Assembly: GCA_029260215.1 (NCBI GenBank)
Contig: JAJDDQ010000039.1
Location: 48,313-112,312 of the forward strand
Direction of reading: 5' to 3'
DNA length: 64,000 nucleotides
DNA from: Phycisphaerae bacterium
GTDB lineage: Bacteria; Planctomycetota; Phycisphaerae; UBA1845
Part shown: piece after piece, positions 1-64,000 of the stretch
Layout of the letters: each line of letters opens with the position of its first letter
Numbering within the stretch: the first letter of the stretch is position 1
Program-made: the position numbers and the translations under genes
The notes under the pieces: model-generated
Databases searched by the model: none
Told to the model about the DNA's origin: nothing
The model's input: the letters and a program-made list of their open reading frames with translations, nothing else

Positions 1-304
1 TCAAGCGCAACCGAATGCGAAACGGCAAACCGTATGTCAAACGAAGATGGCGACATTCTTCCGGCGTGTAGCGTGCTTTGCCAAGCTCGTAGCTGACATA
101 GTGCATAGACATGTTCCCGTCGTAACTTTCGATCGGGAACGATTCACGCAAAATCCCCTCCAGCCCGTACGGTGAGCGCTCATGCGGCGTTACGTCCTGC
201 TGGAGAAAACGCGCGTAGGCATCCGTCTGCAGAGCGTCGAGCTTGGGAATCGGAATCGTGTCACCAAGCCGGGCGAAACTTCGTACCGTGCGTCCATTCT
301 TCAT
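1..304 (-). CDS. rpoB: DNA-directed RNA polymerase beta subunit, first 101 codons (gene continues past window start)
   Basis: Not in the ORF track because it is open at the window edge. Reverse-strand ATG at 304-302. My translation is MKNGRTVRSFARLGDTIPIPKLDALQTDAYARFLQQD...RESFPIESYDGNMSMHYVSYELGKARYTPEECRHLRLTYGLPFRIRLRL. It shows conserved RpoB N-terminal motifs and lies downstream of rplL, as in rplKAJL-rpoBC clusters. Confidence 0.85.
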   Translation of the reverse strand, partial: MKNGRTVRSFARLGDTIPIPKLDALQTDAYARFLQQDVTPHERSPYGLEGILRESFPIESYDGNMSMHYVSYELGKARYTPEECRHLRLTYGLPFRIRLRL

Positions 305-549
305 GATCTCGATCCTTCACAGCACAACGGGCGCGCAGAAAAAGGCGCGCACATCGCGCGTGGCGATTTTGCTTGTCGCATGGAGGGGACGTGTCAGTCC
401 GCCCAAAGCCATCCGATACACCGGGTGTCCCGACGACCGGCCAACGCATGCACGCCAGCCCGACGGCGACGCAACCTCAAGCCGCGTCGCAACCCGGTCG
501 ATCCCGCTCTGGGAAGACCATCGCAAAGAGCGTGTCCAAAAAGGCCCGT

Positions 550-580
550 CAGAGCCGCGACCGTAAGGGAGCGGTCCGAC
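550..580. repeat. Short copy of repeat family D core (CAGAGCCGCGACCGTAAGGGAGCGGTCCGAC)
   Basis: Near-identical cores occur at 31781-31800, 45982-46015 and 57851-57885. Contains a small hairpin GACCG/CGGTC. Confidence 0.45.
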
Positions 581-651
581 CCTTGTCGGGAAACCTCTGC
601 CTTACGCCAGCGGTCCGGTTCGAAGAACCACCTTCCAAAACACGTACCAGG

Positions 652-692
652 AAAACAAACGCCGACCCAGCCGATTAGCGACTGAGTCGGCG
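652..692 (-). terminator. Rho-independent terminator/attenuator after rplL
   Basis: On the minus strand just after the rplL stop: stem CGCCGAC...GTCGGCG (692-686 / 666-660) with an inner helix, followed by TTTGTTTT (complement of 659-652). The position matches the classic rplL-rpoB attenuator. Confidence 0.6.
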
Positions 693-704
693 CGGAAAAT
701 CGAA

Positions 705-1109
705 CTACTTGATCTCGACCGCAGCGCCAGCCTCTTCCAAGTCCTTCTTGAGCTTGTCGGCGTCGTCCTTGGACAGCCCTTCCTTGACCGTCTTGGGGGC
801 AGCGTCCACCAACTCCTTCGCCTCTTTCAAGCCCAAGCCCGTCGCAGCGCGAACAGCCTTGATAACCTGAATCTTCTTGTCGCCGATCGCAGCCAAAACC
901 ACATCAAACGCGGTCTGCTCTTCCGCGGCAGCACCACCGCCGTCACCGGCAGCCGCAGCCATGACCACACCGCCGCCCGCCGGCTCGATACCGTGGACAT
1001 CCTTCAAACAATCAACCAGATTCTGAGCGTCCTTGACCGTCAAAGCGACAATCTTGTCCGCAATCGCCGTGATATCGGCGCTGAACTCTTTCACCGGTGC
1101 TTCTGCCAT
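705..1109 (-). CDS. rplL: 50S ribosomal protein L7/L12
   Basis: ORF-track protein has the Ala/Gly hinge and C-terminal [24 protein letters not shown]...[11 protein letters not shown] typical of L7/L12. Synteny after rplJ. Confidence 0.97.
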
Positions 1110-1242
1110 CGCTCACAAACTCCTAGCTATCTCATCAACCGCCAAACCGAAAGGCGACGCTCACACAGCGACGTTTCATCCGCAAAGATGCGGACCTGCC
1201 GATTCAAGTAACGGCCCAAACAAATATCTTCAGTATTCGCGA

Positions 1243-1752
1243 CTACTCGCGTTCCGAAATCGTCTTGACGCAACCAGCCACCCGCGACTGCGGACCGGCA
1301 ATGCAACCAGCGATGGATCGACCCGGCGAGGACATCAACATCGCGATCTCGCCCAACAATTCCGCGCGACCCTTCATCTTCGCAAGATCACTCACCGCCG
1401 TCAGCTCGTCATCACCCGGCAGCAATCCCTGCTTCAACTCAAGCAGCGGGAACATGCCGGCCAACTTCGCAACTTCGCGGGCAACATCGATCAACGAGTC
1501 GCCACCACAAACCACGGCACAGGGACCGCTGAGACCCTGCCCCAGCAACTCCAAAGGGCCGCCCGTGAAAGCGCGGCGAGCCAAGCTGTTCGGAACCACC
1601 ATGACGCGGATGTTCTGCTCCGCGAGGGTGGTACGCACCTTCTGGGTGTCCTGAACGTTGAGTCGCGTAATGTCAACCACCAACGCCTGATCCACACCGT
1701 CAAAACGGGTCTTCAGCGTGTCGGTAACCAATTGTTTCAGTTGCCTGCTCAT
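1243..1752 (-). CDS. rplJ: 50S ribosomal protein L10
   Basis: 169-aa ORF between rplA and rplL. N-terminal region is L10-like (DITRLNVQDTQKVRTTL...VVPNSLARRA). Confidence 0.95.
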   Translation of the reverse strand: MSRQLKQLVTDTLKTRFDGVDQALVVDITRLNVQDTQKVRTTLAEQNIRVMVVPNSLARRAFTGGPLELLGQGLSGPCAVVCGGDSLIDVAREVAKLAGMFPLLELKQGLLPGDDELTAVSDLAKMKGRAELLGEIAMLMSSPGRSIAGCIAGPQSRVAGCVKTISERE

Positions 1753-1783
1753 TTTGCTTCTTCTCGTCTCGAACCTTTGGCCC

Positions 1784-2509
1784 TTAGCTGACCGCCAACA
1801 TCACTGCCGGCGTACACGTGCCGGAAATACACACGCGCTTTACGTACTGACCCTTCGACGCCGGAGGCCTGACACGCATCATTTGCGCAATGACTGCCTC
1901 AATATTCTCTTTCAAGTCCGCCGTCGGAAATCCCATCTTCCCAACCGGAAGGTGAATGTTCCCACCCGAATCGTTGCGGTATTCAAGCTTGCCAGCCGAG
2001 TACTCGCGAACCGCATCCTCGATGTCAGCCGTCACCGTCCCCGCCTTTGGACTGGGCATCTTGCCCTGCGGACCCAGCACACGACCCAATTTGCCGACCT
2101 TGCCCATCAAACTCGGATGAGCAACAGCCACATCGAAATCCATCCAGCCTTTGCTGACCTTGTTGATCAACTCGTCACCACCAGCCTCCACCGCGCCAGC
2201 AGCCTTGGCGGCGTCTGCCAATGAATCATCGCAGAACGCAATGACCCGCTGCTTCTTGCCCGTACCCTTGGGCAGGGAGATCGCACCGCGAATCATCTGG
2301 TCCGCATGCTTGGGATCGATCCCAAGGTGCATCACCAGCTCAACGCTTTGATTGTACTTCTTGCGCTTCTTGCCGTTTTTGTATGTACGGTCGCTGTCAA
2401 CGCTCGCGAACTTCTTCAACCGCTCGATGCCGACCTCAATGTCAACCGGAGTCTTGTGATCCTCGGTGACCTTCAACTGCTTTTCGTAACGCACGCCTCT
2501 TTGGGGCAT
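1784..2509 (-). CDS. rplA: 50S ribosomal protein L1
   Basis: ORF 1784..2542. I place the start at ATG 2509 (MPQRGVRYEKQ..., GGAG about 8 nt upstream), giving 241 aa, a normal L1 length. The 2542 start would leave 6 nt after rplK. Confidence 0.95.
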   Translation of the reverse strand: MPQRGVRYEKQLKVTEDHKTPVDIEVGIERLKKFASVDSDRTYKNGKKRKKYNQSVELVMHLGIDPKHADQMIRGAISLPKGTGKKQRVIAFCDDSLADAAKAAGAVEAGGDELINKVSKGWMDFDVAVAHPSLMGKVGKLGRVLGPQGKMPSPKAGTVTADIEDAVREYSAGKLEYRNDSGGNIHLPVGKMGFPTADLKENIEAVIAQMMRVRPPASKGQYVKRVCISGTCTPAVMLAVS

Positions 2510-2548
2510 AGTCTTTCTCCGCCGGATCATTCGCCCGGCCAATCCAAG

Positions 2549-2974
2549 TCAGTCCGCGACAACAATACCCATCGAACGCGCCGTGCCCGCCACCTGACGC
2601 ATCGCCGCCTCAACACAGGTGGCATTCAGATCGGGCAACTTCGTCTGAGCGATTTCACGAACCTGGTCGGATGTCACCGTGCCGACCTTGTCCTTGTGGG
2701 GTACGCCGCTGCCCTTCTCAACCCCGGCAGCCTTCTTCAGCAACACCGCAGCCGGAGGGCTTTTAACTTCATACGTGAATGAACGATCACCGTAGACCGT
2801 GATGACAACCGTCACCAACATACCGTTCAATTGCGCCGTCGACGCATTGAACTGCTGCACGAACTGACCGATGTTCACCCCGTGCTGACCCAAAGCAGGT
2901 CCAACAGGCGGTGACGGCGTCGCTTGTCCGCCCGGTGCTTGCAGCTTGATGAGGGCTTTGACTTCCTTGGCCAC
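2549..2974 (-). CDS. rplK: 50S ribosomal protein L11
   Basis: [35 protein letters not shown]... is the conserved L11 N-terminus. Synteny after nusG. Confidence 0.97.
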
Positions 2975-3009
2975 GACAATTCCTCGCTTATTTCATTGAG
3001 ACGGTCGAG

Positions 3010-3615
3010 CTACGTCCGCTCGACCATCCAGTACTCAATTTCAACCGGAGTCGATCGCCCGAACACTTCCAGCACGACCGTGACCATACCGCGACGCTCA
3101 TCGACCGACTCGACCGATCCTTCGAAGTTCTCGAAGCTGCCCTCGGTAATCTTGACCGACTCGCCCTTCTTCAGGTCCAGTCCGCTCAGACCGGGCGCCT
3201 CTTCGGACTTCTCGCAAGCCGCCAGCATGGCAGACACTTCGCCCACCGACATGCGAATCGGCTTGCCCGCCGACGCGATGAAATCACCCACGCCGGAAGA
3301 TTCCTTGATCGTAAACCAGACATCCTCGTGAATCCGGCCATCTTCTTCGGTGGCCATCTCCACAAAAACGTAGCCCGGGTAAAGCTTGCGCTCAGCCACC
3401 CGAACCTGTCCGGCCTTGATACGCCGCTCCTTGACCGTCGGCACAAGCACGCGACCGACGCGATCCTGAAGCCCTTCGATCGCAATTTTGCGCTCAAGCG
3501 TCACCCGAACGCGATCCTCCTTGTTGGAGGCTACGCGAAGCACATACCAGTCCATTCCCGGGCTGGTCGCCGTTGGCGCGTCCGACTGGTCGGTTTTCGG
3601 ATCCGATTCGACCAT
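3010..3615 (-). CDS. nusG: Transcription termination/antitermination factor NusG
   Basis: NGN domain (WYVLRVASNKE...YPGYVFVEM) and C-terminal KOW (GESVKITEGSFENFEGSVESVD). Synteny secE-nusG-rplK. Confidence 0.95.
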   Translation of the reverse strand: MVESDPKTDQSDAPTATSPGMDWYVLRVASNKEDRVRVTLERKIAIEGLQDRVGRVLVPTVKERRIKAGQVRVAERKLYPGYVFVEMATEEDGRIHEDVWFTIKESSGVGDFIASAGKPIRMSVGEVSAMLAACEKSEEAPGLSGLDLKKGESVKITEGSFENFEGSVESVDERRGMVTVVLEVFGRSTPVEIEYWMVERT

Positions 3616-3618
3616 GAA

Positions 3619-4191
3619 TTAACCGGGACCGCCGGTCTCCAGAACACCAATCAGCTTGAAGAACCAGATGAACACAAAATCCGCACTCGCCAACAGACAC
3701 GCCATCAATATGGTCATGCCAATGACGACTTTGGTCGAACCAATCAGCTCACTGCGACTGGACCAGCTCACCTTCTTCATCTCGCCTTCAGTGGCGATCA
3801 GAAAATCACACGACCCTCTATGAACGCCGACAAGCCAGAAAAGCAACAGGCCGGTAGCTACGAGGAAGGCTGTGGGAACCGCATATTGCACCCAGAGCAT
3901 CCACGGCGCATCGCCGGTCAGCACGCCTTCCATGCTGTTGAGAACGAAATTCGCACCACCCAGAATCAAGATGCCACTGCCCACAGATGTCCCCATCCGC
4001 GTGTAGTACCCCTGCCCGGGCTTGTAGATTTCAAAGAACCGCCGCCGCGCAACAGGCTGCTTGCGACTGGCTGTTTCCGATCCGCCCGTTTGAGACACCG
4101 AACGACCTCCCGACTTTCGCGACGATCCGCCCTTACGCTCGAGCGTCGCGATCGAGTCTTTGGCTACCGAGTCAGATTCCGAGTTCGCCAT
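3619..4191 (-). CDS. secE: Preprotein translocase subunit SecE with a long Arg/Ser-rich N-terminal extension and extra TM segments
   Basis: C-terminal part (EMKKVSWSSRSELIGSTKVVIGMTILMACLLASADFVFIWFFKLIG) is SecE-like. Start moved to ATG 4191 because the 4236 start would abut tRNA-Trp. Confidence 0.8.
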   Translation of the reverse strand: MANSESDSVAKDSIATLERKGGSSRKSGGRSVSQTGGSETASRKQPVARRRFFEIYKPGQGYYTRMGTSVGSGILILGGANFVLNSMEGVLTGDAPWMLWVQYAVPTAFLVATGLLLFWLVGVHRGSCDFLIATEGEMKKVSWSSRSELIGSTKVVIGMTILMACLLASADFVFIWFFKLIGVLETGGPG

Positions 4192-4246
4192 CGATTGTTT
4201 CGCTTTCCTGGTGCCACCGCAAACCTGTGAAAACAACTTTTCCCAT

Positions 4247-4319
4247 CAGGAGCGGAGGGACTCGAACCCCCAACCGCCGGTTTTGGAAACCGGTGCTCTG
4301 CCAATTGAGCTACGCTCCT
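4247..4319 (-). tRNA. tRNA-Trp (anticodon CCA)
   Basis: Hand-folded cloverleaf on the minus strand. Acceptor AGGAGCG/CGCUCCU, D arm GCUC/GAGC, anticodon stem CCGGU/ACCGG with loop UUCCAAA, T arm GGGGG-UUCGAGU-CCCUC. CCA is not encoded. Confidence 0.9.
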
Positions 4320-4345
4320 TCCGGCCGGGGGCGATCGACGCTGCG

Positions 4346-4513
4346 CTACTTCCGCTTGATCTTGTGAATCGTGTGTTTGCGCAAACGCCGACTATACTTC
4401 TTCAATTCCAGCTTCGGCACGCCGCCCATCACGTTCACCGACGTACGATAATTCAAATCGCCGGTTTCCTTGCACTGAAGCCAGACATATTCACGTTTTT
4501 GGGCTTTGGCCAT
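4346..4513 (-). CDS. rpmG: 50S ribosomal protein L33
   Basis: Too short for the ORF track. My translation MAKAQKREYVWLQCKETGDLNYRTSVNVMGGVPKLELKKYSRRLRKHTIHKIKRK (55 aa) is L33-like. Classic position between tuf and tRNA-Trp/secE. Confidence 0.9.
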   Translation of the reverse strand: MAKAQKREYVWLQCKETGDLNYRTSVNVMGGVPKLELKKYSRRLRKHTIHKIKRK

Positions 4514-4561
4514 CGCTGAACAACCTTAAATTCAATCCGCCGCAAATCAAGCGGCCAGCAC

Positions 4562-5770
<1,209 letters not shown>

Positions 5771-5967
5771 CGCTCGTTCTATCCTCCACTCGACCTTGTG
5801 GGGTCGCCGTTGATCTTCAGCGCACGCCCGAGTTAAAAACTTGTCCGTCGCGGGCTCTCCGCGCACGCCTGCCAATACTTCTGACTAAACGATTTCTCGT
5901 ATGTCCGCCCCGGAAAAACGTCGAAAAACCGAACATCTTTCCGAAAACAAGACTTCGCTAACTGAAT

Positions 5968-6040
<73 letters not shown>

Positions 6041-6211
6041 GCCCCGGTCATCGCCAGACCCGCGCCGCAGCGACCCTGAATCATGGCAGAAGCCACGTAG
6101 CGCAGCCAGCGGAACGAGTCACCTGACATCGACCACACTAACCGCAAATCCAGTGCCCGCAACGGGTTGGCTCATCACGCTTGCCAAAGCAAGGCTGGCA
6201 AGAGCCGGGCA

Positions 6212-6239
6212 AGTATAGATAGACCCGCCAACCTGTCAA
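6212..6239 (-). promoter_or_regulatory. Sigma70-type promoter for the tRNA-Thr/tuf transcription unit
   Basis: The minus strand reads TTGACA (6239-6234), a 16-nt spacer, then TATACT (6217-6212), about 170 nt upstream of tRNA-Thr. Confidence 0.45.
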
Positions 6240-6447
6240 ACGCCAACACACCGAATTTTGAACCCGATTCAACCCACCCAAACCGAAAAGTCGCCCGCCG
6301 CGAAGCTTGATTTTGGCTTAACCCGTTATAAATAAATGTGTTACAAGCGGAAAACACTCTATCGCACCATCGCCGCTTTCGGTTTGTCATCACGCAAAGC
6401 GTCGCGTATTATACCCGTTTGGTTTCCCCCCTCCGGAGCGCCCCGGT

Positions 6448-8289
6448 TTGATACGTCTGAACAGCGACACTCCGCCCTCATCCACCGCCGTCGCACCCCC
6501 CGTTCAAACGGATCGCCCCGCACCGGCTGCCCCCAGGGAACACCGGCGGCGCGTTTCGGACGAAATTCGCCAAATAACGCATCCAACCGAACCTCGGAAT
6601 GCCGGAAAAAAAGTCAAGACAAAGAAACTCGGACTCCTCGCCCGCGCTGCGATTTCCTTCGCCGTCGGAATCGGCGTTTTCGCTGCGGGAAGATTCGATT
6701 ACCCGACGTCGGCCTCACTCCGCACCAACGGCCCCCCTGCCGACGTTCGCCGCGAATTGCTCGATATCGCATGGCACGCACAGGATGCTGGCGCACTGCA
6801 CCAAAGCTGGCGCGTCGAGAGCGACCCCGCACACAACGGCTTGCTCATGCACCTGCTCACACACGACGGCCAAGCCGCCCGGCAGCAGCTACAGGCATTG
6901 GTGAAAGCCCTTCAGGATCGCCTCGAACAGGCCAACACCACAGCCGAAGTCGAAACGACGGCGGCTGAACGCATCGTCTCCCAGATCGCCGGCGAACTAC
7001 GCGGGCAAATCACCGATATCGAAAAAAACATGGGCGAGGCAACCACCGAGAATACTCCGCCGATTTCGCAGAACCAGGCTGTCACGATGCGCCAAAACGT
7101 GTCCGACCTCTTCGCCAAACTCGAATCGCTCCGGCAAACTGAGTTGGCTGCGGCGGATCGACTGAACGCGCTCGCGGAAGACTCCGTAGAGCCGGCTTTC
7201 GACTTCGCGACGCGGCTGGCTGCCTACCACGAACGCGCTGATTTGCGACAGGACCTCGACGAACTTACGCTGCATCTGGCTGAATCGCGAAGCCAACTGA
7301 TCGGCGTATGGCGAACCTCGTCGCCGCGTCTGGATGCACTGGCCGCCGCGACTGAGAAACTCTCTCAATCGCAATCCGCCGATCAAGCCGCTGGCGCGCC
7401 CGAATCACTTCAGGAGGTAATCGTACAGATAGGCCGGCGTGCGGAACTGTACCGCCGCCGACTGGACACATTCGTCCGCCGATGGTCCGAAACGTTCACA
7501 CGATTGCGAGAAACGACTCCCGACCCCTTTTCCATCGCAGAGATCGACGGGCAAAAACGCCTGCACGAACTCGCTGCCGATTTCCTGCATCACGGCGGCA
7601 AACTCATCGAACAAATGCGCTCCGACGTACGCAGACTGACCGAGAACCCCGACACAGCCCCGCGCTATTTCCGCGTCATCACAGCCCTCAAGAAATCGTT
7701 CCACGAGGTTGAATCGGAACACCAGCAATTCGAATTCGTGGAAGGGGCGATGGTCTTCACCCGCAACAACTTCCGCCTCGATGCCGCACTAAGGTCCGCC
7801 CGCAGATTGGCCGGCCGCGTCAGACGAGCGTGCATCGAGGTTGACGAATCCATCCGGGCCGACCGGCGCGAAAAAGCCCGACTGGAACGCATCGCAGAGC
7901 AAGTGACCATCGACGGCGAAATCCGACGCGTCCGCACGCAGACCTACGCCACAATCGACGAAATCGTCCACGCCGTCGGCCAATGGGACCAGCACATGCT
8001 CGGTGCCAACAGTACGGCACTGGCGGAAGCCCGGCGAGATGCGATGCAGCAGCGACTGGCAGACGCCAAATCACGACTCGAAGGCCGCGAACGTATCCTT
8101 GAAGAAATCACACGTACGCGGGTGGAAAAGCACGCCCAGCGGATGACCGTCGAATGCGTGGCCTGCGTCTCAGAACCAACGCCCGCCAACCTGCAACCGC
8201 GTGCAGCCGCAGCATTTCTGTCCGCCACGCTGACGTTCGCTCTGATGACGTTCGCAGGCGGGCGCGCATCGCGAGCGCGTTGGCAATAG
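6448..8289 (+). CDS. Hypothetical bitopic membrane protein with long helical/coiled-coil region
   Basis: 613-aa ORF with TTG start. Disordered Pro/Arg-rich N-terminus, TM (LGLLARAAISFAVGIGVFAAG), about 480 aa rich in heptad-like A/L/E/R sequence, and a C-terminal TM (AAAFLSATLTFALMTFAGG). The topology recalls Wzz/GumC-type proteins, but no diagnostic motif was recognised. Confidence 0.6.
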   Translation: MIRLNSDTPPSSTAVAPPVQTDRPAPAAPREHRRRVSDEIRQITHPTEPRNAGKKVKTKKLGLLARAAISFAVGIGVFAAGRFDYPTSASLRTNGPPADVRRELLDIAWHAQDAGALHQSWRVESDPAHNGLLMHLLTHDGQAARQQLQALVKALQDRLEQANTTAEVETTAAERIVSQIAGELRGQITDIEKNMGEATTENTPPISQNQAVTMRQNVSDLFAKLESLRQTELAAADRLNALAEDSVEPAFDFATRLAAYHERADLRQDLDELTLHLAESRSQLIGVWRTSSPRLDALAAATEKLSQSQSADQAAGAPESLQEVIVQIGRRAELYRRRLDTFVRRWSETFTRLRETTPDPFSIAEIDGQKRLHELAADFLHHGGKLIEQMRSDVRRLTENPDTAPRYFRVITALKKSFHEVESEHQQFEFVEGAMVFTRNNFRLDAALRSARRLAGRVRRACIEVDESIRADRREKARLERIAEQVTIDGEIRRVRTQTYATIDEIVHAVGQWDQHMLGANSTALAEARRDAMQQRLADAKSRLEGRERILEEITRTRVEKHAQRMTVECVACVSEPTPANLQPRAAAAFLSATLTFALMTFAGGRASRARWQ

Positions 8290-8410
8290 GCAACCCAGAT
8301 TCAGTTATTGATGGTTGACAGGAGGCTGCGATCGACCGGAGAGAACCGGCGCGCAGGCAGAAGCGACGTGCGAGCACCGAAAGAATCGGTTCCGAAGCTC
8401 CTCAGCCGTC

Positions 8411-8548
8411 CTAAGCGATGTTGACGCGGTGTGTACCGCGACGACGCTTGCCGCTGATGATTCTTCGTCCGCCCACCGTGCGCATCCTAGCTCGGAATCC
8501 CTGCTTGCGGGCACGCTTAATCTTGCTGTTTCGCCTTGGGTAATGCAT
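8411..8548 (-). CDS. rpmH: 50S ribosomal protein L34
   Basis: Not in the ORF track. My translation MHYPRRNSKIKRARKQGFRARMRTVGGRRIISGKRRRGTHRVNIA (45 aa) has the L34 signature (..KR...HGFRARM.T..GR.....RR.KGR). Confidence 0.9.
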   Translation of the reverse strand: MHYPRRNSKIKRARKQGFRARMRTVGGRRIISGKRRRGTHRVNIA

Positions 8549-8879
8549 GAGTCCGTACGATCATCAAAATCGGTTAAATCAATCGTCAATCGCTCGATCG
8601 ACGCGAAGTCGCGGGAGTCTACCGGGTGCCGCAGGATCATGCAACCCGCCCGCCAACCAATGTCGATATCTCGCATGCAGGTCCGATCATCCTGAATTCC
8701 GGGAGAGATTCGGTCGATAATCTGGTAAGATGATGTGCTGAGGTTGGTCGTCTGCGATACGGAAAAATCGTAACCGATTGCAGAATAATGGCTTACGCCA
8801 AAAACCGGCCGATGCCGAGCGTCGCCTTGCGGGTTGAACCACGAAGCGACGATCGCCATCGGCCCGTCGAGGTCGACGG

Positions 8880-9653
8880 GTGATTGATTCCCAGGCGCTT
8901 GATCGCGCGCAAGAAATTATTGGCTACACATTTCGGGACCGCACGCTTCTTACCAAGGCGCTCACGCACGCCTCGGTCGCGGATTCCCGCTTGGCCAGCA
9001 ACGAACGCCTCGAATTCCTGGGCGATTCCGTGCTGGGGGTTGTGGTGTGCGCGGCGCTCTTCGAGCAGTTTCCAGAATTCCTCGAAGGCGATTTGACCAA
9101 GCTCAAGTCCGTGGTCGTGTCGCGCAAGACCTGTGCCGAGATGGCCGACCTCCTGGGCCTGACCGATTTCCTCATCCTGGGCAAGGGCATGAACAACCAC
9201 CCGCACATTCCGATGTCGCTGCGGGCAGCCGTGTTCGAGTCCATCGTCGGTGCTATTTTTCTGGACGGCGGCTTTGAACCAGTCAGAGATTTCATTCTCA
9301 AACAGGCCAACCCGTTCATCGACGAGACCGCGAACTCAGGCCACGAGCAAAACCACAAGTCCATGCTGCAACAGCACGTCCAGAAAAGCCTGGCCTGCAC
9401 GCCGCATTACATCCAGCTCGACGAGCAAGGCCCCGATCACAGCAAGTGTTTCGAAATGTGTGTGAGCATCAGCAGCCGCCGCTTCCCCGCAGCCTGGGGG
9501 CCGAGCAAAAAAGAGGCAGAGCAAAAAGCAGCCCACAACGCGCTGCAGCAGCTACTAGCTGAAGATAAGCTCACAGACAACGCAGAAGAAGACCACGACG
9601 GCGACTTGTCCACCTCAATCGACGGAAACGGACGATCAGAACCGCGCCCCTGA
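8880..9653 (+). CDS. rnc: Ribonuclease III
   Basis: RNase III signature NERLEFLGDSVLG, a second acidic cluster (ESIVGAIFLDGG) and a C-terminal dsRBD (GPDHSKCFEMCVSI...GPSKKEAEQKAAHNAL). GTG start. Confidence 0.95.
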   Translation: MIDSQALDRAQEIIGYTFRDRTLLTKALTHASVADSRLASNERLEFLGDSVLGVVVCAALFEQFPEFLEGDLTKLKSVVVSRKTCAEMADLLGLTDFLILGKGMNNHPHIPMSLRAAVFESIVGAIFLDGGFEPVRDFILKQANPFIDETANSGHEQNHKSMLQQHVQKSLACTPHYIQLDEQGPDHSKCFEMCVSISSRRFPAAWGPSKKEAEQKAAHNALQQLLAEDKLTDNAEEDHDGDLSTSIDGNGRSEPRP

Positions 9654-9694
9654 GTGCGACCAAGACCGAAGCACGAAGGGAGCGGGGGACCGCC
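9652..9694. repeat. Repeat family D, partial copy
   Basis: GAGTGCGACCAAGACCGAAGCACGAAGGGAGCGGGGGACCGCC parallels 31797-31837. Confidence 0.45.
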
Positions 9695-9722
9695 AAACCG
9701 CAGGCCGCAGCCTTTCACGCTC

Positions 9723-9978
9723 GTAACAGATCAACCATGTGCAATACGTGCGCATCTTCTGCCCCTTCCTTCCGACAGGGAGCGTTATTTTCCCCCCTTG
9801 CAAAGGGGGGATACAGGGGGGTTCGGAACAAAGTAACGCCTTGCATTGCAGAAAGAACCTCCCCCGGCCCCTCCTTCTAAAGGAGGGGAGGAAGAGGGCG
9901 ACCGTTGCGTTTGCACGAGAAACCTTTGCCCGCGCAGTGTTCCTTGTCATCCGACACGGTATATGGCTAACCTGTTGC
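9723..9978. mobile_element. MITE-like nonautonomous element (family A, copy 1)
   Basis: Ends are TAACAGATCAAC (9724-9735) and its imperfect inverse GCTAACCTGTTG (9966-9977). The interior has two perfect hairpins, CCCCCCTTGCAAAGGGGGG and CCCCTCCTTCTAAAGGAGGGG. About 85% identical to 58021-58256 (inverted) and partly to 51703-51875. No coding capacity. Confidence 0.6.
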
Positions 9979-9985
9979 TCACGTC

Positions 9986-11242
9986 TTATCCGACATCCAA
10001 TGCCACAATACGCTCCCGATCACGGAGGAACATCGTACTGCCCACCAACGTCGGCGCTGTCCAGGAGACTTTTTCGAAAACCTTGGTTCGGCCCAGAACG
10101 TCGAGTGTCTCGGGGTTGGCATCGGCCATCGCGAGTGTGCCGTTTTCATCGAAAATCACGAGACGCCCGTCGGCCTGCATGCAGTTGGCCTTGGCGAACC
10201 CGCGCTTGCGCCAGGCGATCTTTCCACTCTTCATATTGATGGCCGCCATGAAGCACGGCTGGCGCGTGCCGGTGGAGCCGTAAACAAAGTCGCCTTCGCG
10301 CACGGCGGACACGTGGTAGAACTGAATCTTCCGCGTCGACCAGACCTCTTCGACCTCGTAATCGTCGCCGCTGCGCGTGAGTTTCAAACCACGAGCGCCG
10401 GCTTCGGGAGATGAGATGAAGAGTATGCCGTCATGCCAAACAGGCATGCAGATGTTCTGCCCCCACTGGTTGCCGTGCTTGTACTCCCATTTGAGTTCGC
10501 CGCTGTTCGGATCGACGCCGATGACCGCGGTGGCCATGAATGTGACGAGTTGGTCCTGTCCCAGAATGTTGTAAATCTTCGGGGTTGAGTAGCTGTTCTT
10601 GTAGGTGAGGTTTTTCCAGACCACGCGGCCATTCTTTTTGTCGAACGCGATGATGCTCTGATCGTCGCCGCCGCTGAGGGCGATCACCATGCCCTTGTAT
10701 TCTATCGGGCTTGAAGCGTAGCCGTGCGGTATAACGCTCCCGCCAAAATCCTTCCAAAGCTCCTGCGACCAATGCAACGCGCCGGTCCTCTTGTCGAGAC
10801 AGCGCATGGCGCCCGAGACGCCGATCGTGTAAATACGGTTGCCGGAAATCAAAGGCGTACCGCGCGGGCCGTCGCCGAACTCATGCACGTGCCCTTCAGC
10901 CGGTGACGACTCGTAGGCATGCTCCCAGATGGTTTCGCCCGTGGCGGCTGACATGCAAATGACCGCTTCCTGATCGTCGTGGCGGTGCATGGTGTAGATA
11001 CGGTCGCCCTCGACCAGGATACCGCTGTACCCGTCGCCCAAGTCGCGACTCCAGATTTCCGCCGGCCCGTCCTTAGGCCAATCCGCGGCGAGCTTCGCAT
11101 CGCGAACGATGAAATCCTGTCTCGGCCCGCCCCACTGATTCCACCCCGCAGTCGATTCCGTGGCCATCGAGCAGGCACCCAACAGTCCGACCATCATCAT
11201 CGAACACAAAAAACGGCAAGCGCAGGCGCGATACGATTTCAT
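9986..11242 (-). CDS. PQQ-like beta-propeller repeat protein, probable lipoprotein
   Basis: Repeated motifs of the PQQ/BamB-like propeller type (GDRIYTM..., ICMSAATGETIWEH, LDKRTGALHW, DPNSGELKWEY). Start placed at ATG 11242 (MKSYRACACRFLCSMMMVGLLGAC, signal/lipobox-like). Confidence 0.85.
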   Translation of the reverse strand: MKSYRACACRFLCSMMMVGLLGACSMATESTAGWNQWGGPRQDFIVRDAKLAADWPKDGPAEIWSRDLGDGYSGILVEGDRIYTMHRHDDQEAVICMSAATGETIWEHAYESSPAEGHVHEFGDGPRGTPLISGNRIYTIGVSGAMRCLDKRTGALHWSQELWKDFGGSVIPHGYASSPIEYKGMVIALSGGDDQSIIAFDKKNGRVVWKNLTYKNSYSTPKIYNILGQDQLVTFMATAVIGVDPNSGELKWEYKHGNQWGQNICMPVWHDGILFISSPEAGARGLKLTRSGDDYEVEEVWSTRKIQFYHVSAVREGDFVYGSTGTRQPCFMAAINMKSGKIAWRKRGFAKANCMQADGRLVIFDENGTLAMADANPETLDVLGRTKVFEKVSWTAPTLVGSTMFLRDRERIVALDVG

Positions 11243-11501
11243 GGTACATCCTCTCGTTTCCATACGTGAATTGGCCCGAACGAAGACCAAAGCCTAACCT
11301 TCCACACCCTTTGCGGGAAGAGTCTTTACACATCCTTACAAGCTGCGACAGAAGCCCGACTCGAACAGCCCCCTATTTCGGTTTCATGCACAAATCCCGC
11401 GAAAATGACTTGTTTCGACCGCCAATCTCGCGGAACATCGGGGGCGAGATCGCGTCTGTGAAGCGTCAACGCCAATGAACATCCAAACCGGGAGTTTACC
11501 C

Positions 11502-12248
11502 ATGCACCGCATCGTCTGTCTGTCAGCCATACTCGGAGTCATGACGACTATGGCCTTCGCCGGGGAAAAATCCGAACTTACTGACCCTGTCGAGATTCTC
11601 AAAAAAGCAGACGCAGCCGCCAAGGCGGTGACTTCTGTTTCTTACGATCTGGTGGCGGAAGGCACAGGCGCAGCCAAGGGCCGCATGGGCAAACTTGAGG
11701 GCAGCTATGTCCTCGTCGGGTTCGCCGATGGATTGCCCAAGAAATTTCGCGCGAAATTCAAGAGCAAGCATGGCGACACCGGAGAGATTCAAGACAAGAC
11801 CATCGGCGGTGACGGTGAGAATTACTACGTTGTCGATCATGTCACAAAAACCGTCTATCAGGATATGGACCCGACCGTACTCGGTTCATCCTTGCGCGTG
11901 GCGGGTGCCGGCTTCTTTGCTGAGTTCACACACCCCAACCCGTTCTCCGACGAGCTAAAGGGTAAGTCGCACAAGCTGATGGGCAGTAAGAGCGTCAACG
12001 GAGAAGATTGTTATGAAGTTTTTGTCGAATACGACACGTCGCGCGGGCAGAAGGCCGTCTGGTGCTTTTCCAAAAAAGACTTCTTGCCCCGCTCCCGAAA
12101 AGACATTTTCGCGTTCCCGGGCGGCGAGGAAGGCGGCATTATGAAAACCCTCAGCAACCTGAAGATCGATCCGAAGCTTGTTGACAAAGTCTTCCAGATT
12201 GGCAAGACGCCCGAGGGTTACAAGGAATCCGACGACTTCGCGCCGTAG
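11502..12248 (+). CDS. Secreted LolA-like / lipoprotein-sorting-fold protein (tentative)
   Basis: ATG 11502 is preceded by GGAG. Signal peptide MHRIVCLSAILGVMTTMAFAG. Size and sequence pattern resemble LolA/DUF2092-type proteins. Assigned by eye only. Confidence 0.55.
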   Translation: MHRIVCLSAILGVMTTMAFAGEKSELTDPVEILKKADAAAKAVTSVSYDLVAEGTGAAKGRMGKLEGSYVLVGFADGLPKKFRAKFKSKHGDTGEIQDKTIGGDGENYYVVDHVTKTVYQDMDPTVLGSSLRVAGAGFFAEFTHPNPFSDELKGKSHKLMGSKSVNGEDCYEVFVEYDTSRGQKAVWCFSKKDFLPRSRKDIFAFPGGEEGGIMKTLSNLKIDPKLVDKVFQIGKTPEGYKESDDFAP

Positions 12249-12599
12249 GAAGCGTTACCAACTCCCTTATCAATCAAAATGCACCCTGGCCGAACACAGG
12301 CGTAATACCACTCCGGCTGCCGGCTTGGCCGCACACTTCACGCTTCCGCATCGGTCGCGTTCAGTGTCGCGGTTCTGATGGGTTGCGCGCCGCCTGGGAC
12401 GTTGTGTCCTGGGAAGCCTATTCGGTTGCCAAAGAGCGTTTCGCGTTTCGCGTTGCGAGCGCGGGTTAACGCTTGCTGTCTACCAATAGAACGTCGTCGC
12501 TGATTCGCGCGAGCGTAAAAAAAGCAATCAGGGGTGGCCGCCGCGCTTGGGCGGGGGGTGGCGGCGGATGCAAATATGACGTTTTCGCCGCTGTCCGAA

Positions 12600-13577
12600 T
12601 TAGGGGACGAGGAACGTATCTGTCTGTGATTGCTGGACTTCCGTGCCGGTGTACTTCGTTTTTTGACCTGACTGCCAGATGTTATCGCCATGTCGGCCTT
12701 GGTTTGGCGTGGTGGTCCAGCGTGTGGATCCGTCCAGAGAGAGGATGTTTTGCCCTCGGCGACCGTGGTTGGGCGAGTTGGTCACGGTGGGGTCGATCCT
12801 GTTGAGCTTGCCGCCCGCGAAAAGCGGATTGGCGTCGCCCATGTACGGCAGCGAGGAGGCGATCGAGTATTTCGGCGTGGGGCCGGCCATGTTGATGGAG
12901 TCGTAGCTGCAACGCTGCTCCACGGGCGTCCCGGTGTCCATCGGCTGGTTGACTGTCTTTTGGGATGGGCAGATGAACACGCGCACACTGCCGACGAAGT
13001 GATAGCGTGCGAGCAGAAGCGGATGCTGGCGGTTGGACTGGTAGACGATGTCCAAAGTCTGATCTTGCCCCGAAGCGAGAAAAGACGTCCGGCCCGTTAC
13101 CGGGGCGCAGGGCAGTGCGTTGTTGTTGGCCAGGGAATAGGCGCTGACCGCCCGCCCGATACCGCCGAGGTTGGCAGCGCAAACCGCCTGCCGGGATCGT
13201 TCGCGAACGGCTGACATGCTCGGTGCGAGCAGGCCGAAGAACAGCGCGAGACAGGCTGCCACCGCGACGAAATCGTGTAGGAACAATCGCCCGACCCTGC
13301 CTCGGGATTCGCCGGAGGGCAGATCGCGTTCGTACATAACGTGCTGGTTTTTTTGCGCGGCGATCTCGCCAAGGATGCGATCGACGAGACCGGTCGGCGG
13401 TGAGGCTGCGGTCCAACTGTCCAGCGGCAGCAGAATGCGTTGCAGCCTGCTATTCTCAGCCGCGAGTTTTGGATCGCTTTGCAGGCGATCCTGAAGAATG
13501 CGCTTCTGTTCTTCCGACAATTGCCCCAGGTGATCGTCGAGCAGCCAAAGGGCATCGGGTTGATCGTGGTCAGTCAT
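12600..13577 (-). CDS. Anti-sigma factor fused to a DUF1559 / H-X9-DG pseudopilin-like periplasmic domain
   Basis: Follows the ECF sigma gene directly. N-terminal anti-sigma-like helices, one TM (FVAVAACLALFFGLL), then LLAPSMSAVRERSRQAVCAANLGGIGRAVSAY, which mimics the post-cleavage prepilin/DUF1559 segment. C-terminal NHGRRGQNILSLDGSTRW is H-X10-DG. Start ATG 13577 or GTG 13595. Confidence 0.7.
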   Translation of the reverse strand: MTDHDQPDALWLLDDHLGQLSEEQKRILQDRLQSDPKLAAENSRLQRILLPLDSWTAASPPTGLVDRILGEIAAQKNQHVMYERDLPSGESRGRVGRLFLHDFVAVAACLALFFGLLAPSMSAVRERSRQAVCAANLGGIGRAVSAYSLANNNALPCAPVTGRTSFLASGQDQTLDIVYQSNRQHPLLLARYHFVGSVRVFICPSQKTVNQPMDTGTPVEQRCSYDSINMAGPTPKYSIASSLPYMGDANPLFAGGKLNRIDPTVTNSPNHGRRGQNILSLDGSTRWTTTPNQGRHGDNIWQSGQKTKYTGTEVQQSQTDTFLVP

Positions 13578-13598
13578 GTTGTGTTCGTTCTTCACCGT

Positions 13599-14222
13599 CT
13601 AAAGTTCCTGACTTTTCCGCCCGTAATCCTGTTTCGCCGCCAACGCCTGCCGATACGCGACACCAAAATGCCCGACGGCTGAGTGCAGGCGGCTTTTCAC
13701 CGTGCCCAAAGGGACACCGAGCACCTCGGCGATGTCACGATAGGGCAGCTTGTGGTAGTAGGCCAATATCAGCACCTCACGCAGCATTTCGGGCATGGCC
13801 TCCAAAATCACGCGCACGTTCCGCCGTTGGTCCTCAAGCTCGACCTCGCGAGCGTCGTCATCGTCGTCGGCGCTCATCAGATCGAGAAAACTGCGGCTTC
13901 CTGCTTCGCCGTCCTTTTCGATCTGAGCGTCCAGCGGAAGCTCCGACCGTCGCGAACGCTGCCTGATCCAGTCCCTGGCTTTGTTGGCGGCGATGGTGAA
14001 AAGCCAGGGTTTGAACCGTCGATCGGTGTCAAACGTCTCCGCCGACTGGTAAACCTTTATGAACGTCTCCTGGACCACGTCGTCCGCTGCGAGCGAACTG
14101 TTCGTGAATCGCAAGGCAAAACGGTGCAGCTCCGGGCTGTGCCGCCGAACGAGCAATTCGAAGGCGTCACTGCGACCCGCGAGGTGCTCGCTCAGCAAAT
14201 GTTCGTCTGTTGGCCTGTCCAC
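13599..14222 (-). CDS. ECF-type RNA polymerase sigma factor
   Basis: Sigma70 region 2 (DDVVQETFIKVYQSAETFD..FKPWLFTIAANKARDWIR) and region 4 (LREVLILAYYHKLPYRDIAEVLGVPLGTVKSRL). Confidence 0.92.
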   Translation of the reverse strand: MDRPTDEHLLSEHLAGRSDAFELLVRRHSPELHRFALRFTNSSLAADDVVQETFIKVYQSAETFDTDRRFKPWLFTIAANKARDWIRQRSRRSELPLDAQIEKDGEAGSRSFLDLMSADDDDDAREVELEDQRRNVRVILEAMPEMLREVLILAYYHKLPYRDIAEVLGVPLGTVKSRLHSAVGHFGVAYRQALAAKQDYGRKSQEL

Positions 14223-14285
14223 CGCTTCCTAGTATCCTTACGAGCCGCGTTTGATCTGGTTCGCTTCTTCTTTCGAGTTTGGGCG

Positions 14286-14921
14286 ATGAATCATTTTCAT
14301 TCCAGTCGCCAATCTGACAATAGGCAGCCTCAGCCGCCTCGCAGCTCGTTTTCCCGGGCGTTGACGGCTGCTGTGGTCGCCGGAATAGGCTTGGTCGCGG
14401 CTTGCGGGGCGATTGCGGAGGCAGCCCGGCGGGCGGAAATACCCTCCACAACCGTCCTGACGCTTCAGAAACCGAGGATCGTCGTTGTCAAATCGACGCG
14501 CAAGCTGTATTTGTTGGACGGGGAAACGGTGGTGCGCGTGTACTCGGTCACATTGGGGCCTGAGCCGACGGGCCAGAAAATTCGCGCCGGCGACGGGCGA
14601 ACGCCTGAAGGGGTGTTTCGCATTTGCTCCAAGCGTTCCGACAGCCCGAACCATCGTTTTCTCGGAATTGATTATCCGGACGTGCGGGCGGCGCGTGAGG
14701 GGCTGGATCGCGGCTTGATCAGCGACGGGGAAGCCAAGGCGATTTTTGAGGCCCAGCGCACGGGCAGGTGCCCGAGCTGGACGACGGACCTCGGCGGAGC
14801 GATCGGTCTGCACGGGGCGGGCGCGCGGCAGACTGCCGGCTGCATCGCGTTGGCGGACGAGCATATTGAGCAGTTGTTCGCCGTTTTGAGAATCGGTGAC
14901 ACGGTCGAGGTGCTGCCCTAG
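14286..14921 (+). CDS. L,D-transpeptidase (YkuD domain)
   Basis: The real gene is the 3' third of ORF 13683..14921; the rest is antisense shadow of the sigma gene. ATG 14286, TM anchor, then a YkuD signature (YSVTLGPEP..GDGRTPEGVF...GLHGAGARQTAGCIAL) with the catalytic His/Cys. Confidence 0.85.
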   Translation: MNHFHSSRQSDNRQPQPPRSSFSRALTAAVVAGIGLVAACGAIAEAARRAEIPSTTVLTLQKPRIVVVKSTRKLYLLDGETVVRVYSVTLGPEPTGQKIRAGDGRTPEGVFRICSKRSDSPNHRFLGIDYPDVRAAREGLDRGLISDGEAKAIFEAQRTGRCPSWTTDLGGAIGLHGAGARQTAGCIALADEHIEQLFAVLRIGDTVEVLP

Positions 14922-14937
14922 CGGGTCTGTGGAGAAT

Positions 14938-15016
14938 TGGGGCATGGGTTTTTGGACCTGTGTCTTCGGCGGTCGGGAAACTGTTGCATGCACCGGTTGC
15001 AAACCGGTGCCACACA
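14938..15016. repeat. Repeat family C copy 1 (contains palindrome GCACCGGTTGCAAACCGGTGC)
   Basis: Aligns over about 80 nt with 19153-19250. The core hairpin is also at 30968-30996. Confidence 0.65.
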
Positions 15017-15017
15017 A

Positions 15018-15095
15018 GAAGCCGGTGCCACACGGGAAGCTGGTGACACACGGGGAACCGGTGCCAAACTGGAGACTGGTGCCACGCGGGAAGCC
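15018..15095. repeat. Tandem repeat, 18-bp unit x 4.3, abutting the start codon of the sigma54 activator gene
   Basis: Units are GAAGCCGGTGCCACACGG / GAAGCTGGTGACACACGG / GGAACCGGTGCCAAACTG / GAGACTGGTGCCACGCGG / GAAGCC. The unit derives from the right half of the family C palindrome. Confidence 0.8.
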
Positions 15096-15096
15096 T

Positions 15097-16605
15097 ATGG
15101 ACGCAGAGACCTTTCACAGTTCAGCCACGTTTTCGCACGTATCGCTTCGTCTTTTGGCGGAGGCGTCGGCGTCGATTAACAGCACGCTGAATCTGCAAAC
15201 CGTTCTGGACCGCATCGCGGAGTCAGCGGCTAAGGTGATGAACGCCGAGGCGGGCAGCGTTCTGTTGCACGACCGTTTCCGCAGCAAGCTGGTGTTCGTC
15301 TCCGCGACGGGTGATCGGTCCGAAATGGTCATAGGCCAGGAGTTCGATTCGGACCTGGGCATCGCCGGTCGTGTCGCGTCCACCGGCAAAGGGGAAATCG
15401 TACACGATGTTCAAGGGGACGCGGGGTTCTACCGCGAGATGGATCAGGTCACGCACATGCGCACGCTGACGCTGATGGCTGCTCCCATGATCGCGGAATC
15501 CGAAGTCATCGGGGTGGTCGAGGTTCTCAACCAGCAGGACGGCGAATTCAACAACGGCGATCTCGAATTGTTGCAGGTTTTCGCGAACCTGGCGGCCGTC
15601 GGCGCCCGCAACGCCCGGGCACACGAGCGTTTGAAGCAGCAACATGACGACTTGCGCGAGCAGGTTTTCAAAGAGCAGCCGATCATCGGCGGATCGAAGG
15701 CGATTCGCGACGTCATCAGCCTTTGCGATCGTGTGGCTCCGAGTACGGCGAGCGTGCTGCTGCTGGGCGAGACCGGGACAGGCAAAGAGCTGTTCGCCAA
15801 GTACGTACACAACGCATCTTCGCGAGCGGAAGAAGCTTTTGTACCGGTCCACTGTGCCGCGTTGACCGAGACGCTGCTCGAAAGCGAAATCTTCGGCCAC
15901 GAGAAGGGTGCATTCACCGGTGCTGTCGGCCAGCATATCGGTCGATTCGAATCGGCTCAGGGCGGCACGATTTTTCTCGACGAGATCGGGGAAGTGCCGC
16001 TGGCGACGCAGGTGAAGCTGCTGCGTGTGCTTCAGGAACAGGAATTTGAGCGCGTCGGCGGGACCAAGACGGTCAAGTGCGATGTGCGCGTGGTGGCTGC
16101 CACCAATCGCGACTTGAAAGCGCAAATCGCCAAAGGGGAATTTCGCGAAGACCTGTTCTATCGGCTGAATGTGTTCCCCGTCACGCTTCCGCCGTTGCGT
16201 CGGCGTCGCGAGGATATTCCACAATTGGTCGATCATTTCGCCGGCATCGCCGCGGAAAAAATGGGACTGCCCCGCCCGCCTGTGGCCGGCGACGCTTCGG
16301 CGGTTCTGATGAGTTACGATTGGCCTGGAAATGTGCGTGAGTTGCAGAATGTGATGGAGCGGGCTGTCATCCTTTCGCATGGCAGCCCCATAGACGTGAA
16401 CGATCTTCCGGTCGACATCGCGGGCGGTGCGGAAGTTATTTACGAGACCGAAAGCGAAGGCTCGCTTTGGGATTTTGAACGCAGCATGATCGTCAAAGCG
16501 CTGCGCGATCATCAGTGGAATCAGACGCAGGCAGCCAAGTCGTTGGGCATCAGCCGGGACAACCTGCGTTACCGTGTGAAGAAGTACAAGATCAACAAGG
16601 ACTGA
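15097..16605 (+). CDS. Sigma54-dependent transcriptional activator (GAF - AAA+ - Fis-type HTH)
   Basis: N-terminal GAF-like domain, Walker A GETGTGKE, the GAFTGA loop (EKGAFTGA), ESELFGH-like ESEIFGH, and a C-terminal HTH (QTQAAKSLGISRDNLRYRVKKY). Start trimmed to ATG 15097. Confidence 0.93.
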   Translation: MDAETFHSSATFSHVSLRLLAEASASINSTLNLQTVLDRIAESAAKVMNAEAGSVLLHDRFRSKLVFVSATGDRSEMVIGQEFDSDLGIAGRVASTGKGEIVHDVQGDAGFYREMDQVTHMRTLTLMAAPMIAESEVIGVVEVLNQQDGEFNNGDLELLQVFANLAAVGARNARAHERLKQQHDDLREQVFKEQPIIGGSKAIRDVISLCDRVAPSTASVLLLGETGTGKELFAKYVHNASSRAEEAFVPVHCAALTETLLESEIFGHEKGAFTGAVGQHIGRFESAQGGTIFLDEIGEVPLATQVKLLRVLQEQEFERVGGTKTVKCDVRVVAATNRDLKAQIAKGEFREDLFYRLNVFPVTLPPLRRRREDIPQLVDHFAGIAAEKMGLPRPPVAGDASAVLMSYDWPGNVRELQNVMERAVILSHGSPIDVNDLPVDIAGGAEVIYETESEGSLWDFERSMIVKALRDHQWNQTQAAKSLGISRDNLRYRVKKYKINKD

Positions 16606-16642
16606 CAGTCGCCGGCGCGTTTGTCGGGCGGCTGCATTCGAT

Positions 16643-17263
16643 TTGAAAGAGATACCGTTGGATACTGAACAACGCATCGCTCAATTCCGCAACATGGCTG
16701 AAGCCGACCCGGACAACGAGATGGGGCATTTCAGCCTGGGCAGAGCGTACTATGAGGCTGAGCGTTTCGCGGAATCGCTCCCGTGTTTCGAGCGTGTTCT
16801 CGAACTGAACGCCACGCATTCCAAATCGTTTCAGCTTCTCGGTGAATGCCAATTGAAACTCGATCAGCGTGACGCTGCCATCGCGAATCTCAAGAAGGGT
16901 TACGACATTGCGTTTGAACGCGGTGATGTCATGCCCCGCGACGCGATGGCCAAGCTGCTGACCGAACTGGGCGAAGATGTCCCCAAGGCGCCGGCCACCG
17001 CACCGGCGGCGAGTACGTCAGCCAAGTCGGCCGACGGCTTCCAATGCTCCCGCTGCGGTCGTCCGAGCGGTCAGCTTGAGCGTCAGCCTTTCAAGGGCGA
17101 TCTGGGCAAGATGGTTCACGAGCGTGCGTGCTCCCAATGCTGGCAGGAGTGGATCGGCATGGGTACGAAGGTCATCAACGAGATGGGCCTGGAACTGGCT
17201 GACCCCCGCTCTCAGGAAGTTTACGACGAGCACCTGAAAGAGTTTTTGCAATTAACGGATTGA
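16643..17263 (+). CDS. TPR domain fused to a YggX-like Fe(2+)-trafficking / oxidative-damage protection domain
   Basis: N-terminal TPR-like helices (GHFSLGRAYYEAERFAESLPCFERVLELN). The C-terminal 75 aa (FQCSRCGRPSGQLERQPFKGDLGKMVHERACSQCWQEWIGMGTKVINEMGLELADPRSQEVYDEHLKEFL) parallel E. coli YggX. TTG start. Confidence 0.8.
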   Translation: MKEIPLDTEQRIAQFRNMAEADPDNEMGHFSLGRAYYEAERFAESLPCFERVLELNATHSKSFQLLGECQLKLDQRDAAIANLKKGYDIAFERGDVMPRDAMAKLLTELGEDVPKAPATAPAASTSAKSADGFQCSRCGRPSGQLERQPFKGDLGKMVHERACSQCWQEWIGMGTKVINEMGLELADPRSQEVYDEHLKEFLQLTD

Positions 17264-17318
17264 AACCGCGTAACCGCCGACCAATAGTAAGCAGGGGATC
17301 ACACAGGAGTGTTGGCTG

Positions 17319-18119
17319 GTGAGCGGAGTCGGTGAATCGTCAATGCAGGCATCGGGCGAGCAGGCTGCGAGCGGTCTGAACGCGGTTGAGATCGCGGCCC
17401 GCAAGGGGTTCGGCCCCCTTAGCGCGCTGGCGGAGAAAAACTGGCATGGCGACGGCGTGCCTTGCGTGTCGTGCGGTCAGCTCGTGCGCCGGTCGGCGAA
17501 ATCCTGCGGCTGGTGCGGTGAGGTTTTGTCCGACGAAATGCAGGCCAAGATGCGCGCGTACGCAGGTCCGTGGTTTGTGCTGGAGCATATCAGGCCTTTT
17601 CCGGGCGTGACGGCTGAGCGACTGGTGCGTCAAATCCGACGCGGCGTGCTGATGCGCTCGACCATCGTACGCGGGCCGACGACTCATTTTCAGTGGCGCT
17701 TCGCCGGCGAGACTCCGGGGCTGAGCAAGTTTCTGGGATGCTGCTGGGCCTGCGGATCGCCGGTCGCTCCGACCGACACGCACTGCACACACTGTCGCGT
17801 TGAACTTGGCGACTTGGCGGATGAAGTGCAATCGACTCAAGGGTCGACGCCACCGCCCGCAACCGACGAATTGCGCCGTTTGGCGGAAGCGGCTGAATCG
17901 GTGGATATCGACCGCCGGTATGAAACCGGTCCGCCGCGAATCGGTTCGATTAGGGTATCCTGGGTTATCGCAGCCATCCTCGTTATTGTCATGGGCATCC
18001 TGTTTGCTGTGGTGCAACTCCGCAGCGGTGCGTCCGCGGTCGTGAAAAAGCCGACCACAACGCCGTCCAAGCCAATCTCCCACGACGCTGTTCAAGTCGA
18101 TTCAAAACCTGCACAATAA
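17319..18119 (+). CDS. Zinc-ribbon / GYF_2-like domain membrane protein (hypothetical)
   Basis: Two CxxC...CxxC ribbons (CVSCG..CGWCG; CWACG..CTHCR) flank a DUF4339/GYF_2-like segment (WFVLEHIRPFPGVTAERLVRQIRRGVL..STIVRGP). C-terminal TM (VSWVIAAILVIVMGILFAVV). Confidence 0.6.
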   Translation: MSGVGESSMQASGEQAASGLNAVEIAARKGFGPLSALAEKNWHGDGVPCVSCGQLVRRSAKSCGWCGEVLSDEMQAKMRAYAGPWFVLEHIRPFPGVTAERLVRQIRRGVLMRSTIVRGPTTHFQWRFAGETPGLSKFLGCCWACGSPVAPTDTHCTHCRVELGDLADEVQSTQGSTPPPATDELRRLAEAAESVDIDRRYETGPPRIGSIRVSWVIAAILVIVMGILFAVVQLRSGASAVVKKPTTTPSKPISHDAVQVDSKPAQ

Positions 18120-18152
18120 ACGCGACGTGTGTTCTCGCATCCGGAGCATCTT

Positions 18153-19124
18153 ATGAGCAAAACCGGACTGGTCATGGATGACGTGTTTCAGCGACACGAC
18201 GCGGGGGCTTCCCATCCGGAGACGCCTCGGCGACTGGCGCGCATCGCGGATGAGTTGACCCGTCTCACCCTGCACGAACAGTGCCACATCATGGCACCCG
18301 AACGCATCAAACCGGAAATCGTTCTCCGAACGCACACCGATGCCTATGTGCGGCGGCTGACCGATGCGTGCAAAAACGGCGAGCCGTACATCGACACGCC
18401 AGACAGCGCAATTTGCCGGGAAACCTTCAATATCGCGTCCCTGGCAGCCGGTTCCGTGCTGGGTGCGGTCGATGCAGTCATGTCGAAAGAGATCGCCAAC
18501 GCATTTTGCGCGGTCCGCCCGCCGGGTCATCACGCCGAACGCGACCGCTCGATGGGGTTCTGCATGTTCGCGAACGTGGCCATCGCGGTGGATCATCTCC
18601 GTCACGAGCACGGAATCGACCGCGTGCTGATTCTTGATTTCGACGTCCACCACGGCAATGGAACGCAACACATTCTCGAAGAAGACCCCACCGCCATGTT
18701 CATCAGCATTCACGGTCATCCGGATTTCCTCTACCCCGGCACGGGGTATGCCGAGGAGAGGGGCCGGGGTGCCGGCGACGGCAGCACACTGAACGTTCCC
18801 ATGCAACCGCACAGCAACGACGGCGATTACCGCGTCGCGTTCGACAAGCACATTCGCAAGGTACTCGACAAATTCGAGCCGGAGTTCGTGCTGGTCAGCG
18901 CGGGGTTCGATGCCCATCGCTCGGACCCGCTGGCTACGCTCGACCTTGCTACGGAATCTTTCGGGTGGATGACCGATCTGCTGCTCGATTGTGCGGATCA
19001 GCATTGCTCAGGCCGACTGGTAAGCGTGTTGGAAGGCGGGTACGACCTGCACGCGTTGGCGGAATCGGTCGCGCTTCATCTGGAACGGCTCATCGCACGA
19101 TCCGCCAAGCACGCGCATGCCTGA
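18153..19124 (+). CDS. Histone deacetylase-family amidohydrolase
   Basis: Class II HDAC/AcuC motifs are present: RPPGHHAE, LDFDVHHGNGTQ, SAGFDAH, EGGY. Start placed at ATG 18153. Confidence 0.93.
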   Translation: MSKTGLVMDDVFQRHDAGASHPETPRRLARIADELTRLTLHEQCHIMAPERIKPEIVLRTHTDAYVRRLTDACKNGEPYIDTPDSAICRETFNIASLAAGSVLGAVDAVMSKEIANAFCAVRPPGHHAERDRSMGFCMFANVAIAVDHLRHEHGIDRVLILDFDVHHGNGTQHILEEDPTAMFISIHGHPDFLYPGTGYAEERGRGAGDGSTLNVPMQPHSNDGDYRVAFDKHIRKVLDKFEPEFVLVSAGFDAHRSDPLATLDLATESFGWMTDLLLDCADQHCSGRLVSVLEGGYDLHALAESVALHLERLIARSAKHAHA

Positions 19125-19152
19125 ACTGGAAGTCCAGCAGGCCGTCAGGAAA

Positions 19153-19250
19153 ATGTGGCACGGGTTTTCAACCTGTGTTCTCACAGGCCGGAAAACCCGT
19201 ACCCCGTAGAACACCATCGTTTGCACCGGTTGCAAACCGGTGCCACACAA
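19153..19250. repeat. Repeat family C copy 2 (two inverted half-elements)
   Basis: TGTGGCACGGGTTTTCAACCTGTG (19154-19177) and the inverse-oriented TTGCACCGGTTGCAAACCGGTGCCACACA (19221-19249). Confidence 0.65.
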
Positions 19251-19257
19251 AAAGCCC

Positions 19258-19375
19258 ATGTTCTTGAACAGGCTGTTGGACGGAGCGCGTCCGCGTTGCG
19301 GCGACACGGTGGCGAGGATAAGCTTCGCTGAATCTGAAACAAACTATTGCCCAACCTGCCAAACCGGAGGTAAGC
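19258..19375 (+). pseudogene. Possible remnant of the C-terminal zinc-finger of an Fpg/Nei DNA glycosylase
   Basis: The frame reads MFLNRLLDGARPRCGDTVARISFAESETNYCPTCQTGGK, which resembles the Fpg end (..GR.G.PC.RCG..I.......R.T.YCP.CQ.). The first Cys is replaced by Arg and there is no upstream catalytic domain; repeat family C lies immediately 5'. Confidence 0.35.
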
Positions 19376-19378
19376 CCC

Positions 19379-21613
19379 TTGCTGATCGTCGAATGTCGAA
19401 ATTGTTCCGCCGCTGGTACGAAAATCCTCCTGACACTGGCAGCCGGGCTGATGCTGGTGACCGGTTGCGCTCAGCCGTTCCACGTCCGCGCGACGGAATA
19501 TCAGATCATCGCCGATATCAATCCTGAAACGCACGCACTCAATGCCCATGCGAACATCACGCTCGTGCCCATCGACGGCCGCCCCCTGCCGGAAGGACCG
19601 GTGTGGATCGCGCTCGATCTCAACAAGAATCTCAAGCCGAGCGACATCCACGTCACCGGGGCCGATCTTCAACGCACGTCGAAAGTCCGCCCGCTCTACA
19701 CACCGGACGACAAGGACCACAGCAAACGCAAAATCGCGTACGCCTCGCACAAGCTGTATCTTGAAAACGCCACCGATGAGATTCACGTCTCGATCGAATA
19801 CGAGGGTGAACTCGAACAGGACGTCGCGTCGGGTGAAAAAGTGGGTGAAATTCACAATTTCGGCGTCTCGGCACACATCGGACCGGAGGGCATCTACCTG
19901 TCGCCGAGCGGTCATTGGTGCCCAACGCCGTCCATCGACGACCTCGATCAACTGGACCCGAAATATCTGCTGGCTGACTGGACGTTGCAGACATCCGTGC
20001 CCGAGGATACCGCCCTCATCACGTCCGCCCGACGTGAAGGCGAGCACGACGGTCGCACGAACTGGAAGAGTCCGCACCGGCTGACCGGCATGACGCTGAC
20101 CGGTGGGAAGCACGACGTATGGTCGCGACACGAGGGCGGCGTCCAAATCTCCGTACACATGCAGCGGGCCGAGGACAAAGACGAACGCGATGCCAACGAA
20201 AAAATCGCACAGACCTACCTCGACCAGGCTGCCCGGTACATCGCCGACTACGAACCTCTGCTAGGCCCGTTTCCGTACGACCAATACACCATCGTCGAAA
20301 ACTTCTTCAGCTCCGGGTTCGCCTTTCCCATGATGACGCTCTTCGGCCCCGTCGTGATGCACATGGGCGACAACTCCTTCCGGCATGGCTACCTCGACCA
20401 CGAACTCGTGCATAGCTGGTGGGGCTGCGGTGTTGATGTCGATCCGCGCGACGGCAACTGGTGCGAATCGCTCACCAGCTACTGCACTAATTACTACGGC
20501 TTCGTGATCAACAACGACGAGTTCGGTGCCCGCAAGAAACGTCGCAACGAATCGAACTTTCTCAGTCGCGTCAAGCCGAAGCACGACAAACCGCTCGGCA
20601 CCTATGGCCGACCCGGTGGCTGTGGTCGCGGCATCGCTTACAGCAAGGGTTCCGCCGTTTTTCACATGCTCTCGCGCGAGATCGGGCAGGAGGCGTTCTG
20701 GGCTGCCTGCCGCGATATCACAAAACGACTCGTCGGCCGACACGCGAGTTGGGATGATTTGAAGCAGGCGTTCGAGGAAGCTTCGGGCCGGAATCTGGAC
20801 ACGTTCTTCGCGCAGTGGATTCGCGGCAGCGGCGCGCCCGCGTTGCGCTTGCTCGATGCACGCTACGATCGCTCGAAGGGCGAGCTATACGTGTCGATCG
20901 AACAAGGCGTTACCGACTTCGACTTCGAACTCAACCTGCGTCTCGAATACGGAGCGGGCCATCGCGATATCGTCGCGTCGGTCACGGAATCCACCGAAAC
21001 GCTCATCATCCCGCTCAGCGACAGCCCCGATTTTGTGCAACTCGACCCGGATTACCACACATTCCGCAAGTTGCAGCTGTCGGAAATCATGCCCACGACG
21101 GCCACGACCAAGGTGGCCAAGAGCTTGACCATCGTCATGCCGCCGGGCGAATCGCTCGAAGCCTATGAGACCGTCGCGGCGGCGTTCGAGAAGCCCGTCA
21201 AAGCTAAAGACGACGGTACGGTCGTTCGCGCGGTGGCCGACAATACGCTGACAGCCGAAACGCTGGCTGGGCGCAGCGTGCTCGTTCTCGGGGACTCGGT
21301 CCGCCATCCTGCCGTTCAAGAACTTCTCGAACGCACGGAATCTCCGGTCCGCTGGACCGAGGCTGGTTTCGCCGTGGACGATGACGCTTTCGATGAGCCC
21401 AATCACGCGGTAATGATGACGCTCCACCATCCCGATTCGCCGGACGACGGCCTGACGGTGTACGCGGGCAACTCGGAAGACGCGCTCGTCAACGCGGCGA
21501 TCCTCGGCTTCTACGCCAACTCGCTGCTCGTTTTTGAATGCGGCGAGCGCTGCGAAGTGGTCGTCCGGCGGGATTTTGAGTCAAACCAGCGGGTTGAAGT
21601 CAGCGTGAAATGA
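19379..21613 (+). CDS. M1-family (gluzincin) zinc metallopeptidase, probable lipoprotein
   Basis: HELVHSWWG followed by a downstream Glu (NWCESLTSY) gives HEXXH-X17/18-E. N-terminal lipobox LMLVTGC. TTG start. Confidence 0.82.
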   Translation: MLIVECRNCSAAGTKILLTLAAGLMLVTGCAQPFHVRATEYQIIADINPETHALNAHANITLVPIDGRPLPEGPVWIALDLNKNLKPSDIHVTGADLQRTSKVRPLYTPDDKDHSKRKIAYASHKLYLENATDEIHVSIEYEGELEQDVASGEKVGEIHNFGVSAHIGPEGIYLSPSGHWCPTPSIDDLDQLDPKYLLADWTLQTSVPEDTALITSARREGEHDGRTNWKSPHRLTGMTLTGGKHDVWSRHEGGVQISVHMQRAEDKDERDANEKIAQTYLDQAARYIADYEPLLGPFPYDQYTIVENFFSSGFAFPMMTLFGPVVMHMGDNSFRHGYLDHELVHSWWGCGVDVDPRDGNWCESLTSYCTNYYGFVINNDEFGARKKRRNESNFLSRVKPKHDKPLGTYGRPGGCGRGIAYSKGSAVFHMLSREIGQEAFWAACRDITKRLVGRHASWDDLKQAFEEASGRNLDTFFAQWIRGSGAPALRLLDARYDRSKGELYVSIEQGVTDFDFELNLRLEYGAGHRDIVASVTESTETLIIPLSDSPDFVQLDPDYHTFRKLQLSEIMPTTATTKVAKSLTIVMPPGESLEAYETVAAAFEKPVKAKDDGTVVRAVADNTLTAETLAGRSVLVLGDSVRHPAVQELLERTESPVRWTEAGFAVDDDAFDEPNHAVMMTLHHPDSPDDGLTVYAGNSEDALVNAAILGFYANSLLVFECGERCEVVVRRDFESNQRVEVSVK

Positions 21614-21677
21614 TACAACCGCCGACCGATTCCGATCAGTGATCCCTGGCATACCGGCGCGTCTCAATTGACGAGTC

Positions 21678-21760
21678 GGGTGGCACGGTCTGGCGTAGCC
21701 AGGCCGTGGGAACCTGTCGCAACCACGGCCTCCCGGCTACGCCGGAAGACCGTGCCAGCC
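21678..21760. repeat. Repeat family B copy 1 (83-bp three-helix palindrome)
   Basis: GGGTGGCACGGTCTGGCGTAGCCAGGCCGTGG....CCACGGCCTCCCGGCTACGCCGGAAGACCGTGCCAGCC, between the convergent M1 peptidase and hsp20 genes. A likely bidirectional terminator-like hairpin. Confidence 0.7.
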
Positions 21761-21826
21761 ATCGAATTGCGTCCGCCACCGCACCCGGCCCGTCGCATTG
21801 CGAGTGCCTGTGCGTGACACTTTACG

Positions 21827-22258
21827 TTACGAGCACTTGACTTCGATCTTCCGCGGCTTGAGGTCGTCCGCCTTGGCCAGCCGGACGGTCAGCACGCCGT
21901 TCTTCATCTCAGCTTCGATGCCGGTCTCGTTGACCCTTTCGCCGAAACGCAAGCTGCGCGAAAAGCTCCCCACCGTGCGCTCGGTGATGTGGAAATTCTC
22001 ACCCTCGCGCTCGTTCTGCGACTTGCGCTCGCCGCTCAGCGTCAAGAGGCCGCCCTCGAAGGTGATGTCCACATCCTCACGCGAGAAACCGGGGACATCC
22101 ACGTCCACATAGTAGTTCGCGTCGTCCTCGCGCACGTCGAGGTTGACAGCCATCCGGTCGTTACCACCGAAGAACCGCTCCTCGATATTCCCCAACGGCT
22201 CGAAATCAAACGCAGCCAGAGGCCCACCCAAACGTCGTGAAAAAGTGATCGGCAACAT
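21827..22258 (-). CDS. Small heat-shock protein (Hsp20/alpha-crystallin family)
   Basis: Alpha-crystallin domain (YYVDVDVPGFSREDVDITFEGGLLTLSGER....FSRSLRFGERVNETGIEAEMKNGVLTVRL). Strong SD AAGGAGG upstream. Confidence 0.95.
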   Translation of the reverse strand: MLPITFSRRLGGPLAAFDFEPLGNIEERFFGGNDRMAVNLDVREDDANYYVDVDVPGFSREDVDITFEGGLLTLSGERKSQNEREGENFHITERTVGSFSRSLRFGERVNETGIEAEMKNGVLTVRLAKADDLKPRKIEVKCS

Positions 22259-22339
22259 GATATGTACCTCCTTGAAAAAGGGCGAAGGCGACTCCTGCCT
22301 TCGTCAAACAATATTTTTCATTTCCAACGCCGCTCATAG

Positions 22340-22355
22340 AGCAAACAGCGTGCCA
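22340..22355 (-). promoter_or_regulatory. Sigma54 (-24/-12) promoter upstream of hsp20
   Basis: The minus strand reads TTTGGCACGCTGTTTGCT, an exact match to TGGCACG-N4-TTGCW with correct GG/GC spacing, about 85 nt upstream of the hsp20 ATG. Confidence 0.6.
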
Positions 22356-22541
22356 AACTCGGCGTTTGCCTGTAAATTGAGCACAGACAGTGAGTTACGT
22401 TGAATTCCGGTGAATCGTGAAAAGGGCTGAGACTGCCATTGTGACCGTCTCGGGATAGTTGAATCGAACGTAAGATTCGCATTCACAACACGTTACAATC
22501 TGCCGGTCAATTTTGACCCCGAATCACGCGGACATTTATCA

Positions 22542-23486
22542 TTGGAAAACCGACCTCTGCATTTCGTGTTCATCATCGGCTGCACCGGCTGCGGCAAGGG
22601 TGCGCTCGGTTTCGAGCTGGCCCAAAGGCTGGACGCGGAAGTAATCAGCGTCGATTCGATGAAGGTCTATCGTGGGATGGACGTCGGGACAGCCAAGCCG
22701 AGTCCCGAACGGCTGAAAACCGTGCGTCACCACATGATCGATGTTGTCGATCCGTGGGAGACGTTTTCAATGGCCCGCTTTCTGGAGCAGGCGGAGGCCG
22801 CCGCGGGTGACATCGCCGCGCGTGGTAAGACCATATTGGCTATCGGTGGGACGGGGATGTATCTCAAAGGGTTGAGCGAGGGTATTTTCGATGGTCCGGG
22901 GGCCGACGCGACGCTTCGCGATCGGCTCAAAGCGCGGGCGGACACGGAGGGCTGGGCAACGCTGCACGGCGAGTTGGCTGACGTCGACCCGGAGGCGGGT
23001 TTGCGTATTCATCCGAACGATCAGCGGCGCATCGTGCGGGCGCTCGAGGTTTACGAGTTGACCGGAAAACCGATCACGACATTACAGGAACAGTGGGAGC
23101 GCGGGCGGACCAAGCACCGATGCACCTTCATAGGCCTGCGTCGGGAGTTGGCCGACCAGAACCACCGCACCAACATGCGTGTCAAAGCGCTGATCGAACG
23201 CGGCTGGGTCGCGGAAGTCGAACGATTGCTGGCGAGCGGACGCCCGCTGAGCACGTCGGCTGCCCAAGCGATGGGCTACCGCGAGATCATCGAACACGTC
23301 GGGGGCCGGCTGCCCCTTGAGGAGGCTGCGGAAAAGATCAAAATCGCGACGCGACAGTTTGCCAAATCGCAACGAACGTGGTTCAAGCGTTTTCAAGCGA
23401 CACATTGGTATGATCTGTCGCCGGACGAAACCGCCACCGCGCTGGCTGACCGCGTACTCGGAGATTGGGACGAATTGTGCAAGTAA
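22542..23486 (+). CDS. miaA: tRNA dimethylallyltransferase
   Basis: P-loop-like GCTGCGKG, SVDSMKVYRGMDVGTAKPS, HHMIDV, and C-terminal YAKRQ-like FAKSQRTWFKR. Confidence 0.95.
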   Translation: MENRPLHFVFIIGCTGCGKGALGFELAQRLDAEVISVDSMKVYRGMDVGTAKPSPERLKTVRHHMIDVVDPWETFSMARFLEQAEAAAGDIAARGKTILAIGGTGMYLKGLSEGIFDGPGADATLRDRLKARADTEGWATLHGELADVDPEAGLRIHPNDQRRIVRALEVYELTGKPITTLQEQWERGRTKHRCTFIGLRRELADQNHRTNMRVKALIERGWVAEVERLLASGRPLSTSAAQAMGYREIIEHVGGRLPLEEAAEKIKIATRQFAKSQRTWFKRFQATHWYDLSPDETATALADRVLGDWDELCK

Positions 23487-24445
23487 CCGAACTCACCAAC
23501 CTGGCCATCGACCTGATCGACGTCCGGAAGACCTACAATCGCCGCATCGAAGCGCTGCGCGGGGTGAACATTCAAGTCGGTCGCGGCGAGGTCTTCGGGC
23601 TGCTGGGTCCGAACGGTGCGGGCAAGAGCACGCTGGTCAAAATCATGATGACGCTCGTTCGCCCGAACGCAGCCATCGGGACGGTACTCGGCCGCCCCCT
23701 GGGCAACCGGAAAAAACGCGCCCAGATGGGATTCCTGCCGGAACAGACACGTTTTCCAGCCTTCCTCACCGGTGAACAGGTGCTGAACTACTACGGTGCC
23801 CTCGCGGAAGTGCCGCGAAACGTGCGTTTGCAGCGAACGTCTGAGCTGCTCGGGCGCGTCGGCTTGTCGCAGTGGGCGCGGACGCGCGTCGGACAATACT
23901 CCAAAGGAATGGCCCGAAGGCTTGGCCTCGCTCAGGCGCTGATAAACGACCCGGAGCTGCTGATACTGGACGAGCCGACGGACGGCCTGGACCCCATAGG
24001 CCGGCGCGAGGTGCGTACGCTCCTGACCGAGTTGAAGCGCGCGGGCAAGACGATTTTTCTCAACTCCCACTTGCTCAGCGAAGTGGAAACGATCTGCGAT
24101 CGCGTCGCGATTCTGCACCGGGGGCTTGTCGCGCGGCAGGGACGATTGAGCGAGCTGACCGAAAACACGATGTCATACGAAATCGTGGCCCACGGCAACT
24201 TCAACGCAGCCGGCGAGCGCATCAAGAAAATCGGGGCGTCGATCGACGGAGAACGCATCGTCATCCCCGGCGGCAAGCCGGAAGAAGTGAACAACCTCAT
24301 CGACGCATTGCGCGCCGCCGGCTGTTTGATCGAATCAGTCAATCCGCGGCGCGTCAGCCTTGAGGATGTTTTTGTCGAAATCATCGGCGAGGAGCGAGCA
24401 CGCACAGCGGCCAGACCCATCGGCCAGGGAGGTGAAAAGGCATGA
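23465..24445 (+). CDS. ABC transporter ATP-binding protein (ABC-2 type)
   Basis: Walker A GPNGAGKST, signature YSKGMARRL, Walker B LLILDEPTDGLD. Start TTG 23465 or GTG 23477, overlapping the miaA end. Confidence 0.9.
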   Translation: MGRIVQVTELTNLAIDLIDVRKTYNRRIEALRGVNIQVGRGEVFGLLGPNGAGKSTLVKIMMTLVRPNAAIGTVLGRPLGNRKKRAQMGFLPEQTRFPAFLTGEQVLNYYGALAEVPRNVRLQRTSELLGRVGLSQWARTRVGQYSKGMARRLGLAQALINDPELLILDEPTDGLDPIGRREVRTLLTELKRAGKTIFLNSHLLSEVETICDRVAILHRGLVARQGRLSELTENTMSYEIVAHGNFNAAGERIKKIGASIDGERIVIPGGKPEEVNNLIDALRAAGCLIESVNPRRVSLEDVFVEIIGEERARTAARPIGQGGEKA

Positions 24446-25389
24446 TGCAATTCAATGCCATCGTCATGCACAGCTTTCGCGAAGCCATCGACCGCAAGGT
24501 CTTCTGGGTAATGATCCTGATGAGCGTGATCGTCGCGGCGTCTATGGCGTCGGTGGGCTTCAGCGAGCGTGGCGTGGATTTCCTCTTCGGAACATGGACG
24601 GTCGAGTCGGATTTTTGGTCGCTGCGTTCGGATACGCTGCACGAACGCGTCGGAGCTTTGATCGTCGGGTTCATCGCGGACAATTATCTGGGCAAGTTCG
24701 GCATGCTTTTCGCGCTCATCACGACGGCTTCGATTTTCCCCGCGCTCATGGAGCCGGGTGCCGTCGATGTCATCGCATCCAAACCGATCGACCGCAAGCT
24801 GCTGTTTCTCTACAAGTACCTGTCCGCCATGATCTTCATCCTGTTGCAGGCCACCGTGTTCGTGGGCATCACCTTCCTGGTCATGGGCCTGCGCTGGCGG
24901 TATTGGCCGATCGGTTATTGGAGTCTCGTGCCGCTGACCGTCCTGATGTTCAGCTACCTGTTCTCCCTGTGCGCACTTTTCGGCACGTGGTTCAGAAGGG
25001 CTATGCCCGCGTTGATTCTCACGTTGATCGCGTGGTTTTGCATATTCGGCGTGCAATCCGCCCACGCGGTGCTGATCGCCAACCCCGACTTCGACAAGAC
25101 AGGCAAATGGACACGCATGGTGACAGCCATGCACTGGGCCACGCCAAAGACGCAGGACATTCCCGAAATCGCCCGACGGATCGTCGGTGCGGCGGACTTC
25201 GTGGACATCATTACCCCCCACGCGGACGCGATGTCGGAAACCGATCGCAGCGATTTTGAACAAGCAGCCGAGGGAAATCGAAAGCTCACAGCCTCAATCG
25301 ATCCCCTCAGTTCTATAGCGTCGTCGCTGGCGGTGGAAGCGTTTGTGGTGTTCCTGGCGCTAAGAAGGTTCAATCGCATGGACCTGTGA
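24442..25389 (+). CDS. ABC-2 family transporter permease
   Basis: 4-nt overlap with the ATPase gene. Multiple hydrophobic TM segments. Confidence 0.75.
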   Translation: MMQFNAIVMHSFREAIDRKVFWVMILMSVIVAASMASVGFSERGVDFLFGTWTVESDFWSLRSDTLHERVGALIVGFIADNYLGKFGMLFALITTASIFPALMEPGAVDVIASKPIDRKLLFLYKYLSAMIFILLQATVFVGITFLVMGLRWRYWPIGYWSLVPLTVLMFSYLFSLCALFGTWFRRAMPALILTLIAWFCIFGVQSAHAVLIANPDFDKTGKWTRMVTAMHWATPKTQDIPEIARRIVGAADFVDIITPHADAMSETDRSDFEQAAEGNRKLTASIDPLSSIASSLAVEAFVVFLALRRFNRMDL

Positions 25390-25425
25390 CCGCCATGCAA
25401 CACCGGCGTTCATGACGATTCTGAA

Positions 25426-25998
25426 TTATGCGCGGCGGCGGTAGAGTGACGGATCGACTACGGTGAGCATGGCCTGCGTGTTGAGGTTGCCGCCGAGGAA
25501 AGCGTTGATCGCATCGACGGGGCTTTGGGGCGTCTTGAGCACTTCGTTGTAATCAACGTAAAGCGTCTCGAAATTCGGCTGCTGCGTCAGCCAATCCGAG
25601 CACTTCTTGATCTGAGCTTCGAACGTACTCTTGAGTATGTCCTCCGACATGCCGCCCTGGCTCTTGCCGCGACGCTCCAGCATGACATTCTGCGACGCGA
25701 TCACTTCATCCAGATGACGACGCATGAAGACCACACGGTAGTCAACGTCAGCCGGCAAATCGTAGAGCAGCATGTAGACCATCTTGACCGACTTCCCCAC
25801 AGCCGTCGGCACCCACGAGGCGTCGTCCTTGGTCTTCTTGACCGGCTCAAACTCGTAGTAGCCCTTGGGATTGTCGACGTCAGCCTCCCGCACGCGGTCC
25901 GTAACCGCATCGATGCCGCCCTCGTCCAGCATGCGCATCATCATGGACGTCCCCGACCGGGGCAGGCCTGAGACAACGGTAATGTACTTGCGATCCAT
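25426..25998 (-). CDS. Sulfotransferase family protein
   Basis: A PAPS 5'-phosphosulfate-binding loop-like GLPRSGTSMMMRML near the N-terminus, and a size of about 190 aa. Start placed at ATG 25998. Confidence 0.75.
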   Translation of the reverse strand: MDRKYITVVSGLPRSGTSMMMRMLDEGGIDAVTDRVREADVDNPKGYYEFEPVKKTKDDASWVPTAVGKSVKMVYMLLYDLPADVDYRVVFMRRHLDEVIASQNVMLERRGKSQGGMSEDILKSTFEAQIKKCSDWLTQQPNFETLYVDYNEVLKTPQSPVDAINAFLGGNLNTQAMLTVVDPSLYRRRA

Positions 25999-26166
25999 TT
26001 TCTTGCTCACGTCGATAGTAAAATAGTTTTCCACGAAACCGCACATCAAGCTTCGCACGCGCAAAAACGCACGCTCCGTCACGCAGTTTCGAGACTGGTT
26101 TTAGCATGGCCGCCGAGAACCGTCCATCGCCTGCGTCTCGCGAAACGAGTGACAATTCGCGATGCT

Positions 26167-26249
26167 GGGTGGCACGGTCTACCGGCGCAGTCAGTAGGCC
26201 GAGGGCTTTGCGAAACACCACGGCCTGGCTGCGCCAGACCATGCCACCC
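26167..26249. repeat. Repeat family B copy 2 (inverted relative to copy 3)
   Basis: GGGTGGCACGGTCTACCGGCGCAGTC....GGCTGCGCCAGACCATGCCACCC. Its reverse complement aligns with 28222-28304. Lies just after the mutL stop. Confidence 0.7.
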
Positions 26250-26270
26250 AGAATGGGGCGCATCCGTGCG

Positions 26271-28184
26271 TTACGTGCGCTTAAATTGGCGTTCGAGGTC
26301 TTTGACGGTCAGGCGCAGCGTTGTCGGTCGGCCATGCGGGCAGTTGCTGGACTTCTCGACCATGTCACGATGGGCGATCAAGGCGTCGATCTCCTCGCGG
26401 GTCAGCGCGTCGCCCGCCTTCACCGCAGCTTTGCAGGCCATCATGCTGAGCAGATCGTACAGAATCGTCTCGGTCGGCTCGTCCTGTCCGGTTTGTTCGA
26501 GACGATCGAACAGATCGCGTACCGCCCCAACCACGTCGCCCTCTTTCAATACAGTCGGTACGGCGTGAATCGCCACCGAGTCCGCCCCGAAGCGGGCGAT
26601 CTCCAGCCCCACCCGCTCGAACAATTCGCCGAACGTGTCCAACAGCGCAAGCTGCGATTCCGACACGTGCAGCGATTCCGGCAGCAGCAGCCGCTGGGAC
26701 TCCAACTTGCCGGAAGCAATGCGTTGCTTGAACTGCTCGAACAGCACGCGCTCGTGCAACGCATGCTGATCGATAATCATCATGCCGTCGTTCGTCTCGC
26801 ACACCAAGTAAGTATTGTGCAATTGGATCGCCCCACGCAACGGAAAATCGCTCGGCAACGCGACCGCTGCCTCGCCACCAGCATCAGCGATGCCAGCATC
26901 AGCGTCGCCGGAATCGTGCGCGACGTCACCCCCCGAATCAACCGGACGATACGCTTCGCGCCACGCCTCAAGATTCGCACCCCCGCCGCCCGTCGATCGC
27001 CCAGGCCAAGACGCAGACCGCTCACCCGACCCACGAATCCCAGGCCCGAACGCGAGGTCCGGCTGAATCGGCTGCGTCTGCTTGAATTCCTCCGCAATGC
27101 CGCTCATCAGACTGCGACGCGATTCCATATCCGACACACCACCACCCGCCGGTCGAGGCTCGAACCCGCGCTGCGTACTCAACGCCGGCGTCAGCTCAGC
27201 CCTCTGCAACGTCTCGCGCAAGGCGCTCAAAACCTGTGAATGAACAAGTCGCGCATCCTGCCAGCGAACTTCGATCTTCGTCGGATGCACGTTCACATCG
27301 ACGGCCTGCGAATCGATTGTCAAAAACAGAAACACAACCGGATGCCGATGCGGATCGATCAGACCACGGAACGACTCGCGAATAGCGTGCTGAATATTCT
27401 TGTCGCGAATGTATCGGCCATTCAAAAACGTCAATTGCCAATTGGTCGACGAACGCGCGTCCGCCGGCGGCGCTGCGTAACCCTCCAGCCTCAGCCCCGC
27501 CTCCTCGCGATCGAACTCCAGCAAACCCTCCGCCAGCTCACGACTGTAGAAACCGCCAAGCCGCGCACGACGCGAGTCCGCCGGCGACAACTGATGCACA
27601 CTTCGACCGTTGTTCTTCAGATCGAACGCGATGTGAGGGTGTGCCAGCGCGATTCGGGCGAACTGCGTGTGAACGTGCCCATATTCCGTACCAGCCGCCC
27701 GCAGAAACTTCCGCCGCGCGGGCACGTTGAAAAACAGATCACGCACCTCGACAACCGTCCCCACCGGGCAGCCAGCCGCACGGTTAGCGTGAACTTCCTC
27801 CGCCTCCACGACGATCTCCGCCCCCTCGTCCAAATTCCGAGGCCGAGACAACATGCGTAAACGCGCCACCGATCCGACACTGGCCAACGCTTCCCCGCGA
27901 AAACCGAGCGTCTCGATGTGAAACAGATCGTCTTCGTTGACCAGCTTGCTCGTCGCGTGCGAGGTGACCGCCAACCGCAAATCGTCCGCTGACATTCCGC
28001 AGCCGTCGTCGGCCACCCGAATCAAACTCCCGCCGCCCTGCTCAACCGCGACCTCAATACGCGTCGCCCCCGCATCGACGGCGTTCTCCATCAACTCCTT
28101 CACTACGCTGGCCGGCCGCTCGATGACCTCGCCCGCGGCGATCTTCTTCACAAGGATGTCCGGCAGCACGCGAATCTGGGGCAT
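26271..28184 (-). CDS. mutL: DNA mismatch repair protein MutL
   Basis: N-terminal GHKL ATPase motifs (IAAGEVIERPASVVKELMENAVDAGA, DDGCGM, GFRGEAL) and the C-terminal dimerisation/endonuclease region. Confidence 0.97.
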   Translation of the reverse strand: MPQIRVLPDILVKKIAAGEVIERPASVVKELMENAVDAGATRIEVAVEQGGGSLIRVADDGCGMSADDLRLAVTSHATSKLVNEDDLFHIETLGFRGEALASVGSVARLRMLSRPRNLDEGAEIVVEAEEVHANRAAGCPVGTVVEVRDLFFNVPARRKFLRAAGTEYGHVHTQFARIALAHPHIAFDLKNNGRSVHQLSPADSRRARLGGFYSRELAEGLLEFDREEAGLRLEGYAAPPADARSSTNWQLTFLNGRYIRDKNIQHAIRESFRGLIDPHRHPVVFLFLTIDSQAVDVNVHPTKIEVRWQDARLVHSQVLSALRETLQRAELTPALSTQRGFEPRPAGGGVSDMESRRSLMSGIAEEFKQTQPIQPDLAFGPGIRGSGERSASWPGRSTGGGGANLEAWREAYRPVDSGGDVAHDSGDADAGIADAGGEAAVALPSDFPLRGAIQLHNTYLVCETNDGMMIIDQHALHERVLFEQFKQRIASGKLESQRLLLPESLHVSESQLALLDTFGELFERVGLEIARFGADSVAIHAVPTVLKEGDVVGAVRDLFDRLEQTGQDEPTETILYDLLSMMACKAAVKAGDALTREEIDALIAHRDMVEKSSNCPHGRPTTLRLTVKDLERQFKRT

Positions 28185-28214
28185 TGATCATTTCCGTCAA
28201 TTCGTGAACGCATC

Positions 28215-28304
28215 CCATTCTGGGTGGCACGGTCTGGCGCAGCCAAGCCGCGGAGTTCCACAGCACCCACGGCCTACCGGCTGCGCCGGTACACCGTGCC
28301 ACCC
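28215..28304. repeat. Repeat family B copy 3
   Basis: CCATTCTGGGTGGCACGGTCTGGCGCAGCC....GGCTGCGCCGGTACACCGTGCCACCC, in the divergent region upstream of mutL. Confidence 0.7.
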
Positions 28305-28399
28305 TGCACTGCGAATTGCCTCCCGTTTTGGGATGCACCCTCAATTCAAGGGCCTCGTCGCATGGCGAAGCCGCGTCAGGCGAGTATAGTTACGCGCCC

Positions 28400-29062
28400 A
28401 TGACCCGACAAACCCAGCAACAACCAATCCGCGCCCTTGCCGTCGCCCTCGACGCCTGGCAGCCTGTTGATACCGACACGCTATGCGCGCAAGCATTCGA
28501 TGGCTTGGACCTTTCCGTCAATTCGTCTTCAGATATCACAGCCGAGACAATCCGCCGGAAGATTTCACCCTCCGTCCCAATCCTGTCCCTCACGCTCGAC
28601 CCGATTCCCCCCGACGTGGTAAGCGAAGCCCCCTCCCGGCGAAACGCGGCACTCGAATCGGTGGCTGGCTTCGTCGAGACAGCCGACCGCCTCGGAGCGT
28701 CATACATCTGCGTATCGCCCCCCATCGCGGCCTACGCCGACGCACTCAACGGCGCGCTTTATTGCATGCAGGAACTCGGCGACGGTGCAGAATGCGCAGG
28801 CATCTCACTGCTGCTGCGTGCTCCATGCAACGACTGCCTGCTTTCACCGGTCGAAACACGCTGCCTGCTCGAATCCCTGGCCCGTGCCAACGTCGGGCTT
28901 TGCCTCGAAATGTCAGCCTTAACAGGCGAAGGCCGTCTTGAAGACTGGCTTCAGACGAACGCACCGTTCATTCGGGCCTATCGCGGACCCGCCGCATCGC
29001 ACCACAAGCTCCCCCAGGCTCTGCGCGAAGCGAACATCCTCGCCATCACAAAAACTGTTTGA
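28400..29062 (+). CDS. Hypothetical protein (weak resemblance to xylose-isomerase-like TIM-barrel proteins)
   Basis: Codon-like ORF. Start placed at ATG 28400 because the ORF-track start lies inside repeat B3. The function call is weak. Confidence 0.45.
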   Translation: MTRQTQQQPIRALAVALDAWQPVDTDTLCAQAFDGLDLSVNSSSDITAETIRRKISPSVPILSLTLDPIPPDVVSEAPSRRNAALESVAGFVETADRLGASYICVSPPIAAYADALNGALYCMQELGDGAECAGISLLLRAPCNDCLLSPVETRCLLESLARANVGLCLEMSALTGEGRLEDWLQTNAPFIRAYRGPAASHHKLPQALREANILAITKTV

Positions 29063-30281
29063 TCAGCACCAGCACCACAACAGCGCCCGCCAGCCAGGGC
29101 AACGCATTGATGGCTGCGATGAGCACACGCACGCGATCATGCCGACCGCTCAAATGCGCCGGAGTGTCAGCCCGCGCGGGAAGCCCCTCGAATAACGAAT
29201 CGAACGACAGCAACCGGCATGCCTCCAATGCTTCCACCATGCGGTCAGCAGCCGCGTAACGATCGCCAGCCTCATTGGCGCACGCCTTCGTAATAACGTC
29301 GGCGACCCGCTTTATGTCCCAGTGCATGCCGCCGTCAAAGACCTCGACCGGCAACACCGGGAATCCCTTCGCGTCAGGCCCGACGAGCATCTCGAACAGC
29401 ACCCGCCCCATCGCGAACACGTCAGCCGTCTCATCCATCTTCCGATCAGGCGGCATGTACTCCGGCGTACCCACCTGAGACGGACCAGCCGTGTTGGCTG
29501 TCAACATGCCAATGTCCGCCAGCTTCGGCTGATGATCGACAAAAACGATATTAGCCGGCTTGATGTCGCGATGGGCCAACCCCGTCTCGTGCAATCGCGA
29601 CAGACCCCGCAACAAACGCAGCACAACCTCGATGGCGGTGTCCGGGCTTAGCGCGCCCTTGCGAATAACGCTGCGCAGCGTCAGAGGCCTGTAATCACGC
29701 GGTAATTTGTCATGCACCGGGCGACGCGTACCGTCGTCGTCCGCCAGTTCCATCGTGTAATACAACGCGGTTCCGCGCATGCCGACGTGGAAAATCTGAA
29801 TCAGGTTCGGATGACGGCGAACGCGGCGGCAGTATGTCTCCAGCGCCGTGGATTCCCGGCATTGCACATTCGCCGACTTCAAACGCGACAGGTCGATCGT
29901 CTTCAGCGCCCGATGCAGCCCGACGCGATCGCGCACCGCCCACACCGTCCCGAATGCACCCGAGCCGCACATGCGCACGCGATCGTAATCGGGAATATCC
30001 CACGAATAAACGTCTGCGTCAGCCCCAGCTGGCGGAAGCATGCGCGAATCAACCTCCACCGTCGAAGCCGTCGGATCGGCATGCGTGCGCGTATCGAAGA
30101 CCGCCTCACGCACCGCGCTGCGAATCACGCGCGAATCGAAATCCTCCCGGCGAAACCGTTCGAGGTGCTGGACACAGGTGTCACACGTATCAACATGCCG
30201 CCACAGCGCGTCCGATTCTTCATCGGGAACGTCGCCGGTTTCGAGGCGTTTCAGAATCGCCAGTTCCGGACATGCTTCCAT
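29046..30281 (-). CDS. Ser/Thr protein kinase with N-terminal zinc-binding anti-sigma (ZAS, H-x3-C-x2-C) motif and C-terminal TM anchor
   Basis: HVDTCDTC near the N-terminus. Hanks kinase motifs are present: GSGAFGTV, ALK, HRDIKPAN, DIG (DFG-like), GTPEYMPPD. C-terminal TM (INALPWLAGAVVVLVLI). Starts 1 nt after the ECF sigma stop. Confidence 0.9.
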   Translation of the reverse strand: MEACPELAILKRLETGDVPDEESDALWRHVDTCDTCVQHLERFRREDFDSRVIRSAVREAVFDTRTHADPTASTVEVDSRMLPPAGADADVYSWDIPDYDRVRMCGSGAFGTVWAVRDRVGLHRALKTIDLSRLKSANVQCRESTALETYCRRVRRHPNLIQIFHVGMRGTALYYTMELADDDGTRRPVHDKLPRDYRPLTLRSVIRKGALSPDTAIEVVLRLLRGLSRLHETGLAHRDIKPANIVFVDHQPKLADIGMLTANTAGPSQVGTPEYMPPDRKMDETADVFAMGRVLFEMLVGPDAKGFPVLPVEVFDGGMHWDIKRVADVITKACANEAGDRYAAADRMVEALEACRLLSFDSLFEGLPARADTPAHLSGRHDRVRVLIAAINALPWLAGAVVVLVLIKQFL

Positions 30282-30282
30282 T

Positions 30283-30852
30283 TCAAACGATTCCGTCGGC
30301 CAGCTCGTCCCAGTGCTTCTTGATGCGGGACATCACGCGATGCTTGGCTGCGTAGATTTGACTGGGCGTTACACCGAGGCGTGCGACAATCTCCGAAACG
30401 GGCAACTCATCCACCACGTACAACTCGAACGCGTCGAACGTCGTCTTGGCCACCTCGTCGCGTACCTGATTCAAACAGTACAGCAGGTGCGTTCGATTCC
30501 ACTGTCGCTCCCAAACCAGAGCGGGGTTCTCCTCCTTCGACTCAGCCTTGGCGAAATCACCCGTCCGCGCCCCGCGCTCCATGCGACGCTTGCGCAGTTG
30601 GTCGTTTACCTTGTTGTCGATCATCCCGTGCAGCCAGCCGCGAAAACTCTTGCGACGCTGAAAACCCTCGATCCCCGAAACCACAGCCGTCATGCACTGC
30701 TGGGCAATGTCCTCAGCCTCAGTCGAATTCAACCCGCGCGCAGCCGCATACCGCACCAACAGAGGCCTGTAGATGCGATCGAACTCCTCCCACGAGGCAC
30801 TGTCATCCAGGTCCTTGATGCGTTTGAGCAGGCTGAATCGCGTTTCGCTCAT
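30283..30852 (-). CDS. ECF-type RNA polymerase sigma factor (kinase-associated type)
   Basis: Region 2 (EDIAQQCMTAVVSGIEGF...FRGWLHGMIDNKVNDQLR) and region 4 (TFDAFELYVVDELPVSEIVARLGVTPSQIYAAKHRV). Confidence 0.9.
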   Translation of the reverse strand: MSETRFSLLKRIKDLDDSASWEEFDRIYRPLLVRYAAARGLNSTEAEDIAQQCMTAVVSGIEGFQRRKSFRGWLHGMIDNKVNDQLRKRRMERGARTGDFAKAESKEENPALVWERQWNRTHLLYCLNQVRDEVAKTTFDAFELYVVDELPVSEIVARLGVTPSQIYAAKHRVMSRIKKHWDELADGIV

Positions 30853-30967
30853 GCGTTTCCGTACATATCCGTCCCGTCAGAATCGGCACCGGCCACCAAC
30901 CGCCACCACCGCTGTATTCTATCCAGTCTTGAGCGAAGTCCCAATCAACAATTTGGACCAGCGAAGC

Positions 30968-30996
30968 GTGTGGCACCGGTTTTCAACCGGTGCAAG
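30968..30996. repeat. Repeat family C copy 3 (GTGTGGCACCGGTTTTCAACCGGTGCAAG)
   Basis: Same hairpin core as 14991-15016 and 19221-19249, in opposite orientation. Confidence 0.55.
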
Positions 30997-31074
30997 CGAC
31001 AGTGCTCTACATGGAAATGATTGCTTGACCGGTAAATACACTGGCTGGATACGCACATCACCAGCCCGCAACGA

Positions 31075-31623
31075 TCAGTACAGGAGATGCCCATCGCCGG
31101 AGTCGCGAAACTTCTGCTGCTCCCAACCGCGACGCACAAGACCCAAGCCATGAGCACAAACCTCGAATTCGCGACTCAGCAGTTTGAGCACCGAGCGCGG
31201 CGGGTCGGAATTGTCGTCGAACAGGTGCGAAGCGATCCCGTAGGACTCCTTGCCGCGATCGACGTAGACGACGTACCCGTCCGGGTTGATGCCCGTTTCC
31301 TGCCGGCCTATCTGCTCCGGAAAAACGCCGGCCCAGAACAACGCGTAGTCGCCGATGTAACGATGCATATCACGACGGTTCATAGGCCGACCGTGTACGT
31401 CTTCGCCTTCGACAGCCTCCGCCATAGACGCAACAGATTGCAGCGCACGCCCTTCGTTGTCGGTGAAACGGTACAGACTGTCCACGTGAATGAACTCGAT
31501 CAACAGCCCGACGAGATACTCGGTCAGCTCCGGATCACAAAGCCCGACCTCCACGCACAACGCGCTCTCAACCAGCCCGCCGAATAGCTTGCGCAACGGG
31601 TGACGTTTTTCGTTCCATTGCAT
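31075..31623 (-). CDS. Hypothetical protein
   Basis: 182-aa ORF with coding-like composition. No recognisable motif. Confidence 0.6.
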   Translation of the reverse strand: MQWNEKRHPLRKLFGGLVESALCVEVGLCDPELTEYLVGLLIEFIHVDSLYRFTDNEGRALQSVASMAEAVEGEDVHGRPMNRRDMHRYIGDYALFWAGVFPEQIGRQETGINPDGYVVYVDRGKESYGIASHLFDDNSDPPRSVLKLLSREFEVCAHGLGLVRRGWEQQKFRDSGDGHLLY

Positions 31624-31773
31624 GAGGCCCCGTCCTCGCCCCCGTCACCGGGAGCGCATTCTCCGCCCGAAGAAACCATCGTCCGCTTCCATTTCTATTT
31701 TACGATTACACCAGCCCCAAGGGCAAACAGGAAATGAAAAAGGAATTGAATCGCCGCCGATAAAAAACGGAAA

Positions 31774-31868
31774 AAGACGAACAGAGCCGCGACCCTGAGA
31801 GCGACCAATGAGGGAGCACGAAGGGAGCGGTGGATCGTAAGGAAGCGATGGATCGCAAGGAAGCGACC
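31774..31868. repeat. Repeat family D copy with internal 21-bp duplication
   Basis: AAGACGAACAGAGCCGCGACCCTGAGAGCGACC...GGAGCGGTGGATCGTAAGGAAGCGATGGATCGCAAGGAAGCGACC. Confidence 0.55.
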
Positions 31869-31946
31869 AAACAATCAACAAGGCCCGATACGAGATTCCC
31901 GATCTCATCGAAACCGGCACGCACTCCGCCCACTCACGACGTCGAA

Positions 31947-33005
31947 TTACTCAGGCTTTTCAGCTTCAGCCCCCCCACCGTTGCTTCCCACGGGCACGGG
32001 CTTCGGCGAGGGTCTCGCGGTCTTCTTGGAGCTGCTCACCGCGCGTTTGCGTGCAGTGGCCTGCTTGCCCTTGAGCAACTGGCGCTCGCGCTGTGCTTCG
32101 TCCGGAATCTGGTCGAGGCGCCCCTTCAACTCGGCGAAAAGATCGTTCACCGGCTTGAACAACTGCTTGCGCTTTGCGTTCCATATCTTGCGCTGCGCGA
32201 CCTTGCCCTCGTTCATTTTCTTATTGACGATATCGATTTGTTTCCGATTCGTCTCGCGGAAGTCACTGGCGCGCAGCTTGATCTCGCGCAGGATCGAACG
32301 AGCCGACTCAACCTGATCCGGCTTCAACTCGAAATCAGCGATGAATTTCTTCACGTAAATGTCGAAAATTGCGTCGCGTTCCGGGTCTTCCTGAGGCTTC
32401 GGATGGTAAAGACTGTCCTTGTCCGGCTTGGTCGGGCGACGCGGCTCCAGACGGCGCTTGGCCTGCGGAAAAATCGATCCCGAGATCGGCTCACCCTTCG
32501 CCCACGCCTCGAAATTCTTTTCCATACCCTCGAACGTGCCGTCCATCTGACGCAGATCCCAATCGTGGAGCAGTTTCTGCTCGTCGGTCAGAATCTCTCG
32601 CCACTCGGTGTTCGAGGAATAAATCTCCTGCTTCGCTTCCTCGATAATCCTCAGCGCACGCGGGCCAAGCCGCTTTGCGGTTTCCGCATCGGGTGCCTCC
32701 CCGTTCCGCTGATGCATCACCAAATCGCGCAGCAGAGGCCAAACCTCGTCGCGATGACTTTCCAGAAAACCGTTGACGCGCGTGGTCAGCATCTCGCGAG
32801 TAAACTCCGTCTGCCGCTCGGTGAGGTTGTAGCGACGCGCCAGATTCTTGACGGCCATGTCCAGAATCTTCGAGGTCTCCCAGAAGCTCTCAACTTCCGC
32901 CTTGGCACCGTCGTTCTTCGGGGCGGCGGTCTGACCGATGGCAGCCAGCCCGGAAACGAGCGTCCCAATACTGAAAACAGCTAAAAGCACATTCCGTTGA
33001 TTCAC
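31947..33005 (-). CDS. Secreted helical protein with LTxxQ-like motifs (Spy/CpxP-like, tentative)
   Basis: Signal peptide (VLLAVFSIGTLVSGLAAIGQ). Motifs NLTERQ, ILTDEQ and LKPDQ. Lys/Arg-rich tail. GTG start. Confidence 0.65.
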   Translation of the reverse strand: MNQRNVLLAVFSIGTLVSGLAAIGQTAAPKNDGAKAEVESFWETSKILDMAVKNLARRYNLTERQTEFTREMLTTRVNGFLESHRDEVWPLLRDLVMHQRNGEAPDAETAKRLGPRALRIIEEAKQEIYSSNTEWREILTDEQKLLHDWDLRQMDGTFEGMEKNFEAWAKGEPISGSIFPQAKRRLEPRRPTKPDKDSLYHPKPQEDPERDAIFDIYVKKFIADFELKPDQVESARSILREIKLRASDFRETNRKQIDIVNKKMNEGKVAQRKIWNAKRKQLFKPVNDLFAELKGRLDQIPDEAQRERQLLKGKQATARKRAVSSSKKTARPSPKPVPVGSNGGGAEAEKPE

Positions 33006-33154
33006 GATGTCGATTCTCCCAAGTGCCTGAATTCCTGCCGGGCGACCCAGCCGACGCTAAGCAGCCCTCGTGCTATCTTTATAGTAATGACCGACTGTCC
33101 GGGTTGCACAAGTTTCGCCGGAGCGGTCGTACCGGCGTGTCGGCGGGGAAATCC

Positions 33155-34507
33155 CTAGCTCCCGGCCCGAAAACGACCTGAAAAAGGCCACCAGCCAAAC
33201 AGCTTATCTGTGATCCGACGTACCCGCGCCCGCCAAAGCCCATCCCGAAGCTGCGCCAAAAGCGTGTTATCAGGCTCAACAGACAAACCGTAATCGATCA
33301 TCGCACGGGCATCCTTGAAACGCCCCAGCTTCTGATACGCGAGCGTCGTCTTCACCACGGCCAGAATATAGTCCGGCTTGAGTTCGAGCGCCCGCCGGCA
33401 ATGCAGGATGCCACCCGAATAATCTCCACTGAGGAAACAGCACACGCCAAGATTGTGGTGCGCGCTGGGAACATTGTCGTCGATCGCGATCACCCGGCGA
33501 AACTGCTCCGCAGCCGCCGTCGGACGCCGAAGCCAAAGCTGGCAGTTGCCCAGCAGCAACAAACCCTCCTTGTTTGTCGGCTCCGCTTCGATCGCTTTCC
33601 GCAGGGATTTTTCAGCATCCGCATGTCGGCCCAGCTTCAAATAAGCGGAACCGATGTGAAGGTCCACGCCCGCGTAAGCGGGGTCCAACACGCGCGTGCG
33701 CTCCATACCCCGGAGCGCCGCCTCGGCGTCGTCATTCGCAAGCTGTAACTGAGCCAACGCGAAATGAGCGTCGGCCTGGTCCGGGTCCAGTTCGATGACC
33801 TGACGAAACTTCGTCATAGCGCCTTCGACGTTGCCGATCTCAGCCAGCAAATCGCCCATCTCGTAAAGCACGTCTGTATCGCCCGGGTCGGACCGAACAG
33901 CCGAACGGTAGTGCGTTTCCGCCTTGGCCATGTCGCCCATCGCACGGTACGCGCGGGCCATCTGACCCTTCACGTCGTCATACGAGGGGTCCAGTTGCTG
34001 AACCCGATTCCAGCAGTACAACGCCCGGTCAAACTTGCCTCGGTCGGCCAGTGAATTGCCCATGTGGAAGTAGCAATGCGGGCAATTCTCGTCCAACTGC
34101 TGAGCAAGATAAAACGCTTCTTCAGCCTGATCGTGCTGGCCTAACTCCGCATGAACCATGATCCGGTAGCAGTACGCAGGCTCGAAATCGGGATAAAGCT
34201 CTATCAAGCGGTGGAAACACCGCAAGCCGGCAGAAAACCGACCGATGCGCGCGCAATCGATACCCTGCGCCAGCAGGAGATCGCGGTCGTCGGGTTCATT
34301 GACCAGCGCCTTTTCGTACGACGCGATTGCATCCTCGAAACGCTCAAGCTGATCGAGTAAAAACCCCCGCTGCGCAAGCCAGGACGAGTTGCTGGCGTTG
34401 ATCTCCAGCGCAGCGTCAAGCTCGCACAAAGCCTCAGCCCAGCGCTTGGATTCCGACAATTGTTGTGCCCGCTCGGCACGTGATTCGGCGTCATGCCAAT
34501 CGTTCAT
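33155..34507 (-). CDS. Tetratricopeptide (TPR) repeat protein
   Basis: About 11 consecutive 34-aa TPR-like units (e.g. AEEAFYLAQQLDENCPHCYFHMGNSLADRGKFDRALYCWNRVQQLDP). Confidence 0.9.
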   Translation of the reverse strand: MNDWHDAESRAERAQQLSESKRWAEALCELDAALEINASNSSWLAQRGFLLDQLERFEDAIASYEKALVNEPDDRDLLLAQGIDCARIGRFSAGLRCFHRLIELYPDFEPAYCYRIMVHAELGQHDQAEEAFYLAQQLDENCPHCYFHMGNSLADRGKFDRALYCWNRVQQLDPSYDDVKGQMARAYRAMGDMAKAETHYRSAVRSDPGDTDVLYEMGDLLAEIGNVEGAMTKFRQVIELDPDQADAHFALAQLQLANDDAEAALRGMERTRVLDPAYAGVDLHIGSAYLKLGRHADAEKSLRKAIEAEPTNKEGLLLLGNCQLWLRRPTAAAEQFRRVIAIDDNVPSAHHNLGVCCFLSGDYSGGILHCRRALELKPDYILAVVKTTLAYQKLGRFKDARAMIDYGLSVEPDNTLLAQLRDGLWRARVRRITDKLFGWWPFSGRFRAGS

Positions 34508-34659
34508 AGCTCTAACCTGCGACTCGCTCCTATAACACTGCCAACGACGATTTTATCAGCCAGTCTGCCCGTGGGCAACAATTTTGATTCGGTTTTCACC
34601 CACCAAATCACCTTTCATCTTCCGCCACACCGAAATCCCGGTCCATCGGCCAACGTTTG

Positions 34660-34687
34660 TTGACCCAGCCACAGACCATTTTACAAT
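34660..34687 (+). promoter_or_regulatory. Sigma70-type promoter upstream of ychF
   Basis: TTGACC (34660-34665), a 16-nt spacer, then TACAAT (34682-34687), 28 nt before the GTG start. Confidence 0.4.
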
Positions 34688-34714
34688 CGCGGCCTGACTT
34701 TTGGAGATTTTTTT

Positions 34715-35779
34715 GTGAACGCAGCCTTCGTGGGATTCCCACTTTCCGGTAAGTCAACGCTTACAGCCGCCGCCACGGGCATTCCCATTGACCCCTCGGC
34801 CATGCCGCATGCCCGCAAAGCGGTGGTTAAGGTGCCCGACGACCGGTTGAACGTGCTTTCGGACATGTACAAACCGAAAAAAAACACCCCAGCCACCATC
34901 GAGTATATCGACGTACCCGGCTTTTCACTCGCGGACCAGAAAGGCCTGGAGGATTTCAAGCGGTATCTGCCCGAAATTCGCAAGGCTGAACTGCTCGTGG
35001 CGGTGGTTCGCGCGTTTGAGAACCCCTCCGTGCCGGCTTATCGGAATCGCGTGGACGCCGACGCCGATTTGGGCGAATTTCGGGACGAACTGGTTCTGGC
35101 CGACCTTGAGACGATTTCCAACCGCGTGGACAAGCTGATCCAATCGCTGAAAAAACCCTCGAAATCCCACGATCTTGAAAAACGCGAGCTTGAGGTTCTC
35201 GAGGTCTGCAAGGACGCGCTCGAGGCGGAAAAACCGCTTTTTCAGACGCTCACCAACGATGAACAGCGGCGAACGGTGGCCAGTTTCGCCCTTTTGACGC
35301 TGAAACCGCTGCTCGTGGTGTTCAACGTGTCGGAGGACCGGGCGGCTGAAACCGACCCGCCCGTCCCCGAGCACGCGGCTGGCGTAGTCAACGTGTGTGC
35401 CGCGATTGAAGAGGAAATCGCCCTTCTTGACGCCGACGATGGGCGAGCATTTCTGGAGGACCTCGGCTTGAAAGAGCCAGCCGGTGCCCGGCTGATTCGG
35501 AAATGCTACGAATCGCTGGGGCTGGTGTCGTTTTTGACCGCCGGGGCCGACGAAGTTCGGGCGTGGACCATCCGCAAGGGCAGCGACGCTGTCGAGGCAG
35601 CCAGCAAAATTCATTCCGATATCGCCCGGGGCTTCATTCGCGCGGAGACCGTCGCATTCGCCGACATGATCGAAAACGGCGATTTCAAGGCGGCGAAGTC
35701 CGCCGGCAAGGTGCGTCAGGAGGGCAAAACGTACGTCGTTCAGGACGGCGATATTATCAACTTCAAGTTCAATGTCTGA
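34715..35779 (+). CDS. ychF: Redox-regulated ATPase YchF
   Basis: A degenerate P-loop (GFPLSGKST), a coiled-coil insertion, and the conserved C-terminal TGS-like domain (RAWTIRKGSDAVEAASKIHSDIARGFIRAE...GKTYVVQDGDIINFKFNV). Confidence 0.92.
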   Translation: MNAAFVGFPLSGKSTLTAAATGIPIDPSAMPHARKAVVKVPDDRLNVLSDMYKPKKNTPATIEYIDVPGFSLADQKGLEDFKRYLPEIRKAELLVAVVRAFENPSVPAYRNRVDADADLGEFRDELVLADLETISNRVDKLIQSLKKPSKSHDLEKRELEVLEVCKDALEAEKPLFQTLTNDEQRRTVASFALLTLKPLLVVFNVSEDRAAETDPPVPEHAAGVVNVCAAIEEEIALLDADDGRAFLEDLGLKEPAGARLIRKCYESLGLVSFLTAGADEVRAWTIRKGSDAVEAASKIHSDIARGFIRAETVAFADMIENGDFKAAKSAGKVRQEGKTYVVQDGDIINFKFNV

Positions 35780-35788
35780 GGGTCAGCC

Positions 35789-36100
35789 ATGTCCTGCCTG
35801 ATGGAATTTTCAATGTCGCCGATGGACAAGGGGCCTTCGGTGGGAAAATACGTGGCGAGATCGATCGAAATCATCGACAAGAGCGGGCTGCCGTATCGGC
35901 TGAATCCGATGGGGACCGTGCTTGAGGGCGATTTCGACGCATGCATCAGCGTGATTCGGGCCTGCCACGAACGGATGAGCGTGGACTGCGAGCGTATCTC
36001 CTGTTCGGTCAAAATCGACTACCGCCGCGGACGAACGGATGGCTTGACAGCCAAGACGCAGCGAATCGAAGAAACTCTGAAACGATCGATACCCCAGTAG
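35789..36100 (+). CDS. MTH1187/YkoF-family (DUF77) thiamine-binding-like protein
   Basis: About 100 aa with MEFSMSPMDKGPSVGKYVARSIEII..SGLPYRLNPMGTVLEGDFD, matching the family pattern. Confidence 0.82.
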   Translation: MSCLMEFSMSPMDKGPSVGKYVARSIEIIDKSGLPYRLNPMGTVLEGDFDACISVIRACHERMSVDCERISCSVKIDYRRGRTDGLTAKTQRIEETLKRSIPQ

Positions 36101-45189: not shown

Positions 45190-45819
45190 TCAATTCATTT
45201 TCACAGATTCCGTCTTGGGCACGCGCATGTCATCGATCAAGCCGCGCCAGATATCGCATACGAAATCGAACTCGTATTCCAGAATATCCGCGAGCGTCAC
45301 AAAGTCCTGAGCGAGAATCGCGTCCTTAACTTCGGTAAGTTTTCCGCGAACCGGAGCCATGCGCTCGCTGAATTCATCTCTGCGCGCGGCGATGCCCGCT
45401 TCGTGCTGCCCAAGGAATGAAACCGCCTGAACCACAACGTCGTTGACCTTCAGCCACTGCGACACGCATTGCGAGAGAATCTTCATCGCCTCCGTCGTTT
45501 TCCCCTGTGCAAAAAGACCGGTAGCCTCTCTGCGCTGTTCATCGGCTGCGTTGAGCGCGAGGCGCGCTTCGACCAGCGCGTCGCCTACGACGACTCGCGG
45601 CTCGCCAGTCTCGACATCGATTCGGTCGTAGTCATCCGCGACGGCAGCCAATAAATCGGCAACCTGATCGCCTTCGATATCGATCCCGTCACAGGCAAAG
45701 CCGACGATCACGACGCCCTCGGAAGAATTCTCGACCCGAACCGCTTCAAGCACGTCATCAACGGTCGCGGACACCGCGTGATCTGTGTTTGTTTTCCTGC
45801 CATCGACGTAGACATCCAT
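45190..45819 (-). CDS. Hypothetical protein
   Basis: 209-aa acidic ORF convergent with nadC. No motif recognised. Confidence 0.55.
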   Translation of the reverse strand: MDVYVDGRKTNTDHAVSATVDDVLEAVRVENSSEGVVIVGFACDGIDIEGDQVADLLAAVADDYDRIDVETGEPRVVVGDALVEARLALNAADEQRREATGLFAQGKTTEAMKILSQCVSQWLKVNDVVVQAVSFLGQHEAGIAARRDEFSERMAPVRGKLTEVKDAILAQDFVTLADILEYEFDFVCDIWRGLIDDMRVPKTESVKMN

Positions 45820-45957
45820 CGAAAGCGCTCCCTTTTTTGAGTTTCACCAGCGGGCGCGCAAAAGCAGCGCCCCAGTGGGTATCGACGACCCACAGCAGGA
45901 AACATGCCCCCAACTGAGATGCGAAACAAAAAAAGAAACACCCTACTGTTTTGCCAA

Positions 45958-46020
45958 CCATCGTTCGATGTGAAGAAACGAACAGAGCCGCGCCTGTGAG
46001 GAAGCGGTGGACCGCGATAA
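45958..46020. repeat. Repeat family D copy
   Basis: CCATCGTTCGATGTGAAGAAACGAACAGAGCCGCGCCTGTGAGGAAGCGGTGGACCGCGATAA. Near-identical to 57796-57890 apart from a 35-nt insertion there. Confidence 0.6.
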
Positions 46021-46092
46021 CCGTTTGTTACGCCCGTTTTCTCACTCACCGTCGCGATTCGAATTACCCATCAATCCATGTGTGACAAAGCT

Positions 46093-46860
46093 CTACGGCG
46101 ACGGAGGCGGCGAATTCGGATCGAACGGCGGTGGAATCTTCCAATCGCCCAGAGCAGCCACCATGTCCGAAACACCGATCGCCCGGGGCAGCGCGTACGA
46201 TTCCCCGAACGCATAGCCCGCAGCCGCACCATCCGCCGATGCGTTGCCGCGAATGTATTGAACAACCCTCTCCACGCGCTCCTCATCGAACTGCGACTTG
46301 TAGCAGCGCACAGCCTCAATCTTCCGATCGATCGTATCGGCGATGTCCACGACAAACCGGCAATGATAGTGCGTCACGTCCGCCGCCATCGGCACGGGAC
46401 GATAGACAAGATGATCGATACGGTGCGGCTTCGTGCCGTCGAACCGATCGTCCCACTTGGTCAACTGCGAATAAAAACGCGCCGCCTCCGTGATAAGCTG
46501 AGCCTGATAATGATCCGGCGATGCAGACGGCGTGCGACCAGCCATCGTGACCACGATCCCAGGCCTGTGCCTCCGAAAAACAGTAGCCACCCTGTACCGC
46601 GCAACCGGGCCGTCCATCAACTCACGATTCGGAAGATCGAGCGTTTCACAATGCGCCACGCCCAGAATCTCAGCCGCAGCAGCCGACTCCTTCGTCCGCG
46701 TCTCGAACGTACCGCGCGGCGTCGGTTCGCCGGTCGTCATATGCACCATGCCCACGCGATAGCCCTGATCGACGAGCTTCGCGATGGCACCCCCCATGCC
46801 GATTTCGAGATCGTCCGGGTGCGGAGCCGTGAAAATAATATCCAGTTCCTTGTCAGCCAT
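46093..46860 (-). CDS. PIG-L/LmbE-family deacetylase
   Basis: N-terminal APHPDDLEIGMGG motif and downstream His/Asp residues typical of LmbE-like deacetylases. Confidence 0.88.
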   Translation of the reverse strand: MADKELDIIFTAPHPDDLEIGMGGAIAKLVDQGYRVGMVHMTTGEPTPRGTFETRTKESAAAAEILGVAHCETLDLPNRELMDGPVARYRVATVFRRHRPGIVVTMAGRTPSASPDHYQAQLITEAARFYSQLTKWDDRFDGTKPHRIDHLVYRPVPMAADVTHYHCRFVVDIADTIDRKIEAVRCYKSQFDEERVERVVQYIRGNASADGAAAGYAFGESYALPRAIGVSDMVAALGDWKIPPPFDPNSPPPSP

Positions 46861-47038
46861 GCGTTGTGTTCCTCTGAAGCCGAATTTCGATCACGCATGG
46901 ACTATAGACATCGGCCCACATGCGGACAAGCTGCGGGCGGCGCGTTGCGGCGAAACACGCACCGGCTAAGCTGTGCGCAGAAAAAAACGACACGAAGCCA
47001 AACGCTGATTCTTCCCGAATCAGGCCGCGAGAGATCGT

Positions 47039-47449
47039 ATGAAACCCGGATTCGAACCAGGCATTACGCGCGAAGTGCAGGTCACCGTCACACCCGAAAT
47101 GTGTCCCGCGTTCGACGGAATCATTGTTCATCGGGTCTACTCCACATGGTCAATGGTGCATCATATGGAACTGGCCGCCCGGAAGGTGCTCGTCGATTTT
47201 CTCGAGGACCACGAGGAGGGAATCGGAACGCGCGTGTGCGTCGATCACAAAGCGCCAGCGGTCGTCGGAACGCTCGTGACGGTTCGGGCGGAGTTGGTAA
47301 AAGTCCGCCGGAACATCGCGATTTGCAAGGTGGCAGCTTGGGACACCGACCGTCTTCTCGGCGAAGGCGAGCAGCATCAAGCCGTACTCACCAGGGACAG
47401 CCTCGCCAAGATCATGGCCCGCGCATCGAATCAAAGTCTGAACGAATAG
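47039..47449 (+). CDS. Hotdog-fold thioesterase (FlK-like family)
   Basis: 136 aa. The pattern VTVTPEM......VHRVYSTWSMVHHMELAARK...GIGTRVCVDH.AP...G is typical of this thioesterase family. Confidence 0.8.
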   Translation: MKPGFEPGITREVQVTVTPEMCPAFDGIIVHRVYSTWSMVHHMELAARKVLVDFLEDHEEGIGTRVCVDHKAPAVVGTLVTVRAELVKVRRNIAICKVAAWDTDRLLGEGEQHQAVLTRDSLAKIMARASNQSLNE

Positions 47450-47480
47450 ATCCGTCCTTGTTGCGTAGTCTTTGCCCATG

Positions 47481-47513
47481 CGCAGCGAGCCGCGAACTTC
47501 AGTTCGCGCGGAC
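47481..47513. repeat. Repeat family E copy 3 (CGCAGCGAGCCGCGAACTTCAGTTCGCGCGGAC)
   Basis: Between the convergent thioesterase and CPBP genes. The stem carries A/T where copies 1 and 2 carry G/C, a compensatory pair. Confidence 0.75.
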
Positions 47514-47598
47514 GTCCCAGGTGTCACAACCACAAGTCACCACGCGCGTCGAATCCGTTCTCGGCCCACGGACACCCCATCAACGCCCCATCGCCGTT

Positions 47599-48486
47599 TC
47601 ATCTGCTCAAAGTTTCCCACAGCAGGGTCTTCGCGTTGAACAACGCATGCAGAACGATCGGCGCCAGCAGAGAACCGCTGCGCACATACAGCAAGCCAAG
47701 CAACACACCCAGCGCAGCCAGCGCTGGCACGACGTGCGGCTGCGGACTGTCGCCACCGCCCGCGTGGATCGCACCGAACACCGTGCCCGTAATCAAGACC
47801 GCCGCCCAACGACGCCCCAGAAGATTGGCCAAACAATTCTGCACCATGCCGCGGAAAAAAATCTCTTCCGCAACCGGCGCGATCAACACCGTGCCGATCC
47901 AAAGCGTCACAAGCGGCACCTCGCCCGCGCGCAACGCGTCGATCACATCGTGCTCGAAAACTTCATATCCGGGAAACCAGGCCGTGATGGAAAGAAGTGT
48001 CAGATTCAGAACAGCCCAGCAGATCGCCAGCGACGCAAGGAGATACACTCCGCCAAGCGCCGCCGAACGCATGGCACTGATGTCACCGAGCAGGAACCGC
48101 CCCGCCCCACCGTCCACCACGCGGCGTGCAACAACGAGGCAGGCCATCGCACCGAACAACTGCGCAACGTTGCCGCACCAGATCATCGACACGTCGCGCC
48201 GATCCTCAACCACCCAGCGCTGAACAGCCTCGGCCAAAATCGTCGCAGTCAACAACCAAACGAGCAGCGGCGCGAGCACCGCTTCCGGCGAAATGCGGTT
48301 CGGCGGAACGTGTGACACCAAAACCGAAGCGCACCGGGCACGAACCCAGCGCGAAACACCCGCCACGACGACCGCCGCGCCGAAGATGATCAAAAAACGA
48401 TCGGCAAGCTCAAGAACGTCAGTCACTACGATTCCGTGCAGCAAAGGGAACACCGGGGGAACCACGGCAAGCACCGCCGCCCACAA
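47599..48486 (-). CDS. CPBP-family intramembrane glutamic endopeptidase (CAAX protease / Abi family)
   Basis: Motif 1 EEIFFRG, motif 2 FGAIH, motif 3 HALFN, and multiple TM helices. TTG start 37 nt downstream of the small peptide gene. Confidence 0.9.
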   Translation of the reverse strand: MWAAVLAVVPPVFPLLHGIVVTDVLELADRFLIIFGAAVVVAGVSRWVRARCASVLVSHVPPNRISPEAVLAPLLVWLLTATILAEAVQRWVVEDRRDVSMIWCGNVAQLFGAMACLVVARRVVDGGAGRFLLGDISAMRSAALGGVYLLASLAICWAVLNLTLLSITAWFPGYEVFEHDVIDALRAGEVPLVTLWIGTVLIAPVAEEIFFRGMVQNCLANLLGRRWAAVLITGTVFGAIHAGGGDSPQPHVVPALAALGVLLGLLYVRSGSLLAPIVLHALFNAKTLLWETLSR

Positions 48487-48523
48487 TCGGCACGCCCTCC
48501 ACAGTCACCGAACGTTCGCGAAC

Positions 48524-48649
48524 TCAGAACGTGATATTGGAAAAAACGTCGGTCAACGATCCAAACACGAACGTCAGCAGGTTCTCAAGAAAGCCGAACA
48601 GCGCCGACAAAAACGTACTCAAGCCAAAATCCACCAATGAACCACCCAT
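48524..48649 (-). CDS. Unannotated 41-aa hydrophobic acidic peptide (paralog 1)
   Basis: Below the ORF-track size cutoff. ATG 48649 is preceded by AAGGAAG with an 8-nt spacer. MGGSLVDFGLSTFLSALFGFLENLLTFVFGSLTDVFSNITF. Same length and same C-terminal NIT+hydrophobic residue as the peptide at 48884-49009. Confidence 0.55.
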   Translation of the reverse strand: MGGSLVDFGLSTFLSALFGFLENLLTFVFGSLTDVFSNITF

Positions 48650-48677
48650 TTTGAATACTTCCTTATAGCTAGCGAAA

Positions 48678-48705
48678 ATCATATGTCAGCCGTGCCGACC
48701 GACAA
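48678..48705 (-). promoter_or_regulatory. Sigma70-type promoter for peptide 1 (and probably the CPBP gene)
   Basis: The minus strand reads TTGTCG (48705-48700), a 16-nt spacer, then TATGAT (48683-48678), about 30 nt upstream of ATG 48649. Confidence 0.45.
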
Positions 48706-48758
48706 CGTACGACCATTGTCCGCCCGCACGACGTGTCCGAAAAGGGGATACCACACAG

Positions 48759-48801
48759 CAAAAGAAAAATCCACTATGCGCGCATCGCGACGATAGTGGA
48801 T
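48759..48801 (-). terminator. Rho-independent terminator after peptide 2
   Basis: The minus strand has ATCCACTAT (48801-48793), a 15-nt loop, ATAGTGGAT (48777-48769), then TTTTTCTTTTG. Confidence 0.55.
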
Positions 48802-48883
48802 CGCTGATGATTGGAGAACCGCCGACCGGCACACGCGCCGCCATCAAGCGTTCAGTCAATCGATTGCATAACCCGCACCCAAA

Positions 48884-49009
48884 CTACAGGGTGATGTTGA
48901 GCAGGTCGTTAATGATGGTGGTGAGGGCAGCCAGGAAACCATCGAGCAACGTGCCGAAAGTCGCCTGAAACACATCGAGAATTCCACGAGAAATCGTATC
49001 AAAAAACAT
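48884..49009 (-). CDS. Unannotated 41-aa hydrophobic acidic peptide (paralog 2)
   Basis: ATG 49009 is preceded by TAGGAG with an 8-nt spacer. MFFDTISRGILDVFQATFGTLLDGFLAALTTIINDLLNITL. Located in the lowest-GC stretch of the window. Confidence 0.55.
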   Translation of the reverse strand: MFFDTISRGILDVFQATFGTLLDGFLAALTTIINDLLNITL

Positions 49010-49070
49010 GACAAAAACTCCTATTTCTTGTCTTTCCTACTTGGCTGTAACCGCGCCTACAATCGGCTTC

Positions 49071-49114
49071 TTGCCACGGAAGTGTATTCTTGACTGGCAA
49101 AAGGCTCTTGACAA
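49071..49114 (-). promoter_or_regulatory. Candidate promoter plus operator-like palindrome upstream of peptide 2
   Basis: The minus strand reads TTGTCA (49114-49109), a 17-nt spacer, then AAGAAT (49091-49086). This overlaps the palindrome TTGCCA-N18-TGGCAA (49071-49100). Confidence 0.35.
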
Positions 49115-49123
49115 GGGGTAATC

Positions 49124-50239
49124 CTAAATATTTTGCCCCGCGAAAAAAGCCGCCCCCATGCGGTCCGCCATCGGCTGATTGGAAAAAATCAACGGCAGGA
49201 TGTATTGCGTCTCGGTATTCGGCGGCCTGAGATATTCCGCCATCTCCGTACGCCAACGCGTGTTGAACTCCATCAGCACATCCTGCGGGCTGGGCGCACC
49301 GATCGCCTCATGGGCGACGTCAGCCGCGATTTTCGCCGACCACATGCCAGGGTAAATACCCTCCCCGCTGGTGGCTGACACAAATCCGCCCGCATCGCCT
49401 ACGATCAGCGTGCGCTTGGCCACGTGCGTGTCCATCGCCAACGCAACCGCCGCCGGCGTGGAAATCGCCTCGCTGCGGGCGGCGACGTCGCTCAGGTCAA
49501 CATCGATCAAATCGTGGGCCAACGCATGCTTGCACAGGGTGGTGATCTTGTGGATCGTCTCCGCCCGCTCGCCTCCCGTCTGCACGCTGATCGTCGCCCG
49601 ACCCCGACCAGACACCACAACACCAATGCCGCCGAAATTATCCAGACCGAGCACCACCGACACCTTCGGCGGGCCTGTTTTCACATCCTCCGCCTCAACA
49701 TGCGCTGCCCACCACCCCGAAGGAATACTGCCCGGACCGAGGCGAAGCTGATCCAGCAATTGCGATTTTCTCCCGGAAGCGAGAATCAGCACCGACCCCC
49801 GCAACGGCACCCCTCTCGACGGTTCAGCCGTCACAAATTCCTCGCCCAACCGGATTTGACCGATGGACATCGCGTCGTGAAACGACACCTCCGCCGACTC
49901 CGCAGCCCGGACGAGCTTCTCGTCGAACCCCGCACGGTCAATCAGATAACCCGGTGTCGACGGAAATTTCGGCGTCGCTGTCTTGGTGAAATCGGCGTTG
50001 AAAAACGCCACATTGTTGATCGGCACAGCGTCAAGATCCTTGAGCTTGACACCGATCTCGCCCAACAACGGCACCACGCAGCTCCCCAGCCAGCCCGCGC
50101 AAACGCGAGGCCGAGGATGCTTGGCTGCATCGATCAGCGCTACATGGCGATCCTTCGCCGCCATCGCCAAAGCGGCCGTCGCACCAGCCGGACCCGCACC
50201 GACCACGATCGCATCAAATTGAGCTTCCGCCTTACTCAC
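49124..50239 (-). CDS. FAD-dependent oxidoreductase, geranylgeranyl-reductase-like family
   Basis: N-terminal dinucleotide fold DAIVVGAGPAGATAAL, and LIVGDAGGFVSATSGEGI near the C-terminus, typical of the GGR/FixC-like family. Confidence 0.88.
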   Translation of the reverse strand: MSKAEAQFDAIVVGAGPAGATAALAMAAKDRHVALIDAAKHPRPRVCAGWLGSCVVPLLGEIGVKLKDLDAVPINNVAFFNADFTKTATPKFPSTPGYLIDRAGFDEKLVRAAESAEVSFHDAMSIGQIRLGEEFVTAEPSRGVPLRGSVLILASGRKSQLLDQLRLGPGSIPSGWWAAHVEAEDVKTGPPKVSVVLGLDNFGGIGVVVSGRGRATISVQTGGERAETIHKITTLCKHALAHDLIDVDLSDVAARSEAISTPAAVALAMDTHVAKRTLIVGDAGGFVSATSGEGIYPGMWSAKIAADVAHEAIGAPSPQDVLMEFNTRWRTEMAEYLRPPNTETQYILPLIFSNQPMADRMGAAFFAGQNI

Positions 50240-50266
50240 TGCCGCTCTTCCCTTGACCGCATGGGT

Positions 50267-51616
50267 CTATTCAATGTCCAGTAGTTTCCACAACGCCTGC
50301 TCAACCTGTGAGAATCGCGCGAGCGACTGCTCAAGCTCCTCGCGCACCGCCGCAAACGCCGGATCGTTCACCGGCGTCTCCCCGCCGTTGGCCTCCACCA
50401 TCGCAGACAGACGCTCCGTCAAATCGTCCAGATGGGCCGACGCCTCGGTGAACTCCCGAACCGCGTCCAGAATATACGCCTGCTGCGATTCGGTCTCAGA
50501 CGGCTTGTGGATCAGTCGCCACGGTTGACGACGCAGGTCTTTCGCAACGGCTTTGAGATGCTCACTCGCCTCCTTGGCATTGTCCACGATCGTAACAGCC
50601 CGGTCCGCACCCAGCACAGCCACGCGACGGACCTTGTCGCTGGCCACGTTCAGGTCTGCCAGCGCGCGGTTGATCCCGTCAGCTGCTTCGTGCGCTTTCC
50701 TCAACAGGCTCTTGGCCCGCGTCGGATCGAATTCGTCCACGATCGCCGGCACGACCGATTGGTCAAGCGTGCCGACCATGTGCGTCACACCTTCGACCGT
50801 ATGACGCACATCCGCACGGTTTTCATCGATGATCGCGACGACGCCCATCAGCGCCAAATCAACCTGATCCAATCCACGATGAACTTTGGCCAATATCGAC
50901 CCATCGTCGCCCGCCTGAAGCTGCGCGCGCATCGCACCCGTCACCGCGTTGACGTTGGTCAGAATAGAGTCAATCTTGTGAATCAGAGCGGCTTTGCGAT
51001 CGGGATCCACCGTATCCTTCAAATCCTCGGTCATCGCGTTCACGTCGTCGAGGCTGACGTGAATCTTCGCAATTAGCGAGTCCGCCATAGACGGGTCAAG
51101 CTGATTCTTGATTTGCGACAGCAGGCTGCCCGGGTCATCCGCGTCGAATTCACGTGAAATACTGCTGAATTGAGCGGCGAATCCCGCGACTTCCGCATAC
51201 AAAGGGCCGCCGTCCGTCGCCCTCCGCTCAGACGTCCCGCGATTCACAATGCGCAGCTGCCCCGTATCGCCCAGCAACGAACCCGACACGGTGATCGAGC
51301 AATCCTCGCGTAAGCCGACGGCTGTGCGCACCTCACCCACCAGCTCGAAATACAAAAAATTCTCAGGCCCGCCCTCTTCACGCGCGGGGGCTTCCAGAAG
51401 CATCACCCGTTGAATACTGCCGACCTGTTGCGGGCCGCAGATAATCGGTGCCCCCGGCTTGATCCGCGGAACGTCCTGATCGTGCCCAATCCGCACCACG
51501 ATAGGTTCGGTCTCGTCGAAACTCTGCCCGCCGATGTACATCACGCCGACGACGAACAGAACCAGACTGAGCGTCACCGCAAGGCCAAGCTTAAAGCTGT
51601 CACGCTGCCGTCCCAT
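50267..51616 (-). CDS. mlaD: MlaD/MCE-domain protein with long helical C-terminal extension
   Basis: N-terminal TM (LGLAVTLSLVLFVVGVMYIGG), then an MCE beta-barrel-like region (IKPGAPIICGPQQVGSIQRV), followed by about 300 aa of helical repeats. Confidence 0.82.
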   Translation of the reverse strand: MGRQRDSFKLGLAVTLSLVLFVVGVMYIGGQSFDETEPIVVRIGHDQDVPRIKPGAPIICGPQQVGSIQRVMLLEAPAREEGGPENFLYFELVGEVRTAVGLREDCSITVSGSLLGDTGQLRIVNRGTSERRATDGGPLYAEVAGFAAQFSSISREFDADDPGSLLSQIKNQLDPSMADSLIAKIHVSLDDVNAMTEDLKDTVDPDRKAALIHKIDSILTNVNAVTGAMRAQLQAGDDGSILAKVHRGLDQVDLALMGVVAIIDENRADVRHTVEGVTHMVGTLDQSVVPAIVDEFDPTRAKSLLRKAHEAADGINRALADLNVASDKVRRVAVLGADRAVTIVDNAKEASEHLKAVAKDLRRQPWRLIHKPSETESQQAYILDAVREFTEASAHLDDLTERLSAMVEANGGETPVNDPAFAAVREELEQSLARFSQVEQALWKLLDIE

Positions 51617-51702
51617 TCAAGTCCTTCGATTCAAAAAGAAAACAATGACTCATCATTCCTGCGCGATGCGTCCCTATTTCGGTTTTTCAGGGACGACTCT
51701 TT

Positions 51703-51875
51703 CCTGCCCCCTCCTTGCGACGATAAGCATTCCCTCTTTAACACCGGGCATCCCAATCTCTTCCCCCCTTGCAAAGGGGGGATACAGGGGAGTCCGGGAC
51801 CGGAACAACATTTCACTTCGCAAGAAGAACCTCCCCCAGCCCCTCCTTGTCAAGGAGGGGAGGAAGAGAACATTC
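51703..51875. repeat. Family A repeat copy 2 (no recognisable terminal inverted repeats) inside the mla operon
   Basis: Contains CCCCCCTTGCAAAGGGGGGATACAGGGG and CCCCTCCTTGTCAAGGAGGGGAGGAAGAG. Lies in the 312-nt gap between mlaF and mlaD. Confidence 0.65.
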
Positions 51876-51928
51876 GTCACGGCGCAGCCGCATCATAGCG
51901 GCTTTCGCACTTCGCGAGAACGGACCGA

Positions 51929-52831
51929 CTACTCGCCCGCGATAATCAACTTCTCAAATTCCGTCATGCCGTCGGCATCGGTGATAGGCCCTTCGCTCGC
52001 GCCCCGCAGAAACTGGTGCATCAACCGCTCGTCGCGCCCGTCGAGCGTCCCGGGGTCGGCATCGCGGATGCGCTCAAACTCACAACGGTCGCCGATCTTC
52101 AACACCCGCCCCTTGTCCAGCATGACCATGCGGTCCGCAATGCGAAAAGCCGAATCCATTTCATGCGTCACCACGACGCTCGTCACCCGCAACTTCCGGG
52201 ACAAATCCATCATCAACTCGTCGATGGCTGCACTGGTAACCGGGTCCAAACCCGCCGACGGCTCGTCGTAGAAGAGAATCTCCGGGTCGAGCGCCGTCGC
52301 CCGTGCCAGACCCGCACGCTTTTTCTGGCCGCCCGAAAGCTGCGACGGCATCTTGTTGCGATGGGCCAGCATCTTCACCTGCTGAAGCTTAAGCGTCACA
52401 ACGATGTCGATAATCGACGCATCGACATACGAATGCTCAATCAACGGCAACGCCACATTCTCCGCCAGCGTCATCGAGCCGAACAATGCTCCGCTCTGAA
52501 AGAGGATTCCGTAACGCTTGCGCAGCTCGTTCAAGCCATCCTCATCCATGAGCGCGATGTCCGCCGGCTCGCGCATGTTCTTGGTAAAAAACAGGATATG
52601 TCCGCCATTGACGGAGTATTCACCGATCAGACAATTCAGCAGCGTGCTCTTGCCGCAACCGCTGCCGCCCATAATCACCAGCGTCTCGCCGCGGCGAATA
52701 TCGAACGTCACACCGTCCAGAACGCGGATCACACCGCCATCGCCCGTCGGGAATTCCTTGACCACGTCGCGAACCGAAATCGCCAGATCAGTCGCCGATC
52801 CCCGAGCGCTCGCCACCTCAGACTCCTTCAA
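51929..52831 (-). CDS. mlaF: ABC transporter ATP-binding protein, MlaF-like
   Basis: Walker A GGSGCGKST, signature LSGGQKKR, Walker B ILFYDEPSAGLD. 4-nt overlap with mlaE. Confidence 0.9.
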   Translation of the reverse strand: MKESEVASARGSATDLAISVRDVVKEFPTGDGGVIRVLDGVTFDIRRGETLVIMGGSGCGKSTLLNCLIGEYSVNGGHILFFTKNMREPADIALMDEDGLNELRKRYGILFQSGALFGSMTLAENVALPLIEHSYVDASIIDIVVTLKLQQVKMLAHRNKMPSQLSGGQKKRAGLARATALDPEILFYDEPSAGLDPVTSAAIDELMMDLSRKLRVTSVVVTHEMDSAFRIADRMVMLDKGRVLKIGDRCEFERIRDADPGTLDGRDERLMHQFLRGASEGPITDADGMTEFEKLIIAGE

Positions 52832-53694
52832 ATTCCCAACGCATAGAAAACGGCAGTGAACATGGCATCGATTCCGATCAACGCCACAATCGACTTGACC
52901 ACCGTCGCCGTCGTCGCCCGACCGACGCCCTCCGCACCGCCCGAAACGTTCAATCCTTCATAGCACGCGATCAACGCAATCACCGCACCGAACACACAAG
53001 CCTTGACCAAACCCGTGACAAAATCCGTCATCTTCAAGGCGTCCAGCGTCAGGTTCACATACAAAGACGGTGGGACATCCAGAATGAACACGGAAGTAAG
53101 GAACCCGCCGAAAACACCGATGTAGTCCGCCATCACCGTCAGAACGACAATCATCCCCGCCGTGGCCAACACGCGCGGGGTGACAAGAAACCGTACCGGG
53201 TTCAGGGCGTGTGCGCGTAACGCCTTGATTTCCTCAGCCTCCACCATCGCCCCGATCTCAGCCGCGATGGACGCGCCCGCGAAACCGCTCAGCACGATCC
53301 CCGTCAGCAGAGGCCCCAACTCACGCACCACGGCGATGCCGACCACGTCCGCCACACGCTCCAACTGCCCATACGATTGAAGCGTCGGCGCCATCTGCAA
53401 CGCCAGGATCATGCCGATGAAGATTTGAACCAGGAAAACAATCGAGATGCTCCGAACACCAACCCGCACCATCTGGTGAACCAACGCAGGCCAACCGAAT
53501 CTGATCCGCGACTGAAACACACCGCGAAAAGCCCAGACCAGCGCATCGTAAAACAGATAGGTCACGCCGCCGACAAAGCTGAGAATCGACACAAGACGCG
53601 ACGCCTGATCCCGCGTAATCGAACCCACGCCCGAAATCGCGCGATAAGCGATGTGGCTGCGACCGGCGGCGGATTCGGAAGACGGGTCACTCAT
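52828..53694 (-). CDS. mlaE: ABC transporter permease, MlaE family
   Basis: Conserved MlaE segments are present: VRELGPLLTGIVLSGFAGASIAAEIGAM, AL.A..LNPVRFLVTPRVLA, and the GGAEGVGRATT motif. Confidence 0.9.
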   Translation of the reverse strand: MSDPSSESAAGRSHIAYRAISGVGSITRDQASRLVSILSFVGGVTYLFYDALVWAFRGVFQSRIRFGWPALVHQMVRVGVRSISIVFLVQIFIGMILALQMAPTLQSYGQLERVADVVGIAVVRELGPLLTGIVLSGFAGASIAAEIGAMVEAEEIKALRAHALNPVRFLVTPRVLATAGMIVVLTVMADYIGVFGGFLTSVFILDVPPSLYVNLTLDALKMTDFVTGLVKACVFGAVIALIACYEGLNVSGGAEGVGRATTATVVKSIVALIGIDAMFTAVFYALGI

Positions 53695-54029
53695 GCAGCC
53701 GGAATCTCACTTTCCGATTCGGCGACCGTGAAGAATTTATCCAGGCGCGTGATTTCCAGGACACTCCGCACACGCTCACCCGGGCTGAGCAACACCAGAG
53801 TCTGATTCTTTTTCTTAAGCCTGCGAAACACCTCGACCAGCGTGCCCACACCGGACGAATCAATGTAACGCACTTCCGACAGATCAAGCACCAGTTGCTT
53901 CAAATCCCCCGCACATATCTTCACAAGCCCCTTGTGAAACTCCGGTGCCTGGTGCATGTCGATCTCGCCGGAAAGCCGAACCGTCGTCGTCGCACCGTCC
54001 TGCGTAACTTCTTTGATGATCTCACTCAT
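53691..54029 (-). CDS. STAS-domain protein (anti-sigma-factor antagonist / MlaB-like)
   Basis: LVLDLSEVRYIDSSGVGTLVEVF carries the SpoIIAA-type DSSG phosphorylation motif. 4-nt overlap with mlaE. Confidence 0.9.
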   Translation of the reverse strand: MSEIIKEVTQDGATTTVRLSGEIDMHQAPEFHKGLVKICAGDLKQLVLDLSEVRYIDSSGVGTLVEVFRRLKKKNQTLVLLSPGERVRSVLEITRLDKFFTVAESESEIPAA

Positions 54030-54471
54030 GGGGCGAAAGCCTTTTGAACATGTCCAGTTGCATCCCGCCGCCGTCGGCAGGAGCGTACGACACCTCGTCC
54101 ATCACCGTTCTGATGATGTGTACACCCAGCCCGCCCGGGCGTACATCGTCCAGATTCCGGCCGACGATCTTCGCCGGATCCACCTGCTTGCCGAAGTCCC
54201 GGATCGTCACGCGAATACCCGCGCCTGTATCCGCATCCGACAATACCCGGCTGATACACACATCGATCGGCTTGTCGCAGGGGCCGCCATAACCGTGACG
54301 AATCACATTGGTAAGCGCCTCATCGACCGCCAGCATGATTTGTCCAATCGCGTCCTCGGCGAACCCGGACGACTGCGCGACCCGGTCCACCTCGATCCGC
54401 ACCGAGGCTAACGCCTCCGGATCACTGGCGATGCGCAATCGGATGCAAACTTCGTCCGACAAAGCCGTCAC
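54022..54471 (-). CDS. RsbW/SpoIIAB-like anti-sigma regulatory Ser kinase (HATPase_c)
   Basis: N-box-like LAVDEALTNVIRHGY and G-boxes (RDFGKQVD, PGGLGVHIIRTVMDEV). Overlaps both neighbouring genes. Confidence 0.85.
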   Translation of the reverse strand: MTALSDEVCIRLRIASDPEALASVRIEVDRVAQSSGFAEDAIGQIMLAVDEALTNVIRHGYGGPCDKPIDVCISRVLSDADTGAGIRVTIRDFGKQVDPAKIVGRNLDDVRPGGLGVHIIRTVMDEVSYAPADGGGMQLDMFKRLSPHE

Positions 54472-54890
54472 CTCTTCGGAACCGCTTCAGGGGCGGTGTC
54501 GCCAGTCTCGGAACGCACCGTCAGATGCAACCGCCAAGCCTCAACCGCCCGGCTGCGCTGCTCGGCATCGTCCGCATAATCGTAACCCAACCTCATACCC
54601 GTCAGCTTCTCCAACGCAATGATGGCCGCAAAGCGAACAGCCGAATCCTCGTCCTCGAGACGGTCCACAAGCGCCGCCACACGATCGACATCGCCCGCGC
54701 GAGCAGCCTGATGAATCGCACGAACCCGCTGCCCCGCGTCAACCGAGGAAATACCCGTCCCCTCAGGATGGACGGACCGACCGCATCCCGCGCACAATAG
54801 AGAAAGACCGGACGCGACGCACCAGGGCACGACGAGCGCCGAAATCCGCAAACGGGAACATGCTCGGCTGATTCGGTTCATGGGAATCAC
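54468..54890 (-). CDS. HEAT-repeat lipoprotein
   Basis: Lipobox LLCAGC. HEAT-like helices (RVRAIHQAARAGDVDRVAALVDRLEDEDSAVRFAAIIALEKLTG). Confidence 0.7.
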   Translation of the reverse strand: MIPMNRISRACSRLRISALVVPWCVASGLSLLCAGCGRSVHPEGTGISSVDAGQRVRAIHQAARAGDVDRVAALVDRLEDEDSAVRFAAIIALEKLTGMRLGYDYADDAEQRSRAVEAWRLHLTVRSETGDTAPEAVPKR

Positions 54891-55007
54891 GGCGGTCGTC
54901 GATTATAGGGGTCGCCCAATAGCGTGCAAATGCTTTATTGAAACCGACTTCTGATTCTCAAACAGCCCGGCGACAACGCGCCGATTTCGAAAAAGGGAGA
55001 CCGTTTC

Positions 55008-55943
55008 TTGGCCAACGAGCCTTACACAATCCTTCAGCCGGACCGCAATCACCCCATGTGGACCGAAGCCCTGCGGCTCGCCGTCACCTCCCCTGACGCC
55101 GGCCCCCGGCAGGCAGACCAGAACATCCGACACCTGCTCGAATCCGCAGCCGTTCAAAAAATGACCCTTCGCCCGTTTTGCCTCGTCCGCAACCCCCAGC
55201 CGATCGAAGCCTCAATCATCGCATTGCGATCACCAGGCCGAACGGCGATGCTGCTCATAGGCCTGCGTTCGGAAGAAAAACCGCCCGAAGCCCTCAAAAC
55301 GCTGATCGAAACGACCGCCCGCGAACTCGCCGGCGAAGATGTCGTCCTCCTGCAATCGCTCGTAGCCCCCGAGCAAATCGCCATAGCCACCAGCCTGCGT
55401 GGCACCGGGTTTACCTATCTTGCGGAATTGGTCTACATGGAAAACCCGATCCGCAACCAACGGCCCAATCGCCCCAGCCCGCACAATCTTCGCCATCTTG
55501 CCTATTCTGACGCGCTGCACGGGCAATTCGTCTCAGCCGTGGACCTCACCTATCGCGAAAGCCTCGATTGCCCAGGGTTGAGCGGCACGCGCGACCCCCA
55601 CGACGTCGTCCTCGGGCATCGCCACACCGGAGATTGCGACCCTGTGCGGGACTGGCATCTCGCCTTGATCGACAACGAGCCTGCGGGCGTGTTGCTGCTC
55701 TCGCGCGTTTGCGGTCGCCCGCTTACCGAGGTCGTTTATCTCGGCGTCGCGCCCGCGGCGCGCGGCAAGGGTGTTGGCGATGCGTTACTCTCGCTCGCGT
55801 TTGACGTTGCGCGCAAAAGCAAGTCCCGCGCGATCACATTGGCCGTCGATCGCGCCAACACGTTTGCGCGCGACCTTTACGCCCGCTGGGAATTCTCACC
55901 GATCGCAAGCCGCCGGGCATGGATTCGTCGTATGCCTTTGTGA
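55008..55943 (+). CDS. GNAT-family N-acetyltransferase
   Basis: Acetyl-CoA binding motif A region (VVYLGVAPAARGKGVGDALL) in the C-terminal half. TTG start. Confidence 0.78.
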   Translation: MANEPYTILQPDRNHPMWTEALRLAVTSPDAGPRQADQNIRHLLESAAVQKMTLRPFCLVRNPQPIEASIIALRSPGRTAMLLIGLRSEEKPPEALKTLIETTARELAGEDVVLLQSLVAPEQIAIATSLRGTGFTYLAELVYMENPIRNQRPNRPSPHNLRHLAYSDALHGQFVSAVDLTYRESLDCPGLSGTRDPHDVVLGHRHTGDCDPVRDWHLALIDNEPAGVLLLSRVCGRPLTEVVYLGVAPAARGKGVGDALLSLAFDVARKSKSRAITLAVDRANTFARDLYARWEFSPIASRRAWIRRMPL

Positions 55944-55972
55944 ATGCAGAGGCTGCGCTTCTTTTCACCGAA

Positions 55973-55981
55973 CTATCCACA
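55973..55981 (+). promoter_or_regulatory. DnaA box (8/9 match) upstream of dnaA
   Basis: CTATCCACA versus consensus TTATCCACA. Lies in the AT-enriched 319-nt region before dnaA, which also holds a T9 run (56016-56024). Confidence 0.4.
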
Positions 55982-56262
55982 ACCCGCCGGCTATTGTGCT
56001 TAATCTGTGTGTTGATTTTTTTTTCGGCGCGTAACCCTTTGTCCTGTTAAAAGCAACGCAACACACAGGGTGAATGCCGGGGTAATTACGTGTTGACGTT
56101 GCGTAGGCGGAGTGTTAATTTTGACGCTCGTCGTGGCGGCGATGTTGACCGAAACGACGAACTTGCATCGGCCTGTCAGAGGCGAAGGCCTCGCGTCCAG
56201 AGTTTTGACAAAATCAAAGTTTTTCGCGCCCGTTTCAAAGGGCAAGTGGTGGATGTACGCGC

Positions 56263-57678
56263 ATGGACCCAAGAGTAAACGAGCTTCACGATCGAATCGC
56301 CCAAAAAGTCGGCCCCCAGCGGTACAAGGTCTGGTTCAAGGGGACGACCGAGTTCGCCTTCGCCGACGAATTCGTCAGCGTGAGCGTTCCGAATCAGTTT
56401 GTCGGAAGCTGGATCGAAAAACACTTCGTGGAGGTCATCCGCAGCATTTCCTCGGACCTCGCGGGCAAAACGCTCGACGTGGCGTTTGTGATCGATCCCG
56501 AACTTGCGAAAAACCTGCGTAAAAAACAGCCCGATTCGCAGGTGGACTTCGTCACCAACAATCCCGAGCGCGAAGCCAGAGCACGCAAGAAGCTCGGCTC
56601 GCCACCCCCCGCCGCTGTGCCCGATCGCTCCTTCGCAGAATTCGTCGTCGGCGAATCGAATCGGCTGGCCTACACCACGGCCATCTCCGTCGCGGAAGCG
56701 CCCTCGGGCCGGCAGTTCAACCCGCTGTTCATTCACGGCGGGTGCGGAATCGGCAAGACGCACCTGCTCCAGGCCATCTACCACCGGCTCAAGGAAGCCC
56801 TGCCGAACAAGACGTGTCGCTATCTCACCGGCGAGGATTTTACAAACAATTACATCTTCGCGCTCAAATCGGGAGAGATCGATTCGTTTCGCCACCGCTA
56901 CCGCAACGTCGATGTGTTGATCATCGACGACGTCCACTTTTTCTCGAACAAAGTCGGTACGCAAAACGAGTTCCTGCACACGTTCAACGCCATCGACATC
57001 GGCTGTCGTCAACTGGTGCTGGCTTCGGACGCCCATCCCAAAATGATCAGCCAGATGTCCGAATCGCTCGTGACGCGCTTCGTGTCCGGCATGGTCGTCA
57101 AGGTCGAGTCGCCCGACTACCAGACGCGAGCCGAAGTTCTGCGTCGCCGGGCCACCAAAATGAAATGCGACGTGCCCGAGCCGGTGATCCAATACATCGC
57201 CGAGCACTGCCAAGCCAACATCCGCGAACTCGAAGGCGCGCTGTACAAGCTCGTGCTGTTGGCCAGCGTCACGCAGAAGCCGATCACGTTGTCGCTCGCG
57301 GTTCAGGGTTTGCAGGACCTCATCCAGAAGACAACGTCCATCGTGCGTCTGTCCGACATCGAAAGCGTCGTGTCGATCTTCTTCGGGCTGAACCCAGCCG
57401 ATCTGCACACGTCGCGTAAGTCGCGCACCATCGCCTTGGCCCGTGGGGTGGCCATGTATCTCGCACGGCAGAGTACGGACATGAGTTTTCCCGAAATCGG
57501 GCGCTTTATGGGCAACAAGAATCACTCCACGGTCCTGCTGGCCTGCCGGCGTATTAAGAATCTGGTGAAGGAAGACAGCATGGTCAAATGGCTGACGGCG
57601 GCGGGCGAGCGGGAGATGTCCATTCGTGCGGTGCTCAGCGAGTTGGGAGAACAGTTGGGGCAACCGATTTCGTTTTAG
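56263..57678 (+). CDS. dnaA: Chromosomal replication initiator protein DnaA
   Basis: Domain I (YKVWFKGT..), AAA+ Walker A GGCGIGKTHLLQA, Walker B LIIDDVHF, and the domain IV DNA-binding signature (IALARGVAMYLARQSTDMSFPEIGRFMGNKNHSTVLLACRRI). Confidence 0.97.
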   Translation: MDPRVNELHDRIAQKVGPQRYKVWFKGTTEFAFADEFVSVSVPNQFVGSWIEKHFVEVIRSISSDLAGKTLDVAFVIDPELAKNLRKKQPDSQVDFVTNNPEREARARKKLGSPPPAAVPDRSFAEFVVGESNRLAYTTAISVAEAPSGRQFNPLFIHGGCGIGKTHLLQAIYHRLKEALPNKTCRYLTGEDFTNNYIFALKSGEIDSFRHRYRNVDVLIIDDVHFFSNKVGTQNEFLHTFNAIDIGCRQLVLASDAHPKMISQMSESLVTRFVSGMVVKVESPDYQTRAEVLRRRATKMKCDVPEPVIQYIAEHCQANIRELEGALYKLVLLASVTQKPITLSLAVQGLQDLIQKTTSIVRLSDIESVVSIFFGLNPADLHTSRKSRTIALARGVAMYLARQSTDMSFPEIGRFMGNKNHSTVLLACRRIKNLVKEDSMVKWLTAAGEREMSIRAVLSELGEQLGQPISF

Positions 57679-57694
57679 AGCAAACTCAATCAAA

Positions 57695-57728
57695 GCGCAG
57701 CGAGCCGCGAACTTCAGTTCGCGCGGAC
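57695..57728. repeat. Repeat family E copy 4
   Basis: GCGCAGCGAGCCGCGAACTTCAGTTCGCGCGGAC, 17 nt after the dnaA stop. Terminator-like position. Confidence 0.75.
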
Positions 57729-57795
57729 CCCAGCCAATCGCCATCGCTGAACGCTGCGTGAACATTGAGAACACTCTAACGCCCGCCGCCAGGCG

Positions 57796-57890
57796 TCGTT
57801 CGATGTGAAGAGTCGTCCGATGGAACGAATCGTTCGGGGGAGAAAGACGAACAGAGCCGCGCCCGTAAGGAAGCGGTGGACCGAGACAAT
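57796..57890. repeat. Repeat family D copy
   Basis: TCGTTCGATGTGAAGA...GACGAACAGAGCCGCGCCCGTAAGGAAGCGGTGGACCGAGACAAT. Confidence 0.6.
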
Positions 57891-58020
57891 CGCGCATTGC
57901 GCCGATGGCCTGCTTCCCAAAAGTTGTTCCACGTGTCTTGAGGGTCTCAGATATCCTGACGCGTACCGAGATCATGAGCAAGCCACGCACCCTTTCCAAC
58001 AATTACATCCAAATAAACCC

Positions 58021-58256
58021 GTAACAGGTCAGCCGTATGCAATGTCATATGACGATAAACCCCGCAGAGACGCTACGATTGCCCTCTTCCTCCCCTCCTT
58101 GCGAAGGAGGGGCCGGGGGAGGTTCTTCGTGCGAACCGAAGCGTTACTCCGATCAAGACCCCCCTGTATCCCCCCTTTGCAAGGGGGGAAAAGATCGTTT
58201 CCCGTCGCAAGCGAGGGCAGGTCGTGGCTTGGCATTGCACATGGCTGAAGAGTTAC
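58021..58256. mobile_element. MITE-like element (family A copy 3, inverted relative to copy 1)
   Basis: Left end TAACAGGTCAGC (58022-58033), right end GCTGAAGAGTTA (58244-58255). Interior hairpins CCCCTCCTTGCGAAGGAGGGG and CCCCCCTTTGCAAGGGGGG. The right end overlaps the stop codon of the 58253-58741 gene. Confidence 0.6.
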
Positions 58257-58741
58257 GTAAACCCAAGAACAATAAGCACTGCAATACAGCACGCTGACAG
58301 GAAAGCGGTCAACTGAATTGCTACAATTCTTACCAACAAAATGCTTACTCTTAACCTGCGTCGTTCCATACGTTTGGTCGTCAAGAGAGCAAGAGCCTCG
58401 CAAAACCACCCAAGAAAGATCGTACCGAATTCGATCAGGTCATCGCGCGGCGGATCGAGAAAAACGTAGGGACTTGCAAGCAGGAGCAACCCACCCACCA
58501 GAAAGGCCACCGACAGGTCGGATGCGTAGACTGACTTCGGCGAGACCAATGCTTCCGGCATCGACAGTCCGCATTCCGGACACACATCCGATTCCAGTGA
58601 CGCGCGCAGATCGTACCGACAACGGAAGCACGTGGGGCCTTTGGAGTCATTCATATCCGGAATTGAGCACATAGGCGCAAACGATGCGAAACTGCGCATC
58701 CTGAAGCAGGCACGCATGTCAATAACGTGTCCTCGCTTCAA
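58253..58741 (-). CDS. Hypothetical zinc-ribbon membrane protein
   Basis: CFRCRYDL...CPECG ribbon followed by 3 TM segments. Visibly lower GC than its neighbours. The start is either TTG 58741 (4-nt overlap with the surE stop) or ATG 58654. Confidence 0.55.
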   Translation of the reverse strand: MKRGHVIDMRACFRMRSFASFAPMCSIPDMNDSKGPTCFRCRYDLRASLESDVCPECGLSMPEALVSPKSVYASDLSVAFLVGGLLLLASPYVFLDPPRDDLIEFGTIFLGWFCEALALLTTKRMERRRLRVSILLVRIVAIQLTAFLSACCIAVLIVLGFT

Positions 58742-59508
58742 AGCACAAGTCGAAAGTCAGCCGGCAGGCTCAAGACGTGCGTGGGATCGATACCAACAGC
58801 CGTGACGGCCACACTCCCGGAAAACGCAACTGCCAAGTCCGTGTCCGGTGTCAGCGGGCGACCTTCGTAATCTCCCGAAAATCGGTAGCGGCCGGTTGTT
58901 CCCGATTGGCCGTCGTCGTCGCGGGCGAAGGCCAACGGAACGTGATCGCGGGACATCGGCACAATACGCACGCCGTCCGGTTCCCGCCCCGATTCCATCG
59001 CGGGAAGGTTCACATTCCAGAACGCGCCCTCCGGCGCATCCATAGTCAACAATTGTTCGAGCAGATTCCGCGTCCAGCGCGTTGCGGCAGGCCAATCCGA
59101 AGCCAAGCCCGTGCGAAACATCTGGGATATCGCGATGGAACGCAGGCCGCAGAATGCACCTTCGCGTGCAGCGGCCACCGTGCCGGATTGTGCGACGTCG
59201 ATGATGCTTGCGTTGGCTCCCCGGTTGATGCCGGACAGAACGCAGTCGATCGGCTTTCGGACAAGCTCCGCGACAGCCATGCGGACACAATCCACCGGCG
59301 TCCCCCCCACCGCGAACACCTTGCCCATGACGGAGTGCTCGCGCTCTTCAACGGAAAAAGATCGGCCAAGCGTCGCGGCATGCGAATAGGAAGATCGCTC
59401 TCCGTCCGGCGCGACGACGAACGTTTCATGCACGTCAGCCACCGCGCGGTAGAGCGCTTCGATGCCCGGAGCATCGACCCCGTCGTCGTTGGTCAGTAGG
59501 ACGCGCAT
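58738..59508 (-). CDS. surE: 5'/3'-nucleotidase SurE
   Basis: MRVLLTNDDGVDAPGIEAL... and the GINRGAN motif. Confidence 0.95.
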   Translation of the reverse strand: MRVLLTNDDGVDAPGIEALYRAVADVHETFVVAPDGERSSYSHAATLGRSFSVEEREHSVMGKVFAVGGTPVDCVRMAVAELVRKPIDCVLSGINRGANASIIDVAQSGTVAAAREGAFCGLRSIAISQMFRTGLASDWPAATRWTRNLLEQLLTMDAPEGAFWNVNLPAMESGREPDGVRIVPMSRDHVPLAFARDDDGQSGTTGRYRFSGDYEGRPLTPDTDLAVAFSGSVAVTAVGIDPTHVLSLPADFRLVL

Positions 59509-59518
59509 GCGGGTTGGA

Positions 59519-60010
59519 TTAATCCCGGCTGGCGGGAATCACCAATCCCGTGACGTCGGCTTCGAAGACAAGCGTGCCGTCCACGATGCCCTGCACGCTG
59601 CACATGATCCGCCTGCTTCGGGCGTCGGTGCGCCGGCAGACCATCCACATCGTCGCGGGCGGCTGAACCGTCTGACGGAATTTGCAATTGTCCACACCGC
59701 CGTACCCGACGAAATCGTGAAAATCGTCGTTGGCGTAGCGCTCCATGAAAGCCGCGATCTGTGCGGCGGCTTCGAGCATCAAAACGCCCGGCAGCAGCGG
59801 TTGCCCAGGGACGTGTGCTTTGCACCACCAGAGGTCTTCGCGCACATCCATAAACGCGATGGCTTCGCCGACCTCCTGATCGAGGTGGACCACGCCGTCC
59901 AACAGCTCGAATTCGTGCTTCTGGGGCAATCGGCTGTAGATTTGCTTCTTGGTGTAGATGACGCGCGAACGGTCGAGCTGCGCGACGTCAACACGGAGCG
60001 GAGCAGCCAT
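59519..60010 (-). CDS. FabZ/FabA-like 3-hydroxyacyl-ACP dehydratase (hotdog fold)
   Basis: Start at ATG 60010; the ORF-track 5' extension is unlikely. The core is H.PGQPLLPGVLMLEAAAQIAAF, typical of FabZ-like dehydratases. Confidence 0.82.
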   Translation of the reverse strand: MAAPLRVDVAQLDRSRVIYTKKQIYSRLPQKHEFELLDGVVHLDQEVGEAIAFMDVREDLWWCKAHVPGQPLLPGVLMLEAAAQIAAFMERYANDDFHDFVGYGGVDNCKFRQTVQPPATMWMVCRRTDARSRRIMCSVQGIVDGTLVFEADVTGLVIPASRD

Positions 60011-60146
60011 GTGAATCGATACCTTCCTTGGAGCAGGCCGGGGGAACGGACCGCCGATGAACGACACAAGGCAAGCCGGACCCGGCTCCCGGAACCGGCC
60101 CCCGGAACCGGCACAACATGCCGGAAGCCGACCTCGAAACGGAATG

Positions 60147-60332
60147 CTACGCCGTCGTCGACTCCGTGCGGGATTCGAGCACTTTTTTGCGCACGTCCTG
60201 TGCAGCCAGCTTGATATCCTGCATGGACTTCCGCACGCGCGTGCCGGCTGCCTTGTTTCCGCCGGCAGCCTTCTGCACGTCATCCGCTGCTTCTTCGACG
60301 AGTTGTTTCAGTTGCTCATACGCCTGGATCAT
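60147..60332 (-). CDS. Histone H1-like nucleoid protein, Hc1 family (short form)
   Basis: The 61-aa sequence ...KAAGGNKAAGTRVRKSMQDIKLAAQDVRKKV matches the conserved Hc1 N-terminal motif (GNKAA..RVR). Confidence 0.78.
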   Translation of the reverse strand: MIQAYEQLKQLVEEAADDVQKAAGGNKAAGTRVRKSMQDIKLAAQDVRKKVLESRTESTTA

Positions 60333-60616
60333 GACAATGATTCCTTTCTCACTTAAGCAACCCCGGACGCGGGATCGCGCTGGAAGTCTAACCCGGCAAT
60401 AGGCCGTCGCAAAGCGAAAACGCTGTAGAAAACCGCATTATTGGGTCAAAATCGCCTATGATCGCTGCGTGCCTCGGCCCGAAGCTACGCTGCCCGCCGC
60501 ACGGGCAAGATATAAACCCTTTATCGGACTACTGTTACGAATCAGTCCAGCCTTTCCAGAGGAGCGATCTCGCGATTCCCTGTAGCCATCGTCCGCCCGG
60601 GTCCGATATTTCGTTA

Positions 60617-61891
60617 ATGTTCACACGCAGAACCGCAATCCTGTTTTCAGCCCTGCCAGCGGCGTTGGCAGCCAATCTCTGCCCCGCCGGCGGAAATGTG
60701 CCCGACTGGGCCACCGTCCGCAAAGTCGCGGATCAGCAATTCGACGTGGTCGTCGAAATCGACGACGGCGGTAAACCGATCGACAGCATGACGTTATGGG
60801 CCACGATCGACGGCGGTCAATCCTGGAAGGAAGCCGGCACATTCGATCACCAGGTCGAGGCCTTTCGCTACGAGGCGCGCGTGCAGGGGTTTCACGGATT
60901 TTACGCGGCGGCCGGCAACGAGCTGGGGGTTTCCGCCCCCCCGCCGGACAGCACGACCACGCCGGACTATTGGGTTTTTGTCGATTTCACCGCGCCGGTC
61001 GTGCAGATTCGCGAAGTCGAAATCCGCCGCCAAGGGTCGCCCATCGCGCACATCACGTGGGCGGCGTTTGATAATGATCTCAAGGATCGGCCCGTCGACC
61101 TGACCTACCGGGGTGGCGGAGGCAACACCTGGCACACTCTGGCGAATTCCATCGCGAATACCGGAGCCTACGACTGGCGCATGCCGGCTAATCTTCCGCA
61201 GCGTATCACGGTCCGGGTCACGGCGCGGGACCGCACCGGGCACGCGACCTCCGACGAATCCGATCCCGTGGTCCTTCGCGTCAAGCAGCCAACACCGCCC
61301 GCCCCCATCGCCACCACGGTTTCCGACCCTGGACGCCTGTTCGGTCGCCCGACGAAAGCCCAACCACGCACGGGCCTGGGCTCGGAGATGGAGCGTGCGC
61401 TTTCGCTGGTAGCGCAAGGCAAAGCCCATTCTCGGCGTGGCGAGAATTTGCTTGCACAGTCGCGATTTCGCGATGCCTTGGCGCTCCAGCCGGAATTGAC
61501 CGAGGCGCTTGAGGAGTTGGGGCGGGTGCTTTACGCTCAGAATGAGATGCCCCGATCGATCGAGGCCTATCGCCTGGCTTTGCAACAGAAGCCGACGTCG
61601 CGTGCTGCTTTGGAGGGCGTTGCGTTGGCGCACATCGCCGAGCGTCGATTCGACCCGGCGGCGGAGTACATCGAGCGCATCGTGCGCCAGAACCCTGCGG
61701 ACGCACGGGCTTGGTTGAACCTGGGTGATATCGCCGTGTATCGCGGTGACGAAATCCGGGCGCGCGAGTATTACGACATGGCGATGACCGCCGACGCTAC
61801 GGACGCGAAAACGATCGAGATGGCCCGGGGGCGATTGAAGAGTCTGCCTCAACTGGCGAGCGAATTTCGCCAAACACACGCGGAGCGCTGA
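60617..61891 (+). CDS. Secreted protein with Ig-like N-terminal region and C-terminal TPR repeats
   Basis: Start at ATG 60617 (signal MFTRRTAILFSALPAALAA). TPR units occur from about residue 260 (ENLLAQSRFRDALALQPELTEA..., ARAWLNLGDIAVYRGDEIRAREYYDMAM). Confidence 0.82.
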   Translation: MFTRRTAILFSALPAALAANLCPAGGNVPDWATVRKVADQQFDVVVEIDDGGKPIDSMTLWATIDGGQSWKEAGTFDHQVEAFRYEARVQGFHGFYAAAGNELGVSAPPPDSTTTPDYWVFVDFTAPVVQIREVEIRRQGSPIAHITWAAFDNDLKDRPVDLTYRGGGGNTWHTLANSIANTGAYDWRMPANLPQRITVRVTARDRTGHATSDESDPVVLRVKQPTPPAPIATTVSDPGRLFGRPTKAQPRTGLGSEMERALSLVAQGKAHSRRGENLLAQSRFRDALALQPELTEALEELGRVLYAQNEMPRSIEAYRLALQQKPTSRAALEGVALAHIAERRFDPAAEYIERIVRQNPADARAWLNLGDIAVYRGDEIRAREYYDMAMTADATDAKTIEMARGRLKSLPQLASEFRQTHAER

Positions 61892-61893
61892 AC

Positions 61894-64000: not shown

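Follow-up and report, generated by a model that had tools for sequence, protein, structure and literature searches.

CPBP/Abi proteases are, to our knowledge, very widespread, with a known substrate for only a handful of them, and we know of no peptide/CPBP pair described in Planctomycetota. Where PMC8538875 cites Kjos 2010, Abi/CPBP proteins are described as conferring immunity to adjacently encoded bacteriocins. The Abi modules of lactic acid bacteria (PlnEF-PlnI, PlnJK-PlnLR and SkkAB-SkkI of sakacin 23K) resemble the locus analyzed here in several respects: a CPBP/Abi gene with intact catalytic motifs lies directly downstream of one or two small peptide genes on the same strand, the peptide copy number is variable, and the peptides are helical with stripes of small residues. 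However, a double-glycine leader is missing from the peptides here, and their net charge is negative (-1 to -4) instead of positive. Furthermore, neither a C39/ABC exporter nor regulatory genes are linked to them, the host is a diderm planctomycete, and the CPBP gene is older, keeps its synteny, and occurs in some genomes with no peptide beside it. Class IIb bacteriocins consist of two different peptides, encoded side by side in a single operon and carrying GxxxG-type motifs. The window (the whole 64,000-nucleotide stretch of DNA analyzed) has two peptides with small-residue stripes, but a terminator separates the two genes, and the related loci L082, L084, and L172 carry one.

In Staphylococcus aureus, AgrD has an amphipathic leader helix that is cut off by MroQ, a CPBP protease (PMC9388083), and SilX of Streptococcus anginosus has been implicated in SilCR signal peptide processing (PMC9298176). 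These systems share with our locus a peptide of ~40–46 residues with an amphipathic membrane helix; CPBP action on the peptide is proposed here. Unlike AgrD, the peptides here have no Cys or thiolactone, no AgrB, and no linked two-component receptor; no AgrB-like gene was found in the window neighborhood. Also, mroQ is not adjacent to agrD, whereas the peptide and CPBP genes here are adjacent and coupled. The Cys-containing C-terminal sorting signal associated with myxosortases is likewise missing from the peptides.

The phenol-soluble modulins (PSMs) and delta-toxin of staphylococci are made ribosomally, without a leader, as a single amphipathic helix lacking Cys. The beta-type PSMs (~44 residues) are closest, being of similar length and also net negative. 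The peptides described here are predicted to be leaderless single amphipathic helices in the same 20–45-residue range, a resemblance to PSM/delta-lysin that is functional only, and none matched the Pfam PSM, delta-lysin, or staphylococcal haemolytic families. In contrast to PSMs, they have a narrower polar face, far greater hydrophobicity, and no Pmt-type exporter, and CPBP linkage is not a PSM feature. A last group to compare is KdpF, CydX, AcrZ, and MgtR, which are also hydrophobic helices of fewer than 50 residues, often missed by annotation, and encoded beside and translated with a polytopic membrane protein. As a rule, these are classical transmembrane helices flanked by basic residues, whereas the peptides here lack such residues, are acidic along the helix, and include an extra stand-alone copy with a terminator.

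Two small genes upstream of a CPBP protease

A preliminary description of this DNA had pointed to two minus-strand ORFs of 41 codons, A (49009–48884) and B (48649–48524), in the lowest-GC part of the window. We recovered both ORFs with the same coordinates and translations, and positions 48487–49123 are indeed the lowest-GC 637-nt stretch in the window (50.4% versus 59.2% overall). The features of the locus are listed below.

47599–48486, minus strand: CPBP (Rce1-like, "Abi") glutamic intramembrane protease, 295 aa; Pfam PF02517; TTG start
48524–48649, minus strand: peptide B gene, 41 codons plus stop, MGGSLVDFGLSTFLSALFGFLENLLTFVFGSLTDVFSNITF; ORF present, family HMM E = 7e-17
48658–48664, minus strand: SD sequence of B, AAGGAAG, read from the sequence; 8 nt before the ATG (48649)
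48678–48705, minus strand: promoter-like site first proposed for B, TTGTCG-16-TATGAT; consensus scan, 9/12 matches; not conserved in relatives
48715–48743, minus strand: second promoter candidate for B, TTTTCG-17-GACAAT; aligns with the promoter block of L082 and L086
48760–48802, minus strand: intrinsic-terminator-like hairpin and T-run after A, from folding; hairpin followed by TTTTTCTTTT
48884–49009, minus strand: peptide A gene, 41 codons plus stop, MFFDTISRGILDVFQATFGTLLDGFLAALTTIINDLLNITL; ORF present, family HMM E = 7e-9
49018–49023, minus strand: SD sequence of A, TAGGAG, read from the sequence; 8 nt before the ATG (49009)
49086–49114, minus strand: promoter-like site of A, TTGTCA-17-AAGAAT; consensus scan; aligns with the conserved element of relatives
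49124–50239, minus strand: geranylgeranyl-reductase-family FAD oxidoreductase, upstream neighbor (context only); family assigned by profile search

Both ORFs had been considered unannotated. This holds for B insofar as its exact sequence is absent from the protein collection, but A is in the NCBI-derived protein set, and both ORFs are called on a Logan contig with 100% identity; the sequencing run in which this sequence is present is SRR15505518. The GC content at third codon positions (GC3) is 0.64 within both ORFs and exceeds GC1 and GC2, which fits coding sequence of this genome. Other-frame ORFs of 30–57 codons are also present in the same stretch, so ORF length alone is not significant; it is conservation in relatives, described below, that lifts A and B above chance. 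Judged by comparative sequence analysis, A and B are true protein-coding genes. A 52-codon version of B (ATG at 48682; MIFASYKEVFKMGG...) was rejected, as it has neither an SD sequence nor conservation in relatives.

The two peptides had also been described as paralogs. Their gapless alignment does beat the expectation from composition (p = 0.005), and pairwise BLASTP of A against B is weak (E = 0.037). However, the family alignment pairs residues 17–41 of A with residues 8–29 of B. Since the peptides have an internal period of ~11 residues, the register of the A/B alignment is ambiguous. The C-terminal N-I-T-hydrophobic end is common to A and B as reported, but it is missing from the rest of the family.

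The peptides are hydrophobic and anionic, with no Cys, no Lys, and a single Arg that occurs in A only. With the starts defined by the SD sequences, there is no leader of the double-glycine type or any other. No match was found in Pfam, NCBIfam, or the PDB, and for the five members scanned against Pfam, there was none at E ≤ 10. The earlier view that they do not resemble described bacteriocin classes agrees with these properties. An amphipathic periodicity of 94–98 degrees per residue runs along the full length of all six full-length peptides, and the AF2 model of B is one helix spanning residues 3–40 (pLDDT 91). We predict that each peptide is one continuous amphipathic helix of ~40 residues, in which a broad Phe/Leu/Ile face would lie opposite a narrow Gly/Ser/Thr/Asp/Glu/Asn stripe. 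Transmembrane propensity is marginal, and a small-residue (Gly/Ser/Ala/Thr) stripe is present.

The CPBP gene has a TTG start (48486) with GGAGGG 8 nt upstream (48500–48495). Its product matches PF02517 with E = 3.1e-23 and 82.3 bits (cut-off 22.4), and the catalytic motifs EExxxR, FxxxH, and HxxxN/D are complete as EEIFFR, FGAIH, and HALFN. Residues E207, E208, R212, and H241 are invariant across 24 CPBP orthologs, and EExxxR, FxxxH, and HxxxN are intact in every full-length ortholog. The AF2 model (pLDDT 90) is consistent with the Rce1-type all-helical membrane fold. A fold search with this model gave Rce1 (4CAD) as the sole high-probability match, a distant one with a probability of 0.66–0.90 and a TM-score of 0.41–0.48 over three chains. 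For the named CPBP subfamilies (NCBIfam equivalogs for MrtJ, MrtS, MroQ, Rv0804, and others), all scores stayed below the curated cut-offs; the best specific one was 53.5 bits for MrtJ, where 75 is required, with MroQ at 24 against 270, and a PDB sequence search with the CPBP protein returned noise only. Comparison of the orthologs showed no clade-specific substitutions of note that would mark a peptide-binding surface.

Expression signals of the peptide genes

Reading of the sequence bears out the SD motifs reported 8 nt ahead of both ATGs. The A-type SD sequence (TAGGAG/AAGGAG, 8-nt spacer) is also found in L084, L086, and L172, and the L082 peptide gene has GGGAG, an 8-nt spacer, and a GTG start. 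In every family member with a known start, a strong SD sequence lies 8 nt ahead of it.

A promoter consensus scan of positions 47400–49300 gave exactly two sites (49114–49086 and 48705–48678), compared with 0.7 ± 0.8 in shuffles, and these are the sites previously proposed for A and B. The site of A (TTGTCA at 49114–49109, AAGAAT at 49091–49086) aligns with the element TTGCCARGACA-N13-ASAAT, which precedes the peptide genes of L082, L084, L086, and L172. This motif occurs once in each of the four loci, always upstream of the peptide, and in none of the others among 173 loci. These data point to a conserved sigma-70-like promoter upstream of the peptide gene in relatives, and for A here. The palindrome reported to overlap the promoter-like site of A (TTGCCA, 49100–49095; TGGCAA, 49076–49071) is real. 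A second match to the motif in the window (62188–62216) was discarded; it lies inside a coding gene, and the number of matches is within chance expectation.

For B, the site proposed earlier was recovered by the scan, but it is not conserved, and homology favors the other candidate at 48743–48715, ~65 nt upstream of the B ATG. Since this second site matches the consensus weakly, we infer the promoter assignment for B from homology and regard the site as a candidate.

The stem-loop and T-run reported after A also withstood analysis. The hairpin spans 48802–48768 with the T-run extending to 48760, and its folding energy of -18 kcal/mol (z = -3.0) was not equaled by any of 200 shuffles. A appears to be transcribed and terminated on its own. 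B ends 37 nt before the CPBP start, as noted earlier, and this spacer has no stable fold; B is probably co-transcribed with the CPBP gene across it. The 5' UTR of the peptide genes is ~65–80 nt. The search for conserved RNA structure in this 5' UTR yielded only one hairpin, of 7 pairs and with negligible covariation; most z-scores of single sequences were unremarkable, and Rfam gave no match for the locus.

Distribution of the peptide family and its linkage to CPBP

A word-indexed search of 5.8 billion proteins matched A only to itself and B to nothing. An exhaustive phmmer search with A against 1.84 billion representatives returned A itself and two spurious repeat proteins (P0026 and P0027), and tblastn with A and B against 80 genome loci gave noise only. 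A metagenome scan with the alignment of B and the L082 peptide gave no confirmed match, and one with the CPBP protein gave only relatives of ≤37% identity, none with a peptide. Weak HMM matches in the Bacteroidota loci L065, L072, L144, and L149 were rejected as off-frame translations of other genes.

We identified seven further homologs, including five directly upstream of CPBP orthologs (L082, L084, L086, L172, and a partial one in L173) and two near-identical variants (P0028 and P0030). All nine known members come from uncultured Phycisphaerae. By sequence, they form a previously undescribed, lineage-restricted family of leaderless peptides of ~40 residues (36–41) in a small group of uncultured marine-type Planctomycetota. 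The recurring core is [DN]FG..LDGFL.AL...L..LL..IFG.L. B and the L082 peptide are 60% identical, and P0028 is a G24S variant of A on a second NCBI contig, of 49,930 nt; where close variants differ, one small residue replaces another (G to S, G to A, and S to G). Among seven family members whose locus is known, two have no gene call, one is called too short, and one lies under a wrong-strand call. Several family ORFs were predicted independently by gene callers.

The preliminary description had proposed conservation of the reading frame and linkage to CPBP genes as checks, and both came out in favor of the genes. The proposed frame alone is free of stops in each of the five full-length ORFs tested, namely A and B of the window and those of L082, L084, and L086. 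It is kept in relatives where synonymous sites and flanking DNA have diverged: across these ORFs, pS is 0.68–0.95, with synonymous sites saturated, versus a pN of 0.32–0.42. The peptide-bearing CPBPs form one neighbor-joining subclade of uncultured Phycisphaerae, in which six of seven members have a homologous small ORF directly upstream of the CPBP gene. The seventh, L085, has no peptide in the 225 nt upstream that are available.

Wherever the surroundings are known, the peptide gene lies directly upstream of the orthologous CPBP gene on the same strand (the window, L082, L084, L086, L172, and L173). The gap between them in L082, L086, and L172 ranges from an abutting stop codon to 15 nt, with L082 at the lower extreme (TGA then GTG). 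The gene upstream of the pair varies: it is the FAD oxidoreductase in the window, L082, and L172, MgtC in L084, and unidentified or cut-off sequence in L086 and L173. There are two peptide genes in the window and one each in L082, L084, and L172; one is seen in L086 and L173, whose contigs end just upstream.

In the peptide-less relatives L001, L002, L004, and L168–L171, the FAD oxidoreductase gene adjoins the CPBP gene directly, and the gene order in distant peptide-less relatives is MlaE - MlaF - 449-aa protein - FAD oxidoreductase - CPBP. Because the more distant CPBP orthologs have no peptide gene, we infer that the peptide gene came in later, by insertion in front of a CPBP gene already in place. 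The age and synteny of CPBP without a peptide also indicate a peptide-independent function, unlike that of a dedicated immunity gene traveling with its toxin.

Candidate roles of the peptides

The earlier proposal of a peptide plus CPBP module gains support from the conserved frame and from CPBP linkage in differing upstream contexts. By analogy with the Abi systems, we favor, with a probability of roughly 40%, a role in which CPBP cleaves or turns over a membrane-active peptide, protecting or regulating the producer. The peptide, having no signal peptide and marginal transmembrane hydrophobicity, would probably partition into the producer's own cytoplasmic membrane. The catalytically intact neighboring CPBP would then act on it there, and cleavage or turnover would leave the producer protected or regulated. 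No dedicated exporter (ABC or C39 peptidase) was found at the locus; the only nearby ABC genes belong to the MlaE/MlaF type, which peptide-less relatives carry as well. No genes besides the pair itself are conserved with it. The host is diderm, which leaves a leaderless peptide with no evident route out of the cell.

The missing exporter, the diderm host, and a family of only nine known members run against this Abi-like role. In addition, the CPBP gene is the older syntenic partner and is also found without a peptide, L085 has none in its available upstream sequence, and described Abi-linked bacteriocins are cationic with double-glycine leaders while the peptides here are anionic. We also put forward, tentatively and as a doubtful proposal, that the peptides are a new leaderless, anionic, strongly hydrophobic amphipathic class, whose small gene was newly inserted before a housekeeping CPBP gene in one Phycisphaerae lineage and whose product became a dedicated substrate. 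On this proposal, CPBP might recognize the hydrophobic C-terminus of the peptide (N-I-T-L/F, common to A and B), which loosely recalls the C-terminal CAAX logic of Rce1, but without prenylation.

Another possibility is that the peptide is a precursor from which CPBP cuts out a shorter signaling or exported peptide, as with MroQ and AgrD and as proposed for SilX and SilCR. CPBP proteases do process small peptides with an amphipathic membrane-anchoring helix (PMC9388083, PMC9298176), and the N-I-T-hydrophobic C-terminus, found in A and B only, could be a recognition motif for a shared protease. Locally, the L086 peptide also resembles the AgrD1 leader (8/19 identical and 15/19 positive; p = 0.001 versus shuffled leader). 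However, there is no significant sequence relationship at the family level: the family HMM gives AgrD1 only 6.5 bits, most members show no excess similarity, and no peptide matches Pfam AgrD or contains Cys. AgrD homology of the family was rejected on these scores. Furthermore, none of the loci has a linked AgrB-like gene, receptor kinase, or exporter, and no conserved cleavage-site motif is evident. We consider maturation of this kind unlikely.

The peptide could instead be an uncleaved accessory subunit or regulator that binds CPBP in the membrane by way of its small-residue stripe and tunes how active or stable the protease is. Other small proteins act in this manner and often have their genes next to that of the membrane protein they serve, and here the peptide gene was apparently inserted upstream of a pre-existing housekeeping CPBP gene, with the tight coupling seen in L082, L086, and L172. 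The Gly/Ser/Ala/Thr stripe is of the kind used in helix-helix packing, and marginal transmembrane propensity would favor partner-assisted insertion. Against such a subunit, A has its own promoter and terminator, the copy number is one to two, and the SD sequence of each copy looks stronger than a stoichiometric subunit would seem to need. The CPBP orthologs also show no clade-specific changes marking a new binding surface. Overall, we regard this as an improbable explanation, on a par with maturation.

A regulatory upstream ORF, whose translation would control CPBP expression regardless of its product, would suit a position immediately upstream of CPBP, the abutting stop and start codons of L082, and a 5' UTR of ~65–80 nt. 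We consider it very unlikely: the amino acid sequence is under purifying selection with synonymous sites saturated, a strong terminator and a second cassette lie between A and CPBP, and there is no conserved 5' UTR structure or Rfam match. A small hydrophobic product, a promoter of its own, and a long 5' UTR would also suit a type I toxin-antitoxin-like toxin controlled by antisense RNA, with CPBP a mere neighbor. However, the consensus scan of 47400–49300, which could miss an antisense RNA, found no promoter-like site on the opposite strand, the peptides have no basic C-terminus, and the CPBP linkage is kept across rearranged contexts. We consider such a toxin highly improbable. Finally, chance ORFs in an AT-richer intergenic spacer, suggested by the other-frame ORFs of 30–57 codons and the weak BLASTP score between A and B, are effectively refuted by the frame-specific ORF, SD spacing, and promoter conserved in five other loci, by pN well below pS, and by the independent gene calls.

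The family is very small, comes from uncultured bacteria only, and has no phenotype linked to it. Still, a conserved and tightly coupled peptide is a direct candidate for the substrate or partner of one CPBP protease, and the recovery of ORFs missed by annotation indicates that conservation-based rescue works. The addition of a peptide gene to an older CPBP operon illustrates, as a dated case, one way in which a peptide and a protease can become a pair. If the peptide is indeed a dedicated CPBP substrate, this would be the first peptide/CPBP pair described in the diderm phylum Planctomycetota and would show how such pairs originate.

A conserved peptide gene family tied to one CPBP lineage

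Upstream of the CPBP gene, which encodes an Rce1-like glutamic intramembrane protease, the minus-strand reading of 47400–49400 and its ORF listing contain both 41-codon ORFs of the preliminary description, peptides A and B, with translations exactly as claimed.

Features of the window locus
49009–48884, minus: peptide A ORF, 41 codons; Shine-Dalgarno (SD) TAGGAG
48743–48715, minus: degenerate promoter copy TTTTCG-17-GACAAT upstream of peptide B, aligned to the relatives' element
48649–48524, minus: peptide B ORF, 41 codons; SD AAGGAAG
48486–47599, minus: CPBP ORF, 295 aa; TTG start, GGAGGG at 8-nt spacing

ORF length alone is not significant, as other frames of the same stretch hold ORFs of 30–57 codons. 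A and B match weakly by BLASTP (E = 0.037), and their gapless alignment is better than composition-preserving shuffles (p = 0.005). Length and similarity being insufficient, we sought the decisive evidence in relatives. Word-indexed protein searches returned A alone for query A and no match for query B, and an exhaustive phmmer search of 1.84 billion representatives with A gave A and two spurious repeat proteins, but no homologue. A Logan contig 100% identical to the window has both 41-aa genes called. Since direct searches were fruitless outside the organism itself, we retrieved CPBP orthologues and read the DNA upstream of each.

Peptide genes at relatives' loci
L082, 1097–1219, CPBP strand: VGSLLNTGLGGFLGALFGFLSQLMSAIFGSLTDIFSGVSF; MAG GCA_029260255.1; CPBP identity 55%
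L084, 874–984, CPBP strand: VLDFGLGLDGFLNALIEYIINLLNSIFGNLFGGFLF; CPBP identity 59%
L086, 136–255, CPBP strand: VSDFGSSLDGFLTAFFDFLTQLLETIFGSLGSFFGGLFG; CPBP identity 53%; called as a 39-aa gene
L172, 3866–3985, CPBP strand: VLNFGTALDGFLATLFEFITQLLETVFSSLAVFFGGFLG; MAG GCA_036477795.1; missed by the gene caller
L173, 3–80, CPBP strand: ...DGFVGGVLSLFNGILDLVLSVFRGLF; incomplete, truncated where the contig begins

Gene callers are inconsistent on this family: the L084 peptide was shortened to 29 residues (895–984), L172 was uncalled, and in L173 a wrong-strand 78-aa call (3–236) covers the gene. Exact-sequence look-up added two protein records, P0028 (a G24S variant of peptide A from a different NCBI contig) and P0030 (a variant of the L086 peptide carrying G31A, S32G, and G35A); all differences between close variants are swaps among small residues. 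The family thus has nine members, including A, B, and the near-identical P0028 and P0030. A family HMM recovers every one (E = 5e-6 for L173, which is truncated, and ≤7e-9 for the others), with no further match in the 173 loci fetched or in the rest of the 64-kb window.

The proposed frame is conserved, being the only one without a stop in any of the five full-length ORFs compared (A, B, L082, L084, and L086). Between them, pS is 0.68–0.95, essentially saturated, versus a pN of 0.32–0.42 (Nei-Gojobori counts), so silent sites have diverged freely while the peptide sequence was held. When 24 CPBP orthologues are placed in a neighbor-joining tree, those with the peptide form a single subclade, bearing out the suggested linkage, with the peptide in 6/7 members; the L173 CPBP is the nearest neighbour of that of the window. 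The remaining member, L085, has no peptide in the 225 nt of upstream sequence present. In L082, the peptide stop TGA abuts the GTG start of CPBP. Peptide and CPBP stay paired despite a changed upstream neighbour (MgtC in L084, a different one in L086 and L173), and no further gene conserved with the pair, in particular no exporter, was found in the loci compared. This small-gene family is conserved, protein-coding, and expressed-looking, and is bound, both physically and in its evolution, to a single lineage of CPBP proteases.

In the distant orthologues (L001, L002, L004, and L168–L171), the gene for a flavoprotein, a geranylgeranyl-reductase-family FAD oxidoreductase, abuts the CPBP gene in the order MlaE, MlaF, 449-aa protein, flavoprotein, CPBP. 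TyrRS follows CPBP in L170; in L171, it lies a few genes beyond. As these orthologues lack the peptide, CPBP is the older gene, and the peptide gene was inserted in front of it. The same MlaE-to-CPBP order is conserved in the window (47599–53694, minus), L169, L171, and L172; the flavoprotein and CPBP genes overlap in L171, and the 449-aa protein has no family match.

Expression signals

The purine-rich SDs of A and B lie 8 nt before the ATG as described, a spacing found in every member with a known start. A consensus scan of 47400–49300 gave only two promoter-like sites, the same two named previously (shuffles, 0.7 ± 0.8). The terminator assigned to peptide A is borne out as a hairpin plus T-run (−18 kcal/mol, z = −3.0), a convincing intrinsic-terminator-like element 3′ of the gene; folding of the 37-nt spacer between peptide B and the CPBP start gave no stable structure.

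L082, L084, L086, and L172 each have a single copy of the element TTGCCARGACA-N13-ASAAT, a TTGCCA-17-cAgAAT promoter, located ~75 nt before the start of the peptide gene, with no other occurrence in the 173 loci. The peptide A promoter aligns with it, and because the degenerate copy aligns upstream of B, peptide B has two promoter candidates. A 5′ UTR structure search across the family gave no convincing conserved fold and no Rfam match. A TTGCCA-N18-TGGCAA palindrome (49071–49100, minus) straddles the −10 of the peptide A promoter, and an inverted pair, TTGGCAA/TTGCCAA, spans the −35 in L084 (~745–780); these could be an operator whose position varies between loci.

The window's lowest-GC 637 nt is indeed 48487–49123 (50.4% vs 59.2%), largely owing to the Phe/Leu/Ile/Thr/Asn-rich peptide composition; GC3 is 0.64 in both peptide ORFs, above GC1 and GC2, and matches coding-sequence expectation for this genome.

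A 52-residue peptide B from an in-frame upstream ATG (48524–48682, minus; N-terminus MIFASYKEVFKMGG) was rejected, as it overlaps the TATGAT hexamer and lacks an SD, and relatives do not preserve it; this N-terminus superficially resembles a double-glycine leader. Between its flavoprotein gene and peptide promoter, L172 carries a tandem array (3565–3696) of the 8-nt unit AGGCACGG, with a 42-nt higher-order period and 94% matches; after it comes a segment with partial complementarity, CTCCACTCCGTGCCTTCGTGCC. The window has no equivalent.

Peptide and protease properties

The peptides (36–41 residues) are Phe/Leu/Gly/Ser/Thr-rich, lack Cys and Lys, carry a net charge of −1 to −4, and have no matches in Pfam, NCBIfam, or PDB sequences. 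Their whole-length hydrophobic moment peaks at 94–98 degrees per residue in 6/6 full-length members, or ~3.7 residues per turn (period, 11 residues); when taken at the standard 100 degrees, it exceeds shuffles at p values from ~0.05 down to <0.0002. The helix sets Phe/Leu/Ile/Val against a narrow stripe of Gly/Ser/Thr/Ala plus Asp/Glu/Asn. Because of the internal period, A and B have two alignment registers, and the family alignment places A 17–41 against B 8–29. The N-I-T-hydrophobic end is common to A and B (N-I-T-L/F) but peculiar to this genome. Rather than the suggested helical hairpin, the AF2 model of peptide B is one uninterrupted helix (residues 3–40, pLDDT 91). The best 19-mers score +2.8 to +6.4 kcal/mol in a crude Hessa-scale sum, suggesting marginal transmembrane propensity.

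The CPBP ORF matches Pfam PF02517 (E = 3e-23), retains the EExxxR, FxxxH, and HxxxN motifs, and reaches no NCBIfam subfamily cut-off. Its model (pLDDT 90) has Rce1 (4CAD) as sole meaningful PDB fold match. Elsewhere in the window, a 1672-aa ORF (39199–44217, plus) has a HEMGHLWGAFH zinc-protease-like motif and a tandem series of about a dozen Cys-rich, ~38-residue repeats (...CTPLDQCHVAGTCDTVTGLCDDPFAPNGTGCNDNNACTQTD...).

Possible roles of the pair

We tentatively favour protection or turnover of the peptide by CPBP (probability about 0.4). As an amphipathic helix, the peptide would enter the membrane of its producer, where the adjacent protease, catalytically competent by its motifs, would act on it. 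An additional copy that stands alone with its own terminator, together with the strong SDs, suggests that more peptide is made than protease. Abi/CPBP proteins confer immunity to adjacent bacteriocins, probably via proteolysis (PMC8538875).

That CPBP predates the peptide fits two other readings at least as well. Maturation of the peptide by CPBP, which we consider unlikely, has parallels in the AgrD amphipathic leader, removed by MroQ (PMC9388083), and in SilX, implicated in SilCR signal peptide processing (PMC9298176). The L086 peptide (136–255; FFDFLTQLLETIFGSLGSF) and the amphipathic leader of S. aureus AgrD1 (FFDFITGILKNIGNIAAY; sequence checked against PMC10196373) are identical at 8/19 positions (E = 7e-4, single comparison). 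However, AgrD1 scores 6.5 bits with the family HMM and the rest of the family lacks this similarity, which on these alignments is a resemblance and not membership. Equally doubtful is a peptide that serves CPBP as a non-cleaved accessory subunit.

We found no description of such a peptide family in the literature searched. Like Firmicutes bacteriocin and pheromone systems, the locus places small peptide gene(s) before a CPBP gene. Unlike them, its peptides are leaderless, anionic, devoid of Cys and Lys, and a new sequence family, there are no linked exporter or regulator genes, the host phylum is different, and recruitment of the peptide gene was to an older, probably housekeeping, CPBP operon. 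The pairing of isoprenoid-reductase-like and CAAX-protease-like genes hints at a peptide-independent housekeeping lipid/isoprenoid role of CPBP.

Follow-up and report, generated by a model that had tools for sequence, protein, structure and literature searches.

Organization of the gene cluster

The window (the whole stretch of DNA analysed, 64,000 nt) carries on its minus strand seven ORFs, in the order HEAT-like lipoprotein, RsbW-type kinase, STAS protein, MlaE, MlaF, a 449-aa MCE protein and a GG-reductase-like (GGR-like) flavoprotein. As read from the sequence, the HEAT/kinase, STAS/mlaE and mlaE/mlaF junctions are 4-nt overlaps (GTGA, ATGA and TTGA, respectively), the kinase/STAS junction is an 8-nt overlap, ATGAGTGA, and 27 nt separate the MCE gene from the GGR-like gene. 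An ORF check confirmed all seven genes and the junctions, in agreement with the preliminary description of a cluster with overlapping stop and start codons. The start of mlaF is ambiguous, with an alternative GTG 15 nt downstream that is preceded by AAGGAG. A promoter-like TTTGCA-17-TATAAT (54902–54930, minus strand), matching the consensus at 10 of 12 positions, lies 12 nt upstream of the GTG of the HEAT gene; judging from its sequence, it is likely the operon promoter and would give a near-leaderless transcript.

The 312-nt gap between mlaF and the MCE gene (51617–51928) holds a repeat, as previously noted, at about 51756–51877. It is one of three copies in the window of an interspersed element of ~125 nt with two GC-rich hairpins; the others, at 58075–58195 and 9790–9896, are 82–84% identical. 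The folded RNA has a z-score of −2.6, Rfam gave no match for the repeat, and no terminator-like site was found in the gap. The element is missing from the orthologous gaps, except for a 42-nt partial match (83% identity) in one locus (L017), and is an insertion unrelated to the transporter/kinase system.

Transporter proteins and accessory genes

The permease (288 aa, 52828–53694, minus strand) belongs to the MlaE family (PF02405, E = 1.1e-69; TIGR00056, E = 2e-61). The MlaF-like ABC ATPase (about 295–300 aa, 51929–52831, minus strand) matches ABC_tran with E = 9e-30, and its top NCBIfam match is MlaF (PRK11831, E = 2.5e-47), under the equivalog cutoff. Across 38 orthologs, the QFL.G...GP motif in its C-terminal extension shows at least 90% conservation.

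The 449-aa protein (50267–51616, minus strand) gave no match itself in Pfam and NCBIfam searches, and was assigned from its ortholog profile and from Foldseek searches with an AlphaFold model. It is composed of an N-terminal TM helix, an MCE β-barrel (about residues 36–143) and a helical region of ~300 residues. Weak PF02470 matches were found in 14 of 23 orthologs and Mce4_CUP1 matches in seven. Against the PDB, the ortholog profile matched 13hr_I (2.3e-8), 8fed_B (1.8e-7; a chain that a Mycobacterium smegmatis Mce1–LucB entry names "Virulence factor Mce family protein") and MlaD (1e-3). All 50 Foldseek matches listed are MCE proteins; the best six of these are Mce1 chains, with MlaD appearing from rank 7. 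Chains of the Mce1 entries 8fed, 8fee and 8fef reach E-values down to 2e-9, and the TM-score of the MlaD core is at most 0.70. Profile and model comparisons thus identify a divergent needle-type MCE protein that is nearer to mycobacterial Mce1 than to the short MlaD. The gene had been described as mlaD with a long helical extension: the MCE fold and the long helix stand, the name mlaD calls for correction.

The first gene of the cluster (54468–54890, minus strand) encodes a 140-aa protein predicted to be a periplasmic, lipid-anchored, short α-solenoid. The hydrophobic N-terminus and the [LVA][SAG]GC lipobox are kept in about 35 orthologs, which bears out the lipoprotein part of the earlier assignment, and the HEAT part is below the Pfam cutoff (HEAT_2, E = 1.6e-5). 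The AlphaFold model is helical throughout, with a pLDDT of 65–79 at residues 50–130. The gene was found in 38 of 40 informative loci.

At the other end, the GGR-like gene (49124–50239, minus strand) encodes a 371-aa FAD-dependent oxidoreductase that matches TIGR02032 with E = 3.5e-37 but 128.7 bits, below the cutoff of 158.8, and FAD_binding_3 with E = 1.3e-8. In the PDB it matched flavin-dependent halogenases only, weakly, with the best stretches listed covering the N-terminal ~130 residues. In 15 of 30 loci this gene comes after the MCE gene; it is an accessory, linked in part of the clade only. Its adjacency to the transporter genes holds here, and the isoprenoid substrate that it had been taken to hint at is weakly indicated because of this partial linkage and the missed family cutoff.

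A kinase/STAS pair linked to mlaE

The kinase (149 aa, 54022–54471, minus strand) is a single-domain GHKL serine kinase of the RsbW/SpoIIAB type (HATPase_c_2, E = 1.8e-27), whose PDB matches include RsbW (6m36_A, E = 8.6e-10) and SpoIIAB (about 3e-4). In an alignment of 33 sequences (the window sequence and 32 orthologs), the N-box EA..NVI.H.Y.G, the G1 box D.G and the G2 box RPGG.G.HI are at least 90% conserved; the G1 box of the window protein is the variant DFGKQ. The STAS protein (112 aa, 53691–54029, minus strand) consists of a single domain (STAS, E = 5.6e-24) with a DSSG motif, in which Ser58 aligns with the phospho-site Ser58 of SpoIIAA. It scores 87.8 bits against TIGR00377, over the cutoff, and 26.8 bits against mlaB_1, where the cutoff is 90. 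Its PDB matches are TM1442 (3.7e-14), RsbV (1e-9) and SpoIIAA (5e-9), together with chain K of the Mla-complex entry 7ch8 ("STAS domain-containing protein", E = 3e-3). By these sequence criteria, it is classed as a canonical RsbV/SpoIIAA-type antagonist outside the MlaB sequence family.

We compared 50 related Planctomycetota loci, mostly from Phycisphaerae, of which 36 were MlaE-seeded. The STAS gene lies immediately upstream of mlaE in all 44 informative loci, with MlaE identities of 49% to 76% and unrelated flanking genes. Since the arrangement is found again in dozens of genomes with different flanking genes, it is far beyond chance. The kinase gene is present in 24 of the 36 MlaE-seeded loci, among them those that branch deepest in the MlaE tree; the survey which the preliminary description had called for did reveal a HATPase kinase co-occurring with mlaE in Planctomycetota. 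About a quarter of all loci came via kinase or fusion searches rather than MlaE, which inflates the overall kinase frequency. In the remaining 12 MlaE-seeded loci the kinase is missing; on a rough NJ tree of MlaE, it was lost independently at least five times, leaving no relic, with no loss of the STAS gene. The kinase is dispensable to the system, and its repeated loss while STAS is never lost argues for a kinase-independent role of the STAS protein that is tied to the transporter. In three mutually divergent lineages (L049, L050 and L051), kinase and STAS are fused in a single chain, each time within a HEAT-[fusion]-MlaE(-MlaF-MCE) cluster. mlaF and the MCE gene are detached from mlaE in seven of 40 loci, which leaves HEAT-kinase-STAS-MlaE as the tightest unit; the STAS contact could therefore be MlaF, MlaE or both.

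The serine at the Ser58 position is retained in all STAS orthologs, kinase-less lineages included, so its conservation alone is no proof of a phospho-role; to our knowledge, E. coli MlaB T52 is likewise required without any known phosphorylation. The V.Y.DS.G..TL segment, which spans the phospho-loop and the start of helix α2, is conserved to the same degree whether or not the kinase is present, and the matching surface of MlaB contacts MlaF (PMC7367683). An FHA-PP2C phosphatase gene lies right after the MCE gene in two loci (L004 and L048), and a third (L046) holds an FHA-only remnant. No PP2C gene was found within the 64-kb window.

A putative phosphorylation switch on a lipid transporter

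As in E. coli MlaFEDB, the cluster combines the genes of MlaE, a C-terminally extended MlaF and an MCE protein with that of a small STAS protein of the cytoplasm (PMC5016091, PMC7367683); Ser or Thr occupies the canonical STAS phospho-site, which in MlaB lies on the MlaF-contacting surface. The cluster differs from MlaFEDB in that MlaB is a truncated STAS protein encoded last in the operon, whereas here a full-length RsbV/SpoIIAA-type protein that fails the MlaB family model precedes mlaE; in addition, MlaD is short while the MCE protein is long and needle-type, and the cluster holds no MlaC or MlaA genes. We know of no kinase that acts on proteobacterial MlaB or is encoded alongside mlaB. Phosphoregulation of MlaB has been proposed (Kolich 2020, PMC7367683). 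Homologs of MlaE and MlaF also share an operon with a lipoprotein and a long MCE protein that forms a needle in the Brucella abortus Mpc (Mla-Pqi chimeric) system, whose MpcE is a STAS-MlaE fusion with the STAS domain N-terminal, matching the STAS-then-mlaE order seen here (PMC12436622). The two differ in phylum, in this fusion and in the lipoprotein, which is PqiC-like there and HEAT-like here, and the available part of that report mentions no kinase. The 449-aa protein, with its TM helix, MCE domain and long helical needle, is matched best, in structure and in profile, by mycobacterial Mce1 (8fed/8fef), whose permeases are likewise of the MlaE kind and whose ATPase resembles MlaF. Mce1 differs in having six distinct MCE subunits, two YrbE permeases and no STAS protein; with its single MCE gene, the present system presumably assembles as a homo-hexamer.

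The other half of the cluster resembles RsbW-RsbV and SpoIIAB-SpoIIAA, with a GHKL kinase (N, G1 and G2 boxes) beside a single-domain STAS protein carrying Ser at the Ser58 position and, in some relatives, a linked PP2C phosphatase. It differs from them in lying inside a transporter operon with no conserved sigma factor in or near it, and in that loss of the kinase can leave STAS in place. Vibrio SypE/SypA is a partner-switching-like module with a non-sigma output. Further non-sigma STAS outputs are those of Anabaena HenR/All4160/Alr3423 (PMC13555669) and CapK/CapS (PMC13373217). In these modules STAS phosphorylation directly controls an enzyme, biofilm formation, a repressor or a toxin, as it might control a transporter here; the literature searched describes no ABC-transporter or lipid-transport effector for them.

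We consider it reasonably probable that the cluster encodes an MlaB-like STAS subunit under dedicated phospho-control in an Mce1/Mpc-type transporter. The permease MlaE, the ATPase MlaF, the long needle-type MCE protein and the periplasmic HEAT-like lipoprotein would form a trans-envelope MCE lipid ABC transporter, and the full-length STAS protein, whose gene is translationally coupled to mlaE, would be its cytoplasmic accessory subunit, which we propose to be equivalent to MlaB. Like E. coli MlaB, the STAS protein in its unphosphorylated state would bind and stabilize the MlaF/MlaE complex. The dedicated kinase would phosphorylate it at Ser58, and phospho-STAS would be released, turning the transporter off; in MlaB, Thr52 is central in the MlaF interface, and MlaF binding is weakened or lost in T52E (PMC7367683). 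A PP2C phosphatase, which some lineages encode within the cluster and which is presumably unlinked here, would reverse the phosphorylation. The kinase would then be an add-on regulator, and lineages that lost it would keep a constitutive STAS subunit. Of the phospho-controlled MlaB equivalent suggested in the preliminary description, the invariant mlaE linkage, the kinase::STAS fusions, the FHA-PP2C genes and the published Brucella MpcE fusion speak in favour; by sequence, the STAS protein falls outside the MlaB family.

The STAS protein could also act in the opposite direction, with MlaFE holding it according to transport state or lipid load and freed STAS engaging the kinase, which would free or control another effector, so that the MCE system would sense envelope lipids and pass the signal into a partner-switching cascade. 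The genomic evidence joining STAS to transporter and kinase fits this equally well, a linked phosphatase is missing in most loci, and sequestering a target is typical of RsbW-type proteins. This wiring nonetheless seems unlikely: the cluster holds no conserved candidate downstream effector, the fusions speak for kinase and substrate forming a unit of their own rather than for a messenger that diffuses, and signalling cannot be the sole role of a STAS protein that kinase-less lineages keep. We find it quite improbable that the pair performs conventional partner switching, the kinase being an anti-sigma (or anti-X) factor for a target encoded elsewhere, STAS its antagonist, and their place in the Mla-like operon a means of co-expressing an envelope regulon with the transporter. 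Both proteins are canonical by sequence, STAS misses the MlaB cutoff, a kinase of the RsbW type commonly binds a target protein as well, which might be an unlinked sigma factor, and Planctomycetota genomes carry many sigma factors, but the window's one ECF sigma factor, 23 kb from the cluster, has a Hanks kinase of its own as partner, and near the cluster the 50 loci show no sigma factor that is conserved (sigma genes near it in L004 and L044 are sporadic). The operon has no sigma factor gene, as the preliminary description held; among the relatives compared, it is mlaE that the pair goes with. Moreover, STAS stays beside mlaE in all 12 kinase-less loci, where antagonizing a kinase as its sole task would make no sense, and it is fused to MlaE in Brucella (PMC12436622).

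A kinase that merely sequesters STAS, with no catalysis and no phospho-switch, is very unlikely. The variant G1 box and the L050 fusion, in which a DxGxx G1 was looked for and not found, would suit it, and some RsbW-like proteins work mainly by binding; set against these are the conservation (at least 90% in the 33 sequences) of Asn and His in the N-box, Asp and Gly in G1 and GG.G in G2, the invariant Ser58, and the PP2C phosphatase linked in two loci, which implies that phosphate is indeed added and removed. Where an RsbW-like kinase and a STAS protein are encoded at the start of an operon, they can control its transcription, CapS requiring a wHTH and CapK an HTH domain (PMC13373217). The pair's closeness to the promoter-like site would suit a STAS repressor of the adjacent operon released on phosphorylation, but kinase and STAS are genes two and three of the operon rather than a divergent regulator pair, and a domain search found no DNA-binding domain in either of these bare single-domain proteins, making such control extremely improbable.

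That the kinase/STAS pair is dedicated to the transporter rather than to a sigma factor, the core of the preliminary proposal, is what we infer, and it survived all computational checks run, including the comparison with relatives that the preliminary description had named as able to overturn it. A literature search found no earlier description of such a kinase-STAS-lipid-transporter cluster. Its linkage, conserved throughout a class of Planctomycetota, offers a natural system in which to test the idea, still open, that phosphorylation acts as a switch on Mla-type lipid transporters.

Gene cluster layout and genomic surroundings

The seven minus-strand ORFs of the preliminary description were confirmed on reading the sequence: a HEAT-like lipoprotein (54468-54890), an RsbW-type kinase (54022-54471), a STAS protein (53691-54029), mlaE (52828-53694), mlaF (51929-52831), a 449-residue MCE protein, named P449 (50267-51616), and a GGR-like flavoprotein (49124-50239). 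Most junctions are overlaps: GTGA between the HEAT and kinase genes, ATGAGTGA between the kinase and STAS genes (8-nt overlap), ATGA between the STAS gene and mlaE (4-nt overlap), and TTGA between mlaE and mlaF; 27 nt separate the P449 and flavoprotein genes. The mlaF start is ambiguous (52816-52831, minus strand): one candidate is a TTG that shares bases with the stop codon of mlaE (TTGA), the other a GTG lying 15 nt further on and preceded at 6-nt spacing by a perfect AAGGAG; the public annotation of a near-identical contig (L045) gives a 299-residue MlaF product. A good match to a sigma-70-like promoter, TTTGCA-17-TATAAT, is located 12 nt upstream of the first gene. The sole terminator-like match on the strand of the cluster is a marginal 5-bp stem within the HEAT ORF (54823-54811); none was found on that strand in the gap between mlaF and the P449 gene, and the next minus-strand terminator-like sites are near 48.7 kb.

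The repeat previously reported in this 312-nt gap is real and belongs to a ~125-nt interspersed element that occurs three times in the window (9790-9896 and 51756-51877 on the plus strand, 58075-58195 on the minus strand; 82-84% identical). Its core is made up of two GC-rich hairpins, CCCCCCTTGCAAAGGGGGG and CCCCTCCTTnnnAAGGAGGGG, and the element looks REP/MITE-like. We rejected a regulatory function for it in the operon, since copies are dispersed at 9.8 and 58.1 kb, no Rfam match or terminator-like signal was detected, and the orthologous gaps lack the element, save that a single one, in the related locus L017, matches part of it over 42 nt (83% identity). It is an insertion, outside the system, and accounts for the unusual length of the mlaF-MCE gap.

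On its upstream side the cluster is divergent to dnaA (56263-57678, plus strand), with a GNAT acetyltransferase gene (55008-55943, plus strand) between them, and this dnaA-GNAT-cluster synteny was found again in 16 related loci. The cumulative GC skew has its minimum at about 60-62 kb, so the replication origin region probably falls within the window. On the other side, no convincing gene is found in the 637 nt following the flavoprotein gene (48487-49123), where matches resembling promoters and terminators occur; two 41-residue ORFs are placed in this stretch by the public annotation of L045. Next comes a CAAX (Rce1-like) membrane protease gene (47599-48486, minus strand), which also follows the flavoprotein gene in two related loci (L001 and L005). 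Farther away are genes for a FlK-type thioesterase (47039-47449, plus strand), a PIG-L family deacetylase (46093-46860, minus strand), a 1,672-residue M12B reprolysin-like metalloprotease with a proprotein-convertase P-domain (39199-44217, plus strand), also present in L045, and a receiver-GAF-HD (HD_5) response-regulator protein (37218-38831, plus strand), possibly a signalling protein of the cyclic-nucleotide phosphodiesterase type.

Protein identities

The kinase was previously assigned to the RsbW/SpoIIAB type, and this assignment holds. It matches Pfam HATPase_c_2 (E=1.8e-27) and aligns to RsbW (6m36_A) and SpoIIAB, and its N-box (EA..NVI.H.Y.G), G1 (D.G), and G2 (RPGG.G.HI) motifs are intact, being at least 90% conserved among 33 sequences (the window protein and 32 orthologs). 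These motifs and alignments point to an active ATP-binding enzyme. Homologs form more than 1,700 clusters, whose named sources are all Phycisphaerae or other Planctomycetota, except for one bin labelled Gammaproteobacteria.

The STAS protein (Pfam STAS, E=5.6e-24) carries the DSSG phospho-site motif noticed earlier and aligns to SpoIIAA, RsbV, and TM1442, with Ser58 matching the SpoIIAA phospho-site Ser58. It scores 87.8 bits against TIGR00377, the anti-sigma-antagonist superfamily (cutoff 53.45), and 26.8 bits, below the cutoff of 90, against NF033618, the MlaB family model. In PDB searches, anti-sigma antagonists match at 1e-14 to 1e-9, and chain K of the Mla-complex entry 7ch8 ('STAS domain-containing protein') at E=3.4e-3. 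Judged by sequence, the protein belongs to the anti-sigma-antagonist family and not to the MlaB family; our proposal is that it may be functionally equivalent to MlaB, and family membership is not claimed.

Among the transporter proteins, MlaE is a clear permease (PF02405, E=1.1e-69). The ATPase matches ABC_tran (E=9e-30), has MlaF PRK11831 as its top NCBIfam match (2.5e-47, below the equivalog cutoff), and conserves the C-terminal motif QFL.G...GP. P449 has no Pfam or NCBIfam match, and a single-sequence search of the PDB returned nothing relevant. A profile of 23 P449 orthologs matched 13hr_I (2.3e-8), 8fed_B, deposited as 'Virulence factor Mce family protein' (1.8e-7, residues 7-282), and MlaD (about 1e-3); PF02470 was matched weakly by 14 of these orthologs and the Mce4 helical-region family by seven. 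An AlphaFold model built with 16 database homologs is composed of a transmembrane helix, a confident β-domain (residues 36-143), and ~300 helical residues of low confidence that are poorly placed in the monomer. When this model was submitted to Foldseek, all of the 50 matches listed were MCE proteins, the best six being chains of Mycobacterium smegmatis Mce1 (down to 2e-9); MlaD first appears at rank 7, with TM-scores of up to 0.70 for its core domains. The profile and fold matches identify P449 as a divergent needle-type MCE protein, and the initial mlaD call was thus right, although it needed the ortholog profile and the AlphaFold/Foldseek evidence.

The lipoprotein call for the first gene product is strong because about 35 orthologs share a hydrophobic N-terminal stretch followed by [LVA][SAG]GC, while its HEAT match is weak (1.6e-5, below cutoff). 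This protein has no PqiC-family match, and a fold search was set aside because the single-sequence model (pLDDT 58) was too uncertain. The flavoprotein matches TIGR02032 over the full model span (1-297 of 297), in keeping with a GGR-like oxidoreductase, and its 128.7 bits do not reach the cutoff of 158.8. Against the PDB it matched flavin-dependent halogenases only, and weakly, and the listed best stretches lie within its first ~130 residues. The most fitting description is that of a GGR-family-like flavoprotein; its gene follows the MCE gene in just 15 of 30 loci.

Conservation, fusions and losses in related loci

We compared 51 loci, of which 11 were found via kinase or fusion proteins, 39 via MlaE in species-representative genomes, and one, L045 (GCA_024278775.1), represents what is in essence the genome of the window itself; loci recruited through the kinase or a fusion make up roughly a quarter of the set. 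The relatives are all metagenome-assembled genomes or metagenomic contigs, and some taxon labels are probably mis-binned, such as 'Alphaproteobacteria' for locus L013. When the window proteins were mapped onto these loci, mlaE was directly preceded by a STAS gene in 44/44 informative cases, at MlaE identities of 49-76% and among flanking genes that are unrelated. In 38/40 loci the HEAT lipoprotein was found, and mlaF with an MCE gene lies directly downstream in 33/40. The arrangement is conserved across the sampled Planctomycetota clade, mostly Phycisphaerae. In two loci, L040 and L042, mlaF and the MCE gene are located 5 kb upstream. In two others (L002:8685-13777 and L044:9674-14869), mlaE is followed by genes for an RNase HII-like 320-residue protein and a protein of ~1,350-1,390 residues with a weak alpha-2-macroglobulin MG10 match; we rejected these as divergent MlaF and MCE genes, and this lineage must encode its MlaF and MCE protein elsewhere.

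The closest relative of the window STAS protein, in an exhaustive search of 1.8 billion representatives, is a 279-residue single-chain fusion of kinase and STAS (kinase::STAS). Two further, mutually divergent fusions were detected, so that three divergent lineages carry such proteins, of 267-279 residues (L049:499-1338, L050:6001-6804, and L051:6001-6834). Each is encoded directly upstream of mlaE in a HEAT-[fusion]-MlaE(-MlaF-MCE) cluster, and all three retain the N-box, G2, and the serine, with DSSA in place of DSSG in L051. No STAS-MlaE fusion occurs among the 150 closest STAS relatives, where kinase::STAS fusions surfaced instead; a STAS-MlaE fusion is described in Brucella, and two independent Rosetta-stone fusions hence link kinase to STAS and STAS to MlaE.

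A phosphatase gene is linked to the cluster in one sub-clade, where the MCE gene is immediately followed, in the same orientation, by a gene for an FHA and SpoIIE (PP2C) protein (L004:10949-12643 and L048:11707-13380); an FHA-only remnant is present at L046:11807-12181. Searches with phmmer and jackhmmer detected no PP2C (SpoIIE/RsbU-type phosphatase) gene in the 64-kb window. The convergent neighbour in L048 and in another related locus, L047, encodes a ~1,950-residue protein with Hanks-type kinase and FGE-sulfatase domains, which hints at cross-talk with Ser/Thr kinase signalling.

The kinase gene is less constant than the STAS gene: it is present in 33/44 loci overall and in 24/36 of those found through MlaE, which form the unbiased subset. 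No kinase relic was detected upstream of STAS in 12 kinase-less loci, nor anywhere in the sequence fetched for them (up to 7 kb on each side of mlaE, contig permitting), and the gap between HEAT and STAS is -22 to 249 nt in the 11 of these 12 in which a HEAT ORF was found. On a rough neighbor-joining tree of MlaE, the deepest branches carry the kinase, and its absence is seen in at least five separate places, indicating that an ancestral kinase was lost repeatedly and STAS never. The switch thus appears ancestral to the sampled Planctomycetota clade, mostly Phycisphaerae, with repeated losses, although kinase-less genomes could carry an unlinked kinase. Ser58 is invariant among the STAS orthologs, three kinase-less loci reading DSAG with the first Ser intact. 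We had considered that the phospho-serine might be retained solely alongside the kinase; this was rejected, and since the serine is kept everywhere the comparison does not discriminate. The surrounding segment V.Y.DS.G..TL shows the same degree of conservation whether or not the kinase is present, so this surface must be constrained by something besides the kinase.

A candidate phospho-switch on an MCE transporter

Taken as a whole, these data seem to us probably best explained by an MCE transporter whose MlaB-like STAS subunit is placed under phospho-control by the kinase. A trans-envelope MCE lipid transporter would be formed by MlaE2F2, a long MCE needle that is presumably a hexamer, and the HEAT-like lipoprotein, predicted to be periplasmic; in it, full-length STAS would serve as a cytoplasmic subunit resembling MlaB. 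STAS would be phosphorylated at Ser58 by the neighbouring RsbW-type kinase; phospho-STAS, by analogy with MlaB T52E, would be released from MlaF/MlaE and the transporter shut down, and a PP2C phosphatase would reverse the modification. In kinase-less lineages, the transporter would run with a constitutive STAS protein. Our data directly establish the gene identities, their linkage, the fusions, the conserved motifs, and the pattern of losses; phosphotransfer, the contact of STAS with MlaF/MlaE, the sign of the regulation, and the substrate are the parts of this scheme that we infer. Binding of STAS to MlaF, or support of the transporter by STAS, is indirectly supported by the constant adjacency to mlaE (44/44), by STAS retention without the kinase, and by the Brucella STAS-MlaE fusion. 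The narrower proposal, that a complete RsbW-type kinase/STAS phospho-switch, with an FHA-PP2C in some lineages, was co-opted to control how an MCE ABC transporter assembles or its ATPase activity, stands in our view at about an even chance.

Two other wirings would keep the same proteins and change their output. The pair could be a conventional partner-switching module acting on an unlinked sigma factor or another target, or the wiring could be reversed, with the transporter serving as the sensor. As the preliminary description had stated, no sigma gene is found in the operon; none is conserved across 50 related loci, those of L004 and L044 being sporadic, and in relatives the kinase/STAS pair is linked to mla genes rather than to a sigma factor, with STAS adjoining mlaE in every informative locus. 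The only sigma factor of the window is of the ECF type (Sigma70_r2; 30283-30852, minus strand), is followed immediately by the gene of its paired Hanks-type Ser/Thr kinase (29046-30281, minus strand), and lies about 23 kb from the cluster, to which it is unlinked in other genomes. Both alternatives are weakened by the persistence of STAS where the kinase is lost and by the lack of any further conserved partner; we consider the reversed wiring unlikely, and the unlinked target quite unlikely.

SypE/SypA is a partner-switching-like module with a non-sigma effector. Others are All4160/HenR/Alr3423 of Anabaena (PMC13555669) and CapK/CapS, in which CapS carries a wHTH and CapK an HTH (PMC13373217). 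The kinase and STAS protein of the cluster are both bare single domains; with no wHTH on STAS, no HTH on the kinase, and no DNA-binding domain in either, a repressor-type transcription switch like CapK/CapS is excluded.

To our knowledge, no kinase is known for MlaB, and post-translational regulation of Mla/MCE systems is recognised as an open question. STAS proteins as subunits of MCE transporters have precedents in MlaB and the MpcE fusion. In E. coli, the interface between MlaB and MlaF is centred on Thr52, the equivalent of Ser58, and the T52E substitution weakens binding to MlaF; phosphorylation of MlaB was proposed in the paper on the MlaFB structure (PMC7367683). In the Mpc system of Brucella, STAS and MlaE form a single protein, the permease MpcE, which is described as MlaB-homologous and is accompanied by a lipoprotein and a long MCE needle (PMC12436622). 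The long needle is common to both systems; STAS is fused N-terminally to MlaE and a PqiC-like outer-membrane lipoprotein caps the needle in Brucella, whereas the window has separate STAS and mlaE genes in the same order, overlapping by 4 nt, and a HEAT-like lipoprotein. A published phylogenomic survey of Mla systems scored MlaB as absent in 16/17 Planctomycetes genomes, and on that scoring the STAS subunit has been largely overlooked; its accessible sections mention no kinase. Our search of the full-text literature found no earlier account in which the STAS subunit of an MCE ABC transporter is coupled to a dedicated RsbW-type kinase, sometimes together with a PP2C.

The cluster therefore provides a candidate kinase for the STAS subunit of an MCE transporter, with overlapping genes, fusions in some lineages, and a linked phosphatase in some. 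Since phosphoregulation of MlaB was hypothesised in 2020, the finding would not shock a specialist; if correct, it would be the first natural case. The question becomes directly testable in a natural system with built-in controls, namely the kinase-less sister lineages, using four or five small proteins that are soluble or can be reconstituted. Through its FHA domain, the linked phosphatase would also connect lipid transport with Hanks-kinase signalling. The effector of partner switching would here be a membrane transport machine rather than a sigma factor, which would extend this logic to a new effector class, the ABC transporter.
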